NCBI GenBank assembly: GCA_903830625.1
Contig: CAIKUK010000014.1
Location: 772 to 64,771, forward strand
Reading direction: 5' to 3'
Length of the DNA stretch: 64,000 nt
Origin: Candidatus Yanofskybacteria bacterium
GTDB taxonomy: Bacteria > Patescibacteriota > Minisyncoccia > 2-02-FULL-40-12 > GWA2-44-9
Part shown: positions 1-64,000 of the stretch, piece after piece
Numbering within the stretch: the first letter of the stretch is position 1
Layout: each line of letters opens with the position of its first letter
The notes under the pieces: model-generated
Databases searched by the model: none
Seen by the model: the letters and a program-made list of their open reading frames with translations, nothing else
What the model was told of the DNA's origin: nothing
Program-made: the position numbers and the translations under genes

Positions 1-232
1 TGTAACGAATAGTGGCCACACGAGTTTATATGATTTTACAAAAAAAATACTGGAACTTGCGAAACTAAAAAATCAAGTTAATATTAAGGGGGTGAAGTTG
101 GCGGATTTTTCTCAAACAGCAAAACGTCCCCAATATACCATCGCAAGAAGCGTAAAATTGTCCTCGATTGGTATTAAAGCACCACGATCATGGCAAGATG
201 CCTTGTCGGCATATTTGGATGAAATAGGATGA
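1..232 (+). CDS. rmlD: dTDP-4-dehydrorhamnose reductase (RmlD), C-terminal fragment; the 5' end lies outside the window
   Basis: Frame 2 is open from nt 2 to TGA at 230-232 (...TSLYDFTKKILELAK...TAKRPQYTIARSVKLSS...APRSWQDALSAYLDEIG*). The pattern matches the RmlD C-terminal tail (TSW.D.A..I.E...; A.RP.NS.L...K; W...L...L.E). The ORF track missed it because there is no start in the window; its stop overlaps the next ATG (ATGA). Confidence 0.55.
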   Translation, partial: VTNSGHTSLYDFTKKILELAKLKNQVNIKGVKLADFSQTAKRPQYTIARSVKLSSIGIKAPRSWQDALSAYLDEIG

Positions 233-1500
233 ATAGAGTAAAATTAATTTTATTATTTTTTTTAATAACCGGCGTGAGCTCGGCGGTTTTTAATATCGGC
301 CATCCGTTTAATCTGAAGGGAGATGACAGTAATTATAATGATTATGCGACCAATCTAGTCTCGGGCAAGGGATATAGTCTTGATGGCAAGGAATTCAGCG
401 CCTTTCGGGAACCCGGTTATCCAATATTTATCGCAATCATTTACAAAGTGGCCGGAATAAACAATTTTTCAGCCGTGAGAGTTGTTCAAATTATTATTCT
501 AGGTTTAATTGGCTTATTTATCTACTTGAGTTTTGAGCTATATCAAAGAAAAAAATGGGGGACAATAGCGGGTATTACAGTTATTCTGATACCTTACTAC
601 GGTTACTATACGGGACAGCTTTTCTCCGAGCTTTTATTCTCTTTATTGTTAGTCGTCTCCTTCTATCTTTGCCTAAGAATATTAATCCGTAATTCTTCGT
701 CTATATGGTATGTTCTTCTCGGTTTAGTATTTGGGTACGCTGTTTTAGTGAGGACGCAACTATTACTATTCCCGATAGTAATCTGTCTATTTGCTATCTT
801 TATCCGTTCGTTCAGTATAAAAAAAATAGTCATACTCCTGGTAACATTTTTAATGGTCGTGATGAGCTGGGGTTCTTATGTATATCATAAAACGGGCCAT
901 TTTTATTTAACAACGTCCTATAGAACAGGCCTTAATTTCTATAACCGAGCTGACCGGGCGGGCTGGTCTTACGGGCAATTAATTTCTTATTATGGTTATT
1001 GGATATCTCGCAGTTCTAGTAATGGAGATATTGGAGATCGTATTAGCAATTATGAAGATAAACTTAAGGCCGGATATTATAATGAAATTGCTTCCGGCAA
1101 TTTACCAAATGAGATTCAGAATCGGAGTCTTAAAACAATATTTATACATTTTGACAAATACATATTTGGTAGTGGCATCGAACTGTTGAAGCTTAATTAT
1201 ATCGACCATATCTATGCGCCATCCGTGGATACGAGATATCTTCGGGTCGGATTTTATATTGTTTTGTATCTATTGTTTTTATACGGCATTATTAACTTTT
1301 TCAGATTCAAAAATACATCTCTGCAAACCATGGTGGTCCTAGCCGGCATATATTTGGTATATAATCAGTTATTGGTGTCTGCGTTTGATGCCATTCCCAG
1401 ATACAACACTCCGTATCTTGTTTTTTTTCTGCTAGTTGGTTTGGCTGGCCTAAGCTTAGTTTGGCCTCTAAATGAGCCAATAATAAAAAAACAAAAATAA
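229..1500 (+). CDS. GT-C fold membrane glycosyltransferase, family 39/83-like (ArnT/PMT_2-like)
   Basis: 423 aa polytopic membrane protein. The N-terminal pattern D..NY.DYA.NL.SGKGYS......F.REPGYP.F is typical of the PMT_2/ArnT family. Confidence 0.55.
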   Translation: MNRVKLILLFFLITGVSSAVFNIGHPFNLKGDDSNYNDYATNLVSGKGYSLDGKEFSAFREPGYPIFIAIIYKVAGINNFSAVRVVQIIILGLIGLFIYLSFELYQRKKWGTIAGITVILIPYYGYYTGQLFSELLFSLLLVVSFYLCLRILIRNSSSIWYVLLGLVFGYAVLVRTQLLLFPIVICLFAIFIRSFSIKKIVILLVTFLMVVMSWGSYVYHKTGHFYLTTSYRTGLNFYNRADRAGWSYGQLISYYGYWISRSSSNGDIGDRISNYEDKLKAGYYNEIASGNLPNEIQNRSLKTIFIHFDKYIFGSGIELLKLNYIDHIYAPSVDTRYLRVGFYIVLYLLFLYGIINFFRFKNTSLQTMVVLAGIYLVYNQLLVSAFDAIPRYNTPYLVFFLLVGLAGLSLVWPLNEPIIKKQK

Positions 1501-2285
1501 TGTCAATCGAAAGAAAAAAATCCATCTGTGTGATATTGGCCTATAACTGCGCTAATGTTTTGGAATCCACGTACAAACGAATTCCAGTCGGATCGGTTGA
1601 TGAAATTATACTTGTTGATGATTCTTCAACGGACAATACTCTTGAGGTAGCCCGGCGTCTCGGTATTCGGTTCTTTACACATGAACACTTGGGCTATGGC
1701 GGGAACGTCAAATACTCTATTAAAAAAGGGGTTGAGCTTGGGGCGGAGTATATTGTTGACCTGCATGGAGATGGCCAATATGACCCTTCGGCTATTCCCG
1801 CGGCACTTGTTAAAGCCAGCGAAGGCTATGACATGGTTCTCGGCTCCCGTTTTACTGATCTCGGGCAGCCCTTGCGAGACAATATGTCTTTTGCGCGCTA
1901 CTTTGCCAACATAGGACTTAGTGTTATAGCCCGTTTGATTTTAGGCGTGCCGTTGTCAGAATTCCATACCGGCTTTCGGATTTATTCAAAACACTTAGCA
2001 GAAACTATATCTTTTAATAATACGTCCAACGATTTTTTATTTAGCTTTGAAATTATCGCATTAGCTCGTTTTAATAATCTAAATATCGGGGAAGTGCCTA
2101 TTCGTTGTGACTATAAAGAAGAACATACATCCATTTCAATTAAAAAGTCAATTGTTTACTCGTTCCAGATGTTGAAAACTCTAGGTCTCTATCTCTTGGC
2201 AAAATCCGGTTACAGAACTAAGCTATTTATGGGTCAAAGATTGACGACCCAATATTTATATGGGGGCGATCAAAAACATATTTAA
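1500..2285 (+). CDS. Family 2 glycosyltransferase (polyprenyl-phosphate sugar synthase-like)
   Basis: 261 aa with an ILVDDSSTDNT DxD-type motif and GT-A fold hallmarks; its ATG overlaps the previous stop (TAATG). Confidence 0.75.
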   Translation: MSIERKKSICVILAYNCANVLESTYKRIPVGSVDEIILVDDSSTDNTLEVARRLGIRFFTHEHLGYGGNVKYSIKKGVELGAEYIVDLHGDGQYDPSAIPAALVKASEGYDMVLGSRFTDLGQPLRDNMSFARYFANIGLSVIARLILGVPLSEFHTGFRIYSKHLAETISFNNTSNDFLFSFEIIALARFNNLNIGEVPIRCDYKEEHTSISIKKSIVYSFQMLKTLGLYLLAKSGYRTKLFMGQRLTTQYLYGGDQKHI

Positions 2286-4095
2286 ATTGGCTAGATTAAA
2301 CGTAAAATTTTTTATTATTGAACATTGGTTCGCGTTGTTGGTCATGGTAGCCGTTGCCGGCATAGGGGGATTGCCACAAATTATAGCTAGAAATGCCCTT
2401 GGTCCAGCTGATCGAGGCATTCCATTTCTTATTAATACCGACGAAGGGTATTATTTAGGTCGGATTCATGAGATTTTAGATGGTCACACGAGCGTTTCAT
2501 CGCCGGAACTTTATGAATATAAAGATTCTATTATTTTAACCCCCGCGATGGGCGAACTGCTTTTTTATATATTACCAATGAAGCTAACTAGTCTTTCATT
2601 GTCAAACATCGTCTTTTTAAGCAGGTTTATTTTACCGGCCCTCCTTTTTTTCTTTGCCTATCTTTTTATTCTTTCTCTTTCGACTCGCTATGATTTTTGG
2701 GCACGGCTATCAGCCATCGTTGGGGCGCTTCTTATCGTGATTGGCTATGATGCCGTCGATTATCGTAATTTTATCTCAAATATTCTACATAGAACGCCAG
2801 ATTTGACTGGTCTTTTGTGGAATAGATTGGTCAATCCTATCACGGGAGGGGTAATGCTATTTGTTTTTCTATGGCTTCTTTCTCTCATCGTGAAGAGGAA
2901 AGGCCGATGGCCGGCTATTATTATTTCCGGGCTTGTTCTTTCAACTATGTCGGGTTATATTTTTTCGTTTGCCCTTGGATTAACTATTCCAGTTTTTGTG
3001 GGTCTCTATTTCGTATGGCGGAAAAATTGGCCGATGGTCTTAAGAGTTTATATTCCGGTGGCGATGGCGCTCGCCGTAAATATTTTTTATTTTGTCAGCG
3101 TTTTTTTGGCAATGAGTGGCGGAGTGCCCTTAAGTGATCCGCGTAAAGCAGGGATGTTTTTTACTCACATGCCATTAATAAACTTAATTTCACTCATTTC
3201 ACTCATCGGCGTTATTTTATGTTTTATTTTGTATTTCAGAAAAGATACTGCTCTTGAGCCAGAAAAACGCTGGTGGTTCTTTTCCCTTGCTGTAATCGTT
3301 GCCTGCGAGCTTGTCTATAATCAGCAAATTATTACAGGCCGGACTGTTTATCCCCAACATTTCGTTCAATATACAACGCCGCTTTGCATGGCCATAGGGG
3401 TAGTATTTTTGCATAATATAATCCGTCCGCGTTTAAAAAATCTGTGGCGCGTGGTCGTAATCTTTATTTTAATTATATCCGTCCTATTTGGTTGGCGGAC
3501 TCTTGGGTCTGTGCAAGCTACTATTCCGAAATATACTGAATTGCAGTCATTTTCGGGGGTCTTTGATTATCTTAATGCTAATGCTTCGAAGGATTGCGTC
3601 GTGTATGTTAGCTCCGATTATAATAATGAAATAAACCGTTTTATCAATGCGTTGACGAGCTGTAATGTTTATCATTCGTTTTATGTGTACAGTGGCGTTC
3701 CCGCTGAACGAATAATGCACAATTTTTTGGTGGATTTACGTTTGCGTGGTATTAAACCAGAAGACTTAGACAAGTATTTGAATGAAAATTCATTGTATGT
3801 GCGGGGATATTTCTTTCGAGATTGGAGAGATATGTTCGGTGAAGAAAAATGGTTGAGAACAATTGGCGACTGGGAAGAGACTAAAATCTGGCTTGCCTCG
3901 GTGGACAAGGATATAGAAAAAAGATATATAGAATATCTCAAAGGAAATCTTTATTCCGAATTAACGCGATATCGACTCGATTATTTTGTGGTTGACACGG
4001 AAAAACAGCCACAGGTAAATGATAAAAACTTTCCGTTTCTTTCTTTGAGAGGTAAGTTTGGCCAGTTTGTAGTATACGCAATAATTAAATCGTAA
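2260..4095 (+). CDS. Large polytopic membrane protein of unknown function (possible GT-C-like glycan-processing protein)
   Basis: 611 aa with more than 10 predicted TM helices in the N-terminal two-thirds and a soluble C-terminal domain; it sits in the glycan locus. Confidence 0.45.
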   Translation: MGAIKNIFKLARLNVKFFIIEHWFALLVMVAVAGIGGLPQIIARNALGPADRGIPFLINTDEGYYLGRIHEILDGHTSVSSPELYEYKDSIILTPAMGELLFYILPMKLTSLSLSNIVFLSRFILPALLFFFAYLFILSLSTRYDFWARLSAIVGALLIVIGYDAVDYRNFISNILHRTPDLTGLLWNRLVNPITGGVMLFVFLWLLSLIVKRKGRWPAIIISGLVLSTMSGYIFSFALGLTIPVFVGLYFVWRKNWPMVLRVYIPVAMALAVNIFYFVSVFLAMSGGVPLSDPRKAGMFFTHMPLINLISLISLIGVILCFILYFRKDTALEPEKRWWFFSLAVIVACELVYNQQIITGRTVYPQHFVQYTTPLCMAIGVVFLHNIIRPRLKNLWRVVVIFILIISVLFGWRTLGSVQATIPKYTELQSFSGVFDYLNANASKDCVVYVSSDYNNEINRFINALTSCNVYHSFYVYSGVPAERIMHNFLVDLRLRGIKPEDLDKYLNENSLYVRGYFFRDWRDMFGEEKWLRTIGDWEETKIWLASVDKDIEKRYIEYLKGNLYSELTRYRLDYFVVDTEKQPQVNDKNFPFLSLRGKFGQFVVYAIIKS

Positions 4096-4100
4096 AAATC

Positions 4101-5240
4101 ATGTATAAATTAACAAATTTTTATATCATATTTATATCTCTTGTCCGTTTTTTGTTTAGGGGTAAGGCTAATAAAAAACCGCAGGGCGTAAAATCGGTTT
4201 TGGTTATGCAGGCAACTCCCAACCTGGGCGATATGGTTTGTATTACGCCGGTCTTTCGGGCGATTAAGCAGAAATATCCAGACAGCAAGATCTATCTGAT
4301 GAGTAAGGGCAAGGGTGCTGAAATAATAAAAGGCAATCCATATATTGATGAATATATGTCAAGCGCAGAATCACCCTTTAAACTTATAAAAAAATTAAGA
4401 GATAAAAAAATAGATTTTGCCGTGGCCACTAATCCGAGTACTTCCGGTCTCGGTGTACTATATTTGTCCGGGATACCTTGCATAAGCTCATTCGTAATTT
4501 CAGGACCACAGAAAATTTATTCAAGGCTGTATGATATTATGATAAAATTGGTTACGCAAATACCTCTTAAGGCCGGAGTTTATATCCCAGCACAATATCT
4601 CAACCTTCTTAAACCGATTGGCATCCAAACAGATAATATACAGTTTGAGTTATTCTTTTCTAAGGAAGCAGATAAGACGGTTATGGATTTTTTGTCGGAT
4701 AATAATGTAAGTCCAAACCATGATTTCATGGTCGCTATTGCGCCGGGTGGTTCAACTGACATACGCTGGTGGGCCGCCGAAAAATATGCGGCGCTTGCAG
4801 ACTATCTTTTTAAAAAATATCAGGCAAAAATATTTTTTATAGGAGCCGGTTCAGACCGGAAACCCATCGAAGATGTGGTAAGTTTTATGGACAAGCAGAC
4901 AAAATATTTCAACCTTCTCAACCAGCCAATAGAGGAATTCAAGGCCTTTATGTCCAGGGTTAATCTAGTTATTGGCAATGACAGTGGCCCGATGACGATA
5001 GCCAAGGCCTTTAACGCGGCCCAGATGGTATTTATAGGTCCTACCGATGAACGCGAGTACCAGCTTCCTAATGGTCCGTTAAATCGTATTATAAAATCAG
5101 AAACCCGGGGCGAGCCAGTAACTAATTCGACAAATTGGATATCCTACGATGAGAAAGAAGCAAAAAGGCAGATGGCGGAAATCACACTTGAAGACGGAAC
5201 AAATGAACTCGATATTCTAATGAAAAATCTTGGCAAGTGA
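4101..5240 (+). CDS. Glycosyltransferase family 9 (ADP-heptose:LPS heptosyltransferase-like)
   Basis: 379 aa with the N-terminal GT9 signature (VLVMQATPNLGDMVCITPVFRAIKQKYPDSKIYLM) and a C-terminal GT-B half ending in GNDSGPM. Confidence 0.65.
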   Translation: MYKLTNFYIIFISLVRFLFRGKANKKPQGVKSVLVMQATPNLGDMVCITPVFRAIKQKYPDSKIYLMSKGKGAEIIKGNPYIDEYMSSAESPFKLIKKLRDKKIDFAVATNPSTSGLGVLYLSGIPCISSFVISGPQKIYSRLYDIMIKLVTQIPLKAGVYIPAQYLNLLKPIGIQTDNIQFELFFSKEADKTVMDFLSDNNVSPNHDFMVAIAPGGSTDIRWWAAEKYAALADYLFKKYQAKIFFIGAGSDRKPIEDVVSFMDKQTKYFNLLNQPIEEFKAFMSRVNLVIGNDSGPMTIAKAFNAAQMVFIGPTDEREYQLPNGPLNRIIKSETRGEPVTNSTNWISYDEKEAKRQMAEITLEDGTNELDILMKNLGK

Positions 5241-5251
5241 TGTGACGATTC

Positions 5252-5293
5252 TTGACTTTTATATGATTTTCTGGTACATTATTTTCTAGGAGG
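5252..5293 (+). promoter_or_regulatory. Sigma70-like promoter (TTGACT-N17-TACATT) plus AGGAGG Shine-Dalgarno for the Nudix gene
   Basis: ttgact at 5252-5257, tacatt at 5275-5280, aggagg at 5288-5293 lying 6 nt before the ATG at 5300. Confidence 0.45.
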
Positions 5294-5299
5294 TGGTTC

Positions 5300-5851
5300 A
5301 TGTCAGATCGTATGTCGCCTGAGCGGGTGAGGTTGCTCGCAGAATTACTCACGGAAGTATGGGGGGTCAACCAAGGTTTTGTGCCTGATCCGGCATATCG
5401 TCCCCTACAGAAGCTGGTATCGTGGGGTGCCGGGGAGGTCCTGATCGTTCGCAATGATGGACAAGAGATTCTTCTTCGACATCGGGCCGATGATTTCATC
5501 GGTTGGCACGTTCCCGGCGGATATATCCGTCCCCAGGAGTCGATTCAGGCGTTCTGTGATCGAACGGCTCTGGAGGACGCCGGCGTTCGCGGGGGCGTGG
5601 TCAATATTCGCCAGATTGCCACATTGAAGTGGCTAGATCACATATTCTCCTGGCCGTTCTGTGCGCTTTTGGTCTGCCAGACCGTTGAGCGTGTACAGGA
5701 GCGTGAAGACCTTCGTTTTTTCTCCGTTGGAGATCTCCCGTTCGCTAACATGATACATCCCAAGCACGCACTCTACCTGGAGACCTTCATCGAGTACCTC
5801 AAACATCCTGAACGCTCGTGCCCCGTTATCGGGGAGACGCTGGCACACTAG
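5300..5851 (+). CDS. Nudix hydrolase (possibly GDP-mannose mannosyl hydrolase-like, given adjacency to gmd)
   Basis: 183 aa with a Nudix-box-like segment GYIRPQESIQAFCDRTALEDAGV. It is visibly GC-richer than the flanking sequence and carries its own promoter, Shine-Dalgarno site and terminator. Confidence 0.6.
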   Translation: MSDRMSPERVRLLAELLTEVWGVNQGFVPDPAYRPLQKLVSWGAGEVLIVRNDGQEILLRHRADDFIGWHVPGGYIRPQESIQAFCDRTALEDAGVRGGVVNIRQIATLKWLDHIFSWPFCALLVCQTVERVQEREDLRFFSVGDLPFANMIHPKHALYLETFIEYLKHPERSCPVIGETLAH

Positions 5852-5872
5852 TTCAGACCCTCAACCGCCATG

Positions 5873-5915
5873 CCCGCCTGAAATTCATGGAATCTCAGGC
5901 GGGTTTTACTTTTTG
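5873..5915 (+). terminator. Rho-independent terminator
   Basis: Stem cccgcctga / tcaggcggg followed by ttttactttttg. Confidence 0.6.
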
Positions 5916-5944
5916 TGACGGGTAGTATATAATTTAAAACCACT

Positions 5945-6346
5945 ATGATTAATCAAAACTCAAAATTTTTAGTTGAGATTTCACCGGCAGAACTTATTGA
6001 TAAAATTTGTATTCTGGAGATTAAGATTGAAAAAATTACTGACCCGGAGAAGAATAGGAATGTAAAACATGAGCTCAAAGTTCTCATGGACGTCTTCAAT
6101 GCCCTCGTTTTTCCTTCTCGGGAACTCAACCAATTGATTAATAGACTGAGAGCTGCTAGCAAGCGCGGATGGGAAATTGAAGATATAAAGAGAGAGTGCG
6201 AACGAGAGAAGGATTTTGGTGATAAATTTATTGAAGCCGCCCGGGGAGCGTTCAAAAATAATGATGAACGAGCAATGATTTGGAAGGAAATCAATATGCT
6301 TTTGAAATCGAATATTGTTCAGGAAAAATCTTATGAAAAATACTAA
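5945..6346 (+). CDS. Hypothetical protein (133 aa, charged, alpha-helical)
   Basis: Intact ORF between the Nudix and gmd genes with a tataat-like box about 15 nt upstream; no family recognised. Confidence 0.45.
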
Positions 6347-7398
6347 AAAGAATCCGAAACAGAAAACAGCGCTTATTACTGGCGTAACTGGGCAAGACGG
6401 TTCATATCTAGCTGAATTTTTAGTTAAGAAAGGATATAAGGTTTATGGGCTCATGCGAAGAAGTAGTACGGAACCACTGTTGAGGATAGGTGAGCTTGTT
6501 TTTTCAAAAAAAAATAAAGCTTTTGACCGGTAATTTAAGAGACCTAAGCACTATCCGACTCGCCCTTGAAGAATCTAAGCCGGATGAAATATATAATCTG
6601 GCTGCTCAGTCAGATGTGGGCATATCTTTTGAGGCACCTGATGAGACCATGGAGATTAATTATTACGGCCTTGGCAGGATAGTCAACGAAGCCATGAGAA
6701 TTAATCCCGGAGTAAGAATATATCAAGCCTCTACGAGCGAGATGTTTGGAAGAACTAAACCGCCCCAGAATGAAGAGTCGCCTTTCCAGCCGGTCAGTCC
6801 CTATGCCGAAGCTAAGCTTAGAGCTCATAATGATTTTGTCGTCGGCTATAGGAATAAATACGGCTTATTTATTTGTTCCGGAATATTATTTAATCACGAG
6901 TCGCCGAGGCGTGGCAAGCATTTTGTAACTAAGAAAATAACCCACTCTCTTTCTAAAATAAAACATGGTCTTCAGGATGTTCTAACATTGGGCAATTTGG
7001 ACGCAAAAAGAGATTGGGGATATGCCGGAGATTATGTAGAAGCGATGTGGCTGATGCTTCAGCAGGATAAACCGGATGATTACGTGATAGCTACCGGCGA
7101 GAGTCACTCAGTGCGTGAATTTGTAGATGCGGCGGCCAAGGCCTTAAAAATGACTATAAAATGGAAGGGCAAGGGCTTGAAAGAGGTTGGAGTAGACGAT
7201 AAGGGAAAAGTGATTGTAGCCGTGAGCGCTAATTATTATAGACCTAATGAAGTCCATTATCTCTGCGGTGATGCCAGTAAGGCTAGGAGAGAATTTGGAT
7301 GGAAGCCGAAGTTATCTTTTGATGAATTGGTGAAACTTATGGTCGAGACGGACGAGAAAGAAGTGCGCTTCAGTAAGGCCTATAAGGAATTTATATAA
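6333..7398 (+). CDS. gmd: GDP-mannose 4,6-dehydratase, interrupted by a +1 frameshift inside an A9 homopolymer (6506-6514)
   Basis: The N-terminus ([33 protein letters not shown]) is in frame 0 and ends at 6533. The remainder ([10 protein letters not shown]...[11 protein letters not shown]...[10 protein letters not shown]...SPYAEAKL...[12 protein letters not shown]) is in frame +1 from 6490. One fewer A would give a continuous SKKIKLL that aligns with E. coli GMD PKFHLHY. Confidence 0.85.
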
Positions 7399-7416
7399 TT
7401 TAGGCAAATAAAAAAT

Positions 7417-8271
7417 TTGAAAAATATTGGTAGAAAAATAAAAAAAGGGCTCTCTCTGCTTATTAACGATCCCAAGCAATTAGTCAGATATATATCATTG
7501 TACATTATGCCTTCTTGGTTACTTAACCATCTGGGGGGACATATAGGAAAGATTGTCTTTGACTTTGATTTTGCCCTGGATTCAAACGTAAAGAAAATGT
7601 ACGCTGGTTTCTATGAGGAAAAAACGGTCAGGTTTTTTAAGCAAATATTGAAACCAGGAGATACGTTTATAGACGTAGGCAGTAATATCGGATACCTATC
7701 TGCTGTCGGTGCTAGTCTTGTTGGGAGCCAGGGACAAGTTTATTGTTTTGAGCCTGTGCCAATTTTTTTTATGCGTCTGAAACAGATGGCATCCAGAAAT
7801 CCTAGGCATAGAATTGTGGTAAATCAATGTGCTCTGGGAGATAAAGAGGGTTTTGCCAAAATCTCGATTACTAATATTAAAAATATTGGTTGGAATACAA
7901 TGGTTCCCGGTTTTATGAGTAAGGAGACAACGAGAGAGTCGGTTAAGGTGCCCATGCGAAGGTTGGATGCCTATATTAAAAAGGGCGGCATAAAGAATAT
8001 TTCCTTAATAAAAATTGACGTGGAAGGTTTTGAATTCCCGGTCTTGAGGGGACTTAGCAGTTTTTTTGAAAATAAAAACAATCGACCAGTGATTGTATGC
8101 GAGATTATCCCCTTTGCGTATCATTTGCTGGGCTATTCATTGTCTCAACTCAGTGAATATATGGAAGGTTATGGCTATAAGGCTTATGATATGGGCAATA
8201 CAAATAATGAGATAGATATTCTTGCCTTGAGGAATAACAATCATACCGATGTGGCATTTATTTGCCTATAA
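7417..8271 (+). CDS. FkbM family SAM-dependent methyltransferase
   Basis: Motifs FIDVGSNIGY, VYCFEPVP and IKIDVEGFEFPVLRGL. Confidence 0.8.
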   Translation: MKNIGRKIKKGLSLLINDPKQLVRYISLYIMPSWLLNHLGGHIGKIVFDFDFALDSNVKKMYAGFYEEKTVRFFKQILKPGDTFIDVGSNIGYLSAVGASLVGSQGQVYCFEPVPIFFMRLKQMASRNPRHRIVVNQCALGDKEGFAKISITNIKNIGWNTMVPGFMSKETTRESVKVPMRRLDAYIKKGGIKNISLIKIDVEGFEFPVLRGLSSFFENKNNRPVIVCEIIPFAYHLLGYSLSQLSEYMEGYGYKAYDMGNTNNEIDILALRNNNHTDVAFICL

Positions 8272-9529
8272 TTTCAAATTTAGGGCAGGGGACAATGAAT
8301 TTTCCTCCGTGTTGTAAGAATAATGCTTCTCTCTCTTGGAACTCATTTATGAAATGCCAAGGCAGAATTAGCAGGTAATCTGGCTTTTGCTTCCGCATCT
8401 CCTCTTCGGAATATATTGGTATATTAGTGCCGGCAGTTTTGAGCCCAAACTTAGTCGGAGATCTCTCGGCGATACCGTCAATTAATGTATAATCAAGACC
8501 GTACCACTGAAGGAGAGTGTTGCCTTTAGTAGAGGCGCCATAGGCCCAAATACTCTTGCCCTTAGCTTTTTCTTTCTTAATAAAATCTACAGTTTGTTTT
8601 TTAAGGGCCGAGATGGATTTAAAAAACTTAACATATATAGCCGACTTATCTAGGCCTAAGGTTTTCTCATGTTCCAGTAACGACTCTACTCTAAATTCAG
8701 CAACATCGCGATAGGGAGCACTGGCAAATTCAACCGGATTGGCTTTCTTTTTGCGGGCATAGACACGGAATGAGCCACCGTTAATGTCGTTTAATTGGCA
8801 ATCAACGATATTGAATCCATGCTGGTCTAGGAGGTACTTAAAAGATGTGAGACTATAGTATTCAAGATGTTCGTGTAAAATATTGTCAAAGGCGAGCTGT
8901 TTTAACATTAAGGGCATATAACTCATCTGGATAATCCAAACGCCATTATCGTCAAGAATTTGATATACATCTTTAACAAATTTGTGAGGATCTTCCAGGT
9001 CGTAGAACATGGCAATAGACGTTACGACCCGGGCTTTCTTTTTACCGTACTTACTTTTTTTGTAGGCAGTAGCAGTAAAGTAATCCTCAATGATAAGGTT
9101 GGCGTGTTTTCTGGAATGAGTGGCGTAGTCGTTTTTTGCCGGATCAAAACCAATCCGAATCAAATCTTTATCCATGAAACTGAACATCGTGCCGTCATTA
9201 CAGCCAATATCCACAAAAACATCTCCGGACTTCATCTTGGCCAATAATCTCGTAGAGATGGCAATTTGCTCAAGTTCTTGGCGCATGGTATTGCTGATGC
9301 CGGCACGGTACCAGTATTGACGGTACATATCGTCCAATGAAGCGGTATGAGCAAGCTGGACTAACCCTGATTTTGGGGCCAAACACAATTTTAGTTCTAC
9401 TTTTTCTTGCTTTGGAACTGAGTCCTTTGCGATAAAATCGGAAAGGTATAACTCACCCAAAGAGAACAAACTAACCAGTTTTTCACCGGATATTCGACAA
9501 GTTTTTCGTTCGATCACTCTAGGTTTCAT
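8258..9529 (-). CDS. Class I SAM-dependent methyltransferase, sugar C-methyltransferase-like (TylCIII/NovU-like architecture)
   Basis: About 420 aa with a central VFVDIGCNDGTMFSFMD SAM-binding motif flanked by N- and C-terminal extension domains. The ORF-track start at 9568 is probably upstream of the true MKPRV start. Confidence 0.55.
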   Translation of the reverse strand: MKPRVIERKTCRISGEKLVSLFSLGELYLSDFIAKDSVPKQEKVELKLCLAPKSGLVQLAHTASLDDMYRQYWYRAGISNTMRQELEQIAISTRLLAKMKSGDVFVDIGCNDGTMFSFMDKDLIRIGFDPAKNDYATHSRKHANLIIEDYFTATAYKKSKYGKKKARVVTSIAMFYDLEDPHKFVKDVYQILDDNGVWIIQMSYMPLMLKQLAFDNILHEHLEYYSLTSFKYLLDQHGFNIVDCQLNDINGGSFRVYARKKKANPVEFASAPYRDVAEFRVESLLEHEKTLGLDKSAIYVKFFKSISALKKQTVDFIKKEKAKGKSIWAYGASTKGNTLLQWYGLDYTLIDGIAERSPTKFGLKTAGTNIPIYSEEEMRKQKPDYLLILPWHFINEFQEREALFLQHGGKFIVPCPKFEIIGK

Positions 9530-9592
9530 AAGCCTCCATATTATTATACAAAAAAGGAAAATTAGCAATACCTAAAAACCTTGGCGGTACAG

Positions 9593-10603
9593 CTAAGACT
9601 TATGTAAAAATTTATCCCTAAACTTCTTTAGTCGGCGGTGGATTATTGGAAAATGGTATTTGATAAACCACCGTAACCTCTGGCCGAAAAATTGATTAAT
9701 ACCGGTGTAGTATTTATAAGCGAATCCTGCAGCACCCTTATTCGCCTTTATTCCCCGAGGGTGTACTAGGGGAAAGTTTATTGACTGCAATGGTAATTTG
9801 GCGCGGATATCATTTGGGTCTTGGGCATTATGATAAGCATCCCGGTCAAATCCGATATTAGATATCAAATTTTTTGATGGAATTACAGACAAGCCATTAT
9901 TTAACCAGCGGGCTAGATACCATTGTGCATCCCAACCGTCAATTTGTTGCGCATAGTAACGGTCAAAGAGATTCGTATAATGATTCGCCACAGCTGGATC
10001 ATCAATAACGGATGCCAGAAAATTATTCTTTTTTAATTCGGGCCAATTTTTTACATCCAGATCGCACAGACGCCAGGCTCTCCTCCATGTTGCCCATCCA
10101 ATAATCGGACTGAAGTTGGAGAAATAATAACTGTCGGAGCAGTGAAATTTTTTGTCTATAGCCGAAAAATTATATCCGCTTATCTGCATAATTTGCGGGT
10201 TATTACGGAATCTTTCCAAAAGTTCCTGGCAGAAAGGAAAGAAACTCTGATTGGGCAGGCAGTCGTCTTCCAATATGATAGCTTCTTCTGTGTTTTGGAA
10301 AAGCCAATCTAAGCCAGTGGCAAATCTTTGTTTACAGCCTAGATTGTGTTCGGCGTAGTTCTTGAAAACTTGGCATGGCCAGTCGACTTTCTCAACTATA
10401 TTTCTAACTTCCTGGCATTTTGATGCTTCTTCGTTATTTCTTGGTCCATCTGCAATAATAAAAAATTTTTCGGGCTCGGCTTTCCTTATTTCCTCAAAAA
10501 CCAGCCTCGTTTTTTCAGGGCGATTAAAAACCACAATGACTACTGGTGTGGTTAGTTTTTTATTCTCCGAGTAATTCATGGGGAAGGTATTCTTTTTTGG
10601 CAA
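9593..10603 (-). CDS. GT-A fold glycosyltransferase, GnT-I (GT13)-like
   Basis: PVVIVVFNRPEKT...FFIIADGPRNNEE...AIILEDDCLP parallels the GnT-I catalytic core. Confidence 0.5.
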   Translation of the reverse strand: MPKKNTFPMNYSENKKLTTPVVIVVFNRPEKTRLVFEEIRKAEPEKFFIIADGPRNNEEASKCQEVRNIVEKVDWPCQVFKNYAEHNLGCKQRFATGLDWLFQNTEEAIILEDDCLPNQSFFPFCQELLERFRNNPQIMQISGYNFSAIDKKFHCSDSYYFSNFSPIIGWATWRRAWRLCDLDVKNWPELKKNNFLASVIDDPAVANHYTNLFDRYYAQQIDGWDAQWYLARWLNNGLSVIPSKNLISNIGFDRDAYHNAQDPNDIRAKLPLQSINFPLVHPRGIKANKGAAGFAYKYYTGINQFFGQRLRWFIKYHFPIIHRRLKKFRDKFLHKS

Positions 10604-11519
10604 AAAGGATTAGATTTTCGTCTTTCCAATAATCTTTTTGGAGTAATAGAAGATATTTATCGCCTATCAGCTCAACTTTCCAGGGTTGAAGGCCTAGGCC
10701 GGTTAGTAAATTGAATATTTCTTCCGGGCTTGACCCGGCCATCTCAAGTAGTTTTTTACTAATCTCAATAAAAATTTTAATTTGCGGGTTGGTTCTAATA
10801 AGTTTCACAGCCCCCCTTAAAACTTCGGTCTCATAACCCTCAACGTCAATCTTCAGTAAATCTACTTTTTCTCCCATAAGTTCATTATCAAGTTTTATAA
10901 TCGGCACAGTCTCAATCTTCAGGGGGTGGTTTTCAATTGGTTGTGATATTCTGGAACCGGCGCTGCAGGTATCGTCGGCTACATAAATTTTGATTTCTCC
11001 GGTAGTGTTACCACAAGCAACTTTTTCGGGTTTAATATTTTTTAACTCACTGACGTTCTCAAGTAATCTTTGATAGATTGATAAGACTGGTTCAAAGGCA
11101 AATATCTTACCAGCGGATCCTATCCGTGATGCCGCCAGAACGGAATAGTAACCGATATTTGCTCCTACGTCGACCACGCAATCTCCGGGATTCGTGAGTT
11201 TCAAGAATATGCGAGTGGGGTGCTTTTCATAATAACCGTTCCACCATATGATGTTGTCAATATGGTCATCAAGATGAAGGGCAATAGGAAGGCCGGAATA
11301 TATTTTTATGCGTTCAATGTATTGGTGACCACTTATGAAACGATTCAAATCGATGCCCGAGCGATATAAAATTTTCTTGGCTATTTGAACAAGTTTAAAA
11401 CGGCGGTGGCAACGACCTAATAGGTTGAGCCATACCGGTAAGATGTTGTTGTCCGAGATATTAGAAGATAATTCAGGCAAACAATTAAAATTAAAGTTTT
11501 TACGTAAGCAATATAGCAA
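10560..11519 (-). CDS. FkbM family methyltransferase
   Basis: VVDVGANIGYYSVLAA, FAFEPV and LKIDVEGYETEVLRGA; the 3' end overlaps the downstream gene by about 44 nt. Confidence 0.8.
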   Translation of the reverse strand: MLYCLRKNFNFNCLPELSSNISDNNILPVWLNLLGRCHRRFKLVQIAKKILYRSGIDLNRFISGHQYIERIKIYSGLPIALHLDDHIDNIIWWNGYYEKHPTRIFLKLTNPGDCVVDVGANIGYYSVLAASRIGSAGKIFAFEPVLSIYQRLLENVSELKNIKPEKVACGNTTGEIKIYVADDTCSAGSRISQPIENHPLKIETVPIIKLDNELMGEKVDLLKIDVEGYETEVLRGAVKLIRTNPQIKIFIEISKKLLEMAGSSPEEIFNLLTGLGLQPWKVELIGDKYLLLLQKDYWKDENLILFAKKEYLPHELLGE

Positions 11520-11592
11520 TAATATCCAGGTATGGGAAGCCTTTTCGGGACGTATATTTCCCCCGAAGATTACTATATGATATACGTTATAT

Positions 11593-12585
11593 ATGAGAAT
11601 TAAAGTAAAAACATTACTATATCAATACGCCAGAAACCTTAGATCTGTTGTTCAAAAGCCCCTGCTGAGTATTATTGTCGTATTGATAAAGAAAAGAATT
11701 ATTGATCCCGAAGCAGTATATTCCGTATTTTCCAAATACGGCTTCTATTTTCTTAAAAAGAGCCACTATTTACCTATCCCGGATGAAGGTGACCTCACTT
11801 ATGCCTATAGTAAGCAATCCGAACTGGTTGGTCTAGACATGAATGAGAGTTATGCGCTGGACTTGTTAGATAATGTAATTTTGAAATATAAAAGTGAATT
11901 TAATGCTTTTCCTGTCAATAAAACTGATGACGATTCAGTCTATTATTTATTGAACGGAAATTATATGGCCATTGACGGTAATGTCTACTATTCTCTTATA
12001 AGGCATTTAAAACCAAATAAGATTATTGAAATTGGTTCCGGTTTTTCTACTAGGTTAGCCTGCAACGCCATATCTAAAAATATACAAGAATCAAACAGTA
12101 AAACACAGTTAATATGCATCGAACCTCATCCGCGCGAGATGCTAAAAGATAATTTACCCAAATTCTTAGAATTAAAAGTAAGCAAAGTTCAAGATGTCGG
12201 ACTAGATATGTTTGAGTCTTTAAGGGCGGGGGATATCTTATTTATCGATTCATCGCATGCGCTTCGGACCGGAGGCGATGTCTGGTGGGAATATTGCGAG
12301 ATTTTGCCGCGGCTTGCTTCCGGTGTTTATGTCCATATTCACGATATCCATTTACCAAAGCCATATCCAAGGCACTACTTTAACCAGCATACTTACTGGA
12401 ACGAACAGTATTTATTGCAGGCATTTTTGACCTTTAATCCTAAATTTGAAGTAATTTGGCCCGGCAATTATTTAATGACTAAATATCCCGAGAAGATTCG
12501 CAAGGCATTTCTACCGGAGTATGACCTGATGCTATCAAAGTATTCCTTTGCCGAACCGGCAAGTTTTTGGATGAGGGTGCAGTGA
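11593..12585 (+). CDS. Putative class I SAM-dependent methyltransferase (Methyltransf_24/CmcI-like)
   Basis: IIEIGSGFSTR...LFIDSSHALRTGGDVWWEY pattern; the assignment is tentative. Confidence 0.4.
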   Translation: MRIKVKTLLYQYARNLRSVVQKPLLSIIVVLIKKRIIDPEAVYSVFSKYGFYFLKKSHYLPIPDEGDLTYAYSKQSELVGLDMNESYALDLLDNVILKYKSEFNAFPVNKTDDDSVYYLLNGNYMAIDGNVYYSLIRHLKPNKIIEIGSGFSTRLACNAISKNIQESNSKTQLICIEPHPREMLKDNLPKFLELKVSKVQDVGLDMFESLRAGDILFIDSSHALRTGGDVWWEYCEILPRLASGVYVHIHDIHLPKPYPRHYFNQHTYWNEQYLLQAFLTFNPKFEVIWPGNYLMTKYPEKIRKAFLPEYDLMLSKYSFAEPASFWMRVQ

Positions 12586-12593
12586 AGTATTAT

Positions 12594-13502
12594 TTAGAAA
12601 GCTTTAAATACAACATTCTCTCCGATATCTCCCAGTTTTCCACTATAAATAGTGAGGTCGCCATTTATAGTAATTTGATATGGTCTGTATCCTAATTCTG
12701 CTAAAAAATCGACCGCCTTTAAATGGTTTGTATTATCATATCCTTTCCCCCAAATCTCCATGGCGATAATGGGTTTGCATTTCTTAAGTGTTGTTACTGC
12801 TCCCATAAGTACGTTAAATTCAGAACCTTCAACGTCGATTTTTATCAGAGTGGGGCAGATTTTTTTGCTATCACAATAATCATCTAGTGTTATCGCGGGC
12901 ACCGTTATCATTTTAAATTTCTCTTCATTTAGGACGGCAACATTCTTAAAAAAGTCTTTATTAATAGTACTTATTGATCTCCTGCTTTGAAAAAAATTAA
13001 GCTTGCCGGATTCATTTGAAACTGCACACTCGTTCAGGCATATACCGGGTAAGTCCGCATTTTTTTTCAAGATCCTGAAATGTTTTGGTGTCGGCTCGAA
13101 AGCGTGGACTTGTCCCTTGCCCGCTAATATTTTGTGTGCAAGAAGTGTATAGAAGCCATGATGAGAACCAATATCAAAAAACATATCTCCTGGCTGGAGT
13201 TGTTTAATAATAAATTTCGTGAGACATATTTCCGGGACTGAATTCAAGAAACCACCCAACCATAGATCTTGCTCGTAACTATGGATATGAATCGGGTAAC
13301 CAAAAAATGTTTTTGTCTTAACCAAAAAATATAAGCGATGCCCAGGAAACAAAACATCATATTTTCTTATAAAAACCTTGATTGGGTTCCTGGCGAGCCT
13401 AAGGAGCCTTTCCCTCCAATTTCCTTTATATAATTTTCCGTAAAACCGAATAGCTTTTTCTAGGGATTCAGATAAATTATTTGCTAATTCGATTTTATCC
13501 AT
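12594..13502 (-). CDS. FkbM family methyltransferase
   Basis: FFDIGSHHGFYTLLAH, HAFEPTP and IKIDVEGSEFNVLMGA. Confidence 0.8.
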   Translation of the reverse strand: MDKIELANNLSESLEKAIRFYGKLYKGNWRERLLRLARNPIKVFIRKYDVLFPGHRLYFLVKTKTFFGYPIHIHSYEQDLWLGGFLNSVPEICLTKFIIKQLQPGDMFFDIGSHHGFYTLLAHKILAGKGQVHAFEPTPKHFRILKKNADLPGICLNECAVSNESGKLNFFQSRRSISTINKDFFKNVAVLNEEKFKMITVPAITLDDYCDSKKICPTLIKIDVEGSEFNVLMGAVTTLKKCKPIIAMEIWGKGYDNTNHLKAVDFLAELGYRPYQITINGDLTIYSGKLGDIGENVVFKAF

Positions 13503-13640
13503 ATTAAAATAAAAATTATCATATTCTAAGATTAAACGCTAGGGACTAAGGGCATCAGACAAATTGCTTTTACTAAAAAATTATGTTATGGTTTGTCTCA
13601 ACCATTCTGTTCTTTGAAAACTCAAAAAAGGAGCGGAAAA

Positions 13641-15044
13641 GTGAGAATACTGCAAATATTCGTGAAGAATACCGTCTTTGAAAAGCCCATGGCTTTTTTG
13701 CCGCTGGGCCTGGCCTACATTCGTTCTGCCTTGTGCGAGCGTGGGTATGATGTCGATTTCATTGATATGTCCGAATATGACGAGGACAGTCAAGGGAAAC
13801 ACATCGACAGATACCCCGATGTAAGCTACATTCCACTGGATTACGATCTGTACTTGGTTTCCGGAACTTCGCCCCAAGCTAGCGAGATAAGGAAAGTCGG
13901 GAGATATCTAAAAGAGAAAGGCAAGCCGGCGATTGCTGGCGGTCCGCATGTCACTAACTATGCCGGACCAGAAACACCCCGAGGCTCTCTTATGGTTATC
14001 GATGACTCTTTGCCAGTTGACAAAGAGCTCGTCACCAACTACCCCGTCATGGTTAAGTATGAGGGCGAAATCGCCATCTTCGAGGCTGTCGAAAGAATTG
14101 AAGAAGGGATGGGGGCATTAAGACGGCATGGCCGCGGAATCGTTCTTAGGACGCCACTGATAAGCGACTTGGGCAGCATACCAATTCCCGATCGTAGAGA
14201 TGCACACAAGTACGAATGGCATCTCGAGGATAAAAACGGGAAAAAATGCTTGGGCACCAACATGTTCACTTCACGTGGCTGTCCAAAGAGGTGCGCTTTT
14301 TGTGATAGCGGAAATCTCTGGACTCGAGGAGTCAGGTATACTCCCATCGATCGAGTAAGAGAAGAATTTGCGCAGATAAAGGGTTTGGGTTTTGAGGCGA
14401 TACAATTCTATGACGACATTTTCCTTCTTAATCGTAGCCGTATGATTGAGATGTGCAAATCCTTGAAAGAGATGGGATTCGCTTGGAAGTGTTACATAAG
14501 AGTTGATATCGTATCCCACCATCTTTACGGCAAGGAATTTCTGCAGATGATGTACAACGCCGGTCTTATTGAGGTTTTGGTTGGGGTGGAAAGTGGCTCC
14601 CAGCAAATCCTCGATAATATCTATAAAGATACCACCGTTGAACAAAACAGCATTGTCCGTCAGTGGTGCCGGGAAGTGGGTATTAGGTTCAAGGCGGCCA
14701 TCGTTCTCGGACTTCCAGGCGAAACCACGGAAACTTTAGAGGCAACAAGACGTTGGATATTGGAACAACGGCCGGATAAGTGTGCTGTCGCCATATTTAT
14801 TCCGTTCAGCGGCACTCCAATCGTTGATCAGAAGATAAGGAGACGCTACGGGATAGATGATATGCACGATTTTGACATCAAGATAGAGCTTGAGCCTGGT
14901 GAGGCAGCTGACGACCATTTCAACTACGGATCCAGGACTAAGCTTCAGTCGGTAGTTTCAACATCGTCTTTGACCGCCCAGCAGATTACCGATTTCTATC
15001 TTGAATTTTCGGCCGAACTCGATGCTCTGGGCATAACCTACTAG
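13641..15044 (+). CDS. B12-binding domain radical SAM protein (class B radical SAM, methyltransferase-like)
   Basis: CPKRCAFC (CxxxCxxC) cluster; the N-terminal FLPLGLAYI...YDVDFIDMS B12-binding-like domain; a GTG start at 13641 preceded by aaggag. It is GC-richer than its neighbours, and a hairpin terminator follows. Confidence 0.75.
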   Translation: MRILQIFVKNTVFEKPMAFLPLGLAYIRSALCERGYDVDFIDMSEYDEDSQGKHIDRYPDVSYIPLDYDLYLVSGTSPQASEIRKVGRYLKEKGKPAIAGGPHVTNYAGPETPRGSLMVIDDSLPVDKELVTNYPVMVKYEGEIAIFEAVERIEEGMGALRRHGRGIVLRTPLISDLGSIPIPDRRDAHKYEWHLEDKNGKKCLGTNMFTSRGCPKRCAFCDSGNLWTRGVRYTPIDRVREEFAQIKGLGFEAIQFYDDIFLLNRSRMIEMCKSLKEMGFAWKCYIRVDIVSHHLYGKEFLQMMYNAGLIEVLVGVESGSQQILDNIYKDTTVEQNSIVRQWCREVGIRFKAAIVLGLPGETTETLEATRRWILEQRPDKCAVAIFIPFSGTPIVDQKIRRRYGIDDMHDFDIKIELEPGEAADDHFNYGSRTKLQSVVSTSSLTAQQITDFYLEFSAELDALGITY

Positions 15045-15054
15045 GGTAAGTTTC

Positions 15055-15090
15055 GGGCCTCCTCGACGGAGGCCTTTTCTTTTTGTTTGA
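15055..15090 (+). terminator. Rho-independent terminator
   Basis: ggcctcc tcgac ggaggcc followed by ttttctttttg. Confidence 0.6.
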
Positions 15091-15135
15091 AAAATATGCT
15101 ATCGTGATATATCCTATTAATAATTTAAATAACAT

Positions 15136-16173
15136 ATGAAAAATAAAACGGTATTAATTATTGGTGGAGCCGGTTTCATTGGTATCAACAATGCCGATTA
15201 CCTTTTGAGCAGGAAATATAATGTTATCTTGGCCGATAATTTATCTAGAAATGGCTCAGCCCTAAATTTAGAATGGCTTAGAAAAAAATGGGGAGAATCT
15301 TTCGAGTTTATTAAACTGGACATAACAGTTGATAAAGATAAATTAGATGTCCTCGTGGCAAAAGTTGATGCTGTTTATCACTTTGCAAGTCAAATCGCCG
15401 TTACAATTTCAGTTTTAAACCCCATGCACGACTTTATGGTTAATGCCATGGGGACGTTAAATGTTTTAGAATCGATTAGGAATTCGCAGAATAAGCCTAT
15501 GTTGTTATTTTCGTCAACGAACAAAGTTTATGGCAGTATGGAAAATTTAGGCATTAAACCCACAGGAGACGGGTATAGATATGAGTCTTTACAAGGGATA
15601 AATGAAATCCAACTACTCGATTTTCATTCACCTTATGGTTGTAGTAAGGGTGCTGCTGATCAATATGTACGCGACTATGCCAGGGTGTTTGGTCTAAAAA
15701 CCGTAGTTTTTAGACAGTCGTGTATTTACGGGACTCATCAATTTGGAGTTGAGGATCAGGGCTGGGTTGCTTGGTTTGCTATTTCTGCTATTTTGGATAG
15801 GCCGATTACAATTTACGGCGATGGTCATCAGTCGCGAGATGTTCTTTTTGTGGATGACCTGTGCGAACTCTATGAAATGGCGCTAAGAAACATTTCGAAG
15901 CTCAGTGGTAAAACTTATAATATCGGCGGAGGACCAATAAATACTTTGTCGGTTCTAGGAACTATTGGCAGGCTGGAACGAATTTTAGGCAAAAAAATAC
16001 AGGCATCATTCTCTGATTGGCGAGTCGGAGATCAAAAAGTGTTTATCTCGGATGTAGGGCTTATCGCCAAAGACTTAGGCTGGAGACCCACAACAAATAT
16101 TGATGATGGTTTAAAAAAAGTTGTAAACTGGGCGAAGAAAACCAAAGTTATATTTGAAAAACTGCATGGATAG
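15136..16173 (+). CDS. NAD-dependent epimerase/dehydratase (SDR; CDP-paratose 2-epimerase / GDP-4-keto-6-deoxymannose reductase-like)
   Basis: VLIIGGAGFIG Rossmann motif and an YxxxK-type region YGCSKGAADQY. Confidence 0.75.
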   Translation: MKNKTVLIIGGAGFIGINNADYLLSRKYNVILADNLSRNGSALNLEWLRKKWGESFEFIKLDITVDKDKLDVLVAKVDAVYHFASQIAVTISVLNPMHDFMVNAMGTLNVLESIRNSQNKPMLLFSSTNKVYGSMENLGIKPTGDGYRYESLQGINEIQLLDFHSPYGCSKGAADQYVRDYARVFGLKTVVFRQSCIYGTHQFGVEDQGWVAWFAISAILDRPITIYGDGHQSRDVLFVDDLCELYEMALRNISKLSGKTYNIGGGPINTLSVLGTIGRLERILGKKIQASFSDWRVGDQKVFISDVGLIAKDLGWRPTTNIDDGLKKVVNWAKKTKVIFEKLHG

Positions 16174-16184
16174 ATTGTTTTGAA

Positions 16185-17384
16185 TTAGTTAAGCTTTAAT
16201 AGGGAGTCGTAGAAAATTTTGGAGTTAATTCTGGCGTCGTGATTCTCGAAGAATGTCTTTTGCGCGTTTCTTATTAATTCAGTCGTATATTCATTATCGA
16301 TTATCATTTTTTTGATAGCTGATTTTATTTTATTGATATCTTGATCATCGACAACGCAGGCAAATTTATTTTTCCGTCCGTATCTACTTATGTAACTTTC
16401 GCGGGGAGCATGGATTAAAATTGGCGTATTAGAAAGCAGGTAGCCGATTAATTTCGATGGGATCGCGGTATTAACAACATCTTGGCTTTGTGTATTCCAC
16501 GAATAAGGTATAAGAAGGATGTCCGCTTGGTTCATCGCTCTAATCATCGCTGATTTTGTCGCACTTAGAATTTGAATGTTTGGAATGGCAGAATATTTTT
16601 GAATTAGCTTTTTAGAGGGTGCCGGAATATAAAGAAGAATATTTATTTTAAATTCTTTTATCTCCTGACATGCCTCTATTACCTCATCAAGGGCTCCTTC
16701 CGCGAGCCAATAAATAGCGCCACTAAAAAGAATCGTGACCTCATTTCTTCTGTTCGGTTTTACATTTTGTATATCACTGTAGTCTTCAGAAAATCCACCA
16801 TGGAAGGCTGGCCGGAATGTGTTTAATTTGGGATATTGTTTTTTATAAAAATCCATATATCCTTCGCAGCATAGAAAGATTAATGATGCTCCTCTGAATA
16901 AAATAGGTTCAAAGAAAGTAGCAATTATTTTCCAAGGTCCGGGCAAATTATTGTGTTTGTATAGATCCAGAATATATGGACAGTAGGGCTTACCGCTTAA
17001 CTTCGAAAGAATATAAGTAAAAATAAGCATCTGACCACGACCTGTCGTTCCAATTAATACTTCAATTCTTTCCTCTTTTATTATCTTCAGGGCTTTACGT
17101 ATCTTTGTGTAGATTCGGAAAGGCTTACTTACTAGAACATACCATTTAGATAGCATTCTTTTATCATTTCTGTCATCGTCATAAAAAAAATAATGGCAAG
17201 AGAGTGAATAGGCCGGATCGGACCCTTTCTTTTCGAAATTTTTATGGCTAGTGAGAAAGCAGTAGGAGTCGGGATTAAAATTAGAGAAAATATTAAATAG
17301 ACATATTGCGGCGCCATTTATTGCCGGTGGCGTGTAGTTGGCTAATATGAGCGCTTTCTTGGGTAATTTCGGTTTCTCAATCAT
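16185..17384 (-). CDS. GT-B fold glycosyltransferase (GT4-like)
   Basis: 399 aa with two Rossmann-like halves, placed in the glycan locus; weak family signal. Confidence 0.5.
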   Translation of the reverse strand: MIEKPKLPKKALILANYTPPAINGAAICLFNIFSNFNPDSYCFLTSHKNFEKKGSDPAYSLSCHYFFYDDDRNDKRMLSKWYVLVSKPFRIYTKIRKALKIIKEERIEVLIGTTGRGQMLIFTYILSKLSGKPYCPYILDLYKHNNLPGPWKIIATFFEPILFRGASLIFLCCEGYMDFYKKQYPKLNTFRPAFHGGFSEDYSDIQNVKPNRRNEVTILFSGAIYWLAEGALDEVIEACQEIKEFKINILLYIPAPSKKLIQKYSAIPNIQILSATKSAMIRAMNQADILLIPYSWNTQSQDVVNTAIPSKLIGYLLSNTPILIHAPRESYISRYGRKNKFACVVDDQDINKIKSAIKKMIIDNEYTTELIRNAQKTFFENHDARINSKIFYDSLLKLN

Positions 17385-19183
17385 TAAGACGCTATTTTTT
17401 TATCCCCCATATTATATGTTTTATAAAAATAAGAATTTTCATTTTTGAGTAACTCTTGTGGCGAACCTCGTTCAATTATCTTGCCGTTTTCAAGGGCAAT
17501 CAGTCGGTCGCAACTCATGACAGTAGACAGCCGATGAGCGATGATTAAGATTGTCATTTTGTTTTTTAGATTCTCCAAAGTTTTTTGGATTAGAGCTTCC
17601 GATTCGTTATCCAGTGCGCTGGTAGCTTCGTCCAATATCAATATCTTTGGTTTGCGAGCTAATACTCGCGCCAGAACCACCCTCTGCCGTTGGCCAACGG
17701 AAAGCTTAACACCCCTTTCCCCAACGACTGCCAGAAATTTATCAGGTTGTTCCTGAATAACATCATAAATATTTGCCATTTTTGTGGCGTTGATAATATC
17801 TTGATTGGAAATTGATGAATCATAGAATCGAATATTGTTTTCGATAGTATCGCTTAGTAAAAATATATCCTGTGAAACATAGCCGATATTTTTTCGCCAG
17901 TCGTGAGTATTTATTTCTGAAATGTCTCGGTCGTCCAATAGAATTGCACCCAGGGAGGGTTTAAAAAGTTTTAAAATCAAATCAACGATGGTTGTCTTAC
18001 CTGATCCCGAAGAGCCGATAAGTCCTATCATCTCACCCTTGTTAACTTTAAAACTAATTCCAGACAAGACTTCTTTGTGCTTGTCATAACCAAATCTGAC
18101 ATTATTAAATTTAAGATGTTCATTAAAACTAAAATCATATGCACCTGTCGTGTTATCTTCTGTGTTTTGAGTAGTTTGGTCATCGTAACTGATAACCGCT
18201 TTAAGGAAGGGCACAGTTTCATTAATTCCACTTAGTCGGCCCTGGATCGATTGCATAAATGAGAACATTTTTTGAACCAGATAAATGACGGCTAAAAACG
18301 AAGCAAATTGAAAGCTTGGCTTCGAATAGGAAAAAGCGAAGATGCTTACCACTAAAATTAAACTCAGCGGTTCCTGGAAAGATGTTTGCAGGTTGCCATA
18401 GATGGCCAATTTTATTCTTGCCTCACGTAGTTCATTAAAAAATTTCTGGATTTTTGCGAGTACATTATTTTCAACTCCGGCTGTTTTTATTATCTTGGCT
18501 CCGATTGTATATTCAGCCACTTGATTAGCAACTGTTTTTGAATTAAGAGCCCAGCTTTGAGACAGTTTTCTTGTTTTGTATAATAGTGGTTTCAAGATAA
18601 AGAATAAAACAACTCCTAGGGCCAAAGTGATGAAGGTAATGGCGACAGATATGCTAAGGGCGACAATAGAATAAGCCAGTAAACTAGTTGTTATCAAGAT
18701 GGTGCCACTTAATAAATCTAGGACGCCGGCACTTCTACTGACGTCGGTGATTAAAACCGTTTCAAGATGGCCGATTTTTTGTTCAAGAAGGTATGGCCAG
18801 CTGGCAGTAAGCGTTTTTTTAAAAAGTTCGTTTCGTGTTTTTTTCTCATAATCGGCGGTAATTTTGGCGGTAATATAATTCGCAAAATACAAGAAAACAG
18901 CTTTAATAACAAATAAAGCGGTAATCAATAGTACGAGAGTGGTCATGGTGTATTCTAAATGGATAAACGCAAAGAATTTTTCTATGATTCTGGAAATATT
19001 GTTTGTGGTGTTAGTTTGTCCTTTGCCAATAAAAGAGAACAAAGGGACTATGGCGCCAATGCCAATACCTCCCATGAGACCGCCCACAAAACCGGCAGCC
19101 GCCATCGTCAGAATCTTTAGTTTATAGCGGCCGAAAGCCTTACCCATAAGATTCACGGCTAATATAATTTTGGTGAGATTCAT
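17384..19183 (-). CDS. ABC transporter, fused permease/ATPase exporter (MsbA-like)
   Basis: Six TM helices followed by GSSGSGKTT Walker A, the LSVGQRQRVVLAR signature and ILILDEATSALD Walker B. The start is uncertain (ATG at 19183 or 19147); the track start at 19204 is a TTG. Confidence 0.85.
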   Translation of the reverse strand: MNLTKIILAVNLMGKAFGRYKLKILTMAAAGFVGGLMGGIGIGAIVPLFSFIGKGQTNTTNNISRIIEKFFAFIHLEYTMTTLVLLITALFVIKAVFLYFANYITAKITADYEKKTRNELFKKTLTASWPYLLEQKIGHLETVLITDVSRSAGVLDLLSGTILITTSLLAYSIVALSISVAITFITLALGVVLFFILKPLLYKTRKLSQSWALNSKTVANQVAEYTIGAKIIKTAGVENNVLAKIQKFFNELREARIKLAIYGNLQTSFQEPLSLILVVSIFAFSYSKPSFQFASFLAVIYLVQKMFSFMQSIQGRLSGINETVPFLKAVISYDDQTTQNTEDNTTGAYDFSFNEHLKFNNVRFGYDKHKEVLSGISFKVNKGEMIGLIGSSGSGKTTIVDLILKLFKPSLGAILLDDRDISEINTHDWRKNIGYVSQDIFLLSDTIENNIRFYDSSISNQDIINATKMANIYDVIQEQPDKFLAVVGERGVKLSVGQRQRVVLARVLARKPKILILDEATSALDNESEALIQKTLENLKNKMTILIIAHRLSTVMSCDRLIALENGKIIERGSPQELLKNENSYFYKTYNMGDKKIAS

Positions 19184-19276
19184 AAAATTTAAGGTTATAT
19201 TCAACTCTTAAACTACCATGTTTTAGCACATCTGACAAGATAATTAATTGAAGCCTGGAGTAAATAATGATACCTT

Positions 19277-20608
19277 ATGAAAATGAGTACCCAAGTCATA
19301 AAAGACAGAATTACTTATTTTCGACAACATTGGTTTGTAAAGAATCTGGCCATTCTTCAGGTCGGTAATTTTGGGACGACCTTACTGCAGGGTGTGTGCA
19401 GTATTATTATCGCGCGGTTGCTTCAGCCCCAATTATTTGGGGTTTATGCCATTGCGTTTAGTCTTGCCGGTCTCCTTGTTTTGGTGGTCAGTTTTGGTGT
19501 TCAAGACGCAGTGACGACTATTGTAAGCGGCACTTATGCTCGGAACGACCATGCCGGTACCAGGGGAGCGTTTATGTTTTTGGCCAAGATGAGTTTTGTT
19601 ATCGGGTTGTTATCTGTGGTCGTGGCGTTGATTGCGCCATCGCTGGCCTCAAAGATCTACCATAATCCTCAGATCGGCTGGTATGCGGGTATTTTAGTGA
19701 TAGCTTCATTCATCTCCAATACTTTTCTAAATTTTTCGGCTCTGGCCTATCAAGTGGTCGGTAAAATAAAACAAATGACTGCCCTGACATTTACCGACCA
19801 AGCGTTGCGGAATATTCTGGCTCTTTCGTTGGTCGCCAGTGGCCTAGGTATTGCCGGTGCTATGAGCGGGCACCTTATTGGAGCGGTAATTATGTTTTTT
19901 ATCTCAGTGATTGCTTGGGAGCGTCTACGCAAAACTTATCACATGTTTCCTTCCGTCCGAGAGTTTTTTCGTTCATCGCCAGGTGAACATATACGCAAAC
20001 ATGTAAGTTTTAGCGCCTGGATCGCGCTCGATAAAAATATTGCTACATTATACAATCTTTTGCCAATATTGATGGTAGCGCTGTATGTTTCAACAACCGA
20101 GGTGACTTACTTTAAAATTTCTTTGGCGTATATAAATTTAGTTTTGGGGCTTATGGGGCCAATCTCAACCCTTCTTAATGTGGAATTGCCACGGATGCGT
20201 TCGGAAGACCCCGTGATGTTGAAAAAGAATTTTATCCGGGTCTCGCTCTATTCATTGCTTTGTTCAATCGTGCTCACGGCCGGGGCGCTTATCGTTTCAC
20301 CGGTCGCTCTTAAAATCCTATACGGCAATAGTTTTTTGCCAGGCATTAAATATATTCTAGGACTTGGAATTTACGGCGCCCTTCTGGGTATTGGCATCGG
20401 TTTAGGTCCGATGTGGCGAGCATTGCACAAAGTTAAAATATCAATCCTTATCAATACCGTTACTCTGGCCATCGGTATTCCCGGCGGGCTCTATCTTATT
20501 AATCACTTTGGAGTGTGGGGAGCGGTAATCATGATTAGTGCTTGGTTTATTATTTCCCACCTTGTCTCTTTCTTTTATATTTTAAGACACATGCGCAGTA
20601 TGGAATAG
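19277..20608 (+). CDS. Polysaccharide/oligosaccharide flippase (Wzx/MOP superfamily)
   Basis: 443 aa with about 12 TM helices, in a glycan locus next to an O-antigen-ligase-like gene. Confidence 0.65.
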   Translation: MKMSTQVIKDRITYFRQHWFVKNLAILQVGNFGTTLLQGVCSIIIARLLQPQLFGVYAIAFSLAGLLVLVVSFGVQDAVTTIVSGTYARNDHAGTRGAFMFLAKMSFVIGLLSVVVALIAPSLASKIYHNPQIGWYAGILVIASFISNTFLNFSALAYQVVGKIKQMTALTFTDQALRNILALSLVASGLGIAGAMSGHLIGAVIMFFISVIAWERLRKTYHMFPSVREFFRSSPGEHIRKHVSFSAWIALDKNIATLYNLLPILMVALYVSTTEVTYFKISLAYINLVLGLMGPISTLLNVELPRMRSEDPVMLKKNFIRVSLYSLLCSIVLTAGALIVSPVALKILYGNSFLPGIKYILGLGIYGALLGIGIGLGPMWRALHKVKISILINTVTLAIGIPGGLYLINHFGVWGAVIMISAWFIISHLVSFFYILRHMRSME

Positions 20609-20611
20609 TAA

Positions 20612-22900
20612 TTGCCAGTTATCAATCTTTGCGATATTATACCGATAATGAGCATTTCTAAAATATTAAAGTATTGTATTTATGCGGCGGCCTTAATGCC
20701 GCTGGTTATATTTTCGCAGTATCTCTCACCATTTCATTTCGGCAAGGTTATCGTGTTTAGAAGCCTGGTCGAAATTATGCTTGCCCTGTATCTTATCCTA
20801 GTTTGGCGCGATAGGTCTTATTTCCCGCGCCGAGACAAATTATTTTGGGCATTTTTAGGATTTACACTGGCATACACGCTGGCCACTTTTACCAGTGTCA
20901 ATGTTTATCAGAGTTTCTGGGGAACGCTTGAGCGGATGGGTGGAGCCTATAGTTTTTGGCACTATTTTGTCTTTTATATTATTCTCACTTCTGTTCTGCG
21001 TACCAAAAAAGATTGGGCGACATTCTTAAAAATTACTGTTGGCGTAGGCGTTTTATCCGCTTTTTATGGGTTTGGTCAACGGATTCCGGCTTGTCCTTCG
21101 GATAATCCTAATTGTTTTGGTTCATTTTTTATCGGCGGTGGCGGGCGTGATCGTATTTTTGGTACAATCGGTAATCCGGCCCTCTTTGCCGGCTATCAGA
21201 TTTTAAATGTCTTCCTGGCTCTAATTTTAGGTTTCGGAGCCTCTAAAAAAAGTGAGCGTAATTTATTATTTATCTCGGCGGGAATAATGAGCATTGCAGT
21301 ATTTATGACTGCTGTCCGCGGGTCTTTGTTGGGATTAAGTGTTGGTATGCTTACGTTCGCAGGATTATATTTTACACAGACTCATTCAAAACAAGCCCGC
21401 AAAGTATTTATTGGATTAGCGGGTCTTGCCATCGTATTTATTGGGTTCGCCTTTGCATTTAAAAACACCTCATTTGTTAAAGATTCATCATATCTTCGTC
21501 GAGTGACTGATTTTTCTTTATCAAATTACACTGTTCAAACGCGATTCTGGGCCTGGCAGGCCGGCCTGAAGGGTTGGAGCGATGGTCCGAAAACTGTGTT
21601 AGTCGGCTGGGGGCCGGAAAATTTCAATATCCCATTCTCAAAATATTTCAACCCCTTGTTTTTTAGAGGGCCTGGTTCGGAAACATTATTTGATCGTGCC
21701 CATAATATGTTTGTCGAAGTTCTCGTGACAACCGGTCTTCTTGGGTTTATTGCTTATATCGGATTATTTGTCGTGATACTAAGGTCTTTGTGGCAATTGA
21801 AAAATAAACTGGAATACCGCATCGCGGCCACTGGATTCATTGCCATGACTATCGCCTATATGATTCATAATGCTTTTATCTTTGATACTTCGGCGAATTT
21901 ATTAGTGTTCTTCAGTCTTCTTGGTTTCATTTCATTTTTAGGACAAGGAGATCAGTCTGTGTTTACTCCAAATCGTACAAATCGGCTTTCGTCTAATATT
22001 GCTTGGATTGTGGGCATTATTCTAACAATTGGTACCGGTACGCTTATATATCAAACAAATATTAAAACGGCCATTGCTAATTATGCTAGCACTCGGGGTA
22101 TTATCGCCGGCTGGAACAATGATTATAACAGCGCCGTGGCCGAGTACCAAATAGCGGTTTCGTATGATGTTGCCGGTAAATATGATTATCGAAATCGATT
22201 TGTCCAATATTTGCTTGACTATAGTTCATCCAACGGTATTGCTTCGCCGGGAATCGTTGATACGTTAAAACAAGCCATTGTTTTAGAAGAAAAGAATGCT
22301 GCCGAAAATCCTCATGATTACTTACCGGAACTTTACCTTTCACGATTAAATATTATTCTTGGGAAATCCGATCCGAAATCTCCTTATAACGATGAGGCTT
22401 TGAATCATGCCATGAAAGCTTTAAGTTATTCGCAAACGTTTGTCCGCACCTATTATGAGGTTGGTCAGGTATATTTAAACAAGAAAGATTATACGAAAGC
22501 CATAATAGCTTTTCAAAAAGCGGTGGATTTGAACCCGACCGTCGGGACTTCATATTGGTATCTTGGCGCGGTTCAAATGCAAGCCGGCCAGACTGCCAAA
22601 GCCGTAGTTAATATGCAGAAAGCTATGGATTTGGGGTATGTATTAAGTGAAAATGATAATCTTAATATGGCGACCGTCTATATAGCCCAAAATGATTTTC
22701 CGCATTTGGTAACTGTGTATGAAAATCTGGTGAAACTTCAGCCGACTAAAGCTCAATATTTAGCTTCATTGGCAGTTGCCTATGCGCGAGTCGGACGTAT
22801 TGATGACGCGGTGCATACTGCCCATCTAACTGTTCAATTGGATCCTAACTTTGGGCCAGAAGCCAGAAATTTTGTTCAGTCACTCGGTCGCCAGTGGTAA
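20612..22900 (+). CDS. O-antigen ligase/polymerase (Wzy_C)-like membrane domain fused to C-terminal TPR repeats
   Basis: A polytopic N-terminal region with a large periplasmic loop, and C-terminal TPR-like repeats (AIIAFQKAVDLNP...YWYLGAV...). Confidence 0.65.
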   Translation: MPVINLCDIIPIMSISKILKYCIYAAALMPLVIFSQYLSPFHFGKVIVFRSLVEIMLALYLILVWRDRSYFPRRDKLFWAFLGFTLAYTLATFTSVNVYQSFWGTLERMGGAYSFWHYFVFYIILTSVLRTKKDWATFLKITVGVGVLSAFYGFGQRIPACPSDNPNCFGSFFIGGGGRDRIFGTIGNPALFAGYQILNVFLALILGFGASKKSERNLLFISAGIMSIAVFMTAVRGSLLGLSVGMLTFAGLYFTQTHSKQARKVFIGLAGLAIVFIGFAFAFKNTSFVKDSSYLRRVTDFSLSNYTVQTRFWAWQAGLKGWSDGPKTVLVGWGPENFNIPFSKYFNPLFFRGPGSETLFDRAHNMFVEVLVTTGLLGFIAYIGLFVVILRSLWQLKNKLEYRIAATGFIAMTIAYMIHNAFIFDTSANLLVFFSLLGFISFLGQGDQSVFTPNRTNRLSSNIAWIVGIILTIGTGTLIYQTNIKTAIANYASTRGIIAGWNNDYNSAVAEYQIAVSYDVAGKYDYRNRFVQYLLDYSSSNGIASPGIVDTLKQAIVLEEKNAAENPHDYLPELYLSRLNIILGKSDPKSPYNDEALNHAMKALSYSQTFVRTYYEVGQVYLNKKDYTKAIIAFQKAVDLNPTVGTSYWYLGAVQMQAGQTAKAVVNMQKAMDLGYVLSENDNLNMATVYIAQNDFPHLVTVYENLVKLQPTKAQYLASLAVAYARVGRIDDAVHTAHLTVQLDPNFGPEARNFVQSLGRQW

Positions 22901-22903
22901 TAA

Positions 22904-23044
22904 CTAAAAACCGGTCGCCTCTCGGAGAAGTTTCTTGGCCGTGCTTTGTTCGGAGAAGGTTCCGATCGGCCGGGTGTAAGCCCGTTGCCGATAATTGGAA
23001 TCTCTGTAGCCGGCCTGAGAATCTCTGTGGCGACCGGTTTTTAG
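22904..23044. repeat. Large-loop hairpin element (family copy A): 9-bp GC stem ccggtcgcc/ggcgaccgg with A-run and T-run flanks enclosing a conserved interior
   Basis: The interior shares tcggagaagtttct, ccgtgcttt, gccgg and gaatctctgtggc with copy B at 38279-38354. It lies between convergent genes. Confidence 0.6.
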
Positions 23045-23056
23045 TTCGTCTAATAT

Positions 23057-23611
23057 CTATTCAATAAAGATCGCGGCAGCTACCACGGTCGTCCAAAGGC
23101 CATCCTTATTGCCTATAGCTGATTGAGTATAATTTGTTGTTTTGAATATCTGTTCTGATGCTTTGAACTGTTGCGCGCGTTCATCCCATGCTGTATCTGC
23201 GTCAAATTCAATACCCAAGGTGGTAGCAAGCATCTGCGCTGCCAGATCTTCGGCATAATCGCCGGATTTTTCATCGGTTTCTCCGAAGGGATGATGTTCT
23301 GACAGATAACCATATTGGTTTGGGTCTTGAGGGATGGCCACGCCGATCGACGCCGATATTAGTCTGTTAGGTTCATTGGTGGCGTTTCTGGCAATTACGG
23401 CATGGACTATTGAACCGGGTGGCAGTAATTTTATTCCTTCTTCTCGGGTTACCTTTTTAACATTAGGCGGGTAAATACTCGATACTGGCACAAGATTATA
23501 TGGCGCAATCCCAGCGGCCCGCAAGGCAAGTTCGAACGATGCCAGGTATTCTTTGTGGGTTCCGGCGCCTTTGGTAAAAAATATTTTAGTCGGTAACAAC
23601 TTTACAGTCAA
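23057..23611 (-). CDS. pdaD: Pyruvoyl-dependent arginine decarboxylase (PdaD/AaxB family)
   Basis: 184 aa with FFTKGAG...SSIYPP...SASIGVAIP, consistent with the PdaD family pattern. Confidence 0.65.
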
Positions 23612-23735
23612 AACTCAAAATTAAAAATGCAAACTGATGTGCAAATCTTAATGTTGAAATTTTAATTTTAATTTTTCTAGTTTCAGTATAGGCGTAAAGT
23701 CTTTTTTATAAAATATTTTTGTTGATAACTATTCC

Positions 23736-23780
23736 CGAGATAGAAATCCCCGGCTCCAGAGCCGGGGATTTCTATCTCGA
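23736..23780. repeat. Perfect 21-bp inverted repeat hairpin
   Basis: cgagatagaaatccccggctc / gagccggggatttctatctcg; intergenic, downstream of the minus-strand sugar transferase gene. Confidence 0.6.
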
Positions 23781-23863
23781 ACAGGAGAATTATTTTCAAG
23801 AGAGCGAGTGAAGTCAAATTTATTTGTATTTCCGAGCGAGTGCTGAAAATATAAGCAAAGCGA

Positions 23864-25186
23864 TTATTTACCGGCTTGAGAGATGGCGGTCCGGATAGTT
23901 TTTAAAACAATGCCAATGTCTAGAAGAAAAGAGCGGTTCTTTATGTAATACAGGTCGTATTTTAATTTCTCGCCCGCGTCTTTAACAGAGGCTCCGTAGG
24001 AATAATTAATCTGGGCCCAGCCGGAAAGTCCCGGTTTTACCAAATAGCGTTCCTCGTAGAAGGGGATTTCTTTTTTTAATGTCTCGTGAAATTCCGGACG
24101 TTCGGCCCTAGGACCGACGAGTGACATTTCTCCACGGACAATATTCCAGAATTGGGGAATTTCATCCAATCGGGTCTTTCGCAAAAAACGACCGACTTTT
24201 CCGACCCGGGTATCATTATTGGGAGACCACAATGCGCCTGTTTTGGCTTCGGCGTTCAGTATCATGCTTCTGAATTTTATAAGTTTAAATGTTTTTCCGT
24301 GCTGGCCAATTCTGATTTGGGTATAAAAAGCCGGTCCGCGTGAATCCAGTTGCATAGCTAGGATAATAAACGGATAAAACAGAAGAGATAAAACTCCAAA
24401 AATTAATCCGAATACGATATCGCCAATCCGTTTTAGAATTTCGTAAGTTTGTTTTGAGCCTTCGCTCAAGTTTTCTAAAAACCAAATTTGATTGATGGCG
24501 CCGAGCGGGACTCGGCCGGTCAGTCGCTCATAGAATGTCGCCAAACTGTAAAAATTTATTTTCCGGCCCAGAGCTTTGTAGAATGTTTCCGTGACTTTGG
24601 AGATGTGGTATGCGTCAGGGCTAATGACCACTGTATCGAGGTCCGGTGTCGCCAAAGCTTCGGAGAGATGAACAGCTTGTTGAGAGTCGATTATTTCTTT
24701 AAGGTCATAGCCGAGCTGGGGGTTTTCTCTGATGAATTCGGCTAATTCTTGGGCTTGGTCATTGTTGCCGACAATCAGAGTCAATTTTTTAAACTTTGTT
24801 TCCACGATACTGTTGAAAAGGGAACGGATGCCGAATTCAAGCGCGGCGAAAATAATGATGAATAAGGCCAGATTAGTTTTAGGAGCGATGCCGAAAAATG
24901 GAATTAAGTAGAAAAAGCTTGTGGAAACGACCGTGGATACAATAACCGCTTCAAAAAGGCGGGAATAGAAAAAGATACTGTTCCGAAGAGTGCGCGGATC
25001 ATAAAGACCGGCGATATAGAAAACAATCAGCCAAATAACAAAGATAATAGTGAATGGCAGAAGATGGATTTGGTATTCTTCTGAAAAATTGCTTTGGTAA
25101 CGCAAACCGAGCATCGCCACGAGTGAGCCGTAAAGGAGAGCAATATCAATAAGTAAGAGGTTAATTTTACGCATGGGGTACGTCAC
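23864..25186 (-). CDS. Undecaprenyl-phosphate sugar phosphotransferase (WbaP/exopolysaccharide initiating bacterial sugar transferase family)
   Basis: The C-terminal domain (KLIKFRSM...RLDEIPQFWNIVRGEMSLVGPRAERPEF) is diagnostic; TM helices lie at the N-terminus. Confidence 0.85.
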   Translation of the reverse strand: MTYPMRKINLLLIDIALLYGSLVAMLGLRYQSNFSEEYQIHLLPFTIIFVIWLIVFYIAGLYDPRTLRNSIFFYSRLFEAVIVSTVVSTSFFYLIPFFGIAPKTNLALFIIIFAALEFGIRSLFNSIVETKFKKLTLIVGNNDQAQELAEFIRENPQLGYDLKEIIDSQQAVHLSEALATPDLDTVVISPDAYHISKVTETFYKALGRKINFYSLATFYERLTGRVPLGAINQIWFLENLSEGSKQTYEILKRIGDIVFGLIFGVLSLLFYPFIILAMQLDSRGPAFYTQIRIGQHGKTFKLIKFRSMILNAEAKTGALWSPNNDTRVGKVGRFLRKTRLDEIPQFWNIVRGEMSLVGPRAERPEFHETLKKEIPFYEERYLVKPGLSGWAQINYSYGASVKDAGEKLKYDLYYIKNRSFLLDIGIVLKTIRTAISQAGK

Positions 25187-25209
25187 AATAGTACCATATT
25201 TTTAAAATA

Positions 25210-26961
25210 ATGCAACCCATGAGTCTATTCAGTCATGTTACTACGAATAATGATATAATAAAACTGATCCTTGAACGTAAGCCCTACATGAATCACCTGT
25301 CAAAATATATAAGAATCTTTCTTATCATCGTTGCTGTTTTTTTGTTGAGCCAATCAAACGCAAACAGTGTTTGGGCGGATACTATTGGCGAACGCCACAC
25401 ATTTTTTGTGGATTCCTCCTACGATGTTACTGGCCGGACAAGCATTCCGGCTACTCTCGAATATGTGGGCGTCCATTCCTATTTCTATGTCGATGATTTG
25501 TATTTGAGTAGTCTTAATTCCCGAGAGCGTGCCATCTTTAATCAGCAAATCATTGCTTCGGCCCAAGAATTCGACGATAATATTTACCCGAAGGGAACCG
25601 CTTTTTGGGGTTCAGAAACAAATCCGGGCATTGATAACGATCCTAAAGTTACGATTCTCCTTGAGCGTCTAACCACTGGCACGGGAGGCTATTTTGACAG
25701 TGCCAATGGCTATTCAAAATCTCAAACAGATTTTACTAATCAGCGGGAAATGATTACGGCCAATATTTCATCGCTTAATACCGGCTATTTAAAAATATTT
25801 CTGGCTCATGAATTCCAACACCTGATCTCGGCTAATCAGAAAGAAATTTTGCGCAATGTCTTTGAAGATACTTGGCTTAACGAGCTCCGTTCGCAATATG
25901 CGATTACAGTCGCGGGATATAATGATGATTTTCAAAATTCGGATCTTTTACAGCGGGCGCAAACATTTGTAAACAACCCGACCGACAGTCTTACCGAATG
26001 GCCGAACACTAATCTTGATTATGCCTCGGTGACATTGTTTGGCCAGTATCTTGTCGATCGCTTTGGGCCAGGCATTCTTCAGGATACGTTACGTAGTCCG
26101 TTTGTCGGTATCAATTCCATTGATAAGTATCTGTCCGATCATCAGAACTTGGAGCGTTTTAACGACGTCTTCGCGGATTGGGAATGGACGAATTATTTTG
26201 ATAACTGTATCCCGGATATTCGATATTGCTATGTGAATCAAAATCTTCAAGCCATCCATGTTTCGTTGACCGACAATGAACAGCTGACATCCAATAATCC
26301 AAATCCGTATGTTTATTTGCTGAAACCATGGCAATCATCTTGGTATCAATTTAAGATTGATCCATCAGCTCCGGCTGGCCAAAACATAAAGATTAGCTGG
26401 CCAAGCTCCGTTTTTCAAGTTTATTATGCGGACGCATCTGGTGCTGAACGTCGTCTTGGTAATGGAGATGTTATAACTCTACCGCCGGCCGGAAGTTTTA
26501 TATTAATGCCGATCAATAGCTCGAAAACAAGCAGTTTCGGAGCCAGTGAAGCGTCTACTCAATTATCGCTATCCATCGAATATACTACCCAAACATTGAC
26601 ATCATTAGTTACCACTGTCAGCGACGGGTCGCTTATCATGCATGCCGGTACGCCGGATATCTACGTGGTCACGGGAACATATAAACGCTATCTGGCGCCA
26701 GACGTGCTCAAATTTTACGGCTTAGATGCCTCGCAGGCGGTGATGGTGACGGAAGCGGTGTTTCAATCATATATGCCCGCGAATTATATTCGCGCGGTAG
26801 ACGAGAAAAAAGTCTATGCTGTTTGGCCCGATGGCACGAAGCATTGGCTTAATATGACCGCTCAACATTTTACTGATTCTTATCGCGATTGGAATTCGGT
26901 TTTTATCGTGAACAGTCTCGAATCAAATTTTTATAAAATTGGTTCCGATATTACACAGTAA
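25210..26961 (+). CDS. Secreted hypothetical protein with an HExxH motif (putative MA-clan metallopeptidase)
   Basis: The likely true start is ATG 25288 (MNHLSKYIRIFLIIVAVFLLSQSNANSVWA signal peptide); HEFQH at LAHEFQHLI. Confidence 0.45.
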   Translation: MQPMSLFSHVTTNNDIIKLILERKPYMNHLSKYIRIFLIIVAVFLLSQSNANSVWADTIGERHTFFVDSSYDVTGRTSIPATLEYVGVHSYFYVDDLYLSSLNSRERAIFNQQIIASAQEFDDNIYPKGTAFWGSETNPGIDNDPKVTILLERLTTGTGGYFDSANGYSKSQTDFTNQREMITANISSLNTGYLKIFLAHEFQHLISANQKEILRNVFEDTWLNELRSQYAITVAGYNDDFQNSDLLQRAQTFVNNPTDSLTEWPNTNLDYASVTLFGQYLVDRFGPGILQDTLRSPFVGINSIDKYLSDHQNLERFNDVFADWEWTNYFDNCIPDIRYCYVNQNLQAIHVSLTDNEQLTSNNPNPYVYLLKPWQSSWYQFKIDPSAPAGQNIKISWPSSVFQVYYADASGAERRLGNGDVITLPPAGSFILMPINSSKTSSFGASEASTQLSLSIEYTTQTLTSLVTTVSDGSLIMHAGTPDIYVVTGTYKRYLAPDVLKFYGLDASQAVMVTEAVFQSYMPANYIRAVDEKKVYAVWPDGTKHWLNMTAQHFTDSYRDWNSVFIVNSLESNFYKIGSDITQ

Positions 26962-27258
26962 AAATATTTTTAGTTCGATGAGTTATCAACTTTTTTATTA
27001 TCAAAAAAGTTTTTTTAGTTTTAAAATTAATGCAGTGAGTAGGCAGTAGGTCGAACTGTCAAACTAAAATAATTATTTATAAGGAGGAATGGAGAGAATG
27101 ATTCTCGTCATGACGATCATTATCTCCGAAGCAAAAAATACTATGGCAAAGAAAAAGAAAGCAGCAAAGAAGAAGAAGAGAATCTAGTCATCTCAAGAGG
27201 GGCGCTCCTGCGCCCCTCTTCCTTTTTAATAATAGATAGGTAGAATTAAAAGAAACCC

Positions 27259-27585
27259 GTGAAAATAAACATTACCACTAAAAATATCACTCTGGACGAA
27301 CCCTTGCGGGTATTTATAGAACAGAAGATCGGCGGTCTTGAGAAGTTTATTCAAAAAGGCCCTGTTAGTGTGGCGGTTGAAATAGGCAAACCCTCCAAGC
27401 ATCATAAAACCGGGCCGGTATTTTATGCCGAAGCTAATTTAAAAATTGGCGGCATACTTCTGCGGGGGGAATCTACCCACAAGGACTTGCGCACTGCCAT
27501 CGGCGAAGCTCGTGACGAACTTCACGTCCAAATCAAAAAGTTCAAAGAAAAAAGAAAAGACCTTGCTCGCCAGCCCTCAAAATAA
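27259..27585 (+). CDS. hpf: Ribosome hibernation promoting factor (HPF/RaiA/YfiA family, short form)
   Basis: 108 aa with MKINITTKNITLDEPLRVFIEQK...AEANLKIGG...DLRTAIGEARDEL; GTG start. Confidence 0.75.
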   Translation: MKINITTKNITLDEPLRVFIEQKIGGLEKFIQKGPVSVAVEIGKPSKHHKTGPVFYAEANLKIGGILLRGESTHKDLRTAIGEARDELHVQIKKFKEKRKDLARQPSK

Positions 27586-27776
27586 TTTCACTTTACCTTA
27601 AATCACTCTGAAGTCGGCCCAAGATTAACACAAAGCCGACCGTCGCAGGCGGGTAGCCGAGGGCAGAGCGGAAAATTCAGCAGAATTTTAACGCGGGTCG
27701 GCGTGGGTTAGTCTTGGGTCGACTTACGTTACAAACGCTTTAAATTACTTGAAAATAGTGCTAGAATGCTAAAACT

Positions 27777-30464
27777 ATGGCGTTTTTATCCAGTGTCTTC
27801 GGGGATGCAAACAAGCGGTATATTGATTCCCTGAACCCAATAATCCAAAAGATAAATGACCTCGAAAAAGACTTTGCGGGGCTTTCGGTTGAACAATTAA
27901 AAGAAAAAACAGTTGAGTTTAAAAAACGTCTCGCCGAAGGCGAGACGCTGGATGATTTATTGCCTGAAGCCTTTGCGGCGGTCCGCGAAGCAGCCAAGCG
28001 TACGCTGGGTCAGCGCCACTACGATGTTCAACTCGTTGGCGGTATTGCCTTGCATCGTGGCACAATCACGGAAATGAAAACCGGCGAAGGGAAAACGCTT
28101 GTGGCTACTGCGCCGGTGTATTTGAATGCTCTGATAGGTCAAGGCGTGCATATGGTCACAGTCAATGATTACCTGGCTCGTCGCGATGCGGCCTGGATGG
28201 GCCAGATTTATGATGCCCTGGGTTTGACTGTGGCGACCATTAACCATGAAGCCAGCTATCAGTATGATGCTTCTCATGTAACCAAAGCCGAAGATAAAGA
28301 AGAAGACACCGAAGGCAGTTTTAAAATCGTTCACGAACTGCTTCGGCCCATCACCCGTAAGCAAGCCTATGCCTGCGATATCACTTACGGCACGAACAAC
28401 GAATACGGCTTTGATTATCTCCGCGACAACATGGCCTATTCGCCGGAACAGATGTCCCAGCGTTCGGCCACTGAAGGCGGACACAACTTTGCGATCGTTG
28501 ACGAAGTCGACTCTATTTTAATTGATGAAGCCCGAACGCCATTAATTATCTCTGCGCCGGATGAAGATTCGGGCGAATTATATAAAACCTTTGCCGGTAT
28601 CGCTCCGAAATTAAAGGAAGGCGAAGATTATGCCGTCGATATCAAAGAAAAAGCGGTCTCCATCACTGAAGCCGGTATTGAAAAAGTGGAACAAATACTG
28701 GGGGTTAAGAATATCTATGACGAGGGCGGAATGAAATACGTCCACCACCTGGAACAAGCCTTGAAGGCGCAAGTGATTTTTCATTTGGACCAAAATTATG
28801 TTGTTAAAGACGGGGAAGTGATTATTGTGGATGAGTTTACCGGCCGACTGATGCCGGGCCGGCGCTGGTCCGAAGGCTTGCATCAGGCTGTGGAAGCTAA
28901 AGAAGGCGTCAAAATTCAAAAAGAATCCCGCACTTTAGCGACCATTACTTTCCAAAACTACTTCCGTTTATATAAAAAATTGGCCGGCATGACCGGTACT
29001 GCTCAAAGTTCAGCTGAAGAGTTCCATAAAGTCTATGAATTGGAAGCCATTACCGTTCCAACCAACAAACCGAACATCCGCCAAGACTTACCCGATAAGA
29101 TTTTCAAAAATGAAGCCGGTAAATTCCGAGCCATCGTTCAGGAGGTCAAAGCCCGCAATGCCACTGGTCAGCCGGTTCTGGTGGGTACAGTCTCCATCGA
29201 TAAAAATGAATTTTTGTCATTATTGCTTCAGCGCGAAGGCGTACCCCATACTCTATTGAATGCCAAGAATCACGAAAAAGAAGCTGAGCTTCATGCTCAA
29301 GCCGGGCGATACGGTTCGGTGACTATCGCTACTAACATTGCCGGCCGCGGCGTGGACATTATCCTGGGCGGCAATCCGCCGGATTTGGAAATGCAGAAAA
29401 AAGTTTTGGCTACCGGCGGGTTGCATGTTATTGGTACCGAACGTCACGAAGCCCGTCGCATTGATGATCAGTTGCGCGGCCGCGCCGGCCGTCAGGGCGA
29501 TCCGGGTTCATCTCAATTTTTCGTTTCCACCGAAGATGAACTGGTCAAACGATTCGGCGGCGATAGTTTGAAAAATATCATGGAACGTTTGGGTGTGGGT
29601 GAAGACGATGTTATTGAAAACCGATTTGTTTCCAATGCTATCCAGCAGGCCCAGACCCGCATTGAGGGCTACAACTTCGATGCCCGCAAATATATTCTTG
29701 AATATGACGACGTTATGAACAAACAGCGTGAGACCGTTTACGGTTTACGCCGTCAGATCTTGTTCTCCGAAAGCTCCAAACCGATTATTGAGGGGTATTT
29801 GAATGATTATATTGACCGGATGGTTCAATTCCATACCGCCGGCCATGAATGGGATACCAAAGAATTAACAACTTCGTTTGAAGCGGTGACAGGTCCTGAT
29901 TCTGAAATCGCCAAACAAATCACGGCTTTGGCCGAGGCGCGAGACATAGAAGGACTTAAAACTTTCATGCGCGATTATGTCGCCAAGCGTTACGTTAAGC
30001 GCGAAGAAGAATTAAGCGTTGAACAAATGCGGATGCTGGAAAAGCTGGTTCTTTTGCGCACTATTGATGAAATTTGGGTGGAGCACATTTCGGCCATGGA
30101 ATATTTGCGCGGTTCGGTCCGTTTGAGAGCTTATGGCCAGCGCGACCCGCTCGCCGAATACAAAGTGGAAGGCCAACGGATGTTTATTCAGCTTTTGGAT
30201 TCTATTAAAGCTCAGGTGGTGGATGCCATCTTCAAAGTCAGCATGCTTCGCCAGCCCGAAAGAGTAAAAGTGATTGAAGGCCGGGAGAATATAGAAGGGG
30301 AGACCATTGTGGAAAAAGAATCTCAGCGCGCTATGTCCGTCTATAATTCCGGCGATGATAAAATCGGCCGCAACGACCCCTGTCCTTGCGGTTCCGGCAA
30401 GAAATATAAAAAGTGCGGGCTTCTCAACACCGAAGAACATCAGCGGTTGATGATACAAAAGTAA
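27777..30464 (+). CDS. secA: Preprotein translocase ATPase SecA
   Basis: 895 aa with the MKTGEGKTL Walker A, DEVDSILIDEARTPLIIS, and the C-terminal zinc motif CPCGSGKKYKKCG. Confidence 0.97.
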   Translation: MAFLSSVFGDANKRYIDSLNPIIQKINDLEKDFAGLSVEQLKEKTVEFKKRLAEGETLDDLLPEAFAAVREAAKRTLGQRHYDVQLVGGIALHRGTITEMKTGEGKTLVATAPVYLNALIGQGVHMVTVNDYLARRDAAWMGQIYDALGLTVATINHEASYQYDASHVTKAEDKEEDTEGSFKIVHELLRPITRKQAYACDITYGTNNEYGFDYLRDNMAYSPEQMSQRSATEGGHNFAIVDEVDSILIDEARTPLIISAPDEDSGELYKTFAGIAPKLKEGEDYAVDIKEKAVSITEAGIEKVEQILGVKNIYDEGGMKYVHHLEQALKAQVIFHLDQNYVVKDGEVIIVDEFTGRLMPGRRWSEGLHQAVEAKEGVKIQKESRTLATITFQNYFRLYKKLAGMTGTAQSSAEEFHKVYELEAITVPTNKPNIRQDLPDKIFKNEAGKFRAIVQEVKARNATGQPVLVGTVSIDKNEFLSLLLQREGVPHTLLNAKNHEKEAELHAQAGRYGSVTIATNIAGRGVDIILGGNPPDLEMQKKVLATGGLHVIGTERHEARRIDDQLRGRAGRQGDPGSSQFFVSTEDELVKRFGGDSLKNIMERLGVGEDDVIENRFVSNAIQQAQTRIEGYNFDARKYILEYDDVMNKQRETVYGLRRQILFSESSKPIIEGYLNDYIDRMVQFHTAGHEWDTKELTTSFEAVTGPDSEIAKQITALAEARDIEGLKTFMRDYVAKRYVKREEELSVEQMRMLEKLVLLRTIDEIWVEHISAMEYLRGSVRLRAYGQRDPLAEYKVEGQRMFIQLLDSIKAQVVDAIFKVSMLRQPERVKVIEGRENIEGETIVEKESQRAMSVYNSGDDKIGRNDPCPCGSGKKYKKCGLLNTEEHQRLMIQK

Positions 30465-30487
30465 TACTCGCATAGGTTTTTAGTAAA

Positions 30488-32485
30488 ATGAAAAGAATTC
30501 CTAAAACAAAAGAAGATTTTGCGTGGATACAGTGGTTGTCGAAAGACATAGAAAAAGAGGCAGATAAAATACTCTCTCAAAAAAAAGAGAGATACGCTTT
30601 AATTAAATTGATTTTGGCAAATGAAAGAACTTTTGAAAATACAATTTATGGAATCGAATCAGCCAGTGATGTTGCGGCTTCTATTAATTTGATTGATATT
30701 TTATTGAACGTAAGTCCAGATGAAGAAATCAGAAAAACAGCCGAAAAGACGATCAAACATATACAGGAAGAATTGGTTGATATTGAATATGATCCGGGAT
30801 TATATAAAGCCGTTAAAGAGTTTGCCGAGACTGCTGAGGCCAAAAAATTAACAGGCGAAGATAAAAAACTATTTGACGATATGCTTCGTGATTATCGTCG
30901 CATGGGATTTGATTTACCTCAAGAAAAACAAGATACACTAAAGTCTACCGTCAAAAAGCTCCAAAAACTTGAGACCGAATTTACTTTAAATATCAACAAC
31001 TACAAAGATAATATTCTTGTAACCCGAGAAGAGTTAAATGGTTTATCGGAAAATTATATTAAAAGCCTTGAGAAAGATGAGCTGGCGGATAAATATAAGG
31101 TATCTTTGAAGGCTCCGGAATTCTTGCCTTTTGTAGAAAATGCTACCGATGCTTCTAAACGCAAAGAGTTAACCGATAAAAACTTACATAAAGGGGGACA
31201 GGCCAACATAGAGATTCTTAAAGAAGTTCTTCCCCTGCGGCAAGTCCAGGCCGAGCTATTGGGTTATAAAAATTACGTAGATTATGCTGCAGAACCGCGA
31301 ATGGCCAAGAGTGGTAAAATTATAAAAGATTTTCTCAACGACTTAATAGGTAAGGTTGGTCCAATGAAAGATCATGATCTCGCGACTATTAAAGAATTAA
31401 AGCAATCCATGATTGGCAATTCTAAGGCGGAGCTAGAGTATTTTGATATTTGGTATTATATTCGACAGTCGGAAAAGAAACTATTTAATTTTGACAAAGA
31501 AAAGATTAGGGATTATTTTCCGCTTGAAACCGTCAAAAAAGGAATTTTTGGAATCTACGGAAAACTATTTTCTATAAATTTTGAAGAAGTAATTGGGTAT
31601 CCAACCTGGCATCCCGATGCCAGGTTATATGCAGTAAAGAATCAGAATGATCAAAGTGTTGCAGGGTATATATTCATGGATCTTCATCCAAGAGAGGGAA
31701 AATTTAGCCACCCATCAATGTGGCAGCTTATTAATGGACACAGAGATGGTTACAGAAGTGAGAGTTATATTACTCCTCTTGCCATCCTGATTGGGAATTT
31801 TCCTAAATCAACTCCTGATTTACCTTCACTTTTAAGTCATGGTGAAGTGGAAACATTTTTCCATGAGTTCGGCCACATTATGCATGGGGTATTAACAAGT
31901 GCTTCCTATGCTTCCCAATCGGGGACTGCGGTTGCTCGGGATTTTGTAGAAGTTCCCTCCCAAATGCTAGAACATTGGGTTTGGGATAAAGATATGCTCA
32001 ACATTCTTTCCGGGCACTATAAAAATTCGGGTGAAAAATTGCCTCCGGATATTCTCGATAGTATGTTGAGGGCAAAAGATCACATGGTCGGCTATATAAC
32101 CATGAGGCAGTTGGTATTAGGTTTTTATAATCACGTGCTTCATGCCGGTTCCGTTTTCGAAAGTATTACTAAAATTTATAATGATTTGAATTTTAAATAT
32201 TTTGACATCAAGCTTCCGGAAGATAATATTTTTGCCGCCGGCTTCGGCCATCTTTTCGGGTATGCCGGTGCCTATTATGGCTACATGTGGTCTGAAGTGT
32301 ATGAATGCGATCTTTTTACTCGTTTTAAGGCCGAAGGATTATTAAATCCAAAAACAGGAGCTGATTATCGTTCTTGGATTTTAGAAAAAGGTTCAAGCGT
32401 GGAGCCGATTGATTTGATTCGGGGTTTTCTTGGCCGAGAACCCAATAACAAAGCATTTTTGGAAAAAATCGGAGTTAAAGAGTAG
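30488..32485 (+). CDS. M3 family zinc metallopeptidase (oligoendopeptidase/oligopeptidase A-like)
   Basis: HEFGHIMH (HExxH) with a downstream E, about 665 aa, M3 architecture. Confidence 0.8.
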   Translation: MKRIPKTKEDFAWIQWLSKDIEKEADKILSQKKERYALIKLILANERTFENTIYGIESASDVAASINLIDILLNVSPDEEIRKTAEKTIKHIQEELVDIEYDPGLYKAVKEFAETAEAKKLTGEDKKLFDDMLRDYRRMGFDLPQEKQDTLKSTVKKLQKLETEFTLNINNYKDNILVTREELNGLSENYIKSLEKDELADKYKVSLKAPEFLPFVENATDASKRKELTDKNLHKGGQANIEILKEVLPLRQVQAELLGYKNYVDYAAEPRMAKSGKIIKDFLNDLIGKVGPMKDHDLATIKELKQSMIGNSKAELEYFDIWYYIRQSEKKLFNFDKEKIRDYFPLETVKKGIFGIYGKLFSINFEEVIGYPTWHPDARLYAVKNQNDQSVAGYIFMDLHPREGKFSHPSMWQLINGHRDGYRSESYITPLAILIGNFPKSTPDLPSLLSHGEVETFFHEFGHIMHGVLTSASYASQSGTAVARDFVEVPSQMLEHWVWDKDMLNILSGHYKNSGEKLPPDILDSMLRAKDHMVGYITMRQLVLGFYNHVLHAGSVFESITKIYNDLNFKYFDIKLPEDNIFAAGFGHLFGYAGAYYGYMWSEVYECDLFTRFKAEGLLNPKTGADYRSWILEKGSSVEPIDLIRGFLGREPNNKAFLEKIGVKE

Positions 32486-32494
32486 GATTAAACC

Positions 32495-33223
32495 ATGCCA
32501 GCCAAATTTTCAACTATAAAAATATCTCGGTCGGGGCTGAAGCTCTTCCAGGACTGCCCGCGTTGTTTTTGGTTGGATGTGCATCATAAAATCAAACGGC
32601 CGCCGAGTTTCCCATACACGCTATCATCGGCGGTGGATTTTTTGGTCAAACAGGAATTTGATAAGTACCGCAAACAGGGGACGTTGCCGCCGGTCTTGGC
32701 ACGGCACCTAGCCGGCGATGCCAAGCTCTACAATGGCCCTGAATTGCCTGTGTGGCGCGAGAACTTCAAAGGGGTGCAGTATTTCGATGAAGACCTCAAT
32801 GCCATGCTCTACGGGGCGGTGGACGATGTCCTGCAATTAGCCGACGGCTCGCTAGCAGTCATTGATTACAAATCCTCCGGTTCCAGGGAAATAAAAATCT
32901 ACGACGACTATCAGAAGCAGATGGACATCTATACTTATCTTCTGGATCGCAACGGGTTCAAAACCCATACCGAGGCCTACTTCGTCTTTTACCAGGTGGA
33001 TAAAACCGGCGGTGGATTTCAAAATGCTTTACCGTTTATTGAATCATTGAAAGCGGTCAAAGCCGACAAATCATGGGTCGGGGATGTCTTTGAACAAGCG
33101 GTGATGGTAGCCCGCCGAAATACGCCGCCAGAAATTACCATGCCTTGTCCGCATTGCGTCTATGTTCAGCAAGCCGGCAAATTTCCTTTTGCTTCGGAAG
33201 AACAAATCGTGGAAATGGAATAG
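32495..33223 (+). CDS. PD-(D/E)XK nuclease, Cas4-like with Cys cluster
   Basis: N-terminal Cys pair QDCPRCFW, D...IDYK core (AVDDV...AVIDYKSSG), QxxxY-like DIYTYLL, and C-terminal Cys pair CPHCVYV, suggesting four Fe-S cysteines. Confidence 0.6.
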   Translation: MPAKFSTIKISRSGLKLFQDCPRCFWLDVHHKIKRPPSFPYTLSSAVDFLVKQEFDKYRKQGTLPPVLARHLAGDAKLYNGPELPVWRENFKGVQYFDEDLNAMLYGAVDDVLQLADGSLAVIDYKSSGSREIKIYDDYQKQMDIYTYLLDRNGFKTHTEAYFVFYQVDKTGGGFQNALPFIESLKAVKADKSWVGDVFEQAVMVARRNTPPEITMPCPHCVYVQQAGKFPFASEEQIVEME

Positions 33224-33250
33224 CCGGCTAACTTAAGATATACTGCCAAT

Positions 33251-34708
33251 ATGCCCACCGATTCCAACCAGCCGAAGTTTTACGGAGATTATTTTTATAA
33301 ATTTTTCCAGTGTCCGCATTGGATTTGGTACGACATTTACGGCGACGGCCAATATAAGCGGGACATTCCGCCATTGTTGGATTTAATCTATAAAGGCAAG
33401 ACGCTCGATGCTGGCCAGACACTTTCCAATCACAAAAAGTTTGAGCAGATCGATCCTGAACTATTTAAAGATCTCGACGAAGCTTTTTTGGCGACGGTGG
33501 AACTTATGAAGCAGGGCAAAAACATTTATCATGGTGTTTTGATGTCCGAGGATTGGGTCGGTATTCCCGACCTACTGGAAGCCCGGCCGGGAAAATCAAA
33601 CCTCGGCGATTTCTATTATGTCGTCTATGATGTTCAGAATTCTTTGGAGATGCGCGATGAGTATAAGTTCCAGTTAATTTTTTACAGTTTGATATTGGAA
33701 CGGATTCAAGGTGTTCGTCCCGAGCAAGCTTACATTATAGATTCACAGGGTAATGAAGTCGGATTCAAAATTTCCGAATATATCGATCAATTTCATCTCA
33801 CTCGCCAGCAAATCGAAAAAATACTTAACGGTGAAAAACCGGCGCCGTTTTTGAAAGCCGGCTGTAAGCGCACGCCCTGGTACTCGCTGTGTATTTCGGA
33901 AACCCAAGGCTGTAATGATGTCTCGCTCATTTACCGCATCAGTCAGGCCGATCAACGTCGCCTGTATGATATTGGTATTAAGACCGTGGATGCTTTGGCC
34001 GCCGCCGATCCTGACGATCTTCAGGAAAAACTGGAAGATTGGCCATTCGACAAGATTGTCCGTTTTTCCAATCAGGCCAAATCGCTCACGACCGGTGAGC
34101 CGATGATTACCCGTCATCCCAATTTCCCTGATGTTCGCTATGAAGTTTATTTTGATATTGAATCCGACCCGCTGGCGGACATTGATTATCTGCTGGGATT
34201 TATGGTCAAGGACACCAAAACCGGGAAAACAGAGTACAAGTACTTTTTGGCCAGGAACAAAGAAGAAGAACCGGAAGCTTGGCGCAAGTTTTTGGAATAC
34301 CTGGCCGAGCTCGAAGATTTTGTCATCTATCACTATGCTTTTTATGAACGCCAAGTCTTTGAACGCCTGGCCACTCGTTACGGCGCGCCGACCAGTCTTT
34401 TGGAAAAATTCAGAGAGAACACCATTGATTTGCATACCAAACTTATTGATTCAGCCATCCTGCCCATCTACTTCTATTCCCTCAAAGATGTTGGTTCGTA
34501 TCTAAATTTCAAATGGGACGACCCTCATGCCGGCGGCGCCGAATCCATTCTCTGGTACAAAGAATGGCTGGAAAAAGGGGACGAAGCGATTATGAAAAAA
34601 ATCCTCCGCTACAACGAGGACGATGTCCGAGCGACCATGATCATCAAAGACTGGTTAGTCGACCAAAAACCCCACAAGTCCAAAGAAAAAGAATCGCTCG
34701 ACGAATAA
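33251..34708 (+). CDS. TM0106-family putative RecB-like nuclease (N-terminal PD-(D/E)XK-like domain plus C-terminal RNase H-like YFDIE domain)
   Basis: FFQCPHWIWYD N-terminus resembling the Cas4-like neighbour, KFQLIFYSLIL (QhxxY), and YEVYFDIESDP exonuclease-like motif I. Confidence 0.5.
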   Translation: MPTDSNQPKFYGDYFYKFFQCPHWIWYDIYGDGQYKRDIPPLLDLIYKGKTLDAGQTLSNHKKFEQIDPELFKDLDEAFLATVELMKQGKNIYHGVLMSEDWVGIPDLLEARPGKSNLGDFYYVVYDVQNSLEMRDEYKFQLIFYSLILERIQGVRPEQAYIIDSQGNEVGFKISEYIDQFHLTRQQIEKILNGEKPAPFLKAGCKRTPWYSLCISETQGCNDVSLIYRISQADQRRLYDIGIKTVDALAAADPDDLQEKLEDWPFDKIVRFSNQAKSLTTGEPMITRHPNFPDVRYEVYFDIESDPLADIDYLLGFMVKDTKTGKTEYKYFLARNKEEEPEAWRKFLEYLAELEDFVIYHYAFYERQVFERLATRYGAPTSLLEKFRENTIDLHTKLIDSAILPIYFYSLKDVGSYLNFKWDDPHAGGAESILWYKEWLEKGDEAIMKKILRYNEDDVRATMIIKDWLVDQKPHKSKEKESLDE

Positions 34709-34712
34709 AAAC

Positions 34713-34747
34713 AAAGTGCCCGCGTCAGTCGGGCACTTTGTTTTTAT
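34713..34747 (+). terminator. Rho-independent terminator
   Basis: aaagtgccc ... gggcacttt followed by gttttta. Confidence 0.6.
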
Positions 34748-34759
34748 TTAACGAATCTG

Positions 34760-34788
34760 TTGACATAAAAAATGCACTATGTTTAAAT
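34760..34788 (+). promoter_or_regulatory. Sigma70-like promoter TTGACA-N17-TTAAAT upstream of secD
   Basis: ttgaca at 34760-34765 and ttaaat at 34783-34788. Confidence 0.45.
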
Positions 34789-34803
34789 CTAATGGACATA
34801 ATC

Positions 34804-36192
34804 ATGCGGAAAAATTTATTTCTCATCTCAACTATTATCGGCTCGCTTCTTATGTTGGCTTTTGTGGCCCCGCAGGCCATCAACAAAACGGCTCAAAAAC
34901 TCCATATCCCGAAAATTAATCTTTCCACTCCGCCATTCCGTTTAGGGTTGGATCTTTTAGGTGGCACTCATCTTATCTATCAAGCCGACCTCTCAAAGAT
35001 AACCGGTTCGGCCAATGACGCGATGCAAGGCGTGCGTAATGTCGTTGAACGGCGGGTGAATTTGTTCGGCGTTTCGGAACCGGTGGTCCAGATTTCCGGC
35101 AACGACCGTTTGATTGTCGATTTGGCCGGCATCAGTGACGTTAATCAGGCCATCGAGCTTATCGGCCAGACGCCTTTCCTGGAATTTAAAACCATGCTGC
35201 CGACGGCTCAAGGCGACGCCATCATTAAACAAGCGCTCGGCGCTAATACCCAAGGCCTGACCGCGGCCGCTCTTTGTGCGCCAGCCAACATCGTGACGCT
35301 GAATCAATTCTTGCTCAGTTTCGGGACCGATCCTTGTTTCCAGTCATCGGGTCTGAATGGTTCCGGTTTGAAAACGGCCCAAGTCTCTTTTAATAACCAG
35401 TCGCTTAGTCCTCAAGTCAGTCTTGAATTAAATACTGAAGGCGCAAAACTTTTCGGTCAGATTACCCAAGCCAACATCGGCAAGACCGTGGCTATTTATC
35501 TGGATGGCATACCCATTTCCACGCCGACGGTTCAGAGCGCCATTACCGATGGCCACGCGGTCATCAGTGGTAGCTTTACTCCCGAAGAAGCCAAGACACT
35601 GGTGGAGCGTTTGAATTCAGGCGCCTTGCCGGTGCCGATCCAGCTGGTCAGCCAACAAACTATCGGTGCCAGTCTCGGCCAGGATTCGTTGGCTCGCAGT
35701 TTTAAAGCCGGTATTTACGGCCTGATATTCGTTGCCATTTTCATGATTCTATTCTATCGTTTGCCGGGCGTCATTTCGGTGGTGGCTTTGTTGGTCTATA
35801 TCCTGATTGTCCTCTCTCTTTATAAATTTATTCCGGTTACGCTTACTTTGGCCGGTATCGCCGGTTTTATTCTGACGCTGGGTATGGCCGTAGATGCCAA
35901 TATTCTTATCTTCGCGCGCATGAAAGAAGAACTGGCGGCCGGTAAGCCGTTGCAAGTAGCGATGCATGAAGGCTTCTCTCGCGCCTGGTTATCAGTCCGA
36001 GACAGTCACGTCACGACCATCATTGGCGCAGTTGTGCTTTATGCCATGACCAGTTCGATTGTGAAAGGCTTTGCTTTGACTTTGGGTATCGGCGTTCTGA
36101 CCAGTCTGTTTACCGCCACCATGGTTACTCGCACCTTCTTGAATCTGGTGACTTCAAAATGGTTTGAACGCAAACAATGGTTATTCCGATAA
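34804..36192 (+). CDS. secD: Protein translocase subunit SecD
   Basis: The start is ATG 34804 (MRKNLFLISTIIGSLLMLAF); the ORF-track start at 34513 is an in-frame read-through of the upstream gene region. It has a periplasmic domain plus six C-terminal TM helices. Confidence 0.9.
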   Translation: MRKNLFLISTIIGSLLMLAFVAPQAINKTAQKLHIPKINLSTPPFRLGLDLLGGTHLIYQADLSKITGSANDAMQGVRNVVERRVNLFGVSEPVVQISGNDRLIVDLAGISDVNQAIELIGQTPFLEFKTMLPTAQGDAIIKQALGANTQGLTAAALCAPANIVTLNQFLLSFGTDPCFQSSGLNGSGLKTAQVSFNNQSLSPQVSLELNTEGAKLFGQITQANIGKTVAIYLDGIPISTPTVQSAITDGHAVISGSFTPEEAKTLVERLNSGALPVPIQLVSQQTIGASLGQDSLARSFKAGIYGLIFVAIFMILFYRLPGVISVVALLVYILIVLSLYKFIPVTLTLAGIAGFILTLGMAVDANILIFARMKEELAAGKPLQVAMHEGFSRAWLSVRDSHVTTIIGAVVLYAMTSSIVKGFALTLGIGVLTSLFTATMVTRTFLNLVTSKWFERKQWLFR

Positions 36193-36228
36193 ATTCAAAT
36201 TTAAAATTTTAAATTTAAAATTCCCGAA

Positions 36229-37113
36229 ATGCTTCCCCGCGTATACAAATTAATGTTCTGGTTCTCGATTTTCCTAGTAGTGCTGTCGGTGGTCGCCGTC
36301 AGTGTTTTCGGTTTGCGTTTGGGAGTGGATTTTCAAGGAGGAAGTGTTTTGGAACTAAACTTTAAAAATCGGCCCGATATCGGCCAAATTAAAAATATCC
36401 TGACCCCCAAGATTGGCGATGTTGAATTAAGCACCGAGGCAGAGACGGGATTAATTGTCCGAACCCATGAACTGACTGAAGCTCAACACCAGAGCGCATT
36501 GAGTGCGCTCAACACCGCTTTCCCAACCAGCGGTCTGGTGGAAAAACAATTCAGTTCAGTCGGACCGATTATCGGCAATGAATTGAAACAAAGAAGTTTG
36601 TTTGCCATTCTCATGGTCCTTGTTTGCGTGATTATTTATATCGCTTTTGTTTTTCGAAAGCTTGGCCGAACCACTTCTCCTTGGGCCATGGGTTTGGCGG
36701 CTATCGTGGCTCTTATGCATGATGTGGCCATTCCTGTAGGCGTGTTTGCAATTCTCGGTCATTTTTATAATATCGAAATTACGGGTGTCTTTGTTGCCGC
36801 CGCCCTGACTATTCTCGGTTTCTCGGTGTCAGATACAGTGGTTATTTTCGACCGTGTCCGCGAAAATATTATCCGCGGGGGAGGAAACAAAACCCAATTC
36901 GGTTCAGTAGTCCATAAGAGTGTCATGCAAACACTGACCCGTTCTTTAAACACCGTTTTTACCGTGCTTTTATCACTGTTCGCCATTTACTTTTTTGGCG
37001 GCGAGAGTATTAAGTACTTTTCTTTGGCCTTAATCATTGGTATCTTCCTGGGAGCTTACTCATCCATTTTCGTCGCTTCGCCTTTGTTGGTTTGGTGGAC
37101 CAAAAACACTTAA
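36229..37113 (+). CDS. secF: Protein translocase subunit SecF
   Basis: 294 aa with SecF topology; it immediately follows secD. Confidence 0.9.
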   Translation: MLPRVYKLMFWFSIFLVVLSVVAVSVFGLRLGVDFQGGSVLELNFKNRPDIGQIKNILTPKIGDVELSTEAETGLIVRTHELTEAQHQSALSALNTAFPTSGLVEKQFSSVGPIIGNELKQRSLFAILMVLVCVIIYIAFVFRKLGRTTSPWAMGLAAIVALMHDVAIPVGVFAILGHFYNIEITGVFVAAALTILGFSVSDTVVIFDRVRENIIRGGGNKTQFGSVVHKSVMQTLTRSLNTVFTVLLSLFAIYFFGGESIKYFSLALIIGIFLGAYSSIFVASPLLVWWTKNT

Positions 37114-37125
37114 CCCCCATCGGTG

Positions 37126-37154
37126 TTGACGTATTTTTATAAGTAGTATATAAT
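37126..37154 (+). promoter_or_regulatory. Sigma70-like promoter TTGACG-N17-TATAAT
   Basis: ttgacg at 37126-37131 and tataat at 37149-37154, upstream of the gene at 37202. Confidence 0.45.
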
Positions 37155-37201
37155 TAAATAACTACATTCTGGGGTGTCAAAACCTTAGGATAGATCAGAA
37201 T

Positions 37202-38266
37202 ATGACAATCAATACCTCGGTCAATATAAAGAAAACAGTCGCTGATTTGCTTAAAAACATCTCAGCCCGCAATAAGGACATCATTTCCCGTCGTTTTGGC
37301 TTGAAAACGGGCCAGAAAGAGACTTTAGAATCAATCGGCGCTTCTTATAGCATTACCCGCGAACGTGTCCGTCAGATCGAGGAATCGACCCTGTCTCAAC
37401 TCCGCCAGGCTGCAGCCGGCCATTCTGATGTCAAACGTTATATTGTTCTGGCCCGCGATATTTTGAATGAACACGGCGGAGTCATCAAAGAACGCGACCT
37501 CTTCAAATCCTTCAGTGGTCACGATGGCGATAATATCAATAACAGTTCTCTGGTCTTTCTTTTGTCGTTAAGCAACGAAATTGTCCGTTCGCCGGAAAAT
37601 GAAGATTTTAATTCTTTCTGGGCGGTTAGTAATGCCACCTTGGCTTCATTTGCCAACACTGCCAGTTCTTTGATTAAAGTTCTTGAAAAAACTGGCCGAG
37701 TCGTTTCCAATTCCGATTTCGCTTTCTTGGCCCAGAAGCATAGCGTGCCCAGTTTTTCAACCAGCGGTAAACCATTATCGGAAGCGGATATCGCTCTGGT
37801 CATGGCTGTTTCCAAGAATCTCGGTTCCAACATCTTCAACGAAGTCGGTCTGGCTTCATGGTCCGAAATCAAACCTAAAGGTGTCCGCGATAAAGCTTTC
37901 TTGGTGCTTAAGAAATCAACCAAGCCTCAGCATTTCAGCGATATCGCTTCTTTGATTAACGCTTCCGGATTCAACAATAAGAAAGCCAATGTCCAGACGG
38001 TCCATAACGAATTGATCAAAGATGACCGCTTTATCCTGGTCGGCCGAGGCATGTATGCCTTGTCTGAATGGGGCTATCGCGCCGGTACGGTCAAAGACGT
38101 CCTCGTCGACATTCTCAAATCTTCAAACAAGCCGATGGCCAAAGCCACTTTGATGGCCAAAGTCAAAGACGCACGCATGGTCAAAGAAAACACTATTTTG
38201 CTTAATCTCCAGGATTCAAAAACATTCACCAAAAACTCTGACGGCACATACAATCTCAGGAAATAA
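37202..38266 (+). CDS. Sigma-70 region 4-like HTH domain protein with a long C-terminal extension (putative transcription regulator)
   Basis: LESIGASYSITRERVRQIEESTLSQLRQ matches the sigma-70 region 4.2 pattern; no regions 2/3 are recognisable; 354 aa. Confidence 0.55.
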   Translation: MTINTSVNIKKTVADLLKNISARNKDIISRRFGLKTGQKETLESIGASYSITRERVRQIEESTLSQLRQAAAGHSDVKRYIVLARDILNEHGGVIKERDLFKSFSGHDGDNINNSSLVFLLSLSNEIVRSPENEDFNSFWAVSNATLASFANTASSLIKVLEKTGRVVSNSDFAFLAQKHSVPSFSTSGKPLSEADIALVMAVSKNLGSNIFNEVGLASWSEIKPKGVRDKAFLVLKKSTKPQHFSDIASLINASGFNNKKANVQTVHNELIKDDRFILVGRGMYALSEWGYRAGTVKDVLVDILKSSNKPMAKATLMAKVKDARMVKENTILLNLQDSKTFTKNSDGTYNLRK

Positions 38267-38278
38267 TTTCAGAATTAA

Positions 38279-38354
38279 AAGGGCCCCGCCTTTTCGGAGA
38301 AGTTTCTATCCGTGCTTTAGCCGGTTAAGAATCTCTGTGGCGGGGCCCTTTTAA
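38279..38354. repeat. Large-loop hairpin element (family copy B): 10-bp stem gggccccgcc/ggcggggccc with A4/T4 flanks and a conserved 48-nt interior
   Basis: The interior ttttcggagaagtttctatccgtgctttagccggttaagaatctctgt matches the interior motifs of copy A at 22904-23044, while the stems differ but stay complementary. Confidence 0.6.
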
Positions 38355-38387
38355 TGTCATATCAAGAAGTAGTATACTAAGAACATA

Positions 38388-39689
38388 ATGGATTCTATCC
38401 TAAACACCCTGGGTTCTACTTGGACGGCCTTGGGTTTGGTGTTTTCTTACTGGTGGATTTGGGCGCCGCTTATTCTGGTTTTTGTCTATGTGGAAGCTCT
38501 CAAAGAATATAATCAAAAAGTTTACAAGGCCGGATTGAAATGGATAACCTACGAATTAAAAATACCACTTGATGCCCACAAAAGTCTCAAGGCGATGGAA
38601 CAGATTTTTGCCGGCTTGCACGTGGTTGGACAATCAACGCCGCCTAAAAACCTTTGGGAAAAATACAAAAATTGGCGGGATGCGCTTTTCAAAGGCAAGG
38701 TTAAAGATTGGCTCTCATTGGAGATTGTCGGCACGGGCGGAGAGATTCATTTTTACATCAGAATAATAGAGAAGTATAAAAGTTTGGTTGAGGCCCAAAT
38801 TTATGCCCAATATCCCGAATCCGAATTAACTCCGGTCACGGACTACATGTTGAGTTTTCCCGCTTCTTTGTCTTATAGCGACGTAAACGTAAACGCTCTG
38901 GAGCTGGTATTCATCAAAGAAGATATTTATCCTATCAAAACTTATCCCGAATTTGATGAAGAAGGCGCGGGCAAGGATGACGTCAGGCGCATTGATCCAC
39001 TAGCGCCAGTGGCCGAAACATTGAGTGGCCTGGGACTCTCTGAATTTTTCGGTATTCAGATATTGGCCCGTTCAACAGGGGATGCCTGGGTTAAAAAGGA
39101 CCAAGCGGTCATCGATAAACTAATGGGTCGGGAAGAAAAGAAAGGAAAAACAGCCGCTGATTCTGTCTTTGAAGGTATTGAAAGCGGGGCGCATTCAATT
39201 TCTAGCGCTTTTTTCGGTCCAGGCGAGCCAGCCAAAGAAGAAAAGAAAAAAGAAGACAAACCTTTCAATCAATTGAATCCTGGTATTCAGGAAACCATTA
39301 AGACTATAGAAAAGGGCACAGCCAAATTGGCTTTTGAGTCGGGTATCAGAATGGTTTATATTGCTCCACTAGATAAATATGACGACGGCCGGATGCGCAG
39401 TGTCGCCGGCGCTTTCAAGCAATTTTCCACCCAAGCCCTCAATGGTTTTAAGCCGGGACTTTCGACCGACATTACCAAAGGTTTTAATAAATCTGCCCGC
39501 TCGCTAAAAAACAAGAAAAAAATATATAAAAGCTATCGAGGCCGGGACTTCCCCAAGAAGCCTTTGATTTTGAATACCGAAGAGCTGACGACAATTTTCC
39601 ATGTTCCCGATGTCGGCGTGAAGACACCGGCTTTGCCTCGCATTGAAGCCAAGAAAGGCGAAGCGCCGGCCGGAATTCCTACTGTTTAA
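38388..39689 (+). CDS. Hypothetical membrane-anchored protein (N-terminal TM, large extracytoplasmic/cytoplasmic domain), possibly a partner of the downstream T4CP-like ATPase
   Basis: 433 aa with a TALGLVFSYWWIWAPLILVFVYV TM segment; no family recognised; tightly linked to the downstream ATPase. Confidence 0.5.
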   Translation: MDSILNTLGSTWTALGLVFSYWWIWAPLILVFVYVEALKEYNQKVYKAGLKWITYELKIPLDAHKSLKAMEQIFAGLHVVGQSTPPKNLWEKYKNWRDALFKGKVKDWLSLEIVGTGGEIHFYIRIIEKYKSLVEAQIYAQYPESELTPVTDYMLSFPASLSYSDVNVNALELVFIKEDIYPIKTYPEFDEEGAGKDDVRRIDPLAPVAETLSGLGLSEFFGIQILARSTGDAWVKKDQAVIDKLMGREEKKGKTAADSVFEGIESGAHSISSAFFGPGEPAKEEKKKEDKPFNQLNPGIQETIKTIEKGTAKLAFESGIRMVYIAPLDKYDDGRMRSVAGAFKQFSTQALNGFKPGLSTDITKGFNKSARSLKNKKKIYKSYRGRDFPKKPLILNTEELTTIFHVPDVGVKTPALPRIEAKKGEAPAGIPTV

Positions 39690-39699
39690 AAAATTAAGC

Positions 39700-41280
39700 A
39701 TGGCCTTATCTACAGACAACCAGATTCTTATTCTCGGCGAAACAAACTTCCGAAACGAGAAACAGCATTTTGGAATTAAAGCCGATGACCGCCGCCGTCA
39801 CATGTATGTGGTCGGTTCAACTGGTATGGGCAAGTCCGAGTTTTTAAAAAATATGGCCATCCAGGATATTGAAGAAGGCCGGGGTCTGGCCTTTCTGGAT
39901 CCGCACGGCGACGGGGCCCAAGCTTTAATTAACTTTATTCCCAAACATCGCATTAAAGATGTCATCTATTTTGATCCGGCCGACCTGGCTTACCCGATTG
40001 CCTTCAACGTGCTTGAAAAAGTGGATTACGAATATCGCCACTTAATTGCTTCCGGACTTTTGGGCGTGTTTAAAAAACTTTGGGGCGCCGAAGCCTGGTC
40101 CGGCCGGATGGAATACATTTTAAACAACACCATTTTGGCCCTGCTTGAATATCCGGACTCCACGCTTTTGGGTATTAATCGCTTGATGGCTTCCAAAGAA
40201 TACCGCCGAAAAGTCGTTGATAACTTGAAAGACCCGATTGTGAAAGCCTTCTGGACTGATGAATTCGCCAAATATTCCGATAAATTTGCCAGCGAAGCCA
40301 CGGCGGCCATTCAAAACAAAGTCGGCCAGTTTTCATCCAACAATGTCATCCGCAATATTGTCGGTCAGGTGGGTACCAAGCTTGATATCCGCAAAATCAT
40401 GGACGAAGGCAAGATTCTTATTGTCAACCTGTCTAAAGGCGCTATCGGTGAAGATGCTTCGCGGCTCCTCGGCGCTTTATTGATTACCAAAATTCAACTA
40501 GCGGCCATGTCCCGGGTGGATACTCCCGAAACAGAACGCCGCGATTTTTATCTCTATGTTGATGAATTTCAAGCTTTTGCTACCGAATCTTTCGCTAATA
40601 TTTTATCCGAAGCCCGCAAATATCATTTGAACCTGATTGTGGCTCATCAGTACATCACGCAAATGGAAGAAGAAGTTCGTGATGCGGTCTTCGGCAACGC
40701 CGGCACAATCGTGACCTTCCGGGTGGGCGCGGAAGACGCCGAGTTTTTGGAAAAATGGTATGCCCCTGATTTCATGGCGGCCGATATCGTCAACCTCGGC
40801 AAGCGCGAGATGTATCTTAAATTGATGGTTAACGGCATTACCTCTAAAGGTTTTTCGGCGCGAACAAGCGATTCCTTGGCTTCTATGGAAGAATCCCACC
40901 AAGACGAAGTGATTGCTTTTTCGCGCGCGCATTATTCTTCAAACCGCGATGACGTGGAAAAGTCAGTGGCTGAGTGGGCGACACCGATGGAACCGGCCCC
41001 ATTGCCTCCCCGCGACCGCCGTCCTCAAGACAATTATGGCCAGTCTCGCCAGAGGCCTCGTTCGCAAATGTCCCGTCCGCCTTTGCCACCGAGAGAGGAA
41101 ACAAAACGTGTTGTCTCTTTGGATACTCTCAAAGAGAATGATTCTGATGTAAGAACTGTCGATTTTCGGCGTCAGAGAACCAAAGTCCAGCTGGAGAACT
41201 TAGATGAACCCCGCGAACCTAAGAAAAAGATAGATACCGCTGAGTTGAAGAAAATTCTCGAAGAAGCGCTTAAGAAATAG
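39700..41280 (+). CDS. TrwB/VirD4/TraG-type type IV coupling protein-like ATPase lacking the N-terminal transmembrane domain
   Basis: HMYVVGSTGMGKSEFL...LAFLDPHGDG...DVIYFDP...FNVLE parallels TrwB (HLLVNGATGTGKS...VIVDPNGD...IILNP...FNEI). The Walker B FYLYVDEFQAF and RKYHLNLIVAHQYITQM match LFIDELASL and RKAGLRVVAGLQSTSQL; there is a charged, low-complexity C-terminal tail. Confidence 0.7.
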   Translation: MALSTDNQILILGETNFRNEKQHFGIKADDRRRHMYVVGSTGMGKSEFLKNMAIQDIEEGRGLAFLDPHGDGAQALINFIPKHRIKDVIYFDPADLAYPIAFNVLEKVDYEYRHLIASGLLGVFKKLWGAEAWSGRMEYILNNTILALLEYPDSTLLGINRLMASKEYRRKVVDNLKDPIVKAFWTDEFAKYSDKFASEATAAIQNKVGQFSSNNVIRNIVGQVGTKLDIRKIMDEGKILIVNLSKGAIGEDASRLLGALLITKIQLAAMSRVDTPETERRDFYLYVDEFQAFATESFANILSEARKYHLNLIVAHQYITQMEEEVRDAVFGNAGTIVTFRVGAEDAEFLEKWYAPDFMAADIVNLGKREMYLKLMVNGITSKGFSARTSDSLASMEESHQDEVIAFSRAHYSSNRDDVEKSVAEWATPMEPAPLPPRDRRPQDNYGQSRQRPRSQMSRPPLPPREETKRVVSLDTLKENDSDVRTVDFRRQRTKVQLENLDEPREPKKKIDTAELKKILEEALKK

Positions 41281-41282
41281 TC

Positions 41283-41509
41283 GCTCGGCCCAAGCCATTT
41301 GAAAGACCAGCGTCGAATCTTTCCAGCGAAGATTCGCGCCTCTCCCTCGGCCTTTCACCCAGCACCTATCTATGCCAATACTATTTCGCATCAACCGGTC
41401 GCCTAAGGCGACCGGGATAGCTCAATGGCATCTGGCCGGCTATCGCCTTACTGGAATAGCTGAAAGGCCTGCGGGGAGTCTTTCAGATGGCTTGGGTCTC
41501 GCTGTTTTT
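41283..41509 (+). other. Structured intergenic element closed by a long-range roughly 25-bp stem with a T-run; candidate ncRNA or complex terminator
   Basis: 5' gctcggcccaagccatttgaaagac pairs with 3' gtctttcagatggcttgggtctcgc, including + strand G.U wobbles. Internal hairpins include ccggtcgcc taa ggcgaccgg and gatagc...gctatc. It shares tcggcccaag/cttgggtc with the element at 27611-27725. Confidence 0.4.
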
Positions 41510-41515
41510 GCGTAT

Positions 41516-41545
41516 TTGACATTTAGTTATAAGATATGGTATAAT
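41516..41545 (+). promoter_or_regulatory. Consensus sigma70 promoter TTGACA-N18-TATAAT
   Basis: ttgaca at 41516-41521 and tataat at 41540-41545; aaggagg Shine-Dalgarno at 41558-41564; ATG at 41572. Confidence 0.55.
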
Positions 41546-41571
41546 TAAAGTATTCATTAAGGAGGCAGAAC

Positions 41572-41868
41572 ATGGCATGTCTAGTTTGCGGAAAAGAAGT
41601 TCCTGGAGCTTTGTGCGCAGACTGTGAAGCGTTAGCCGAACAAAAGAAACTGGAAGCATACCCGTTTCCGGTGTTCGGCACGCAAGGTGGCGGGCTCGTC
41701 AGAGAAGTGAGCCAAAACCCGTTCGTGTACGGGTTCGTCGAAGCACCGGAAGGATGTCCCAGCTTGCAAGTTGGGGACACGATGCCCTCAGAGTGGGACA
41801 TTGCTCCCGCGAATCAGGCAGCTCGCGATTTGCTCTACGAAGAGCAGTTCGGGGTCAATGCGAACTGA
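41572..41868 (+). CDS. Small GC-rich zinc-ribbon-like protein (two CxxC pairs), hypothetical
   Basis: 98 aa with CLVCGKEVPGALCADCEAL; perfect promoter and Shine-Dalgarno; its own terminator; GC visibly higher than the flanks. Confidence 0.5.
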   Translation: MACLVCGKEVPGALCADCEALAEQKKLEAYPFPVFGTQGGGLVREVSQNPFVYGFVEAPEGCPSLQVGDTMPSEWDIAPANQAARDLLYEEQFGVNAN

Positions 41869-41890
41869 TTGATTCACTCACCGTCCGCCG

Positions 41891-41927
41891 AAGCCGTCCG
41901 TGCTTCCGCGGACGGCTTTTGTTTTTT
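41891..41927 (+). terminator. Rho-independent terminator
   Basis: aagccgtccg tgcttccg cggacggctt followed by ttgtttttt. Confidence 0.6.
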
Positions 41928-41944
41928 ATATAATATGGTAGTTT

Positions 41945-43213
41945 TTGAGGATGGCCAGTAAGTATTACAAAAAATATATCCGGATACCGCCGGAGGAGTC
42001 TATTGATATCAGGCCGATCATGGGTATTATCAACCACCCCAGGTTCCAACGGTTGCGGTATATTTCTCAATTAGGAACGACTTTAGCAGTCTTTCCGGGC
42101 GCTTCACATAATCGGTTTGAGCACGCGCTGGGCGTGTACAGCAAGGCCAAACGATTTTGTGCCAAGATGGCCGAGGAAGGATTTTTAACCAGTCATGAAG
42201 CTAAGAATGTCCCGCTTTTTGGTTTGTTGCATGATATTGGCCACGGTCCGTTCTCGCATATCATTGAAGAGCTGACGCCGTACAATCATGACCAGAACGG
42301 TCTTAATTTAATTGATGAACTTAAAAAAGAAATCAAAAGTTCCGGTGGCGATGTGACACTTATCAAAAAAATGTTTACCCGCCAGAGTCCGCTTTATCGG
42401 ATTATTATGGACAAGAATCTGGGTATGGATAAGCTCGATTACCTGGAGCGTGATGTTTATCACACCGGCTTCGGCCAACAGCCGGACATTGAAAGTGTTT
42501 TTAATTATCTGACCTATTTTAAAAAAGGGATGGTCATTGATAAAAAATCCCTGGAGGCAGCCAAACAAATCCAGCGTTTGTACATTTATATGTACAAAGA
42601 AGTCCATCTGCACAAGTCTTCTCTTATTAGTCAACGCTTCTTGCAGAAGATGGTCAGTATCTGGCTTTCTATCCAGCGTATCGATCCGACCGAACTGTGG
42701 GTCCTTAGCGACCACGAACTGCTGGCTAAAATCTATACCAGCTCGGATGAACGGTTGAAGTTTCTATATAAATCATATGCTCAGCGCATTCTGCCCAGTA
42801 CCGGTTTGGTTTTCCGGCTGAACAACAAACAATCCCGCGAACGGGTGGCAGGCAAGAAAATAAAGGTTATCGGCGAAGATCAAGGATTTTTCGACAAGAT
42901 GACTAAGTATTCTTCACCCAAAGCTTTGGAATTACTTGAATCGAAAATTGCCGAGCTTCTTGAAGTACCGGCTCATACCGTGGTGGTCGTGCCAACATTA
43001 ACTCCTCGGCGCTTTATTCCGGAAGATATTTTGTATCACGACGAGGGTGAAATATTTTCTCTCCGCGCCAGCCAGCCTGAATACTTTGAAAGTTTGAACA
43101 GCGAGGTGGATAGCTATCTGGCTGTACGTGTTTCGATTATTGGCGACCGTCATCTTATCTTTGATAACGCTTCCAAAATCCACGCTCTTATTAAACACCA
43201 CATTTTCGAATAA
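41945..43213 (+). CDS. HD-domain phosphohydrolase, dNTP triphosphohydrolase (Dgt/SAMHD1)-like
   Basis: H..RFEHALGV ... GLLHDIGHGPFSH..E motifs; 422 aa. Confidence 0.7.
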   Translation: MRMASKYYKKYIRIPPEESIDIRPIMGIINHPRFQRLRYISQLGTTLAVFPGASHNRFEHALGVYSKAKRFCAKMAEEGFLTSHEAKNVPLFGLLHDIGHGPFSHIIEELTPYNHDQNGLNLIDELKKEIKSSGGDVTLIKKMFTRQSPLYRIIMDKNLGMDKLDYLERDVYHTGFGQQPDIESVFNYLTYFKKGMVIDKKSLEAAKQIQRLYIYMYKEVHLHKSSLISQRFLQKMVSIWLSIQRIDPTELWVLSDHELLAKIYTSSDERLKFLYKSYAQRILPSTGLVFRLNNKQSRERVAGKKIKVIGEDQGFFDKMTKYSSPKALELLESKIAELLEVPAHTVVVVPTLTPRRFIPEDILYHDEGEIFSLRASQPEYFESLNSEVDSYLAVRVSIIGDRHLIFDNASKIHALIKHHIFE

Positions 43214-43219
43214 AATTGA

Positions 43220-43248
43220 TTGCTAGGCGTCTTTTTTTGTGCTATATT
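43220..43248 (+). promoter_or_regulatory. Promoter for tRNA-Lys (TTGCTA-N17-TATATT)
   Basis: The -10 box ends 9 nt before the mature tRNA 5' end. Confidence 0.45.
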
Positions 43249-43257
43249 ATTAACATT

Positions 43258-43330
43258 GCGCCCGTAGCTCAATTGGTAGAGCAATTCCCTTTTAAGGAAG
43301 AGGTTCTGCGTTCGAGTCGCAGCGGGCGCA
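43258..43330 (+). tRNA. tRNA-Lys (anticodon UUU)
   Basis: Manual cloverleaf: 7-bp acceptor stem GCGCCCG/CGGGCGC, D arm GCTC-AATTGGTA-GAGC, anticodon loop CTTTTAA (U33, UUU, A37), T arm CTGCG-TTCGAGT-CGCAG, discriminator A. CCA is not encoded, and there is one A.G mismatch at 27-43. Confidence 0.85.
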
Positions 43331-43345
43331 CTTTATTTTATTTTC

Positions 43346-43993
43346 ATGAAAAAACTTCTTGTATTTGCTTCGGGTACAAAAGATGGCGGAGGTTCCGGTT
43401 TCCAAAAACTAGTTGAAAGTTCTCGAAATGGCATTCTTGATGCCGAGATTGTGGCGGTGGTTTCAAATCACGAAAACGGGGGAGTTCGTCAAAAAGCGGA
43501 AACACTGGGTGTTCCTTTTGTTTATTTTCCTTTGCCCCGCGAAGCCGAAGATTATCAGAAAATCGTGGCTGACACGCAGGCCGATTTTGTGGCTTTATCC
43601 GGCTGGCTAAAACTGGTCAAAGGTCTTGATCCAGCGAAAACTATCAATATTCATCCCGGACCTTTGCCTCGTTTTGGCGGGCCGGGTATGTATAGCCATT
43701 ATGTCCATGAAGCGGTCATAAAAGCATTCAATGCCGGTGAGATTAAACATTCAGCCGTCACCATGCATTTCGTGACCGAAGAGTATGATAAGGGTCCGAT
43801 TATTTTTCGCCAGCCTGTCGAGATATTAGCTGGTGATACGCCGGAGACGCTGGCCGAAAGAGTTAATAAAGTGGAGCATGAATGGCAACCTCGCATTACT
43901 GACCTGGTGATTAAGGGAGAAATAAGCTGGGATGGCAAAGACCCCGCGACTCTTAAAATTCCGTCCACAGTGCCGATACTTGATATTCTTTGA
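43346..43993 (+). CDS. Formyltransferase, phosphoribosylglycinamide formyltransferase (PurN)-like
   Basis: MKKLLVFASGTKDGGGSGFQ ... INIHPGPLPRFGG pattern of the PurN/formyl transferase fold. Confidence 0.75.
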   Translation: MKKLLVFASGTKDGGGSGFQKLVESSRNGILDAEIVAVVSNHENGGVRQKAETLGVPFVYFPLPREAEDYQKIVADTQADFVALSGWLKLVKGLDPAKTINIHPGPLPRFGGPGMYSHYVHEAVIKAFNAGEIKHSAVTMHFVTEEYDKGPIIFRQPVEILAGDTPETLAERVNKVEHEWQPRITDLVIKGEISWDGKDPATLKIPSTVPILDIL

Positions 43994-44090
43994 AGGTAAT
44001 GAAACTCCACAAGAAAGCTGGTCACAAAAAAGGCCAATAAAGCTATAAAACAAGAGCAAATTCACTAGCCCTTGTTTTATTTTTTATATT

Positions 44091-44099
44091 ATGGTATAA
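44091..44099 (+). promoter_or_regulatory. Extended -10 promoter element TGgTATAAT
   Basis: tggtataat lies about 40 nt upstream of the GC-rich ORF at 44150. Confidence 0.4.
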
Positions 44100-44149
44100 T
44101 ACAGGTACATAAGCTTTAAGTCAGTTCTTCACAAAAAGGATGGTGGCAG

Positions 44150-44650
44150 ATGCCAAAAGGCATGATCGTTTACTCTTTCGCCTGGCGAAAGAAGGGACAC
44201 AGCCCGTGCAATGTTCGGCTGGGGCGGGCGGCCAAACGAATCATCAAGAAGCAGGGCAAGGACGTGGAGATCGTAGTCTTCGCCCAGCGCACGACGGCCG
44301 CAGTTCTCAAGGAACTCGGCGTTGAGTGTCATGTGACCATGAAGAAACCGGGCTACGAAGGTTCGGAAGAACCCACCCGACAGGCGACAGAACTGTTCCG
44401 GGCCCGTGGTATCACAGAAGTGATTCCCGTGGCCAATCCGTTCCTGCACTTGTTCAAGTGCATCCAGCTGGTTCAGAAAGAGGGTTTCAAGACCTTGTCC
44501 TTCTGGGAGCTGGCCGAAATGATCGGCTGGATCGGCTTTGACAAAAAGTCGGAGCAGCCGGGGACTCGCGGGCCTCTCATGTTGGTCTACTACACTGCCC
44601 AGCAAATCCTGTTTGGATACAGGCCGCCTGTAGAACAGTCAGAGCCATGA
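44150..44650 (+). CDS. Hypothetical GC-rich protein (166 aa)
   Basis: Intact ORF with an AGGA-type Shine-Dalgarno, an extended -10 promoter and a hairpin terminator at 44664-44696. Two alternative-frame ORFs in the same GC-rich stretch are judged spurious. Confidence 0.5.
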   Translation: MPKGMIVYSFAWRKKGHSPCNVRLGRAAKRIIKKQGKDVEIVVFAQRTTAAVLKELGVECHVTMKKPGYEGSEEPTRQATELFRARGITEVIPVANPFLHLFKCIQLVQKEGFKTLSFWELAEMIGWIGFDKKSEQPGTRGPLMLVYYTAQQILFGYRPPVEQSEP

Positions 44651-44722
44651 AAGGACATGGGTCGGGGCCGGTGCGTGACGCATCGGCCTTTTTTATTTAT
44701 TAAAATCTGCTAAGATACGTAT

Positions 44723-46132
44723 ATGCAAAGGACTTCTATTGTTGATATTAAAGACTTGGCCGGACAGACGGTTGATGTCTATGGCTGGGTCCATACGCGC
44801 CGAGACCACGGCAAATTAATCTTTATTGATATTCGCGACCGGAGCGGAATCGCTCAAGTTGTTTTTACTCCCGGCAATAAAGAAATTCATGAACTGGCCA
44901 GTCAGCTTCGTTCGGAATGGGTCATTCATTTGAAAGGAAAAATAAACGCCCGTCCGGAAAATATGGTCAATGCCGAAATCCCAACCGGTAAAGTGGAGAT
45001 TGAACCAATTGAACTGGAAATTTTAAATAAATCCGAAACTCCGCCTTTCCCGTTGGATACCGATGGCAAAGAGATTGGCGAAGAGCATCGGATGAAATAT
45101 CGCTATTTGGATCTGCGTCGTGAAAGAATGGCCAAGAATATGGTGGCTCGCTATAAGCTTATTAAGTTTATCCGCGATTTTCTGGATGAAAAAGAATTTC
45201 TTGAAATTGAAACTCCAATCTTGACTAAATCAACACCGGAAGGCGCGCGCGATTATGTCGTGCCTTCTCGATTGTATAGCGGTTCGTTTTACGCCCTGCC
45301 CCAATCACCCCAGCAATACAAGCAGTTGTTGATGGTAGCTGGCTTGGAAAAATATTTCCAGATTGCCCGCTGTTTCCGCGATGAAGATACCCGGGGCGAT
45401 CGTCAGCCGGAATTCACCCAGCTGGATTTAGAAATGAGTTTTGTGGAGCGCGAAGACGTGATGGCTTTAAACGAAGAGCTTTTGGTTTCCATTGTAAAAA
45501 CGCTTTATCCCGAAAAGAAAATTCAAGAAATTCCGTTCCCGCGAATGTCACATGCGGAAGCGATGGCGAAGCATAATACTGATCGGCCAGATTTGCGCGC
45601 CGATAAGGAAGACCCGAACCTTATCGCTTTTTGTTGGGTAATTGATTTCCCATTCTTTTCCGCCGAAGGCGGACCCGCCTCTGGCGGGGAAATAAAGTGG
45701 ACCTTCACGCATAATCCGTTTTCAGCGGCGAAAAAAGAATTTAGCGTTGATTTGTTGGAAGGCAAGAATATTGAAAATATCCTGACCAGTCAGTATGATG
45801 TGGTTTTGAATGGTTCAGAGATCGGCGGGGGCAGTATCCGCAATCATACTCCCGAAGGCTTAAAAGCTGTTTTTAAAGTGATGGGCTTTTCAGAAGAACG
45901 AATAAATCAAAACTTTGGCCACATGCTCGAAGCGTTTTCGTTTGGCGCCCCACCGCATGGCGGAATTGCCTGGGGCATCGATCGCCTGGTGACTTTATTG
46001 AACAACGAAATGAGTATTCGTGAAGTGATTGCCTTCCCGAAGACCGGCGATGCTCGAGACCTGATGATGGAATCGCCGTCACCGCTTGAACCGAAACAGT
46101 TGAAAGAGCTTCATATTGAGATAAAAAAATAA
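44723..46132 (+). CDS. aspS: Aspartate--tRNA ligase (bacterial-type motifs but short, lacking the GAD insertion)
   Basis: N-terminal OB fold (VYGWVHTRRDHGKLIFIDIRD), FRDEDTRGDRQPEFTQLDLEMSF, and C-terminal GGGSIR/GIDR motifs; 469 aa. Confidence 0.9.
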   Translation: MQRTSIVDIKDLAGQTVDVYGWVHTRRDHGKLIFIDIRDRSGIAQVVFTPGNKEIHELASQLRSEWVIHLKGKINARPENMVNAEIPTGKVEIEPIELEILNKSETPPFPLDTDGKEIGEEHRMKYRYLDLRRERMAKNMVARYKLIKFIRDFLDEKEFLEIETPILTKSTPEGARDYVVPSRLYSGSFYALPQSPQQYKQLLMVAGLEKYFQIARCFRDEDTRGDRQPEFTQLDLEMSFVEREDVMALNEELLVSIVKTLYPEKKIQEIPFPRMSHAEAMAKHNTDRPDLRADKEDPNLIAFCWVIDFPFFSAEGGPASGGEIKWTFTHNPFSAAKKEFSVDLLEGKNIENILTSQYDVVLNGSEIGGGSIRNHTPEGLKAVFKVMGFSEERINQNFGHMLEAFSFGAPPHGGIAWGIDRLVTLLNNEMSIREVIAFPKTGDARDLMMESPSPLEPKQLKELHIEIKK

Positions 46133-47058
46133 TGGACAGAAAGTTTGCCGGACTGACAATTGTCGTCGCGATTTTGGTGTTAGCTAACACCTATTTTTTT
46201 ATTACGATTTATCGAACACCGATTAGTGATCCTGGTCAGATTTTTCACGATAATCAAGCCTTTATTTTCCCGCCTAATCCGATTAGTTATTTGCCTGTTC
46301 TAAATACTTCAATGAATGAAATTACTTTAGACGCGAAGTCGGCAATTCTTTATGATACAAAATCAGACCGCAATCTCTTTGAAAAAAATATCAAAGAAAA
46401 ACTGCCCATCGCTTCGCTGACCAAAGTGATGAATGCGGTGGTGGTTTGGGAAAAATTCAGTCCCAACGACGTTGTCACTATTAAATCTTCAGCGGTCGGA
46501 GTCGACGGTCAGCGGAAAGATCTTTATGTCGACGAAACCCTATCGGTCCATAATTTAATGCAGATGATGTTCATTGAATCATCAAACGACGCCGCTTATG
46601 CTTTGCGTGATTATGCCGCCAGTCACAGTGTTGATTTGGTGGCGGAAATGAATAAGAAAGCATCGGAATTGGGAATGAGTGATACCCATTTCGTTGATCC
46701 GGCGGGGCTGGATGATACCGGCTATTCGACGGCCAGCGACCTGGTGAAAGGCGTGGCTTACGCTTTGCGCTACGATGCCATTTGGAGTCTCTCCCGAAAA
46801 TCAACGGCCACAATCATCTCAACTGATGGCAAGATTACCCATGAAATTAAGAGCACAGACCAGCTTTTGGGCGTTCTATCAGACATTGTTGGTGGAAAAA
46901 CAGGGTATACAGACAGTGCTCTCGGGTGTATGATTCTTATTGTTGATGCGCCTGACCAGGGTGATCGTATTATTGCCATCATTCTTGGTTCCCATGATCG
47001 CTTCGGCGACATGAAGAACTTGATTTCTTGGGCCAGGCGGGCATATAGATGGAATTAA
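46132..47058 (+). CDS. D-alanyl-D-alanine carboxypeptidase (serine-type, peptidase S11, DacA-like)
   Basis: SxxK (ASLTKVM), SxN (ESSNDAA), KTG (GKTGYT); N-terminal TM/signal. Confidence 0.8.
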   Translation: MDRKFAGLTIVVAILVLANTYFFITIYRTPISDPGQIFHDNQAFIFPPNPISYLPVLNTSMNEITLDAKSAILYDTKSDRNLFEKNIKEKLPIASLTKVMNAVVVWEKFSPNDVVTIKSSAVGVDGQRKDLYVDETLSVHNLMQMMFIESSNDAAYALRDYAASHSVDLVAEMNKKASELGMSDTHFVDPAGLDDTGYSTASDLVKGVAYALRYDAIWSLSRKSTATIISTDGKITHEIKSTDQLLGVLSDIVGGKTGYTDSALGCMILIVDAPDQGDRIIAIILGSHDRFGDMKNLISWARRAYRWN

Positions 47059-47197
47059 TCCCGCACATAACGAGCACCGGCAATACTACTGCGATACTAT
47101 GCGTATTTAATAATAATTAATCATACAGCACCGATAAGCTTGGCTAATACGAACAATCGTATCGCTAAAGCAGTTAGTGCTTGTTATGTGCGGGATG
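47058..47197 (+). repeat. 140-nt hairpin-ended intercistronic element, copy 1 (spans from the last A of the dacA TAA to the mraY ATG)
   Basis: About 86% identical by eye to copy 2 at 56759-56898. Terminal 19-21 nt inverted repeats atcccgcacataacgagcac / gtgcttgttatgtgcgggat. Confidence 0.8.
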
Positions 47198-48262
47198 ACA
47201 CCTTCTCCTCTCGAAAGTCTTAATATTTTTAATATCGTCCGGTTATTTGTTGTAACGACGACAGCTTTCTTTTTAAATCTCATTATCACTTATTTTTGGA
47301 CTAAGGTTTTGTTCACCCGCTTTAAGCCAGGCAAAGCCGTTGAGCGCCCGGACACGCCGATATTCAACAGTCTTCATCGGAAAAAAGAAGGTACGCCGAC
47401 TATGGGCGGTTTGCCGATTTGGCTGACTGTTTCGATTATCGCTCTGGGATGTTGGGCCTTAGCGACTTTTTTTGATGGCATTTGGGGGAAAATTAATTTT
47501 ATATCCCGAAGCCAAACGTTGTTGCCGTTAGGTTTCCTGATTCTGGCCGGCCTGGTCGGTATGGCCGATGATATGGTCGGTGTTTTAAAACGTGGCGGTC
47601 TCAAACTCGGCAAAAGGTTGCTGTTTTTTATCGGCGTGGCGGTTATCGGCGCGTGGTGGTTCTATTTTAAACTTGATATCAGAACCATCACCGTGCCCTT
47701 TATGGGCGAATATACCATCGGCTGGCTCTATATTCCGTATTTCATTTTTATCATGGTGGCCACGGCGTTTTCCATGAATGAGACCGACGGTCTCGATGGC
47801 TTGTCAGGGGGCGTATTCTTAACAATTTTCGGCGCGCTGGCCGCCATCGCCTTTGACCAAGGCCGTCTGGATCTTGCCATTTTTATCGGTGCCATTATGG
47901 GCGCGCTCATCGGCTTTTTGTGGTTTAACATCTATCCAGCGAAGTTTTTTATGGGCGACACCGGCGTGATGGCGCTTGGTTTCACGGTCGGCGTAGTAGC
48001 TCTACTGACAAACACGGAACTTCTTTTGCCTATCATCGCCATTATCCCGCTGGTAGAATCCGGTTCGGTCATTCTCCAGACTATTTCCAAAAAAGTCCGC
48101 CAGAAAAAAATATTTCCCTCCACGCCGATTCACCATACTTTTGAAGCTATGGGCTGGCCCGAAACCCAAATTACGATGCGTTTTTGGATGATTAACGCCA
48201 TCGGCGCCATCCTCGGTCTCATCATCTTTTTAGTCGACAGCAAACTGCCTCCATTCAAATAG
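47195..48262 (+). CDS. mraY: Phospho-N-acetylmuramoyl-pentapeptide transferase MraY
   Basis: GTPTMGG, DDxxD-like MADDMVGV and other MraY motifs. The start is taken at ATG 47195, which gives an N-terminal length like E. coli MraY; the ORF-track start at 47177 lies inside the repeat element. Confidence 0.9.
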   Translation: MTPSPLESLNIFNIVRLFVVTTTAFFLNLIITYFWTKVLFTRFKPGKAVERPDTPIFNSLHRKKEGTPTMGGLPIWLTVSIIALGCWALATFFDGIWGKINFISRSQTLLPLGFLILAGLVGMADDMVGVLKRGGLKLGKRLLFFIGVAVIGAWWFYFKLDIRTITVPFMGEYTIGWLYIPYFIFIMVATAFSMNETDGLDGLSGGVFLTIFGALAAIAFDQGRLDLAIFIGAIMGALIGFLWFNIYPAKFFMGDTGVMALGFTVGVVALLTNTELLLPIIAIIPLVESGSVILQTISKKVRQKKIFPSTPIHHTFEAMGWPETQITMRFWMINAIGAILGLIIFLVDSKLPPFK

Positions 48263-48265
48263 TCT

Positions 48266-48604
48266 ATGAATTTAAATAAAAACATCTCATTCCATAAAAT
48301 TTTCATACCTATTGGAACTTTAATGCTTGTTTTCGGTTTTATTTTAGGGGTTTATGATTTTGTACAATTAAAAATGGATAAATCAGCTTTTTTGGGACAA
48401 GCTTGGCTTATTTTGATTGTTCTTGGCGTTATATTTTTTATTCTGGGTGTAATTGACCGATCTATTTCAAACAGACGCAATACGTTAGTAGAACCGAAGA
48501 AAGGTTTTATAGAAAATATTGGTTTTTCTTTGCTGTTCGTTGTAATAATTATTGGAGCTTCACTACTCCTATTTATATATGAGCTTGGGGCTAATTGGCG
48601 CTAA
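48266..48604 (+). CDS. Hypothetical small membrane protein (3 TM)
   Basis: 112 aa, hydrophobic, between mraY and ftsW. Confidence 0.4.
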   Translation: MNLNKNISFHKIFIPIGTLMLVFGFILGVYDFVQLKMDKSAFLGQAWLILIVLGVIFFILGVIDRSISNRRNTLVEPKKGFIENIGFSLLFVVIIIGASLLLFIYELGANWR

Positions 48605-48640
48605 ATTACCAATATAGGTTAGTTCTGCTACAATAAAGCC

Positions 48641-49714
48641 ATGAGGAAACGGCTTTTTTGGATTCTGGGGATATTGATAATTTTCGGCTTGGCCGTCTTG
48701 TCCTCGGCTGGAATTGTGGATGCTCAAAAGAAATTTGGGTCGGCGTATTATTATTTCTTTCATCAATTATTGTACGGCATTGTCCCGGGGATGCTGTTGG
48801 CCTACATTCTTTCGAAAATTAATTTCAGATTGTGGCGTAAGCTTTCACTGTTAATTCTCCTCGGCGCGCTGGCCTTGATGACGCTTGTTTTCGTATCTCA
48901 TTTCGGTTTTGCCACCAAAGGCGCGACGCGTTGGCTGAATATCAGCGGCATCGTTTTCCAACCCGCAGAAATACTGAAACTCTCGCTTGTAATCTATCTA
49001 GCGGCGTGGTTCGGTGGTCGTCATGAACGAACAAACCATTGGCTCTATGGTGCCGCGCCATTTTTTATTGTTCTAGGATTTGCCGCTTTGCTGTTGGCTC
49101 TTCAGCCTGACATCGGCACGCTTATTGTTATCGGCTTTATTGCTATCGGTATGTATTTTGTAGCGGGCGTAAATCTAAAACATTTAGCGGTTATTTTGGG
49201 GATTGGAATCGTTATTCTTTCGGGTTTAATATATTTTAAATCGTATCGTCTTGATCGCATCCTTTCTTTTATGGATCAAAACGCTGATACTCGGGGAATT
49301 TCATACCAAGTAAATCAAGCCAAAATAGCCATCGGGTCGGGCGGTGTTTTTGGCGTCGGTTTTGGCCACAGCACCCAAAAGCTGGGGTTTTTACCGGAAC
49401 CGGTCGGGGATTCAATCTTCGCCATTATTGCTGAAGAACTTGGATTGATTGGCGCTTTAGTTACTGTCGGCTTGTTTGTGGCACTCTGCCTGACCCTTAC
49501 TCAAATTGCTGTCGCGACACTGGATCCATTCGGCCGATTATTTGTTAGTGGTATCAATATTTGGATTATGGCCCAGGCTTTTATTAATATTGCCGCTATT
49601 TCCGGCCTGGCTCCGCTCACTGGTATCCCATTGCCTTTTATCAGTTACGGCGGTACGGCCATGATTGCTCTACTGGCAGGATTGGGGATTGTATTTAATG
49701 TAGCCAAGGATTAA
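48641..49714 (+). CDS. ftsW: SEDS family peptidoglycan glycosyltransferase FtsW/RodA
   Basis: 357 aa with 10 TM helices and SEDS conserved segments (RWLNISGIVFQPAEILKLSLVIYLA...). Confidence 0.8.
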   Translation: MRKRLFWILGILIIFGLAVLSSAGIVDAQKKFGSAYYYFFHQLLYGIVPGMLLAYILSKINFRLWRKLSLLILLGALALMTLVFVSHFGFATKGATRWLNISGIVFQPAEILKLSLVIYLAAWFGGRHERTNHWLYGAAPFFIVLGFAALLLALQPDIGTLIVIGFIAIGMYFVAGVNLKHLAVILGIGIVILSGLIYFKSYRLDRILSFMDQNADTRGISYQVNQAKIAIGSGGVFGVGFGHSTQKLGFLPEPVGDSIFAIIAEELGLIGALVTVGLFVALCLTLTQIAVATLDPFGRLFVSGINIWIMAQAFINIAAISGLAPLTGIPLPFISYGGTAMIALLAGLGIVFNVAKD

Positions 49715-49733
49715 GAATCCAAGTGATTTTCTC

Positions 49734-49799
49734 GTTGAATTAACTAACTGCTTTAAAATCTAACATATGTTAGATTTTAAAGCAGTTAGTTAATTCAAC
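49734..49799. repeat. Perfect 66-bp palindrome (33-nt arms, no spacer)
   Basis: gttgaattaactaactgctttaaaatctaacat | atgttagattttaaagcagttagttaattcaac, verified base by base; located between convergent ftsW and rpsT. Confidence 0.9.
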
Positions 49800-49805
49800 A
49801 AACTT

Positions 49806-49831
49806 AAAACCCGCTTGTAAAAGCGGGTTTT
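49806..49831. terminator. Bidirectional rho-independent terminator
   Basis: aaaacccgctt gta aagcgggtttt; A-run and T-run flanks serve both the ftsW (+) and rpsT (-) transcripts. Confidence 0.7.
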
Positions 49832-49842
49832 AAGTTAATGAG

Positions 49843-50106
49843 TTATTTCTTTTTGGCTAGTGAGAGGATGGCGTGAGATTTGAGACGGGCGGCTTTGTTG
49901 GCCTTGATAACGCCGGCTTTGGTAGCCTTATCAAGTGATTGATAAACCTTATCCAAAGTGGCCGCTGCTTCTTTAATCTGGTTAGCCGCAACGAGCTTAT
50001 TGAACTGCTTAACGGCGTTCTTGTAGCCGTTAATGCGCTTTAAATTCCCGACTCGTCGGGATTTGGATTGTCTGAGTGCCTTTTTGGCAGATCTGGTGAT
50101 TGGCAT
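49843..50106 (-). CDS. rpsT: 30S ribosomal protein S20
   Basis: 87 aa: MPITRSAKKALRQSKSRRVGNLKRINGYKNAVK... Confidence 0.9.
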   Translation of the reverse strand: MPITRSAKKALRQSKSRRVGNLKRINGYKNAVKQFNKLVAANQIKEAAATLDKVYQSLDKATKAGVIKANKAARLKSHAILSLAKKK

Positions 50107-50150
50107 GTTTGTTTCTGTATAATACTCTATTTCTTACCTTTACGCAATAC

Positions 50151-52151
50151 CTAAGAATCTAAGCCCTTAAGTTTACGGATTTGTTCTTTGATGCCGATAG
50201 CTTGTTCATAGTTGAATTTGCGGATGGCGGTTTCAAGCATGCGCTGGAGTTGTTTGAGGGCTTTTTGTTTGGTGCCGCCGCCGTAAAAGATGACCTCGTT
50301 TTCACCTTCGCCGTAATGCTGTTCTGATTTGCGGCCTGTAGCCATTTCAAATCCGCCGGTTGAACGGGCGATACTAGTCGGAGTGATACCGTGTTTTTTA
50401 TTGTGCTCGATTTGTTTGGCGCGCCGGCGCTGAGTTTCGCCAATAGAGGCTTCCATCGATTTCGTGATTTTGTCGGCATACATGATGACGTGGCCGTCTT
50501 TATGGCGGGCCGCTCGGCCCATGGTTTGAATCAGAGTGGTGGCATTGCGAAGAAAACCTTCTTTGTCGGCATCAAGAATGGCGATGAGCGACACTTCGGG
50601 CAAATCTAAACCTTCCCGCAAAAGATTTACACCGACGATGACGTTATACAGACCCGAACGCAAGTCTTTGATGATCTTAACTCGGTCGAGAGTTTTAATT
50701 TCGGAATGGAGGTAATTGACTTTAATATCGTTTCGGGCGAGGTGTTCGGATAAATCTTCGGCCATACGTTTGGTCAGGGTGGTCACAATGACTCGCTCAT
50801 TCTTGGTGACGCGTTCTTTGATTCGGCCGATAAGATGTTCCACTTGATTAGTGGTGGGCACGATTTCCACGGTCGGGTCTAGCAAACCTGTCGGCCGGAT
50901 AAGCTGTTCAGCGATATTGTCCGGACCGGCCTCGTCCAACTCAAACTTAGCCGGCGTGGCCGAAACATAAACTACTTTCTGAATGCGTTCTTTGAATTCC
51001 ATAAACTTTAAAGGCCGGTTATCAATCGCCGAGGGCAAGCGAAAACCGTATTCTATCAGGGTTGATTTACGGGAGTGGTCGCCTTTATACATGCTGCGCA
51101 GTTGGGGGATGGTAACATGGGATTCGTCAATGATAGTCAGGAATTCGCCTTTGGATTTAAAGAAGTCCAACAGTGAGAAAGCCGGCTCGCCGGCTTTGCG
51201 GAAATCCAAATGTCGGGAATAGTTTTCAATGCCATGGCAATAGCCAGTCTGGCGCATCATTTCCAAGTCGCGCGTGGTTTTTTCCTGCAAACGCGAAGCT
51301 TCCTGATTCTTGCCGATTTTTTTCAAATGTTTGACGTGCTGTTGCAATTCGCTTTTGATGTTTTCAATTGCCAGCTCGATTTTATGGTCGGTAGTAATCC
51401 AGTATTTGGCAGGAAAGATGACTGTGTGAACTATTTTTTCATAGTTCAAATCCTTTGTTTCTAAATCTTCAGGGTCGTTAAGCAAGGCTCGGTACATTCG
51501 GATAATAGTATCGTTTTTGAAAGTGACTTTAGTCACTTCCTGGCCTGTTGGCGAAATGATTTCAATTTCGGTTTGCGTCTTGCGGAAGGCGCCACGCTTT
51601 AATTCTATGTCTTGGACGTATTGCAACCTTAAAAGACTGCGGATAAAATCTGAGGGCTTGATTTGTTTACCTTCAAATAATTCCAGGCCTAAATTTTTGT
51701 ATTCTTCCGGGTTACCAAGGTTGTAGATACACGAGACCGAAGCCACCACAATAACATCATCATGATTCATCATGGCTTGGGTGGTGGCGTGGCGCAACCG
51801 GTCCAGTTCTTCGTTGATCTTGGAGTCCTTTTCAATATAGGTATCAGTGTGGGGAATGTACGCTTCCGGCTGATAATAATCGTAATAGCTAACAAAGTAG
51901 TGGACGGCATTATTTGGAAAAAATTCTTTCATTTCCTTGTAGAGCTGGGCGGCCAGGGTTTTATTATGAGAAATGATGAGCGTCGGCTTTTGATATTGCT
52001 CAATAACTTTGGCCATGGTGAAGGTCTTACCCGAACCGGTCACACCCAAAAGCACCTGACGCTTTTTGCATTGTCCTAAACCTTTGACCAATTTCTTGAT
52101 GGCCTCTGGTTGGTCACCGGTCGGCTGGAATCTTGAAGTTAGTTTGAACAT
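50151..52151 (-). CDS. uvrB: Excinuclease ABC subunit B (UvrB)
   Basis: FKLTSRFQPTGDQPEAIKKLVKGL N-terminus, GVTGSGKTFTMA Walker A, helicase motifs, and a C-terminal UvrB/UvrC interaction segment. The true start is probably ATG 52151 (MFKL...); the track ORF extends 34 codons upstream. Confidence 0.95.
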   Translation of the reverse strand: MFKLTSRFQPTGDQPEAIKKLVKGLGQCKKRQVLLGVTGSGKTFTMAKVIEQYQKPTLIISHNKTLAAQLYKEMKEFFPNNAVHYFVSYYDYYQPEAYIPHTDTYIEKDSKINEELDRLRHATTQAMMNHDDVIVVASVSCIYNLGNPEEYKNLGLELFEGKQIKPSDFIRSLLRLQYVQDIELKRGAFRKTQTEIEIISPTGQEVTKVTFKNDTIIRMYRALLNDPEDLETKDLNYEKIVHTVIFPAKYWITTDHKIELAIENIKSELQQHVKHLKKIGKNQEASRLQEKTTRDLEMMRQTGYCHGIENYSRHLDFRKAGEPAFSLLDFFKSKGEFLTIIDESHVTIPQLRSMYKGDHSRKSTLIEYGFRLPSAIDNRPLKFMEFKERIQKVVYVSATPAKFELDEAGPDNIAEQLIRPTGLLDPTVEIVPTTNQVEHLIGRIKERVTKNERVIVTTLTKRMAEDLSEHLARNDIKVNYLHSEIKTLDRVKIIKDLRSGLYNVIVGVNLLREGLDLPEVSLIAILDADKEGFLRNATTLIQTMGRAARHKDGHVIMYADKITKSMEASIGETQRRRAKQIEHNKKHGITPTSIARSTGGFEMATGRKSEQHYGEGENEVIFYGGGTKQKALKQLQRMLETAIRKFNYEQAIGIKEQIRKLKGLDS

Positions 52152-52179
52152 TTGATACTTTTGCTCAAAGGAGTTCTTA

Positions 52180-52376
52180 TGAAATTTGCCAACACTGTTT
52201 CGTTTGTTCTTTCGATTTTCTTCATCGGCGTCTACTCTTGGGGCAGTGGCCAACTACTTCTCGTCCCGTTCGTGTATTTTTCGGGGTTTTTGGTGGGAAT
52301 GATTTATGGTATGAAAGTCGAGGGGTGGATACCCAAGATCAGCCGACCTCACTTCAAGGACTGCCAACAGGTGTAA
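52180..52376 (+). CDS. Hypothetical small membrane protein (65 aa), divergent from uvrB
   Basis: aaaggag Shine-Dalgarno 6 nt before ATG 52180; two TM helices; a hairpin terminator follows at 52401-52432. Confidence 0.35.
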
Positions 52377-52617
52377 TGGTCATCCACCCAGGGCCCGCTA
52401 CGCGGGCCTCTTCTTTTTCTTTAAATACCTAAATATCTATGCTACTCTTTGATTAGAGCGTAGCCTGTTGAGTTGAATTCGAGGCAAATCCGAGTACTGG
52501 GCTGAGTCGTACTAAAGGTACGGCGAAGACCAGGCGGAGGATTTAACGAAGAAGTCAGCTCAAAGCGTACTGCCGTATGACCGAAGGTCATGGCAGAGCG
52601 ACAGGCAAGCTATAACT

Positions 52618-53283
52618 ATGATTAGCTTTCTGGAAGGTACAATTGAACATTTGGGAGACAAATACATCGTTTTGAACACCGGGGGTATAGGGTATAAGGT
52701 CACACTATGCCCCAGAGTACTGAATATGTTAGCAAAAAGCGATGGTAAAGTCAACCCCTCACCTTTACGAGGATTAGCGACTTTGTCGCGCTCTGATCAA
52801 TCCTCGAAAGGTGAGGGGTCAAGCCCCCAGCCCACAATTAAGCTATTCGTCCACACCCAGATGAATCTTAGGGAGGGTACTTTTGATATGTACGGCTTTG
52901 ATAAAAAATCCGATCTAGACCTCTTCCATTTGCTGACGACTGTCTCCGGTATCGGTCCTAAAGGCGCCCAAAACATCCTTTCGTCGGTGGAACCGGTCCA
53001 TCTTAAAGCCGCGGTCATCAACCAAGACCCGGACTATCTCAAAAAAGTCTCAACCATTAGTCCCAAGATGGCTAACCGGCTGGTTTTGGAGTTGAAAGGC
53101 AAAGTGGACCAGATGGAAGGCGACACCGAAGGCATTGACTTAAGCCAGGACGGCCAAGCCACTGAAGCGCTCATGGTACTCGGCTATTCTGCGTCTCAAG
53201 CCAAAGTAGCTCTCAAAGATACCAAAGCCGGTACCCTCCAGGAAAGGGTGAGGGAAGCGTTGAAGATTTTGGGGAAGAAATAG
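52618..53283 (+). CDS. ruvA: Holliday junction branch migration complex subunit RuvA (with an insertion between domains I and II)
   Basis: MISFLEGTIEHLGDKYIVLNTGGIGYKV ... LLTTVSGIGPKGAQNIL HhH motifs; an extra roughly 45 aa Ser/Pro-rich segment. Confidence 0.85.
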   Translation: MISFLEGTIEHLGDKYIVLNTGGIGYKVTLCPRVLNMLAKSDGKVNPSPLRGLATLSRSDQSSKGEGSSPQPTIKLFVHTQMNLREGTFDMYGFDKKSDLDLFHLLTTVSGIGPKGAQNILSSVEPVHLKAAVINQDPDYLKKVSTISPKMANRLVLELKGKVDQMEGDTEGIDLSQDGQATEALMVLGYSASQAKVALKDTKAGTLQERVREALKILGKK

Positions 53284-53340
53284 ACCCTCTCTTGATTTTC
53301 GGTCAGTATTATGGGATATTAATCCTGGAAAGGCGGTGTT

Positions 53341-53538
53341 ATGACATTTGAAATTCGGTTTGTGGTGGCCAATCTGAATGGTACGGACCAGGCCTGCCGG
53401 GCCACCGAGTGTATGAGAAGGGAATTGCTCAACGTCTTTGTCGGAACCGAAATGGTGAGCGTGGAAGTACAGGAAGTCAAAAAGGTCGATTTTGCTGGGT
53501 TTCAAGAAAGAGAAAAGGAGTGGCGCCGACCGAGCTGA
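53341..53538 (+). CDS. Hypothetical small protein (65 aa), GC-rich
   Basis: ORF with a weak Shine-Dalgarno, followed by the hairpin terminator gggccgc..gcggccc + T6 at 53559-53590. Confidence 0.3.
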   Translation: MTFEIRFVVANLNGTDQACRATECMRRELLNVFVGTEMVSVEVQEVKKVDFAGFQEREKEWRRPS

Positions 53539-53769
53539 CGAGATGAAAATACCTGCCACCGGGCCGCGTTCTGCGGCCCTCGTTTTTTATTAAAAAAGAT
53601 GTTATTTTATTGATATGAAACAACGTTTATTGTTTGTGGCTTGGCTGGGGTTAGGGGTCATTATCGGCGCGCAGTGGCCGGAGTTTTTCGCGCGCTGGAA
53701 TAATTTAGTCTGGCTGGTGGTCATCCTTGCCGCCGGATTTGCTTTGTATCGCAAGGATTAATTTTGCCG

Positions 53770-54690
53770 ATGAAATCATTTCTACAAAGCAAAGAGTGGC
53801 TTGAATTTCATAAATCTGCCGGACGCAAAACCTGGCGATTTGATGATGGTAAAGTAATTGCCAATATTATTCGGCATGATTTACCCTTGGGGATGAACTA
53901 TTTATACATTCCTCATGGCCCGGAAATTAATTTAGACTATATTACCGGCGGATTAAAAAACGAACTGGAACATTTTATATCCTATCTTAAAAATCTGGCC
54001 CGCGAACAGAAGTCTATTTTTATAAAAATCGAACCTTTGCATGATAGCGCTATTGAATTGCTTTATGGCGCTGGTTTCAAAAAATCATCCAAAAAGGTTC
54101 AGCCCAATCGGTCGGTAATTATTGATTTGGAAAAACCGGAATATGATTTACTAGGCGCGATGCATCATAAGACGCGGTATAACATCAAAGTGGCCGAAAG
54201 GAATGGCTTGAAATTTGTGACCGGCAACAATATCGATGTCTTTTGGGAATTACTAAAACACACGGCTAAGAACGATAATTTCTCCACTCATCCAAAAGAA
54301 TATTATGAAAAATTATGTTCTCCGCCAACTGGCGGAACCGGCCTTAAGACCGAAATGGTGTTTGTCCAACATGAAGGCGTTTCTATCACCGGAGCGGTCC
54401 TCCTGGCTTATGGCGACACTGTCTACTATTTGCATGGCGCGATGGATCGCAGTCCGAAGTATAAACCAATGATGGCCCCATATCTGTTGCATTGGGAAGT
54501 AATGAAATGGGCCAAGGGTTATGGAATTAAATATTATGACCTCTGGGGCATTGATGCCAAAAAATGGCCTGGCGTTACTCGTTTTAAATTGGGCTGGGGC
54601 GGCCGGCAAGTTGAATATCCCGGCGCTTTTGATATGCCTATCCGCAAGTTTTGGTTTTTAATGTATAAAATTATAAGAAAAATATTTTAA
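53770..54690 (+). CDS. FemAB family peptidoglycan interpeptide-bridge aminoacyltransferase (GNAT-fold)
   Basis: N-terminal FLQSKEWLEFHK, similar to the FemAB N-terminal pattern; two GNAT-like halves; adjacent to a Mur ligase. Confidence 0.65.
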   Translation: MKSFLQSKEWLEFHKSAGRKTWRFDDGKVIANIIRHDLPLGMNYLYIPHGPEINLDYITGGLKNELEHFISYLKNLAREQKSIFIKIEPLHDSAIELLYGAGFKKSSKKVQPNRSVIIDLEKPEYDLLGAMHHKTRYNIKVAERNGLKFVTGNNIDVFWELLKHTAKNDNFSTHPKEYYEKLCSPPTGGTGLKTEMVFVQHEGVSITGAVLLAYGDTVYYLHGAMDRSPKYKPMMAPYLLHWEVMKWAKGYGIKYYDLWGIDAKKWPGVTRFKLGWGGRQVEYPGAFDMPIRKFWFLMYKIIRKIF

Positions 54691-55961
54691 TGATCCAGGA
54701 AACAGCGCTGGATAAAATTTTATATCAGGTCAAAAAAATAATTCCTGCGTCGGTCTTTGAATTTTTTCAGCCGGCTTATCACCGGTTGTTGGCTTACGGC
54801 GGGGCGTTGCGATACGGGTTTCCATCTCACAGCATGAAGTTAATCGGCGTGACGGGCACAAAAGGCAAATCGACGACGGTTTTCATGATTACCAAAATTC
54901 TGGAAGCTTCGGGCGCGAATGTGGCGGCGATTGGGTCGCTGGGATTTAAGATTAAAGATAAAGAATGGCCGAATACGCTGAAACAAACCATGCCCGGCCG
55001 CTTCCGATTACAAAGATTTTTAGCCGAAGCTAGAAAAGCGGGCTGTGATTTCGTGGTTTTGGAAGTAACCTCGGAAGGCATTAAACAATACCGTCATCTG
55101 GGGATTAAATTTGATTCGGCGGTGTTCGTGAATATTCATCGCGAGCATTTGGAAAATCACGGCTCATTTGAAAATTACATCAAAGCCAAACAAAAATTGT
55201 TTGAGGCGACGAAACGGGTCCATATCTTAAACGCCGACGAAGCGCGCATCGCTGATTTTGATAAATTTACCGCTGAAAAGAAAATTACCTTTGGCATCAA
55301 TCAGGGCGATATCCGGCCGAGCAATGTTCTGGCCAGTGAAAGCGAATCAGAATTTGACCTGAACGGCCAGCATGTCCATTTGCATGTCGGCGGGATGTTC
55401 AACGTGCTCAATGCTCTCGGCGCCTGGGCCGTGGCTTCGGTTTATGATATTGAACCTTCCATAATCGCGGAAGCGCTTTCCAATTTACAAACTATTCCAG
55501 GCCGTCTGGAATTTGTCCAAAAACAGCCATTTAGTGTGGTGGTAGATTATGCTCACACGCCGGATTCATTGAAGATGGTTTATGAAACCCTTAAGCCGAT
55601 GAATGGCCGATTGATTTGCGTTCTGGGCGCAGCTGGCGGGGGACGAGACAAATGGAAAAGACCGGAATTCGGCGCCATTGCCGACCGGTTGGCCGATGAA
55701 ATTATTTTAACCGACGAAGACCCTTATGAAGAAGATCCGTGCCAGATTGTTTATGATGTTCAGCAAGGCATCAGTCGTACCGATCATGTGGAAGTCATCA
55801 TGGACCGTAAAGAAGCGATTGGCCGAGCTATTGCCATTGCCCGACCTGGTGATACGGTCGTCATTACGGGTAAGGGCTCAGAGGTTTCGATGGCCGTCGC
55901 CGGCAATAAGAAAATTCCCTGGTCGGACCGTGATATTGTCCGGAGCTTTCTTAATAATTAA
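54690..55961 (+). CDS. Mur ligase family protein (MurE/MurT-like, lacking the N-terminal domain)
   Basis: LIGVTGTKGKSTT P-loop, central Mur ligase domain and a C-terminal domain; 423 aa. Confidence 0.7.
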   Translation: MIQETALDKILYQVKKIIPASVFEFFQPAYHRLLAYGGALRYGFPSHSMKLIGVTGTKGKSTTVFMITKILEASGANVAAIGSLGFKIKDKEWPNTLKQTMPGRFRLQRFLAEARKAGCDFVVLEVTSEGIKQYRHLGIKFDSAVFVNIHREHLENHGSFENYIKAKQKLFEATKRVHILNADEARIADFDKFTAEKKITFGINQGDIRPSNVLASESESEFDLNGQHVHLHVGGMFNVLNALGAWAVASVYDIEPSIIAEALSNLQTIPGRLEFVQKQPFSVVVDYAHTPDSLKMVYETLKPMNGRLICVLGAAGGGRDKWKRPEFGAIADRLADEIILTDEDPYEEDPCQIVYDVQQGISRTDHVEVIMDRKEAIGRAIAIARPGDTVVITGKGSEVSMAVAGNKKIPWSDRDIVRSFLNN

Positions 55962-55999
55962 GCTTGTTTTTCTCACACAGAGTCTGCTATTATTAAAGC

Positions 56000-56461
56000 A
56001 TGCCCGAAGAGGTTGAAGTCCAATTAGCCAAAAAAGAAGAGCGTCCATCGTTTAGAACTGCTCACGCGCCAGGCCTATCCTGGCTGGTTGTTATTCTACT
56101 AATGATCCTCGCCGCCTTTTCGGTTATGCATTTCGGTAGTCTTCAACCGGCCGTCAGTCCTCTGCCGTCGGGCTTGGTTGATAGTTCTACACCAACGGTC
56201 CAACCTCGCATCTATACTATCTCTTATGATGTCGGCGTGTTTAGTCCGACTAACCTTCGGATTCATGCTGGTGATACGGTCCGGTTCAAGAATGATAGTA
56301 TTTTCCCCATTAGAATTGTTTCCGAAGATTTGGTCGGTTTTGATAGTATTGGCGACATTCCGCAGGGGAGTTATTTCTCGTTTACTTTTGCAGCCCGAGG
56401 CACATTCAGTTATCATAATAATCATAACAGCGGTCAAGCTGGCGCTATCATTGTCAGGTAA
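56000..56461 (+). CDS. Membrane-anchored cupredoxin-like domain protein (hypothetical)
   Basis: N-terminal TM then LRIHAGDTVRFKNDS...GTFSYHNNHNSGQAGAIIV, a beta-sandwich/cupredoxin-like pattern. Confidence 0.4.
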   Translation: MPEEVEVQLAKKEERPSFRTAHAPGLSWLVVILLMILAAFSVMHFGSLQPAVSPLPSGLVDSSTPTVQPRIYTISYDVGVFSPTNLRIHAGDTVRFKNDSIFPIRIVSEDLVGFDSIGDIPQGSYFSFTFAARGTFSYHNNHNSGQAGAIIVR

Positions 56462-56477
56462 ATTTATTTTTTCACGC

Positions 56478-56759
56478 ATGACCAATCCGCTTACGATGCA
56501 AGTTGAGTCCCGAATGGGGGCTGTATTCATTTCTTTATTGGCGATATTTTTTACGGGTGTTCTTTTCGTGGCTATCAAAAACTACGAGTCTGATCAAATT
56601 GTGCTGGATGCGTCCGTTACTCAAGTTAAATCAATGTCTTCAACTGAGCGTCAGATTATTGCTCAATGGATTAAAGATAATAATATTCCGGTACCCGACG
56701 GCCAAGGTTATCGTTACTTGATTCAGGAATATCCGAATCGGCCGTGGCTTAGTTATTAA
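56478..56759 (+). CDS. Hypothetical small membrane-anchored protein (93 aa)
   Basis: ATG 56478 in the same frame as the longer track ORF 56178 (whose 5' part overlaps the previous gene); one TM helix. Confidence 0.35.
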   Translation: MTNPLTMQVESRMGAVFISLLAIFFTGVLFVAIKNYESDQIVLDASVTQVKSMSSTERQIIAQWIKDNNIPVPDGQGYRYLIQEYPNRPWLSY

Positions 56760-56898
56760 TCCCGCACATAACAAGCACTGGCAATACTACTGCGTCACTA
56801 TGCGGATATAAATAATATTAATCATACAGCACTGATAAGCTTGGATAATACATAAAATCGTATTGCTCAAGCAGTTGGTGCTTGTTATGTGCGGGATG
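56759..56898 (+). repeat. 140-nt hairpin-ended intercistronic element, copy 2 (spans TAA of the upstream ORF to the ATG of the presenilin-like protease gene)
   Basis: Same length and termini as copy 1 at 47058-47197, with about 20 substitutions. Confidence 0.8.
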
Positions 56899-57729
56899 AA
56901 AATTCAGCCCAATCTTTTTCTGAAAGAAGCGTTAATGTTCGGCGGGACTTTCGCTCTGGGTTTGTTTGTGGCTTATCAATATGTGATTCAGCTCCCAAAC
57001 GTAGAAATTATCCAACCCTCGAACATCACTACTGGAGATATAGTTGGTTTTATTCTAATATTCGTGGCAGTTTGGTTGGTTAGTCGTATTCGGCAGTTAT
57101 CAAGTTGGGTGTTCTGGATATTCATTTCTATTTTAATTCTTGCCGGTTCCCAAATTGTGATTGCTTCCGTGGCGCCGTTCCCACTAGATATTATCGGAAG
57201 CCTGCTGATTTTGGCCACTTTTCTTGTTGCCCATACTGTTATTACGCACGATATCGCCATTGCTTTGGGTATCGCCGGTCTTGGCGCTGCTGTCGGCATT
57301 ATTATTACACCTACAGTCGGCGTCGTGGTTCTGGTCCTGATGTCCTTCTATGATATTATTGCCGTATATAAGACCCGGCATATGGTCCGGATTGCTGAAA
57401 GTATGATTCGTTCTGGCGCCGTATTCGGTTTTATTATTCCGCCCAGTACTGAACTTTTTATGGCTTCGCGGCATGAGGCCAAATCTCGAATCGGAACTGA
57501 TTTTATGATTTTGGGTTCGGGTGATATTGGTTTGCCTTTAATTTTTATCAGTTCTTTGGTCCGCCAATCTTTGCCTGAAGCGATTATCGTCGCTTGTTTC
57601 GCCATGCTCGGACTGCTTTTAACTCATATATTGTTTGTCAGCCAGACTAAACGTCAACCGATGGCCGCGTTGCCGCCGATTGCGACGATGACCCTAATCG
57701 GGTATGCCGTGGCATTGGTGATTATATAA
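56896..57729 (+). CDS. Presenilin/signal-peptide-peptidase-like GxGD intramembrane aspartyl protease (A22-like)
   Basis: YD (LMSFYDIIAVY), GxGD (LGSGDIGLP) and PAL (MAALPP) motifs in the canonical order within a roughly 9-TM protein; an alternative start is ATG 56935. Confidence 0.6.
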   Translation: MKIQPNLFLKEALMFGGTFALGLFVAYQYVIQLPNVEIIQPSNITTGDIVGFILIFVAVWLVSRIRQLSSWVFWIFISILILAGSQIVIASVAPFPLDIIGSLLILATFLVAHTVITHDIAIALGIAGLGAAVGIIITPTVGVVVLVLMSFYDIIAVYKTRHMVRIAESMIRSGAVFGFIIPPSTELFMASRHEAKSRIGTDFMILGSGDIGLPLIFISSLVRQSLPEAIIVACFAMLGLLLTHILFVSQTKRQPMAALPPIATMTLIGYAVALVII

Positions 57730-57732
57730 CTT

Positions 57733-59091
57733 ATGGCTAAACTTACTTTTTATGGCGGGGCCCAATCAGTGACAGGGTCAAACTATCTTCTTGAATCGGG
57801 AGGCGTTAAGATTCTTGTTGATTGCGGGATGTTCCAAGGTTCAAGTGATGCTGAAGAGAAGAACTACGGACCGTTTCCTTACAAGCCATCCGAACTTTCA
57901 GCCGTGTTTATCTCTCACAGCCACGCGGACCATACCGGCCGTTTGCCGAAATTGCATAAAGAAGGTTTCCGAGGAAAGCTCTATGCCACTTCTCCGACGC
58001 TGGATATGACCTTTATCGCTTTGCCGGACAATCTTTCTCTTATGGAAGATGCGGCTGCCAGAGCTAATCATTCGCCTTTATTCTCCCAGGAAGACCTGGA
58101 TGGTTTATCGGGTTTGGCTGAAGGTGTTAGCTATGGCCAGGAAATAGAACTTGGCCCTGATTTTTCGGCCGTGTTTCATGACGCCGGCCATATTTTGGGT
58201 TCGTCCATCATTGAATTCAGATTTGAAGGCAAAAAGATTTATTTCTCGGGCGATTTGGGCAATCCGCCGACTCCGCTTTTGAAACCGTTTGAATATCCGC
58301 TCGATGCGGACTATATAATTGTCGAATCTGCCTATGGCGACCGGGTTCATGAAGACCGCTCAACTCGTAAACAAAAACTCCGCTCCATTGTTAAGGACAC
58401 AATAACTAAAGGCGGCACCTTAATGATTCCGTCATTCGCGATGGAACGCACTCAAGAACTGCTTTTTGAATTGAACGATATGCATAACGCAGGAGAAATT
58501 CCTGATGTGCCGATGTTCCTTGATTCGCCGCTAGCTATCCTTTTGACCGAAGTTTATCAAAAGTATCCGGAATATTTTAATAAAGAAGCAGCCTATATCA
58601 TTAAATCGGGCGATGATTTATTTAATTTTCCTGGACTGACATATTGCCGGACCAGCGAAGAATCAAAGAATATTAACGGCATTCTCGGTCCGAAAGTGAT
58701 CATTGCCGGTTCGGGTATGTCGACTGGCGGCCGTATTCTCCACCACGAACGCCGATATCTTTCGGACCCGAATTCCACCCTGCTCTTTATTGGCTTTCAG
58801 GCCGAAGGGACGCTCGGCCGAAAGATATTCGACGGCGCCAAGGAAGTCAAAATTTTTGATGAAAAAGTGCCGATTCATTGTCGGATTGAAGCTATCGGTG
58901 GCTATTCCGCTCACGCCGACCAACCGACATTGCTGAGCTGGATTGCCAAAGGCGCCGAAGCCGGCCATTTAAAAAATGTCTTTGCGGTTCAAGGTGAAAC
59001 GGCTTCATCCGCCACTTTATGCGGTCTGATCACTGCTTCCACCCATGTTCCTGCAACCGTGCCTAATCTAAATCAAACCGTTGAGTTGTAA
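57733..59091 (+). CDS. MBL-fold beta-CASP family ribonuclease (RNase J/CPSF-like)
   Basis: ISHSHADHTG (HxHxDH), GDLGNPPTP, beta-CASP-like middle region, and a C-terminal HADQ motif. Confidence 0.75.
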   Translation: MAKLTFYGGAQSVTGSNYLLESGGVKILVDCGMFQGSSDAEEKNYGPFPYKPSELSAVFISHSHADHTGRLPKLHKEGFRGKLYATSPTLDMTFIALPDNLSLMEDAAARANHSPLFSQEDLDGLSGLAEGVSYGQEIELGPDFSAVFHDAGHILGSSIIEFRFEGKKIYFSGDLGNPPTPLLKPFEYPLDADYIIVESAYGDRVHEDRSTRKQKLRSIVKDTITKGGTLMIPSFAMERTQELLFELNDMHNAGEIPDVPMFLDSPLAILLTEVYQKYPEYFNKEAAYIIKSGDDLFNFPGLTYCRTSEESKNINGILGPKVIIAGSGMSTGGRILHHERRYLSDPNSTLLFIGFQAEGTLGRKIFDGAKEVKIFDEKVPIHCRIEAIGGYSAHADQPTLLSWIAKGAEAGHLKNVFAVQGETASSATLCGLITASTHVPATVPNLNQTVEL

Positions 59092-59136
59092 TAGTTGTCC
59101 TCTTTAATTCCATATTTTTATTTGTATACTTAAATC

Positions 59137-59883
59137 ATGCCTACAGAAGAAACAAAACCAGAAGTAGCTCAAACTCCAAACCAGGGGACGATGAATGTGC
59201 CGGCGTCTAAATTGCCACTTGAACGTGACCCAGGTGATTTTCGGTCATCGTTGCATTGGCGCGTTTTTCGTATTCTAGCCGAGTTTGTTGATGGCTGGCA
59301 GTTTTTGGCCGACTTCAAAAAAACGATTACCTTTTTCGGTTCGGCCCGTTTCCAGCCCGGTGAGAAATGGTATGAAGAAGCCCGTACTCTGGGCAAACTT
59401 CTGGCTGGCGCCGGATTCGGGGTGGTCACCGGTGGCGGCCCGGGCATTATGCAGGCCGGTAACCAAGGCGCAGTCGAGGGCGGCGGCGATTCTATCGGTT
59501 TAAATATTAAATTGCCGACTGAACAGCGTATCAATCCCTATGTCAGAGAATCTTCTGCTTTTCACTATTTCTTTGTCCGAAAACTGATGATGTCGTACGC
59601 TGCCCGAGCCTACGTGTTCTTTCCGGGTGGATTGGGCACGCTTGATGAAGCCTTTGAAATTCTCACGCTTATCCAAACCAAAAAAATCTCCGATAAAATT
59701 CCAGTGGTGCTGGTGGGTAAAGAATTTTGGGACCCAATCAATAAATGGCTGAGCGAGGAAATATTAACCAAGTTGCATGCCATTGATGAAGAGGATTTGA
59801 AACTTTACACCATCGTTGACACGGCTCAAGAAGCCTTTGAACTCCTCAAAAACGCGCCGGCGCGTGAAGACTTCTTCTATTAG
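59137..59883 (+). CDS. LOG family protein (TIGR00730; cytokinin riboside 5'-monophosphate phosphoribohydrolase-like)
   Basis: TFFGSARF ... VVTGGGPGIMQAGNQGA ... PGGLGTLDE motifs; the N-terminal roughly 40 aa may be an extension. Confidence 0.8.
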   Translation: MPTEETKPEVAQTPNQGTMNVPASKLPLERDPGDFRSSLHWRVFRILAEFVDGWQFLADFKKTITFFGSARFQPGEKWYEEARTLGKLLAGAGFGVVTGGGPGIMQAGNQGAVEGGGDSIGLNIKLPTEQRINPYVRESSAFHYFFVRKLMMSYAARAYVFFPGGLGTLDEAFEILTLIQTKKISDKIPVVLVGKEFWDPINKWLSEEILTKLHAIDEEDLKLYTIVDTAQEAFELLKNAPAREDFFY

Positions 59884-59985
59884 CGGTAATAATAAAGACT
59901 GGAATGCGTATTTAAAAACGTCGTCTGGGCTTGATTTTTGTTAAAATAGTAGTAAAATATGGAGTAGTTTCCAGAACCATTAAAC

Positions 59986-62316
59986 ATGAGCGAATTCAAA
60001 ATAAACAATATTATTATCCCCGAGGAATTACCGGTTATTGCTCTCAAAAATACGGTTCTATTTCCGAAACTGGTCATTCCCATTATTATCCAGCGCCCTA
60101 AATCAATCAGTGCGTTGGAGTTTGCGCAGACCCACAATCGGCTCGTTCTCTTTATGACCCAAAAAAACAGCGAAGATGACATCTCCGCGAACGATTTATA
60201 TAAAGTGGGCACTATCGGCCGGATTGTTTCCATTTTCAAACTTCCGGACGGCTCATCGAAAATTGACGTTGAAGGTCTCATCCGAGCTCGGATTACCGAC
60301 TTTGTTACTGAAGAGCCATTCATTCGCGTCAATGCCGAGCCGATGGCGCTGATTATCCGCGATAATCTGGACGAAAAAGCTATTCTTAGGCGAGCCATCG
60401 AACAATTTCGGGTTATCTCCGAGGCCCGTTCTTTCCCGACCATCCTGCCCGAAATTATTTACATGATGTCCCAACTCAAAGACACCGAACACATTGCCAG
60501 CTTGATGACAGTGAATTTAAACTTGGAAGTGGAGAACCAACAACGTATTCTGGAACTGGAAAGCCTGCTTGATATCTTGCGTCAGCTCAATATGTACCTC
60601 TCACGTGAAGTTCAAATTCTTGAAACCGAAAAAGATGTCGTCAAAGAAACCAAAAAGCAAATCGGCAAAATGCAGAAAGAGCTTTTCCTGAGAGAGCAAT
60701 TAAAGAGTATTGAAAAAGAACTGGGCGTGGATGATGAAAAAGACGAACTGGTTTCCGTTCGCGCCAAAATAATGTCCGCCGGTATGCCCAAAGATATCCA
60801 AGAAAAAGCCCTCAAAGAATTAAGCCGTTTGGGCAAGATGCCGGCCTTCAATCCCGAAGGTTCATATATCCGCAGTTACCTCGATCTTTTAAGCGAGTTG
60901 CCGTGGTCTAAAAAAACAAAGGAGAAAATTGATCTGAAAGAAGCCGAAAAGATATTAAATGAAGACCACTACGGCTTGCCTAAAGTTAAGGAACGTATTT
61001 TGGAATATCTGGCGGTTCAAAAACAAGTTGGTAAATTAAAAGGTCCGATTCTATGTTTAGTCGGTCCGCCGGGTACCGGTAAAACTTCAGTCGGCCAGTC
61101 CATTGCTCGGGCGCTGGGCCGTAAATTTGCTCGCATGTCGCTTGGCGGTTTGCGCGACGAAGCGGAAATCAGGGGTCATCGCCGAACCTATGTCGGAGCC
61201 ATGCCGGGCCGCCTGATTCAAGGCATTCAAAACGTCAAAGTTAAAAATCCGGTCTTTATGCTGGACGAGATTGATAAAGTCGGTTCGGATTTTCGCGGCG
61301 ACCCATCTTCTGCTTTATTGGAAGCTTTGGACCCCCAACAGAACCATGCTTTCTCGGACCATTATCTAGAGGTGCCATTTGATTTGTCCGACGTGTTATT
61401 TATTGTCACGGCCAATCGCTTGGATACGATTCCGCCAGCCTTGCGCGACCGCTTGGAAATTATTGAATTTCCGGGCTATACCGAATTGGAAAAATTCCAT
61501 ATCGCCAAAAATTTTCTTCTGCCCAGACTTTTTAAAGATCATGGCTTAAAAAAGCGAAGCTTAGTATTCCAGGATTCGGCCGTGATGGATATTATTCGCA
61601 ATCATACCCGCGAAGCCGGGGTCCGCGAATTGGAACGCCAACTGGCTAATGTTATCCGAAAAGTAACTCGTAAAATCGTCGAATCGTCTTCGACTAAAAC
61701 TATCAGCATTAATCCCAAAGCCGTCGATACTTATCTTGGTCCGATTAAGTATACCTATGATGTGGCTGAGCGGAAGGATGAAATCGGCCGAGCCACTGGT
61801 TTGGCCTGGACGCCGGTTGGCGGAGACTTGATGATGATTGAAGCTATCCGCATGCCTGGGACAGGTAAACTAATCCTGACGGGTCAGTTAGGCATTGTGA
61901 TGAAAGAATCCGCCCAGGCAGCTTTGTCGTGGGCTCGGGCTTATGCTGCCCGCAGTGGCGTCAAAGAAGATTTGCGCAAAGAAGATATTCATTTGCATGC
62001 GCCGTCCGGCGGCGTTAAAAAAGAAGGTCCATCGGCCGGTATTGCCATTACCACCACTTTAGTTTCACTGTTTCTTAAAAAACCTGTCCGGAAAGAAGTG
62101 GCCATGACGGGTGAAATAACACTCCGGGGCAAAGTGCTCGGCATCGGCGGTCTCAAAGAAAAAGTGCTGGCCGCTCATCGGGCGGGTATCAAAATCGTCG
62201 TCGCGCCGTTTGAAAATAAAAAAGACATGATTGATATTCCCAAAGAAATTCAACGTGACATCAAATTTATTTTCGTGAAAACAATGGAGGAAGTACTCAA
62301 GGTGGCGCTCAAATAA
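59986..62316 (+). CDS. lon: ATP-dependent protease Lon
   Basis: N-terminal LON domain, GPPGTGKTS Walker A, and a C-terminal protease domain with PKEGPSAGIAI (catalytic Ser) and K. Confidence 0.95.
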   Translation: MSEFKINNIIIPEELPVIALKNTVLFPKLVIPIIIQRPKSISALEFAQTHNRLVLFMTQKNSEDDISANDLYKVGTIGRIVSIFKLPDGSSKIDVEGLIRARITDFVTEEPFIRVNAEPMALIIRDNLDEKAILRRAIEQFRVISEARSFPTILPEIIYMMSQLKDTEHIASLMTVNLNLEVENQQRILELESLLDILRQLNMYLSREVQILETEKDVVKETKKQIGKMQKELFLREQLKSIEKELGVDDEKDELVSVRAKIMSAGMPKDIQEKALKELSRLGKMPAFNPEGSYIRSYLDLLSELPWSKKTKEKIDLKEAEKILNEDHYGLPKVKERILEYLAVQKQVGKLKGPILCLVGPPGTGKTSVGQSIARALGRKFARMSLGGLRDEAEIRGHRRTYVGAMPGRLIQGIQNVKVKNPVFMLDEIDKVGSDFRGDPSSALLEALDPQQNHAFSDHYLEVPFDLSDVLFIVTANRLDTIPPALRDRLEIIEFPGYTELEKFHIAKNFLLPRLFKDHGLKKRSLVFQDSAVMDIIRNHTREAGVRELERQLANVIRKVTRKIVESSSTKTISINPKAVDTYLGPIKYTYDVAERKDEIGRATGLAWTPVGGDLMMIEAIRMPGTGKLILTGQLGIVMKESAQAALSWARAYAARSGVKEDLRKEDIHLHAPSGGVKKEGPSAGIAITTTLVSLFLKKPVRKEVAMTGEITLRGKVLGIGGLKEKVLAAHRAGIKIVVAPFENKKDMIDIPKEIQRDIKFIFVKTMEEVLKVALK

Positions 62317-62324
62317 TCGCTCGA

Positions 62325-62520
62325 TCTTTCTCATTTTCTTCCGGCTTCCTCTCGGGCTGGCTCTAGAAATAATCTCTCATTTCTCTGACCGTCCGAAGCC
62401 ACTTCTGTCAGGCCATGCGGACTTAGGCCGTTCCTGACATCTTCGGACCGGTACCCAGAGAAATCTCTAGATTATTTCTGATCCAGCTTCCAATCGTGCA
62501 GATGGAAGAAAATGAGAAAG
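62325..62520. repeat. Roughly 196-nt imperfect palindrome (long nested hairpin) immediately downstream of lon
   Basis: Outer arms ctttctcattttcttcc / ggaagaaaatgagaaag; nested pairs tctagaaataatctct~agagaaatctctagattattt and gaccgtccgaag~cttcggaccggt; centre near atgcggacttagg. Confidence 0.6.
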
Positions 62521-62622
62521 ACCTCGCTATCTCAACAAGTTTTTAGGTTTGCTAAAAAACAAGAAGTGTTGTATTGTATTGGCGTCTTGCTTAACAGTGC
62601 TACTTAACAAAGGAGTTCTTTG

Positions 62623-63303
62623 ATGCCGAACATTTTCGTTGGTATTCTCGTTGTTCCATCGGTTTTGATCCTCGGGATATGGCTTCTGACTGCACTGAGA
62701 GCTTTGAAGAAAGCAAGGGGGGTTATTAAAGACAAGGAGGAGCGGAACGGGTGGGTCATGGCGGTGCTCGAAGCGAATTCCAGAATTGTCGCGGAGTTGC
62801 GCAAGCAAGGATTTACCATGGGCGAAGGGGACGATGATATAGATTCGTATCGCTGTTTCCTTCAAACCAGGGAGACTAGGCCTTCCGGTGTCGTGATCAA
62901 CGTTATGGCCGCTTTGAACCGAAGCTTGAAACCCGCGTACTACTATGTCCGTATTTTCGTTGTTTTTCCTCACCAAGGCAGTATGGATGAGGGAATTCCC
63001 GCGCTGAAGAGAGCAATAGCCGAAGAGGTACACAGGAAGTTCTCACCTTTGTCCCAAGAGTATCTGATTGGCCAGATTCCCATGAATTTTGCAGACATCG
63101 CGCGCCGGATTGACGAAGCCGTCAAATTCTACGAACGGGCGCTCGAAAAGGCCAAACCAGAATTCCCCTTTCTGACAAAGCGGGTCCAGGCGGCGGCGAG
63201 CGTGAAGGAAGAACTGGTTGTCGCGAGAAACGACATCCAGATTATGATCAATGGACTCATCGCTTCATTGGCAGACGACAAAGAGTTGTCGGCGACAGGT
63301 TGA
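62623..63303 (+). CDS. Hypothetical GC-rich protein with an N-terminal TM helix (226 aa)
   Basis: aaggag Shine-Dalgarno 8 nt upstream; the terminator hairpin at 63331-63371 follows; no family recognised. Confidence 0.45.
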   Translation: MPNIFVGILVVPSVLILGIWLLTALRALKKARGVIKDKEERNGWVMAVLEANSRIVAELRKQGFTMGEGDDDIDSYRCFLQTRETRPSGVVINVMAALNRSLKPAYYYVRIFVVFPHQGSMDEGIPALKRAIAEEVHRKFSPLSQEYLIGQIPMNFADIARRIDEAVKFYERALEKAKPEFPFLTKRVQAAASVKEELVVARNDIQIMINGLIASLADDKELSATG

Positions 63304-63410
63304 CGGCCGAGCTCGGTTCGTCCCATTAATTCCGCGGGTGGCATGCCACTGCCCGCGGACTTTCGTTTTTATTGATCCGTTCTGTTATACTGGGGCTATA
63401 ATTTATCGGC

Positions 63411-64000
63411 GTGAATAGAAAATTTTTTTATGCGGTGGCGGTGCTGGTGGGGAGCATGGTCGGCGTTGGAATTTTTGCATTGCCGTATGCTTTTGTCCAA
63501 GCCGGTTTTTGGACGGGGATGACCCTCCTTGTTGTCATTGGCCTAATGACACTCCTGACCGATTTTATGTATGGCGAAGTTATTTTACGGACGCACGCCA
63601 AACATCAGTTATTGGGCTATACAAAAACGTATCTTGGCCCGACATTCCAAAAACTGGTTTTCTTTTCGGCGGTGCTGATAAGTTACGTGGGCCTGCTTGC
63701 CTACATTATTATTTCAGGCGATTTTTTAAATACGCTTCTGTCGCCGTTTTTCTTCGCGCCCATTGCCAGTTATAGTATATTGTTCGCCGTTATTCTCTCG
63801 TTGGCAGTGTTGCGGGGCATCAAAACTGTGTCTCATATCGAACTGTTTTTCAGTTTTCTTTTCGTGGCAGTAATGGGACTTATTGTTTTTTCCGGTTGGT
63901 CGCAAATCCAAACTTTAAATTTTACCGGCTTTAATAGTGCTCATGTGGCCTTGCCTTACGGTATTTTGTTGTTCGCCTTTGCGGGATTAGTGGGTGTTCC
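63411..64000 (+). CDS. Amino acid permease (aromatic amino acid/HAAAP-like), 5' fragment running off the window end
   Basis: Open frame from GTG 63411 to the window end: VNRKFFYAVAVLVGSMVGVGIFALPYAFVQAGFW..., a typical N-terminus of Tyr/Trp-type permeases. Missing from the ORF track because there is no stop in the window; the start is uncertain (GTG 63411 or ATG 63456). Confidence 0.5.
   Translation, partial: MNRKFFYAVAVLVGSMVGVGIFALPYAFVQAGFWTGMTLLVVIGLMTLLTDFMYGEVILRTHAKHQLLGYTKTYLGPTFQKLVFFSAVLISYVGLLAYIIISGDFLNTLLSPFFFAPIASYSILFAVILSLAVLRGIKTVSHIELFFSFLFVAVMGLIVFSGWSQIQTLNFTGFNSAHVALPYGILLFAFAGLVGV

Follow-up and report, generated by a model that had tools for sequence, protein, structure and literature searches.

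A 64,000-nt stretch of a Candidatus Yanofskybacteria contig, hereafter the window, carries two copies of a previously undescribed 139-base hairpin repeat, each between the stop codon of one gene and the start codon of the next. Copy 1 (47058-47196, + strand) is flanked by a D-Ala-D-Ala carboxypeptidase gene and mraY. Copy 2 (56759-56897, + strand) is followed by the gene of a presenilin-type signal-peptide peptidase (PF06550, E = 6e-16) and scores 148 bits with nhmmer against the profile of type A, the subfamily to which both copies belong. A preliminary description had placed a second copy upstream of this protease gene, and the copy is real: it shares 88% identity with 47054-47198 across 145 nt, and the window has four matches to the 18-nt arm pattern, one for each arm of the two copies, where chance would give 0.07. 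Its length had been given as 140 nt, because base 56898, the G of the downstream ATG, was counted in; the unit bounded by the inverted repeats is 139 nt. The features used below are the following.

56757-56759, + strand: TAA stop of the upstream gene, geneB (about 81-95 aa), its final A being base 1 of copy 2
56759-56778, + strand: 5′ arm of the terminal stem P1 of copy 2, ATCCCGCACATAACAAGCAC, whose first base completes the upstream TAA
56769-56771, + strand: second in-frame TAA, in the 5′ arm of copy 2
56781-56787, + strand: 5′ strand of helix P2 of copy 2, GCAATAC, pairing with 56860-56866
56789-56793, + strand: segment Y of copy 2, ACTGC, complementary to 56871-56875
56806-56823, + strand: A+T-rich central (apical) region of copy 2 with an ATAAT core, alike in types A and B
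56860-56866, + strand: 3′ strand of P2 of copy 2, GTATTGC, with TAATAC at 56846-56851 as alternative partner in a local 3′ hairpin
56871-56875, + strand: segment Y′ of copy 2, GCAGT, in the 3′-side bulge from P2 to P1
56878-56897, + strand: 3′ arm of P1 of copy 2, GTGCTTGTTATGTGCGGGAT, its last two bases being the AT of the start codon
56887-56889, + strand: in-frame ATG inside the 3′ arm of copy 2, the start used by gene callers
56896-56898, + strand: ATG of the presenilin-type signal-peptide peptidase gene (56896-57729), with AT from copy 2
47056-47058: TAA stop of the D-Ala-D-Ala carboxypeptidase gene, upstream of copy 1
47091-47097, + strand: GCGATAC, in copy 1 only, perfectly paired with GTATCGC at 47159-47165
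47195-47197: ATG of mraY, downstream of copy 1
53617-53619, + strand: start codon of a gene for a 48-aa membrane protein, the unoccupied counterpart of the L018/L033 element site

Gene callers take the ATG within the 3′ arm of copy 2; the gene on record for the 277-aa peptidase begins there, and the predicted protein begins MCGM...

Stem, interior helices and conservation

The arms read ATCCCGCACATAAC[A/G]AGCAC and its reverse complement, and they pair into the 20-bp terminal stem P1. The pairing is perfect in copy 2 and has a single G.T at arm position 15 in copy 1, and in this the arm sequences agree with the preliminary description. Predicted RNA folds reach -60 kcal/mol for copy 2 (z = -9.5) and -53.6 kcal/mol for copy 1 (z = -7.2). 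Both subfamilies of the repeat, types A and B, have a P1 of exactly 20 perfect bp followed by an asymmetric 3′ bulge in which CAAGC is conserved. At the 7-bp P2 position, type B has a helix of unrelated sequence that covaries among its subtypes, and the architecture of P2 plus 3′ bulge is common to the two types despite this. Alternative internal helices had also been proposed; the complementarities exist and the P2 architecture is conserved in both subfamilies, but the GCGATAC:GTATCGC helix is private to copy 1 and is missing from the same-locus mraY copies L006 and L029. In copy 1, GCAATAC at 47080-47086 is complementary to the 3′ heptamer GTATCGC with one A.C mismatch. The minimum-free-energy fold of copy 2 takes the local 3′ hairpin (56846-56851 with the 3′ strand of P2) instead of P2, and the Y:Y′ pairing crosses P2, as a pseudoknot or an alternative pairing.

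Between genomes, copies at one locus retain 38-40 of 40 arm bases and are 82-92% identical in the interior, whereas third codon positions of the adjacent genes are only 48-61% identical, near saturation. Conservation so far beyond that of the neighbouring third positions indicates that the element is held by purifying selection. Copies cluster according to locus and not genome, and concerted evolution was rejected as the source of the conservation, same-locus identity being 90% against 72-84% within a genome (the window and palsa_1334 genomes). Selection on the terminal stem, which the preliminary description had suggested, is upheld by this same-locus conservation of the arms, 39-40 of 40 bases (97-100%) where neighbouring third positions are near saturation, and not by covariation: within type A, 18 of the 20 P1 pairs never vary among 21 distinct sequences. 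Single changes in P1 leave A.C mismatches (7) about as often as G.U wobbles (5), so the stem has no RNA-strand-specific signal, and its covariation comes down to a pair that is polymorphic, A-T or G-C, and a compensatory double change in L044. P1 is conserved as sequence, not through covariation. The internal helices of type A are invariant and therefore uninformative, and the covariation that had been proposed as a check on the element is found in the interior helices of type B, where eight pairs change on both sides among only seven sequences. These seven sequences have a covariation score of 0.241, which 0 of 500 shuffles reach; shuffles give 0.131 and slid controls at most 0.085.

Arms that are invariant on both sides suggest sequence-specific recognition, and the element could be a cis-regulatory RNA or the protein-binding site of a regulon, whose factor would recognise arms and interior and control the downstream genes. 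The conserved interior with its possible pseudoknot or switch would suit such a role, as would a start codon sequestered in the stem. We nevertheless hold it to be very improbable, since the downstream genes (mraY, greA, adk, rplO, sodA, the peptidase) have no functional theme, a perfect 20-bp stem is implausible as a switch, presence and absence among close relatives would be unusual for an operator, and Rfam gave no match even at E <= 10. The sole gathering-level Rfam match in the window is a tRNA, and at E <= 10 types A and B returned only hairpin-like microRNA and snoRNA chance matches far below threshold; a known RNA family was accordingly rejected for either subfamily. Hammerhead, twister and HDV-like ribozymes, an idea prompted by CUGAUAAG, CAAGCCC and the crossing helices, were likewise discarded, as no model matched.

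A repeat family at start codons

The family comprises 26 copies of 135-139 nt, which lie at about 15 different genes. They come from genomes and metagenomes of related Candidatus Yanofskybacteria, with about 7 or more copies per genome, and the family is confined to one clade of these Patescibacteria (CPR). Every copy is full length, none being degenerate or partial in the 341 kb searched with nhmmer. The downstream genes supported by Pfam include those of the presenilin-type peptidase, a beta-CASP/RNase J-like protein, a DUF5671 protein, an FKBP-type protein and mraY; greA, adk, sodA, rplO, csoR-like, hsp20-like and PAP2-like genes are assigned from N-terminal sequence only. Phage and plasmid collections gave no matches, and an origin from either was set aside. 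Literature searches for CPR repeats or for repeats abutting start codons returned nothing relevant.

All copies end in ...GCGGGAT/G, and the ATG so formed begins the downstream ORF; in all 26, the last two bases of the element (AT) and the flanking G make up the downstream start codon. At seven loci a long upstream ORF terminates at a TAA whose final A is base 1 of the element. At other loci an ORF, or a mini-ORF with its ATG 4-5 nt upstream, stops in the 5′ half at TAA 11-13 or TGA 33-35. The adk copy (L020) has short upstream ORFs that stop later, at positions 21-23 or in the central region, and the greA copy (L010) is a clear exception, with no ATG-initiated upstream ORF ending within the 5′ arm. 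Between L017 and L037, a 7-nt deletion in the latter has brought the upstream TAA to the base of the stem. The element has stop codons in all three frames, and the ATG within its 3′ arm, 11 nt from the 3′ base of the stem, is in frame with the downstream gene. Orientation is constant inside each subfamily (roughly 11 type A and 6 type B loci); the ends are symmetric, and ATG would be rebuilt in either orientation.

Translation signals in the window give these junctions their setting. A Shine-Dalgarno-like motif precedes only 9 of the 48 window genes, 19 of the 48 have TAnnnT with its end 5-9 nt ahead of the ATG, against 8.9% of random positions, and there are three TAATG overlaps. Judged by these motifs, this is a genome with few Shine-Dalgarno sites and probably many leaderless mRNAs.

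Another reading is a mobile promoter, with the A+T-rich centre or the 3′ arm driving the downstream gene. The ATAAT-containing block is conserved in both subfamilies, the 3′ arm TGTTATGTG is similar to the extended -10 motif TGnTAnnnT, which is frequent in this genome, fixed orientation would be accounted for, and Correia elements can create promoters (PMC2649163). This explanation is highly unlikely all the same: a consensus scan of both copies called no sigma-70-type promoter, the motif in the arm is without its last T and stops only 4 nt short of the ATG, against 5-9 nt for the candidate -10 boxes of the genome, and a central start would leave a leader of roughly 75 nt without a Shine-Dalgarno site. 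Interior covariation and the exact stop-codon junction would also go unexplained. An intrinsic terminator within the element was likewise rejected along with the sigma-70 promoter, none being called and no U-tract following the stem.

Empty sites, mobility and known repeats

Empty sites occur in relatives at the mraY, geneB/rnj, small-ORF, DUF5671 and FKBP junctions, and the site occupied in L018 and L033 is empty in the window itself. Five relatives have an empty mraY junction; their MraY proteins are 74-89% identical over the N-terminal 170 codons and 79-90% over the full protein. At geneB/rnj, tatTAATGAAATTA in the empty form (L040) corresponds to tacTAA[TCCCGC..GCGGGA]TGAGATTA in the occupied one (L034); a TAATG stop/start overlap is one example of an empty site in a related genome. 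At TAATG sites the duplication amounts to 0-2 bp (A or AT), which is indistinguishable from the repeat ends, and several leaderless-type loci have a 4-6-nt duplication of the start-codon region (ATGNN) at the left junction. A spacer of 20-27 nt that is present in the empty relatives is missing from the occupied allele at two loci, so the history there is more than simple insertion. In its interior, the L034 copy matches the mraY-locus copy from the same metagenome series at 96% identity, which marks one copy as recently duplicated from another locus and shows that the family has been mobile.

In several respects the family looks like a MITE, with 20-bp arms, a length of 135-139 nt where MITEs stay under about 300 bp, no coding capacity, about 15 loci and presence or absence among relatives; one orientation per subfamily, no degenerate copies and no neutral decay are not what a MITE would show. 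One exact-pattern scan each of the genome, metagenome and viral collections, covering incomplete genomes, returned only short elements or chance single-arm matches in place of a parent insertion sequence, so a divergent parent may still exist. The single-arm matches (L001, L003, L004, L008, L009, L011, L013, L014, L019, L023, L025, L026, L028, L031, L032 and L036) were dismissed as chance, since the coding DNA in which they lie is unrelated and mostly G+C-rich. Of the 48 genes called in the window, 36 were scanned and none of these has a transposase domain, the other 12 lying at 41951-46132, 48266-55961 and 59137-63303.

A purely selfish MITE without any role would survive where it is harmless, its conservation reflecting recent spread or gene conversion. 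Its terminal inverted repeats, small size, absence of an ORF, many loci, empty sites and one recent duplicate all fit, and another hairpin, 73 nt long and with identical six terminal bases, sits at the same start codon in L015 and L045, where reading it in frame is enough for it to be tolerated. We consider this reading unlikely by a wide measure, since same-locus copies stand far above neighbouring synonymous sites and cluster by locus, degenerate or partial copies are missing from those 341 kb, orientation is fixed although the symmetric ends restore ATG either way, and interior helices of type B covary.

Several known repeats invite comparison. The Correia elements (CREE/NEMIS) of Neisseria are about 100-155 bp long, with terminal inverted repeats of 20-26 bp and no ORF; they are co-transcribed, form long hairpins, influence the expression of adjacent genes and are RNase III substrates (PMC2649163; PMC10969869). 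Like them, the Yanofskybacteria element is a small ORF-less hairpin with terminal inverted repeats, dispersed beside genes. Correia elements have a TA target duplication, hundreds of copies, both orientations, varied distances to genes and possible promoters, whereas the present family, with its few copies per genome, always abuts the start codon in one orientation; its flanks read TA/ATCCC...GGGAT/G, with no TA on the right and hence no Correia-type TA duplication. The two are not known to share sequence similarity. ERIC/IRU and YPAL-type repeats are imperfect palindromes, about 127-170 bp long, that lie between genes in transcribed parts of operons, with orientation-dependent effects on mRNA (PMC10969869). 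ERIC is unrelated in sequence to our element and follows stop codons at variable positions, and is not fused to stop and start. The mycobacterial interspersed repetitive units (MIRU), intercistronic repeats of operons which Supply and colleagues are said to have described in 1997, reportedly contain small ORFs that overlap the flanking stop and start codons and are thought to preserve translational coupling. MIRU units are 46-101-bp direct tandem repeats without long terminal inverted repeats and are translated throughout, whereas the Yanofskybacteria element would be bridged by a stem. Rickettsia palindromic elements, insertions of about 150 bp, are tolerated in compact genomes since they leave the host gene expressible (PMC10969869). 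They lie inside ORFs and are translated in frame, which the stops in all frames preclude for the 139-nt element; only the related 73-nt hairpin of L015 and L045 behaves in this way. REP/REPIN sequences, imperfect palindromes of 20-40 nt that have a conserved GTAG-type tetranucleotide at the 5′ side and pair as inverted doublets, were ruled out together with IS200/IS605-derived palindromes, the arms being neither palindromic nor hairpins themselves and no constant flanking tetranucleotide being present. An integron attC, suggested by a ...ATAAC/GTTAT... core, was also rejected, since the flanking genes belong to the core and keep their synteny, and each arm is a perfect 20-mer.

A proposed bridge from stop to start

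Any explanation starts from what is directly seen, namely a repeat family, its abutment to codons, fixed orientation, empty sites, recent copying, conservation and covariation of the interior. The reading that we put forward, tentatively and with somewhat less than even confidence, is a MITE-like insertion that bridges stop to start by termination-reinitiation and was later retained by selection. Termination-reinitiation at overlapping or adjacent stop and start codons is an established coupling mechanism (PMC6728339; PMC12548453). By origin, the element would be a non-autonomous mobile element of the MITE kind that inserted at start codons, either in TAATG overlaps or at the ATG of leaderless-looking genes. 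Such insertions would be tolerated through element ends that rebuild the signals they split, the A at base 1 restoring the upstream TAA and the terminal AT, with the following G, restoring ATG. The element would then be transcribed within the mRNA; we infer this transcription, and with it the leaderless mRNAs and reinitiation itself. With few Shine-Dalgarno sites, an internal AUG may depend mainly on ribosomes that have only just finished translating close by, and the 20-bp stem would bring the upstream stop to the base of the helix that also holds the downstream AUG. Where the gene looks leaderless, insertion would create a mini-ORF of 5-12 codons that could serve as the upstream ORF. The terminating ribosome would melt the lower stem, free the adjacent AUG and reinitiate, and the downstream gene would still be translated despite the 139-nt insert. 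Once the element stood ahead of an essential gene, its structure would be needed and might come under purifying selection.

Some observations sit poorly with this proposal. Without a suitable upstream ORF at the greA copy (L010), reinitiation cannot be the sole route to the start codon. A stem alone would suffice for reinitiation, which leaves the invariant stem sequence, the conserved interior and its covarying helices unexplained, and a stem of the predicted -60 kcal/mol containing the AUG would block ribosomes that do not come from upstream. Against a MITE origin stand the lack of any autonomous element with the same ends in our scan and of a fixed-length target-site duplication. Fixed orientation could reflect a strand-specific insertion mechanism and not RNA function, and it is ambiguous because nearly all genes here share one strand.

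The main rival is RNA processing of the punctuation kind, which we regard as possible but unlikely. Here an RNase III-type or other endonuclease would cut the 20-bp stem and separate the cistrons, leaving the 5′ end of the downstream mRNA at or near the in-arm AUG (-9) or the terminal AUG, to be translated by 70S ribosomes as a leaderless or nearly leaderless message, with the hairpin remnants stabilising the new ends. In the intercistronic RNase III sites of T7 and in rRNA intervening sequences, a long stem around an insert or spacer is cut, which separates functional RNAs, and an asymmetric internal loop is typical. The 20 perfect bp and asymmetric 3′ bulge of our element resemble these sites, though the latter have no invariant arms and do not make up a dispersed family of repeats. 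With an ATG 11 nt from the 3′ base and a TAA at 11-13, a staggered mid-stem cut could leave ends at a stop and a start, and the conserved, covarying interior would position it. Processing would also accommodate the greA copy, which has no upstream ORF, and a genome that looks largely leaderless, and in Neisseria the inverted repeats of Correia elements within mRNAs are sites of RNase III cleavage (PMC2649163; PMC10969869). That said, cleavage of our element is a prediction in which the mid-stem position is assumed, RNase III specificity does not require an invariant 20-bp sequence, and neither an upstream stop exactly at the base of the stem nor the deletion from L017 to L037 would be explained.

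A further reading, which we rate as conceivable but improbable, is a dedicated mobile translation bridge for a bacterium with few Shine-Dalgarno sites and probably many leaderless mRNAs, in which either a terminating 70S ribosome would be handed over the base of the 20-bp stem to the next start codon or the element would be excised to release mRNAs starting with AUG. By analogy, the handover form would be a bacterial counterpart of ribosome shunting, and the excision form one of mitochondrial tRNA punctuation. In both forms a transposable element would bring its own stop and start signals and be indispensable once inserted.

Little is known of gene expression in CPR/Patescibacteria, whose genomes here are largely without Shine-Dalgarno sites, and a repeat ahead of essential genes (mraY and, by N-terminal sequence, adk, rplO and greA) offers a testable handle on the translation of internal cistrons. 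For annotation, calls at the ATG within the repeat add a false MCG- N-terminus, and the related 73-nt element has been annotated as protein. A 2024 review of prokaryotic MITEs makes no mention of start or stop codons, and a survey covering 183,232 genomes is silent on both start codons and Patescibacteria. The family would also be a clear example of a mobile element so built that translation does not notice it, and which was afterwards kept.

Two window copies and a wider family

The preliminary description had placed a second copy of a hairpin element upstream of a presenilin-like protease gene, and this copy is present, matching the first with 88% identity across 145 nt that include shared flanking bases. 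Both copies are 139 nt long:

Window 47058-47196: copy 1, between a D-Ala-D-Ala carboxypeptidase gene (5′) and mraY (3′)
Window 56759-56897: copy 2, 5′ of the gene for a presenilin-type signal-peptide peptidase

Inverted arms of 20 bp enclose each copy (ATCCCGCACATAAC[A/G]AGCAC at one end, its reverse complement at the other), and the terminal stem of copy 1 contains the one G.T that had been described for it. By chance 0.07 matches to the arm pattern would be expected in the window, where four are present. Both copies are predicted to fold far more stably than shuffled sequences, copy 1 at −53.6 kcal/mol (z = −7.2) and copy 2 at −60 kcal/mol (z = −9.5).

Exact-pattern scanning for the arms covered one genome per species and then metagenomes, and extra contigs were fetched through protein homologues (related contigs carry labels such as L034). 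Among the genomes, the Candidatus Yanofskybacteria MAG palsa_1334 (PLYL01) has seven occurrences of the arms and another MAG of the Patescibacteria has one, the remaining genome matches being chance 18-mers; metagenomes added 14 copies and the fetched contigs three. In all, 26 copies precede about 15 distinct downstream genes. These include mraY, the peptidase, a beta-CASP/RNase J-like gene, a DUF5671 membrane protein and an FKBP-type isomerase, all backed by Pfam, then greA, adk, sodA, rplO, csoR-like, hsp20-like and PAP2-like genes named by N-terminal sequence only, and several small proteins. The family has two subfamilies. Both copies in the window belong to type A; type B, with subtypes B1-B3, shares the arms and resembles type A in its A+T-rich centre but has an otherwise different interior. 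Profiles of both types (nhmmer) found no partial or degenerate copies in 341 kb of related sequence, Rfam gave no match at gathering score or E <= 10, and none was found in viral contigs or in plasmid and phage records.

Other features of the window and the related contigs are as follows:

Window 1-27000: lower-G+C block (0.37-0.43), a surface polysaccharide cluster with glycosyltransferases, FkbM-type methyltransferases, sugar dehydratases, a Wzy-like ligase and a flippase-like protein
Window 49734-49799: perfect loopless 66-bp palindrome (33 + 33 nt) in the 128-nt gap between a convergent ftsW-like gene and rpsT, a gap of only ~40 nt in L039 and L040; it has the 13-mer TAAAGCAGTTAGT in common with copy 1, which could be chance
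L015 2394-2466 (minus strand), L030 2818-2890, L045 ~99-171: a different, 73-nt hairpin, ATCCCGTTAGAAGT...ACTTCTAACGGGAT, with the same six terminal bases as the element; it sits at the DUF5671 start codon, where L007 and L044 have a type B1 element, spans exactly 25 codons, in frame and stop-free, and appears in annotation as an extended N-terminus (MNPVRSLARNLVASPEDLGGATSNG-); its inner hairpin has one compensatory change between L015 and L045
L033 1345-1510: 84-nt element with ends TCCCGATTT...AAATCGGGA, inside a ~490-nt insertion relative to L018; on its flanks is a diverged duplication, ~35 nt long, of the region where a FemAB-like gene starts (ATGAATAAA...TGG)
L037 ~9263-9316: 54-nt hairpin with perfect 25-nt arms, separated by 2 nt from an ORF with an ATG start that follows it; its sequence is unrelated to that of the element family

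Fusion to stop and start codons

In both window copies the first base of the element belongs to the TAA of the upstream ORF and its final two bases belong to the downstream ATG, so the element occupies the intergenic gap exactly. All copies end in ...GCGGGAT followed by G, and the resulting ATG begins the downstream ORF. On the left side, a long upstream ORF terminates at TA|A at seven loci, enters the element by four codons at one (TAA at positions 11-13) and reaches a TGA at positions 33-35 at another. Promoter-proximal loci have an ATG 4-5 nt 5′ of the element, opening a mini-ORF of 5 codons (ATG NNA TCC CGC ACA TAA) or 12 that stops within the 5′ half of the element, with a TGnTAnnnT-like motif 5-7 nt before the ATG. 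The short ORFs upstream of the adk copy (L020) extend further, to stops at positions 21-23 or within the central region. The greA copy (L010) clearly departs from this pattern: it has no upstream ORF that starts with ATG. A second in-frame ATG lies within the 3′ arm, 9 nt before the terminal one, and is chosen by gene callers, giving proteins beginning MCGM...; automatic starts fall there (window 56887-56889 and 47186-47188; proteins P0002, P0121 and P0136) or deeper within the element, and such gene calls are likely annotation artefacts.

Among 48 window genes, only nine have a Shine-Dalgarno-like motif, while 19 have TAnnnT (often TGnTAnnnT) ending 5-9 nt before the ATG, a configuration found at 8.9% of random positions. 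TAATG overlaps join three co-directional gene pairs (at 1500, 46132 and 54690). The motif counts suggest that many mRNAs are leaderless or very short-leadered, and internal cistrons probably rely on coupling.

Translational coupling is the function that we favour, at a confidence just short of even. At nearly every copy the upstream gene or a leaderless mini-ORF would bring a ribosome to the stem from its 5′ side. The ribosome would terminate at the stem base or just within it and, having unwound the lower stem, would leave the neighbouring AUG(s) of the 3′ arm unpaired; reinitiation after termination is a well-documented process where stop and start codons adjoin (PMC6728339, PMC12548453). 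The main rival, which we consider rather unlikely, is that the element would be processed by an RNase III-type enzyme, in the way reported for Correia elements (PMC2649163, PMC10969869), possibly releasing a near-leaderless downstream mRNA; the greA copy and the constraint on the interior would be easier to explain by processing than by coupling. Weaker readings are a purely selfish element, a mobile promoter and a regulon operator or riboregulator.

Stem, interior and constraint

P1, the terminal stem, has 20 bp in both types and is almost invariant in sequence, 18 of its 20 pairs showing no variation at all in type A. Single changes are transitions only, and on the mRNA strand A.C mismatches (7) are about as frequent as G.U wobbles (5), so P1 carries no signal specific to RNA, apart from one pair that is polymorphic (A-T or G-C) and a single compensatory change of C-G to T-A, at C14-G126, seen solely in the type B2 copy before an FKBP-type gene (L044 1940-2077). 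Inside P1 both types form a 7-bp helix, P2:

Type A: GCAATAC:GTATTGC
Type B1: TTGTCTC:GAGACAG
Type B2: GTTTC:GAAAC
Type B3: ATCTC:GAGAT

An 8-11-nt bulge with CAAGC follows 3′ of P2, and a segment of it is complementary to the bases just past the P2 5′ strand (ACTGC:GCAGT in type A, GGGC:GCCC in type B; absent in L002). This crossing pairing could form a pseudoknot or an alternative structure. The P2 3′ strand of type A can also pair locally with TAATAC, which corresponds to the alternative internal helices hinted at earlier; GCGATAC:GTATCGC is private to window copy 1. In the interior of type B, eight pairs are altered on both sides and the covariation score is 0.241 against 0.131 for shuffles (0/500 reach it) and <=0.085 for slid controls, in seven sequences only.

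Selection on the terminal stem, as the preliminary description proposed, is borne out across genomes. Same-locus copies keep 38-40 of 40 arm bases and are 82-92% identical in their interiors, whereas identity at third codon positions of the adjoining genes is just 48-61%. With the exception of the L034/L029 pair, copies group by locus rather than genome: the window mraY copy, for instance, matches that of palsa_1334 at 90% identity and the other window copy at 83%. Gene conversion therefore does not account for this conservation. No model fully explains the invariant arm sequence and the conserved interior.

Empty sites and a probable mobile origin

The mraY junction holds the element in the window, L006 and L029 and is empty in five relatives (TAAatATG, TAAtATG, TAAaacaaATG and similar) whose MraY is 74-89% identical over the N-terminal 170 codons compared and 79-90% over the full protein. 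Between geneB, a small gene upstream of copy 2, and the RNase J-like gene rnj, L040 has a plain TAATG overlap and L034 has TAA[TCCCGC...GCGGGA]TG. Another site, occupied in L018 and L033 with ATGAA(A) flanking the element on both sides, is empty in the window (ATGAAACAACG at 53617). Duplications of 4-6 nt starting with ATG also occur at L012, L017 and L007a/L044, and imperfectly at L020 and L024; in L037, relative to L017, a 7-nt deletion took out the duplicated ATG and set the upstream TAA at the stem base. In its interior the L034 copy shares 96% identity with L029, the mraY-locus copy of the same metagenome series, and is nearer to it than to own-locus copies of other genomes; it is thus a recent copy or conversion. 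Not all data fit simple insertion: occupied alleles at the DUF5671 and FKBP junctions lack spacers of 20-27 nt that are present in empty relatives. No parent element encoding a transposase was found in the genome, metagenome and viral scans.

Compared with L018, L034, L039 and L040, gene content in window 56000-59091 varies from the cupredoxin-like to the RNase J-like gene, geneB and the peptidase gene each being present or absent. The same upstream gene and element precede different downstream genes in the window and L034, and in L005 and L021, so rearrangements may occur at the 3′ edge of the element.

Orientation is constant across all type A loci and likewise across all type B loci, which is noteworthy because the symmetric ends would restore an ATG either way round. 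Whether A and B share it by descent is ambiguous by sequence alone, and the shared P2/bulge architecture argues in favour. Correia, ERIC, RPE and MIRU are bacterial palindromic repeats resembling the element, which differs from them in its exact fusion to stop and start codons, fixed orientation, low copy number coupled with strong per-locus conservation, and host lineage; recent MITE surveys mention neither start-codon association nor Patescibacteria. The data fit an element that is of MITE-like mobile origin, restores with its own ends the stop and start codons that it separates, and persists only at start codons, functionally constrained once inserted.
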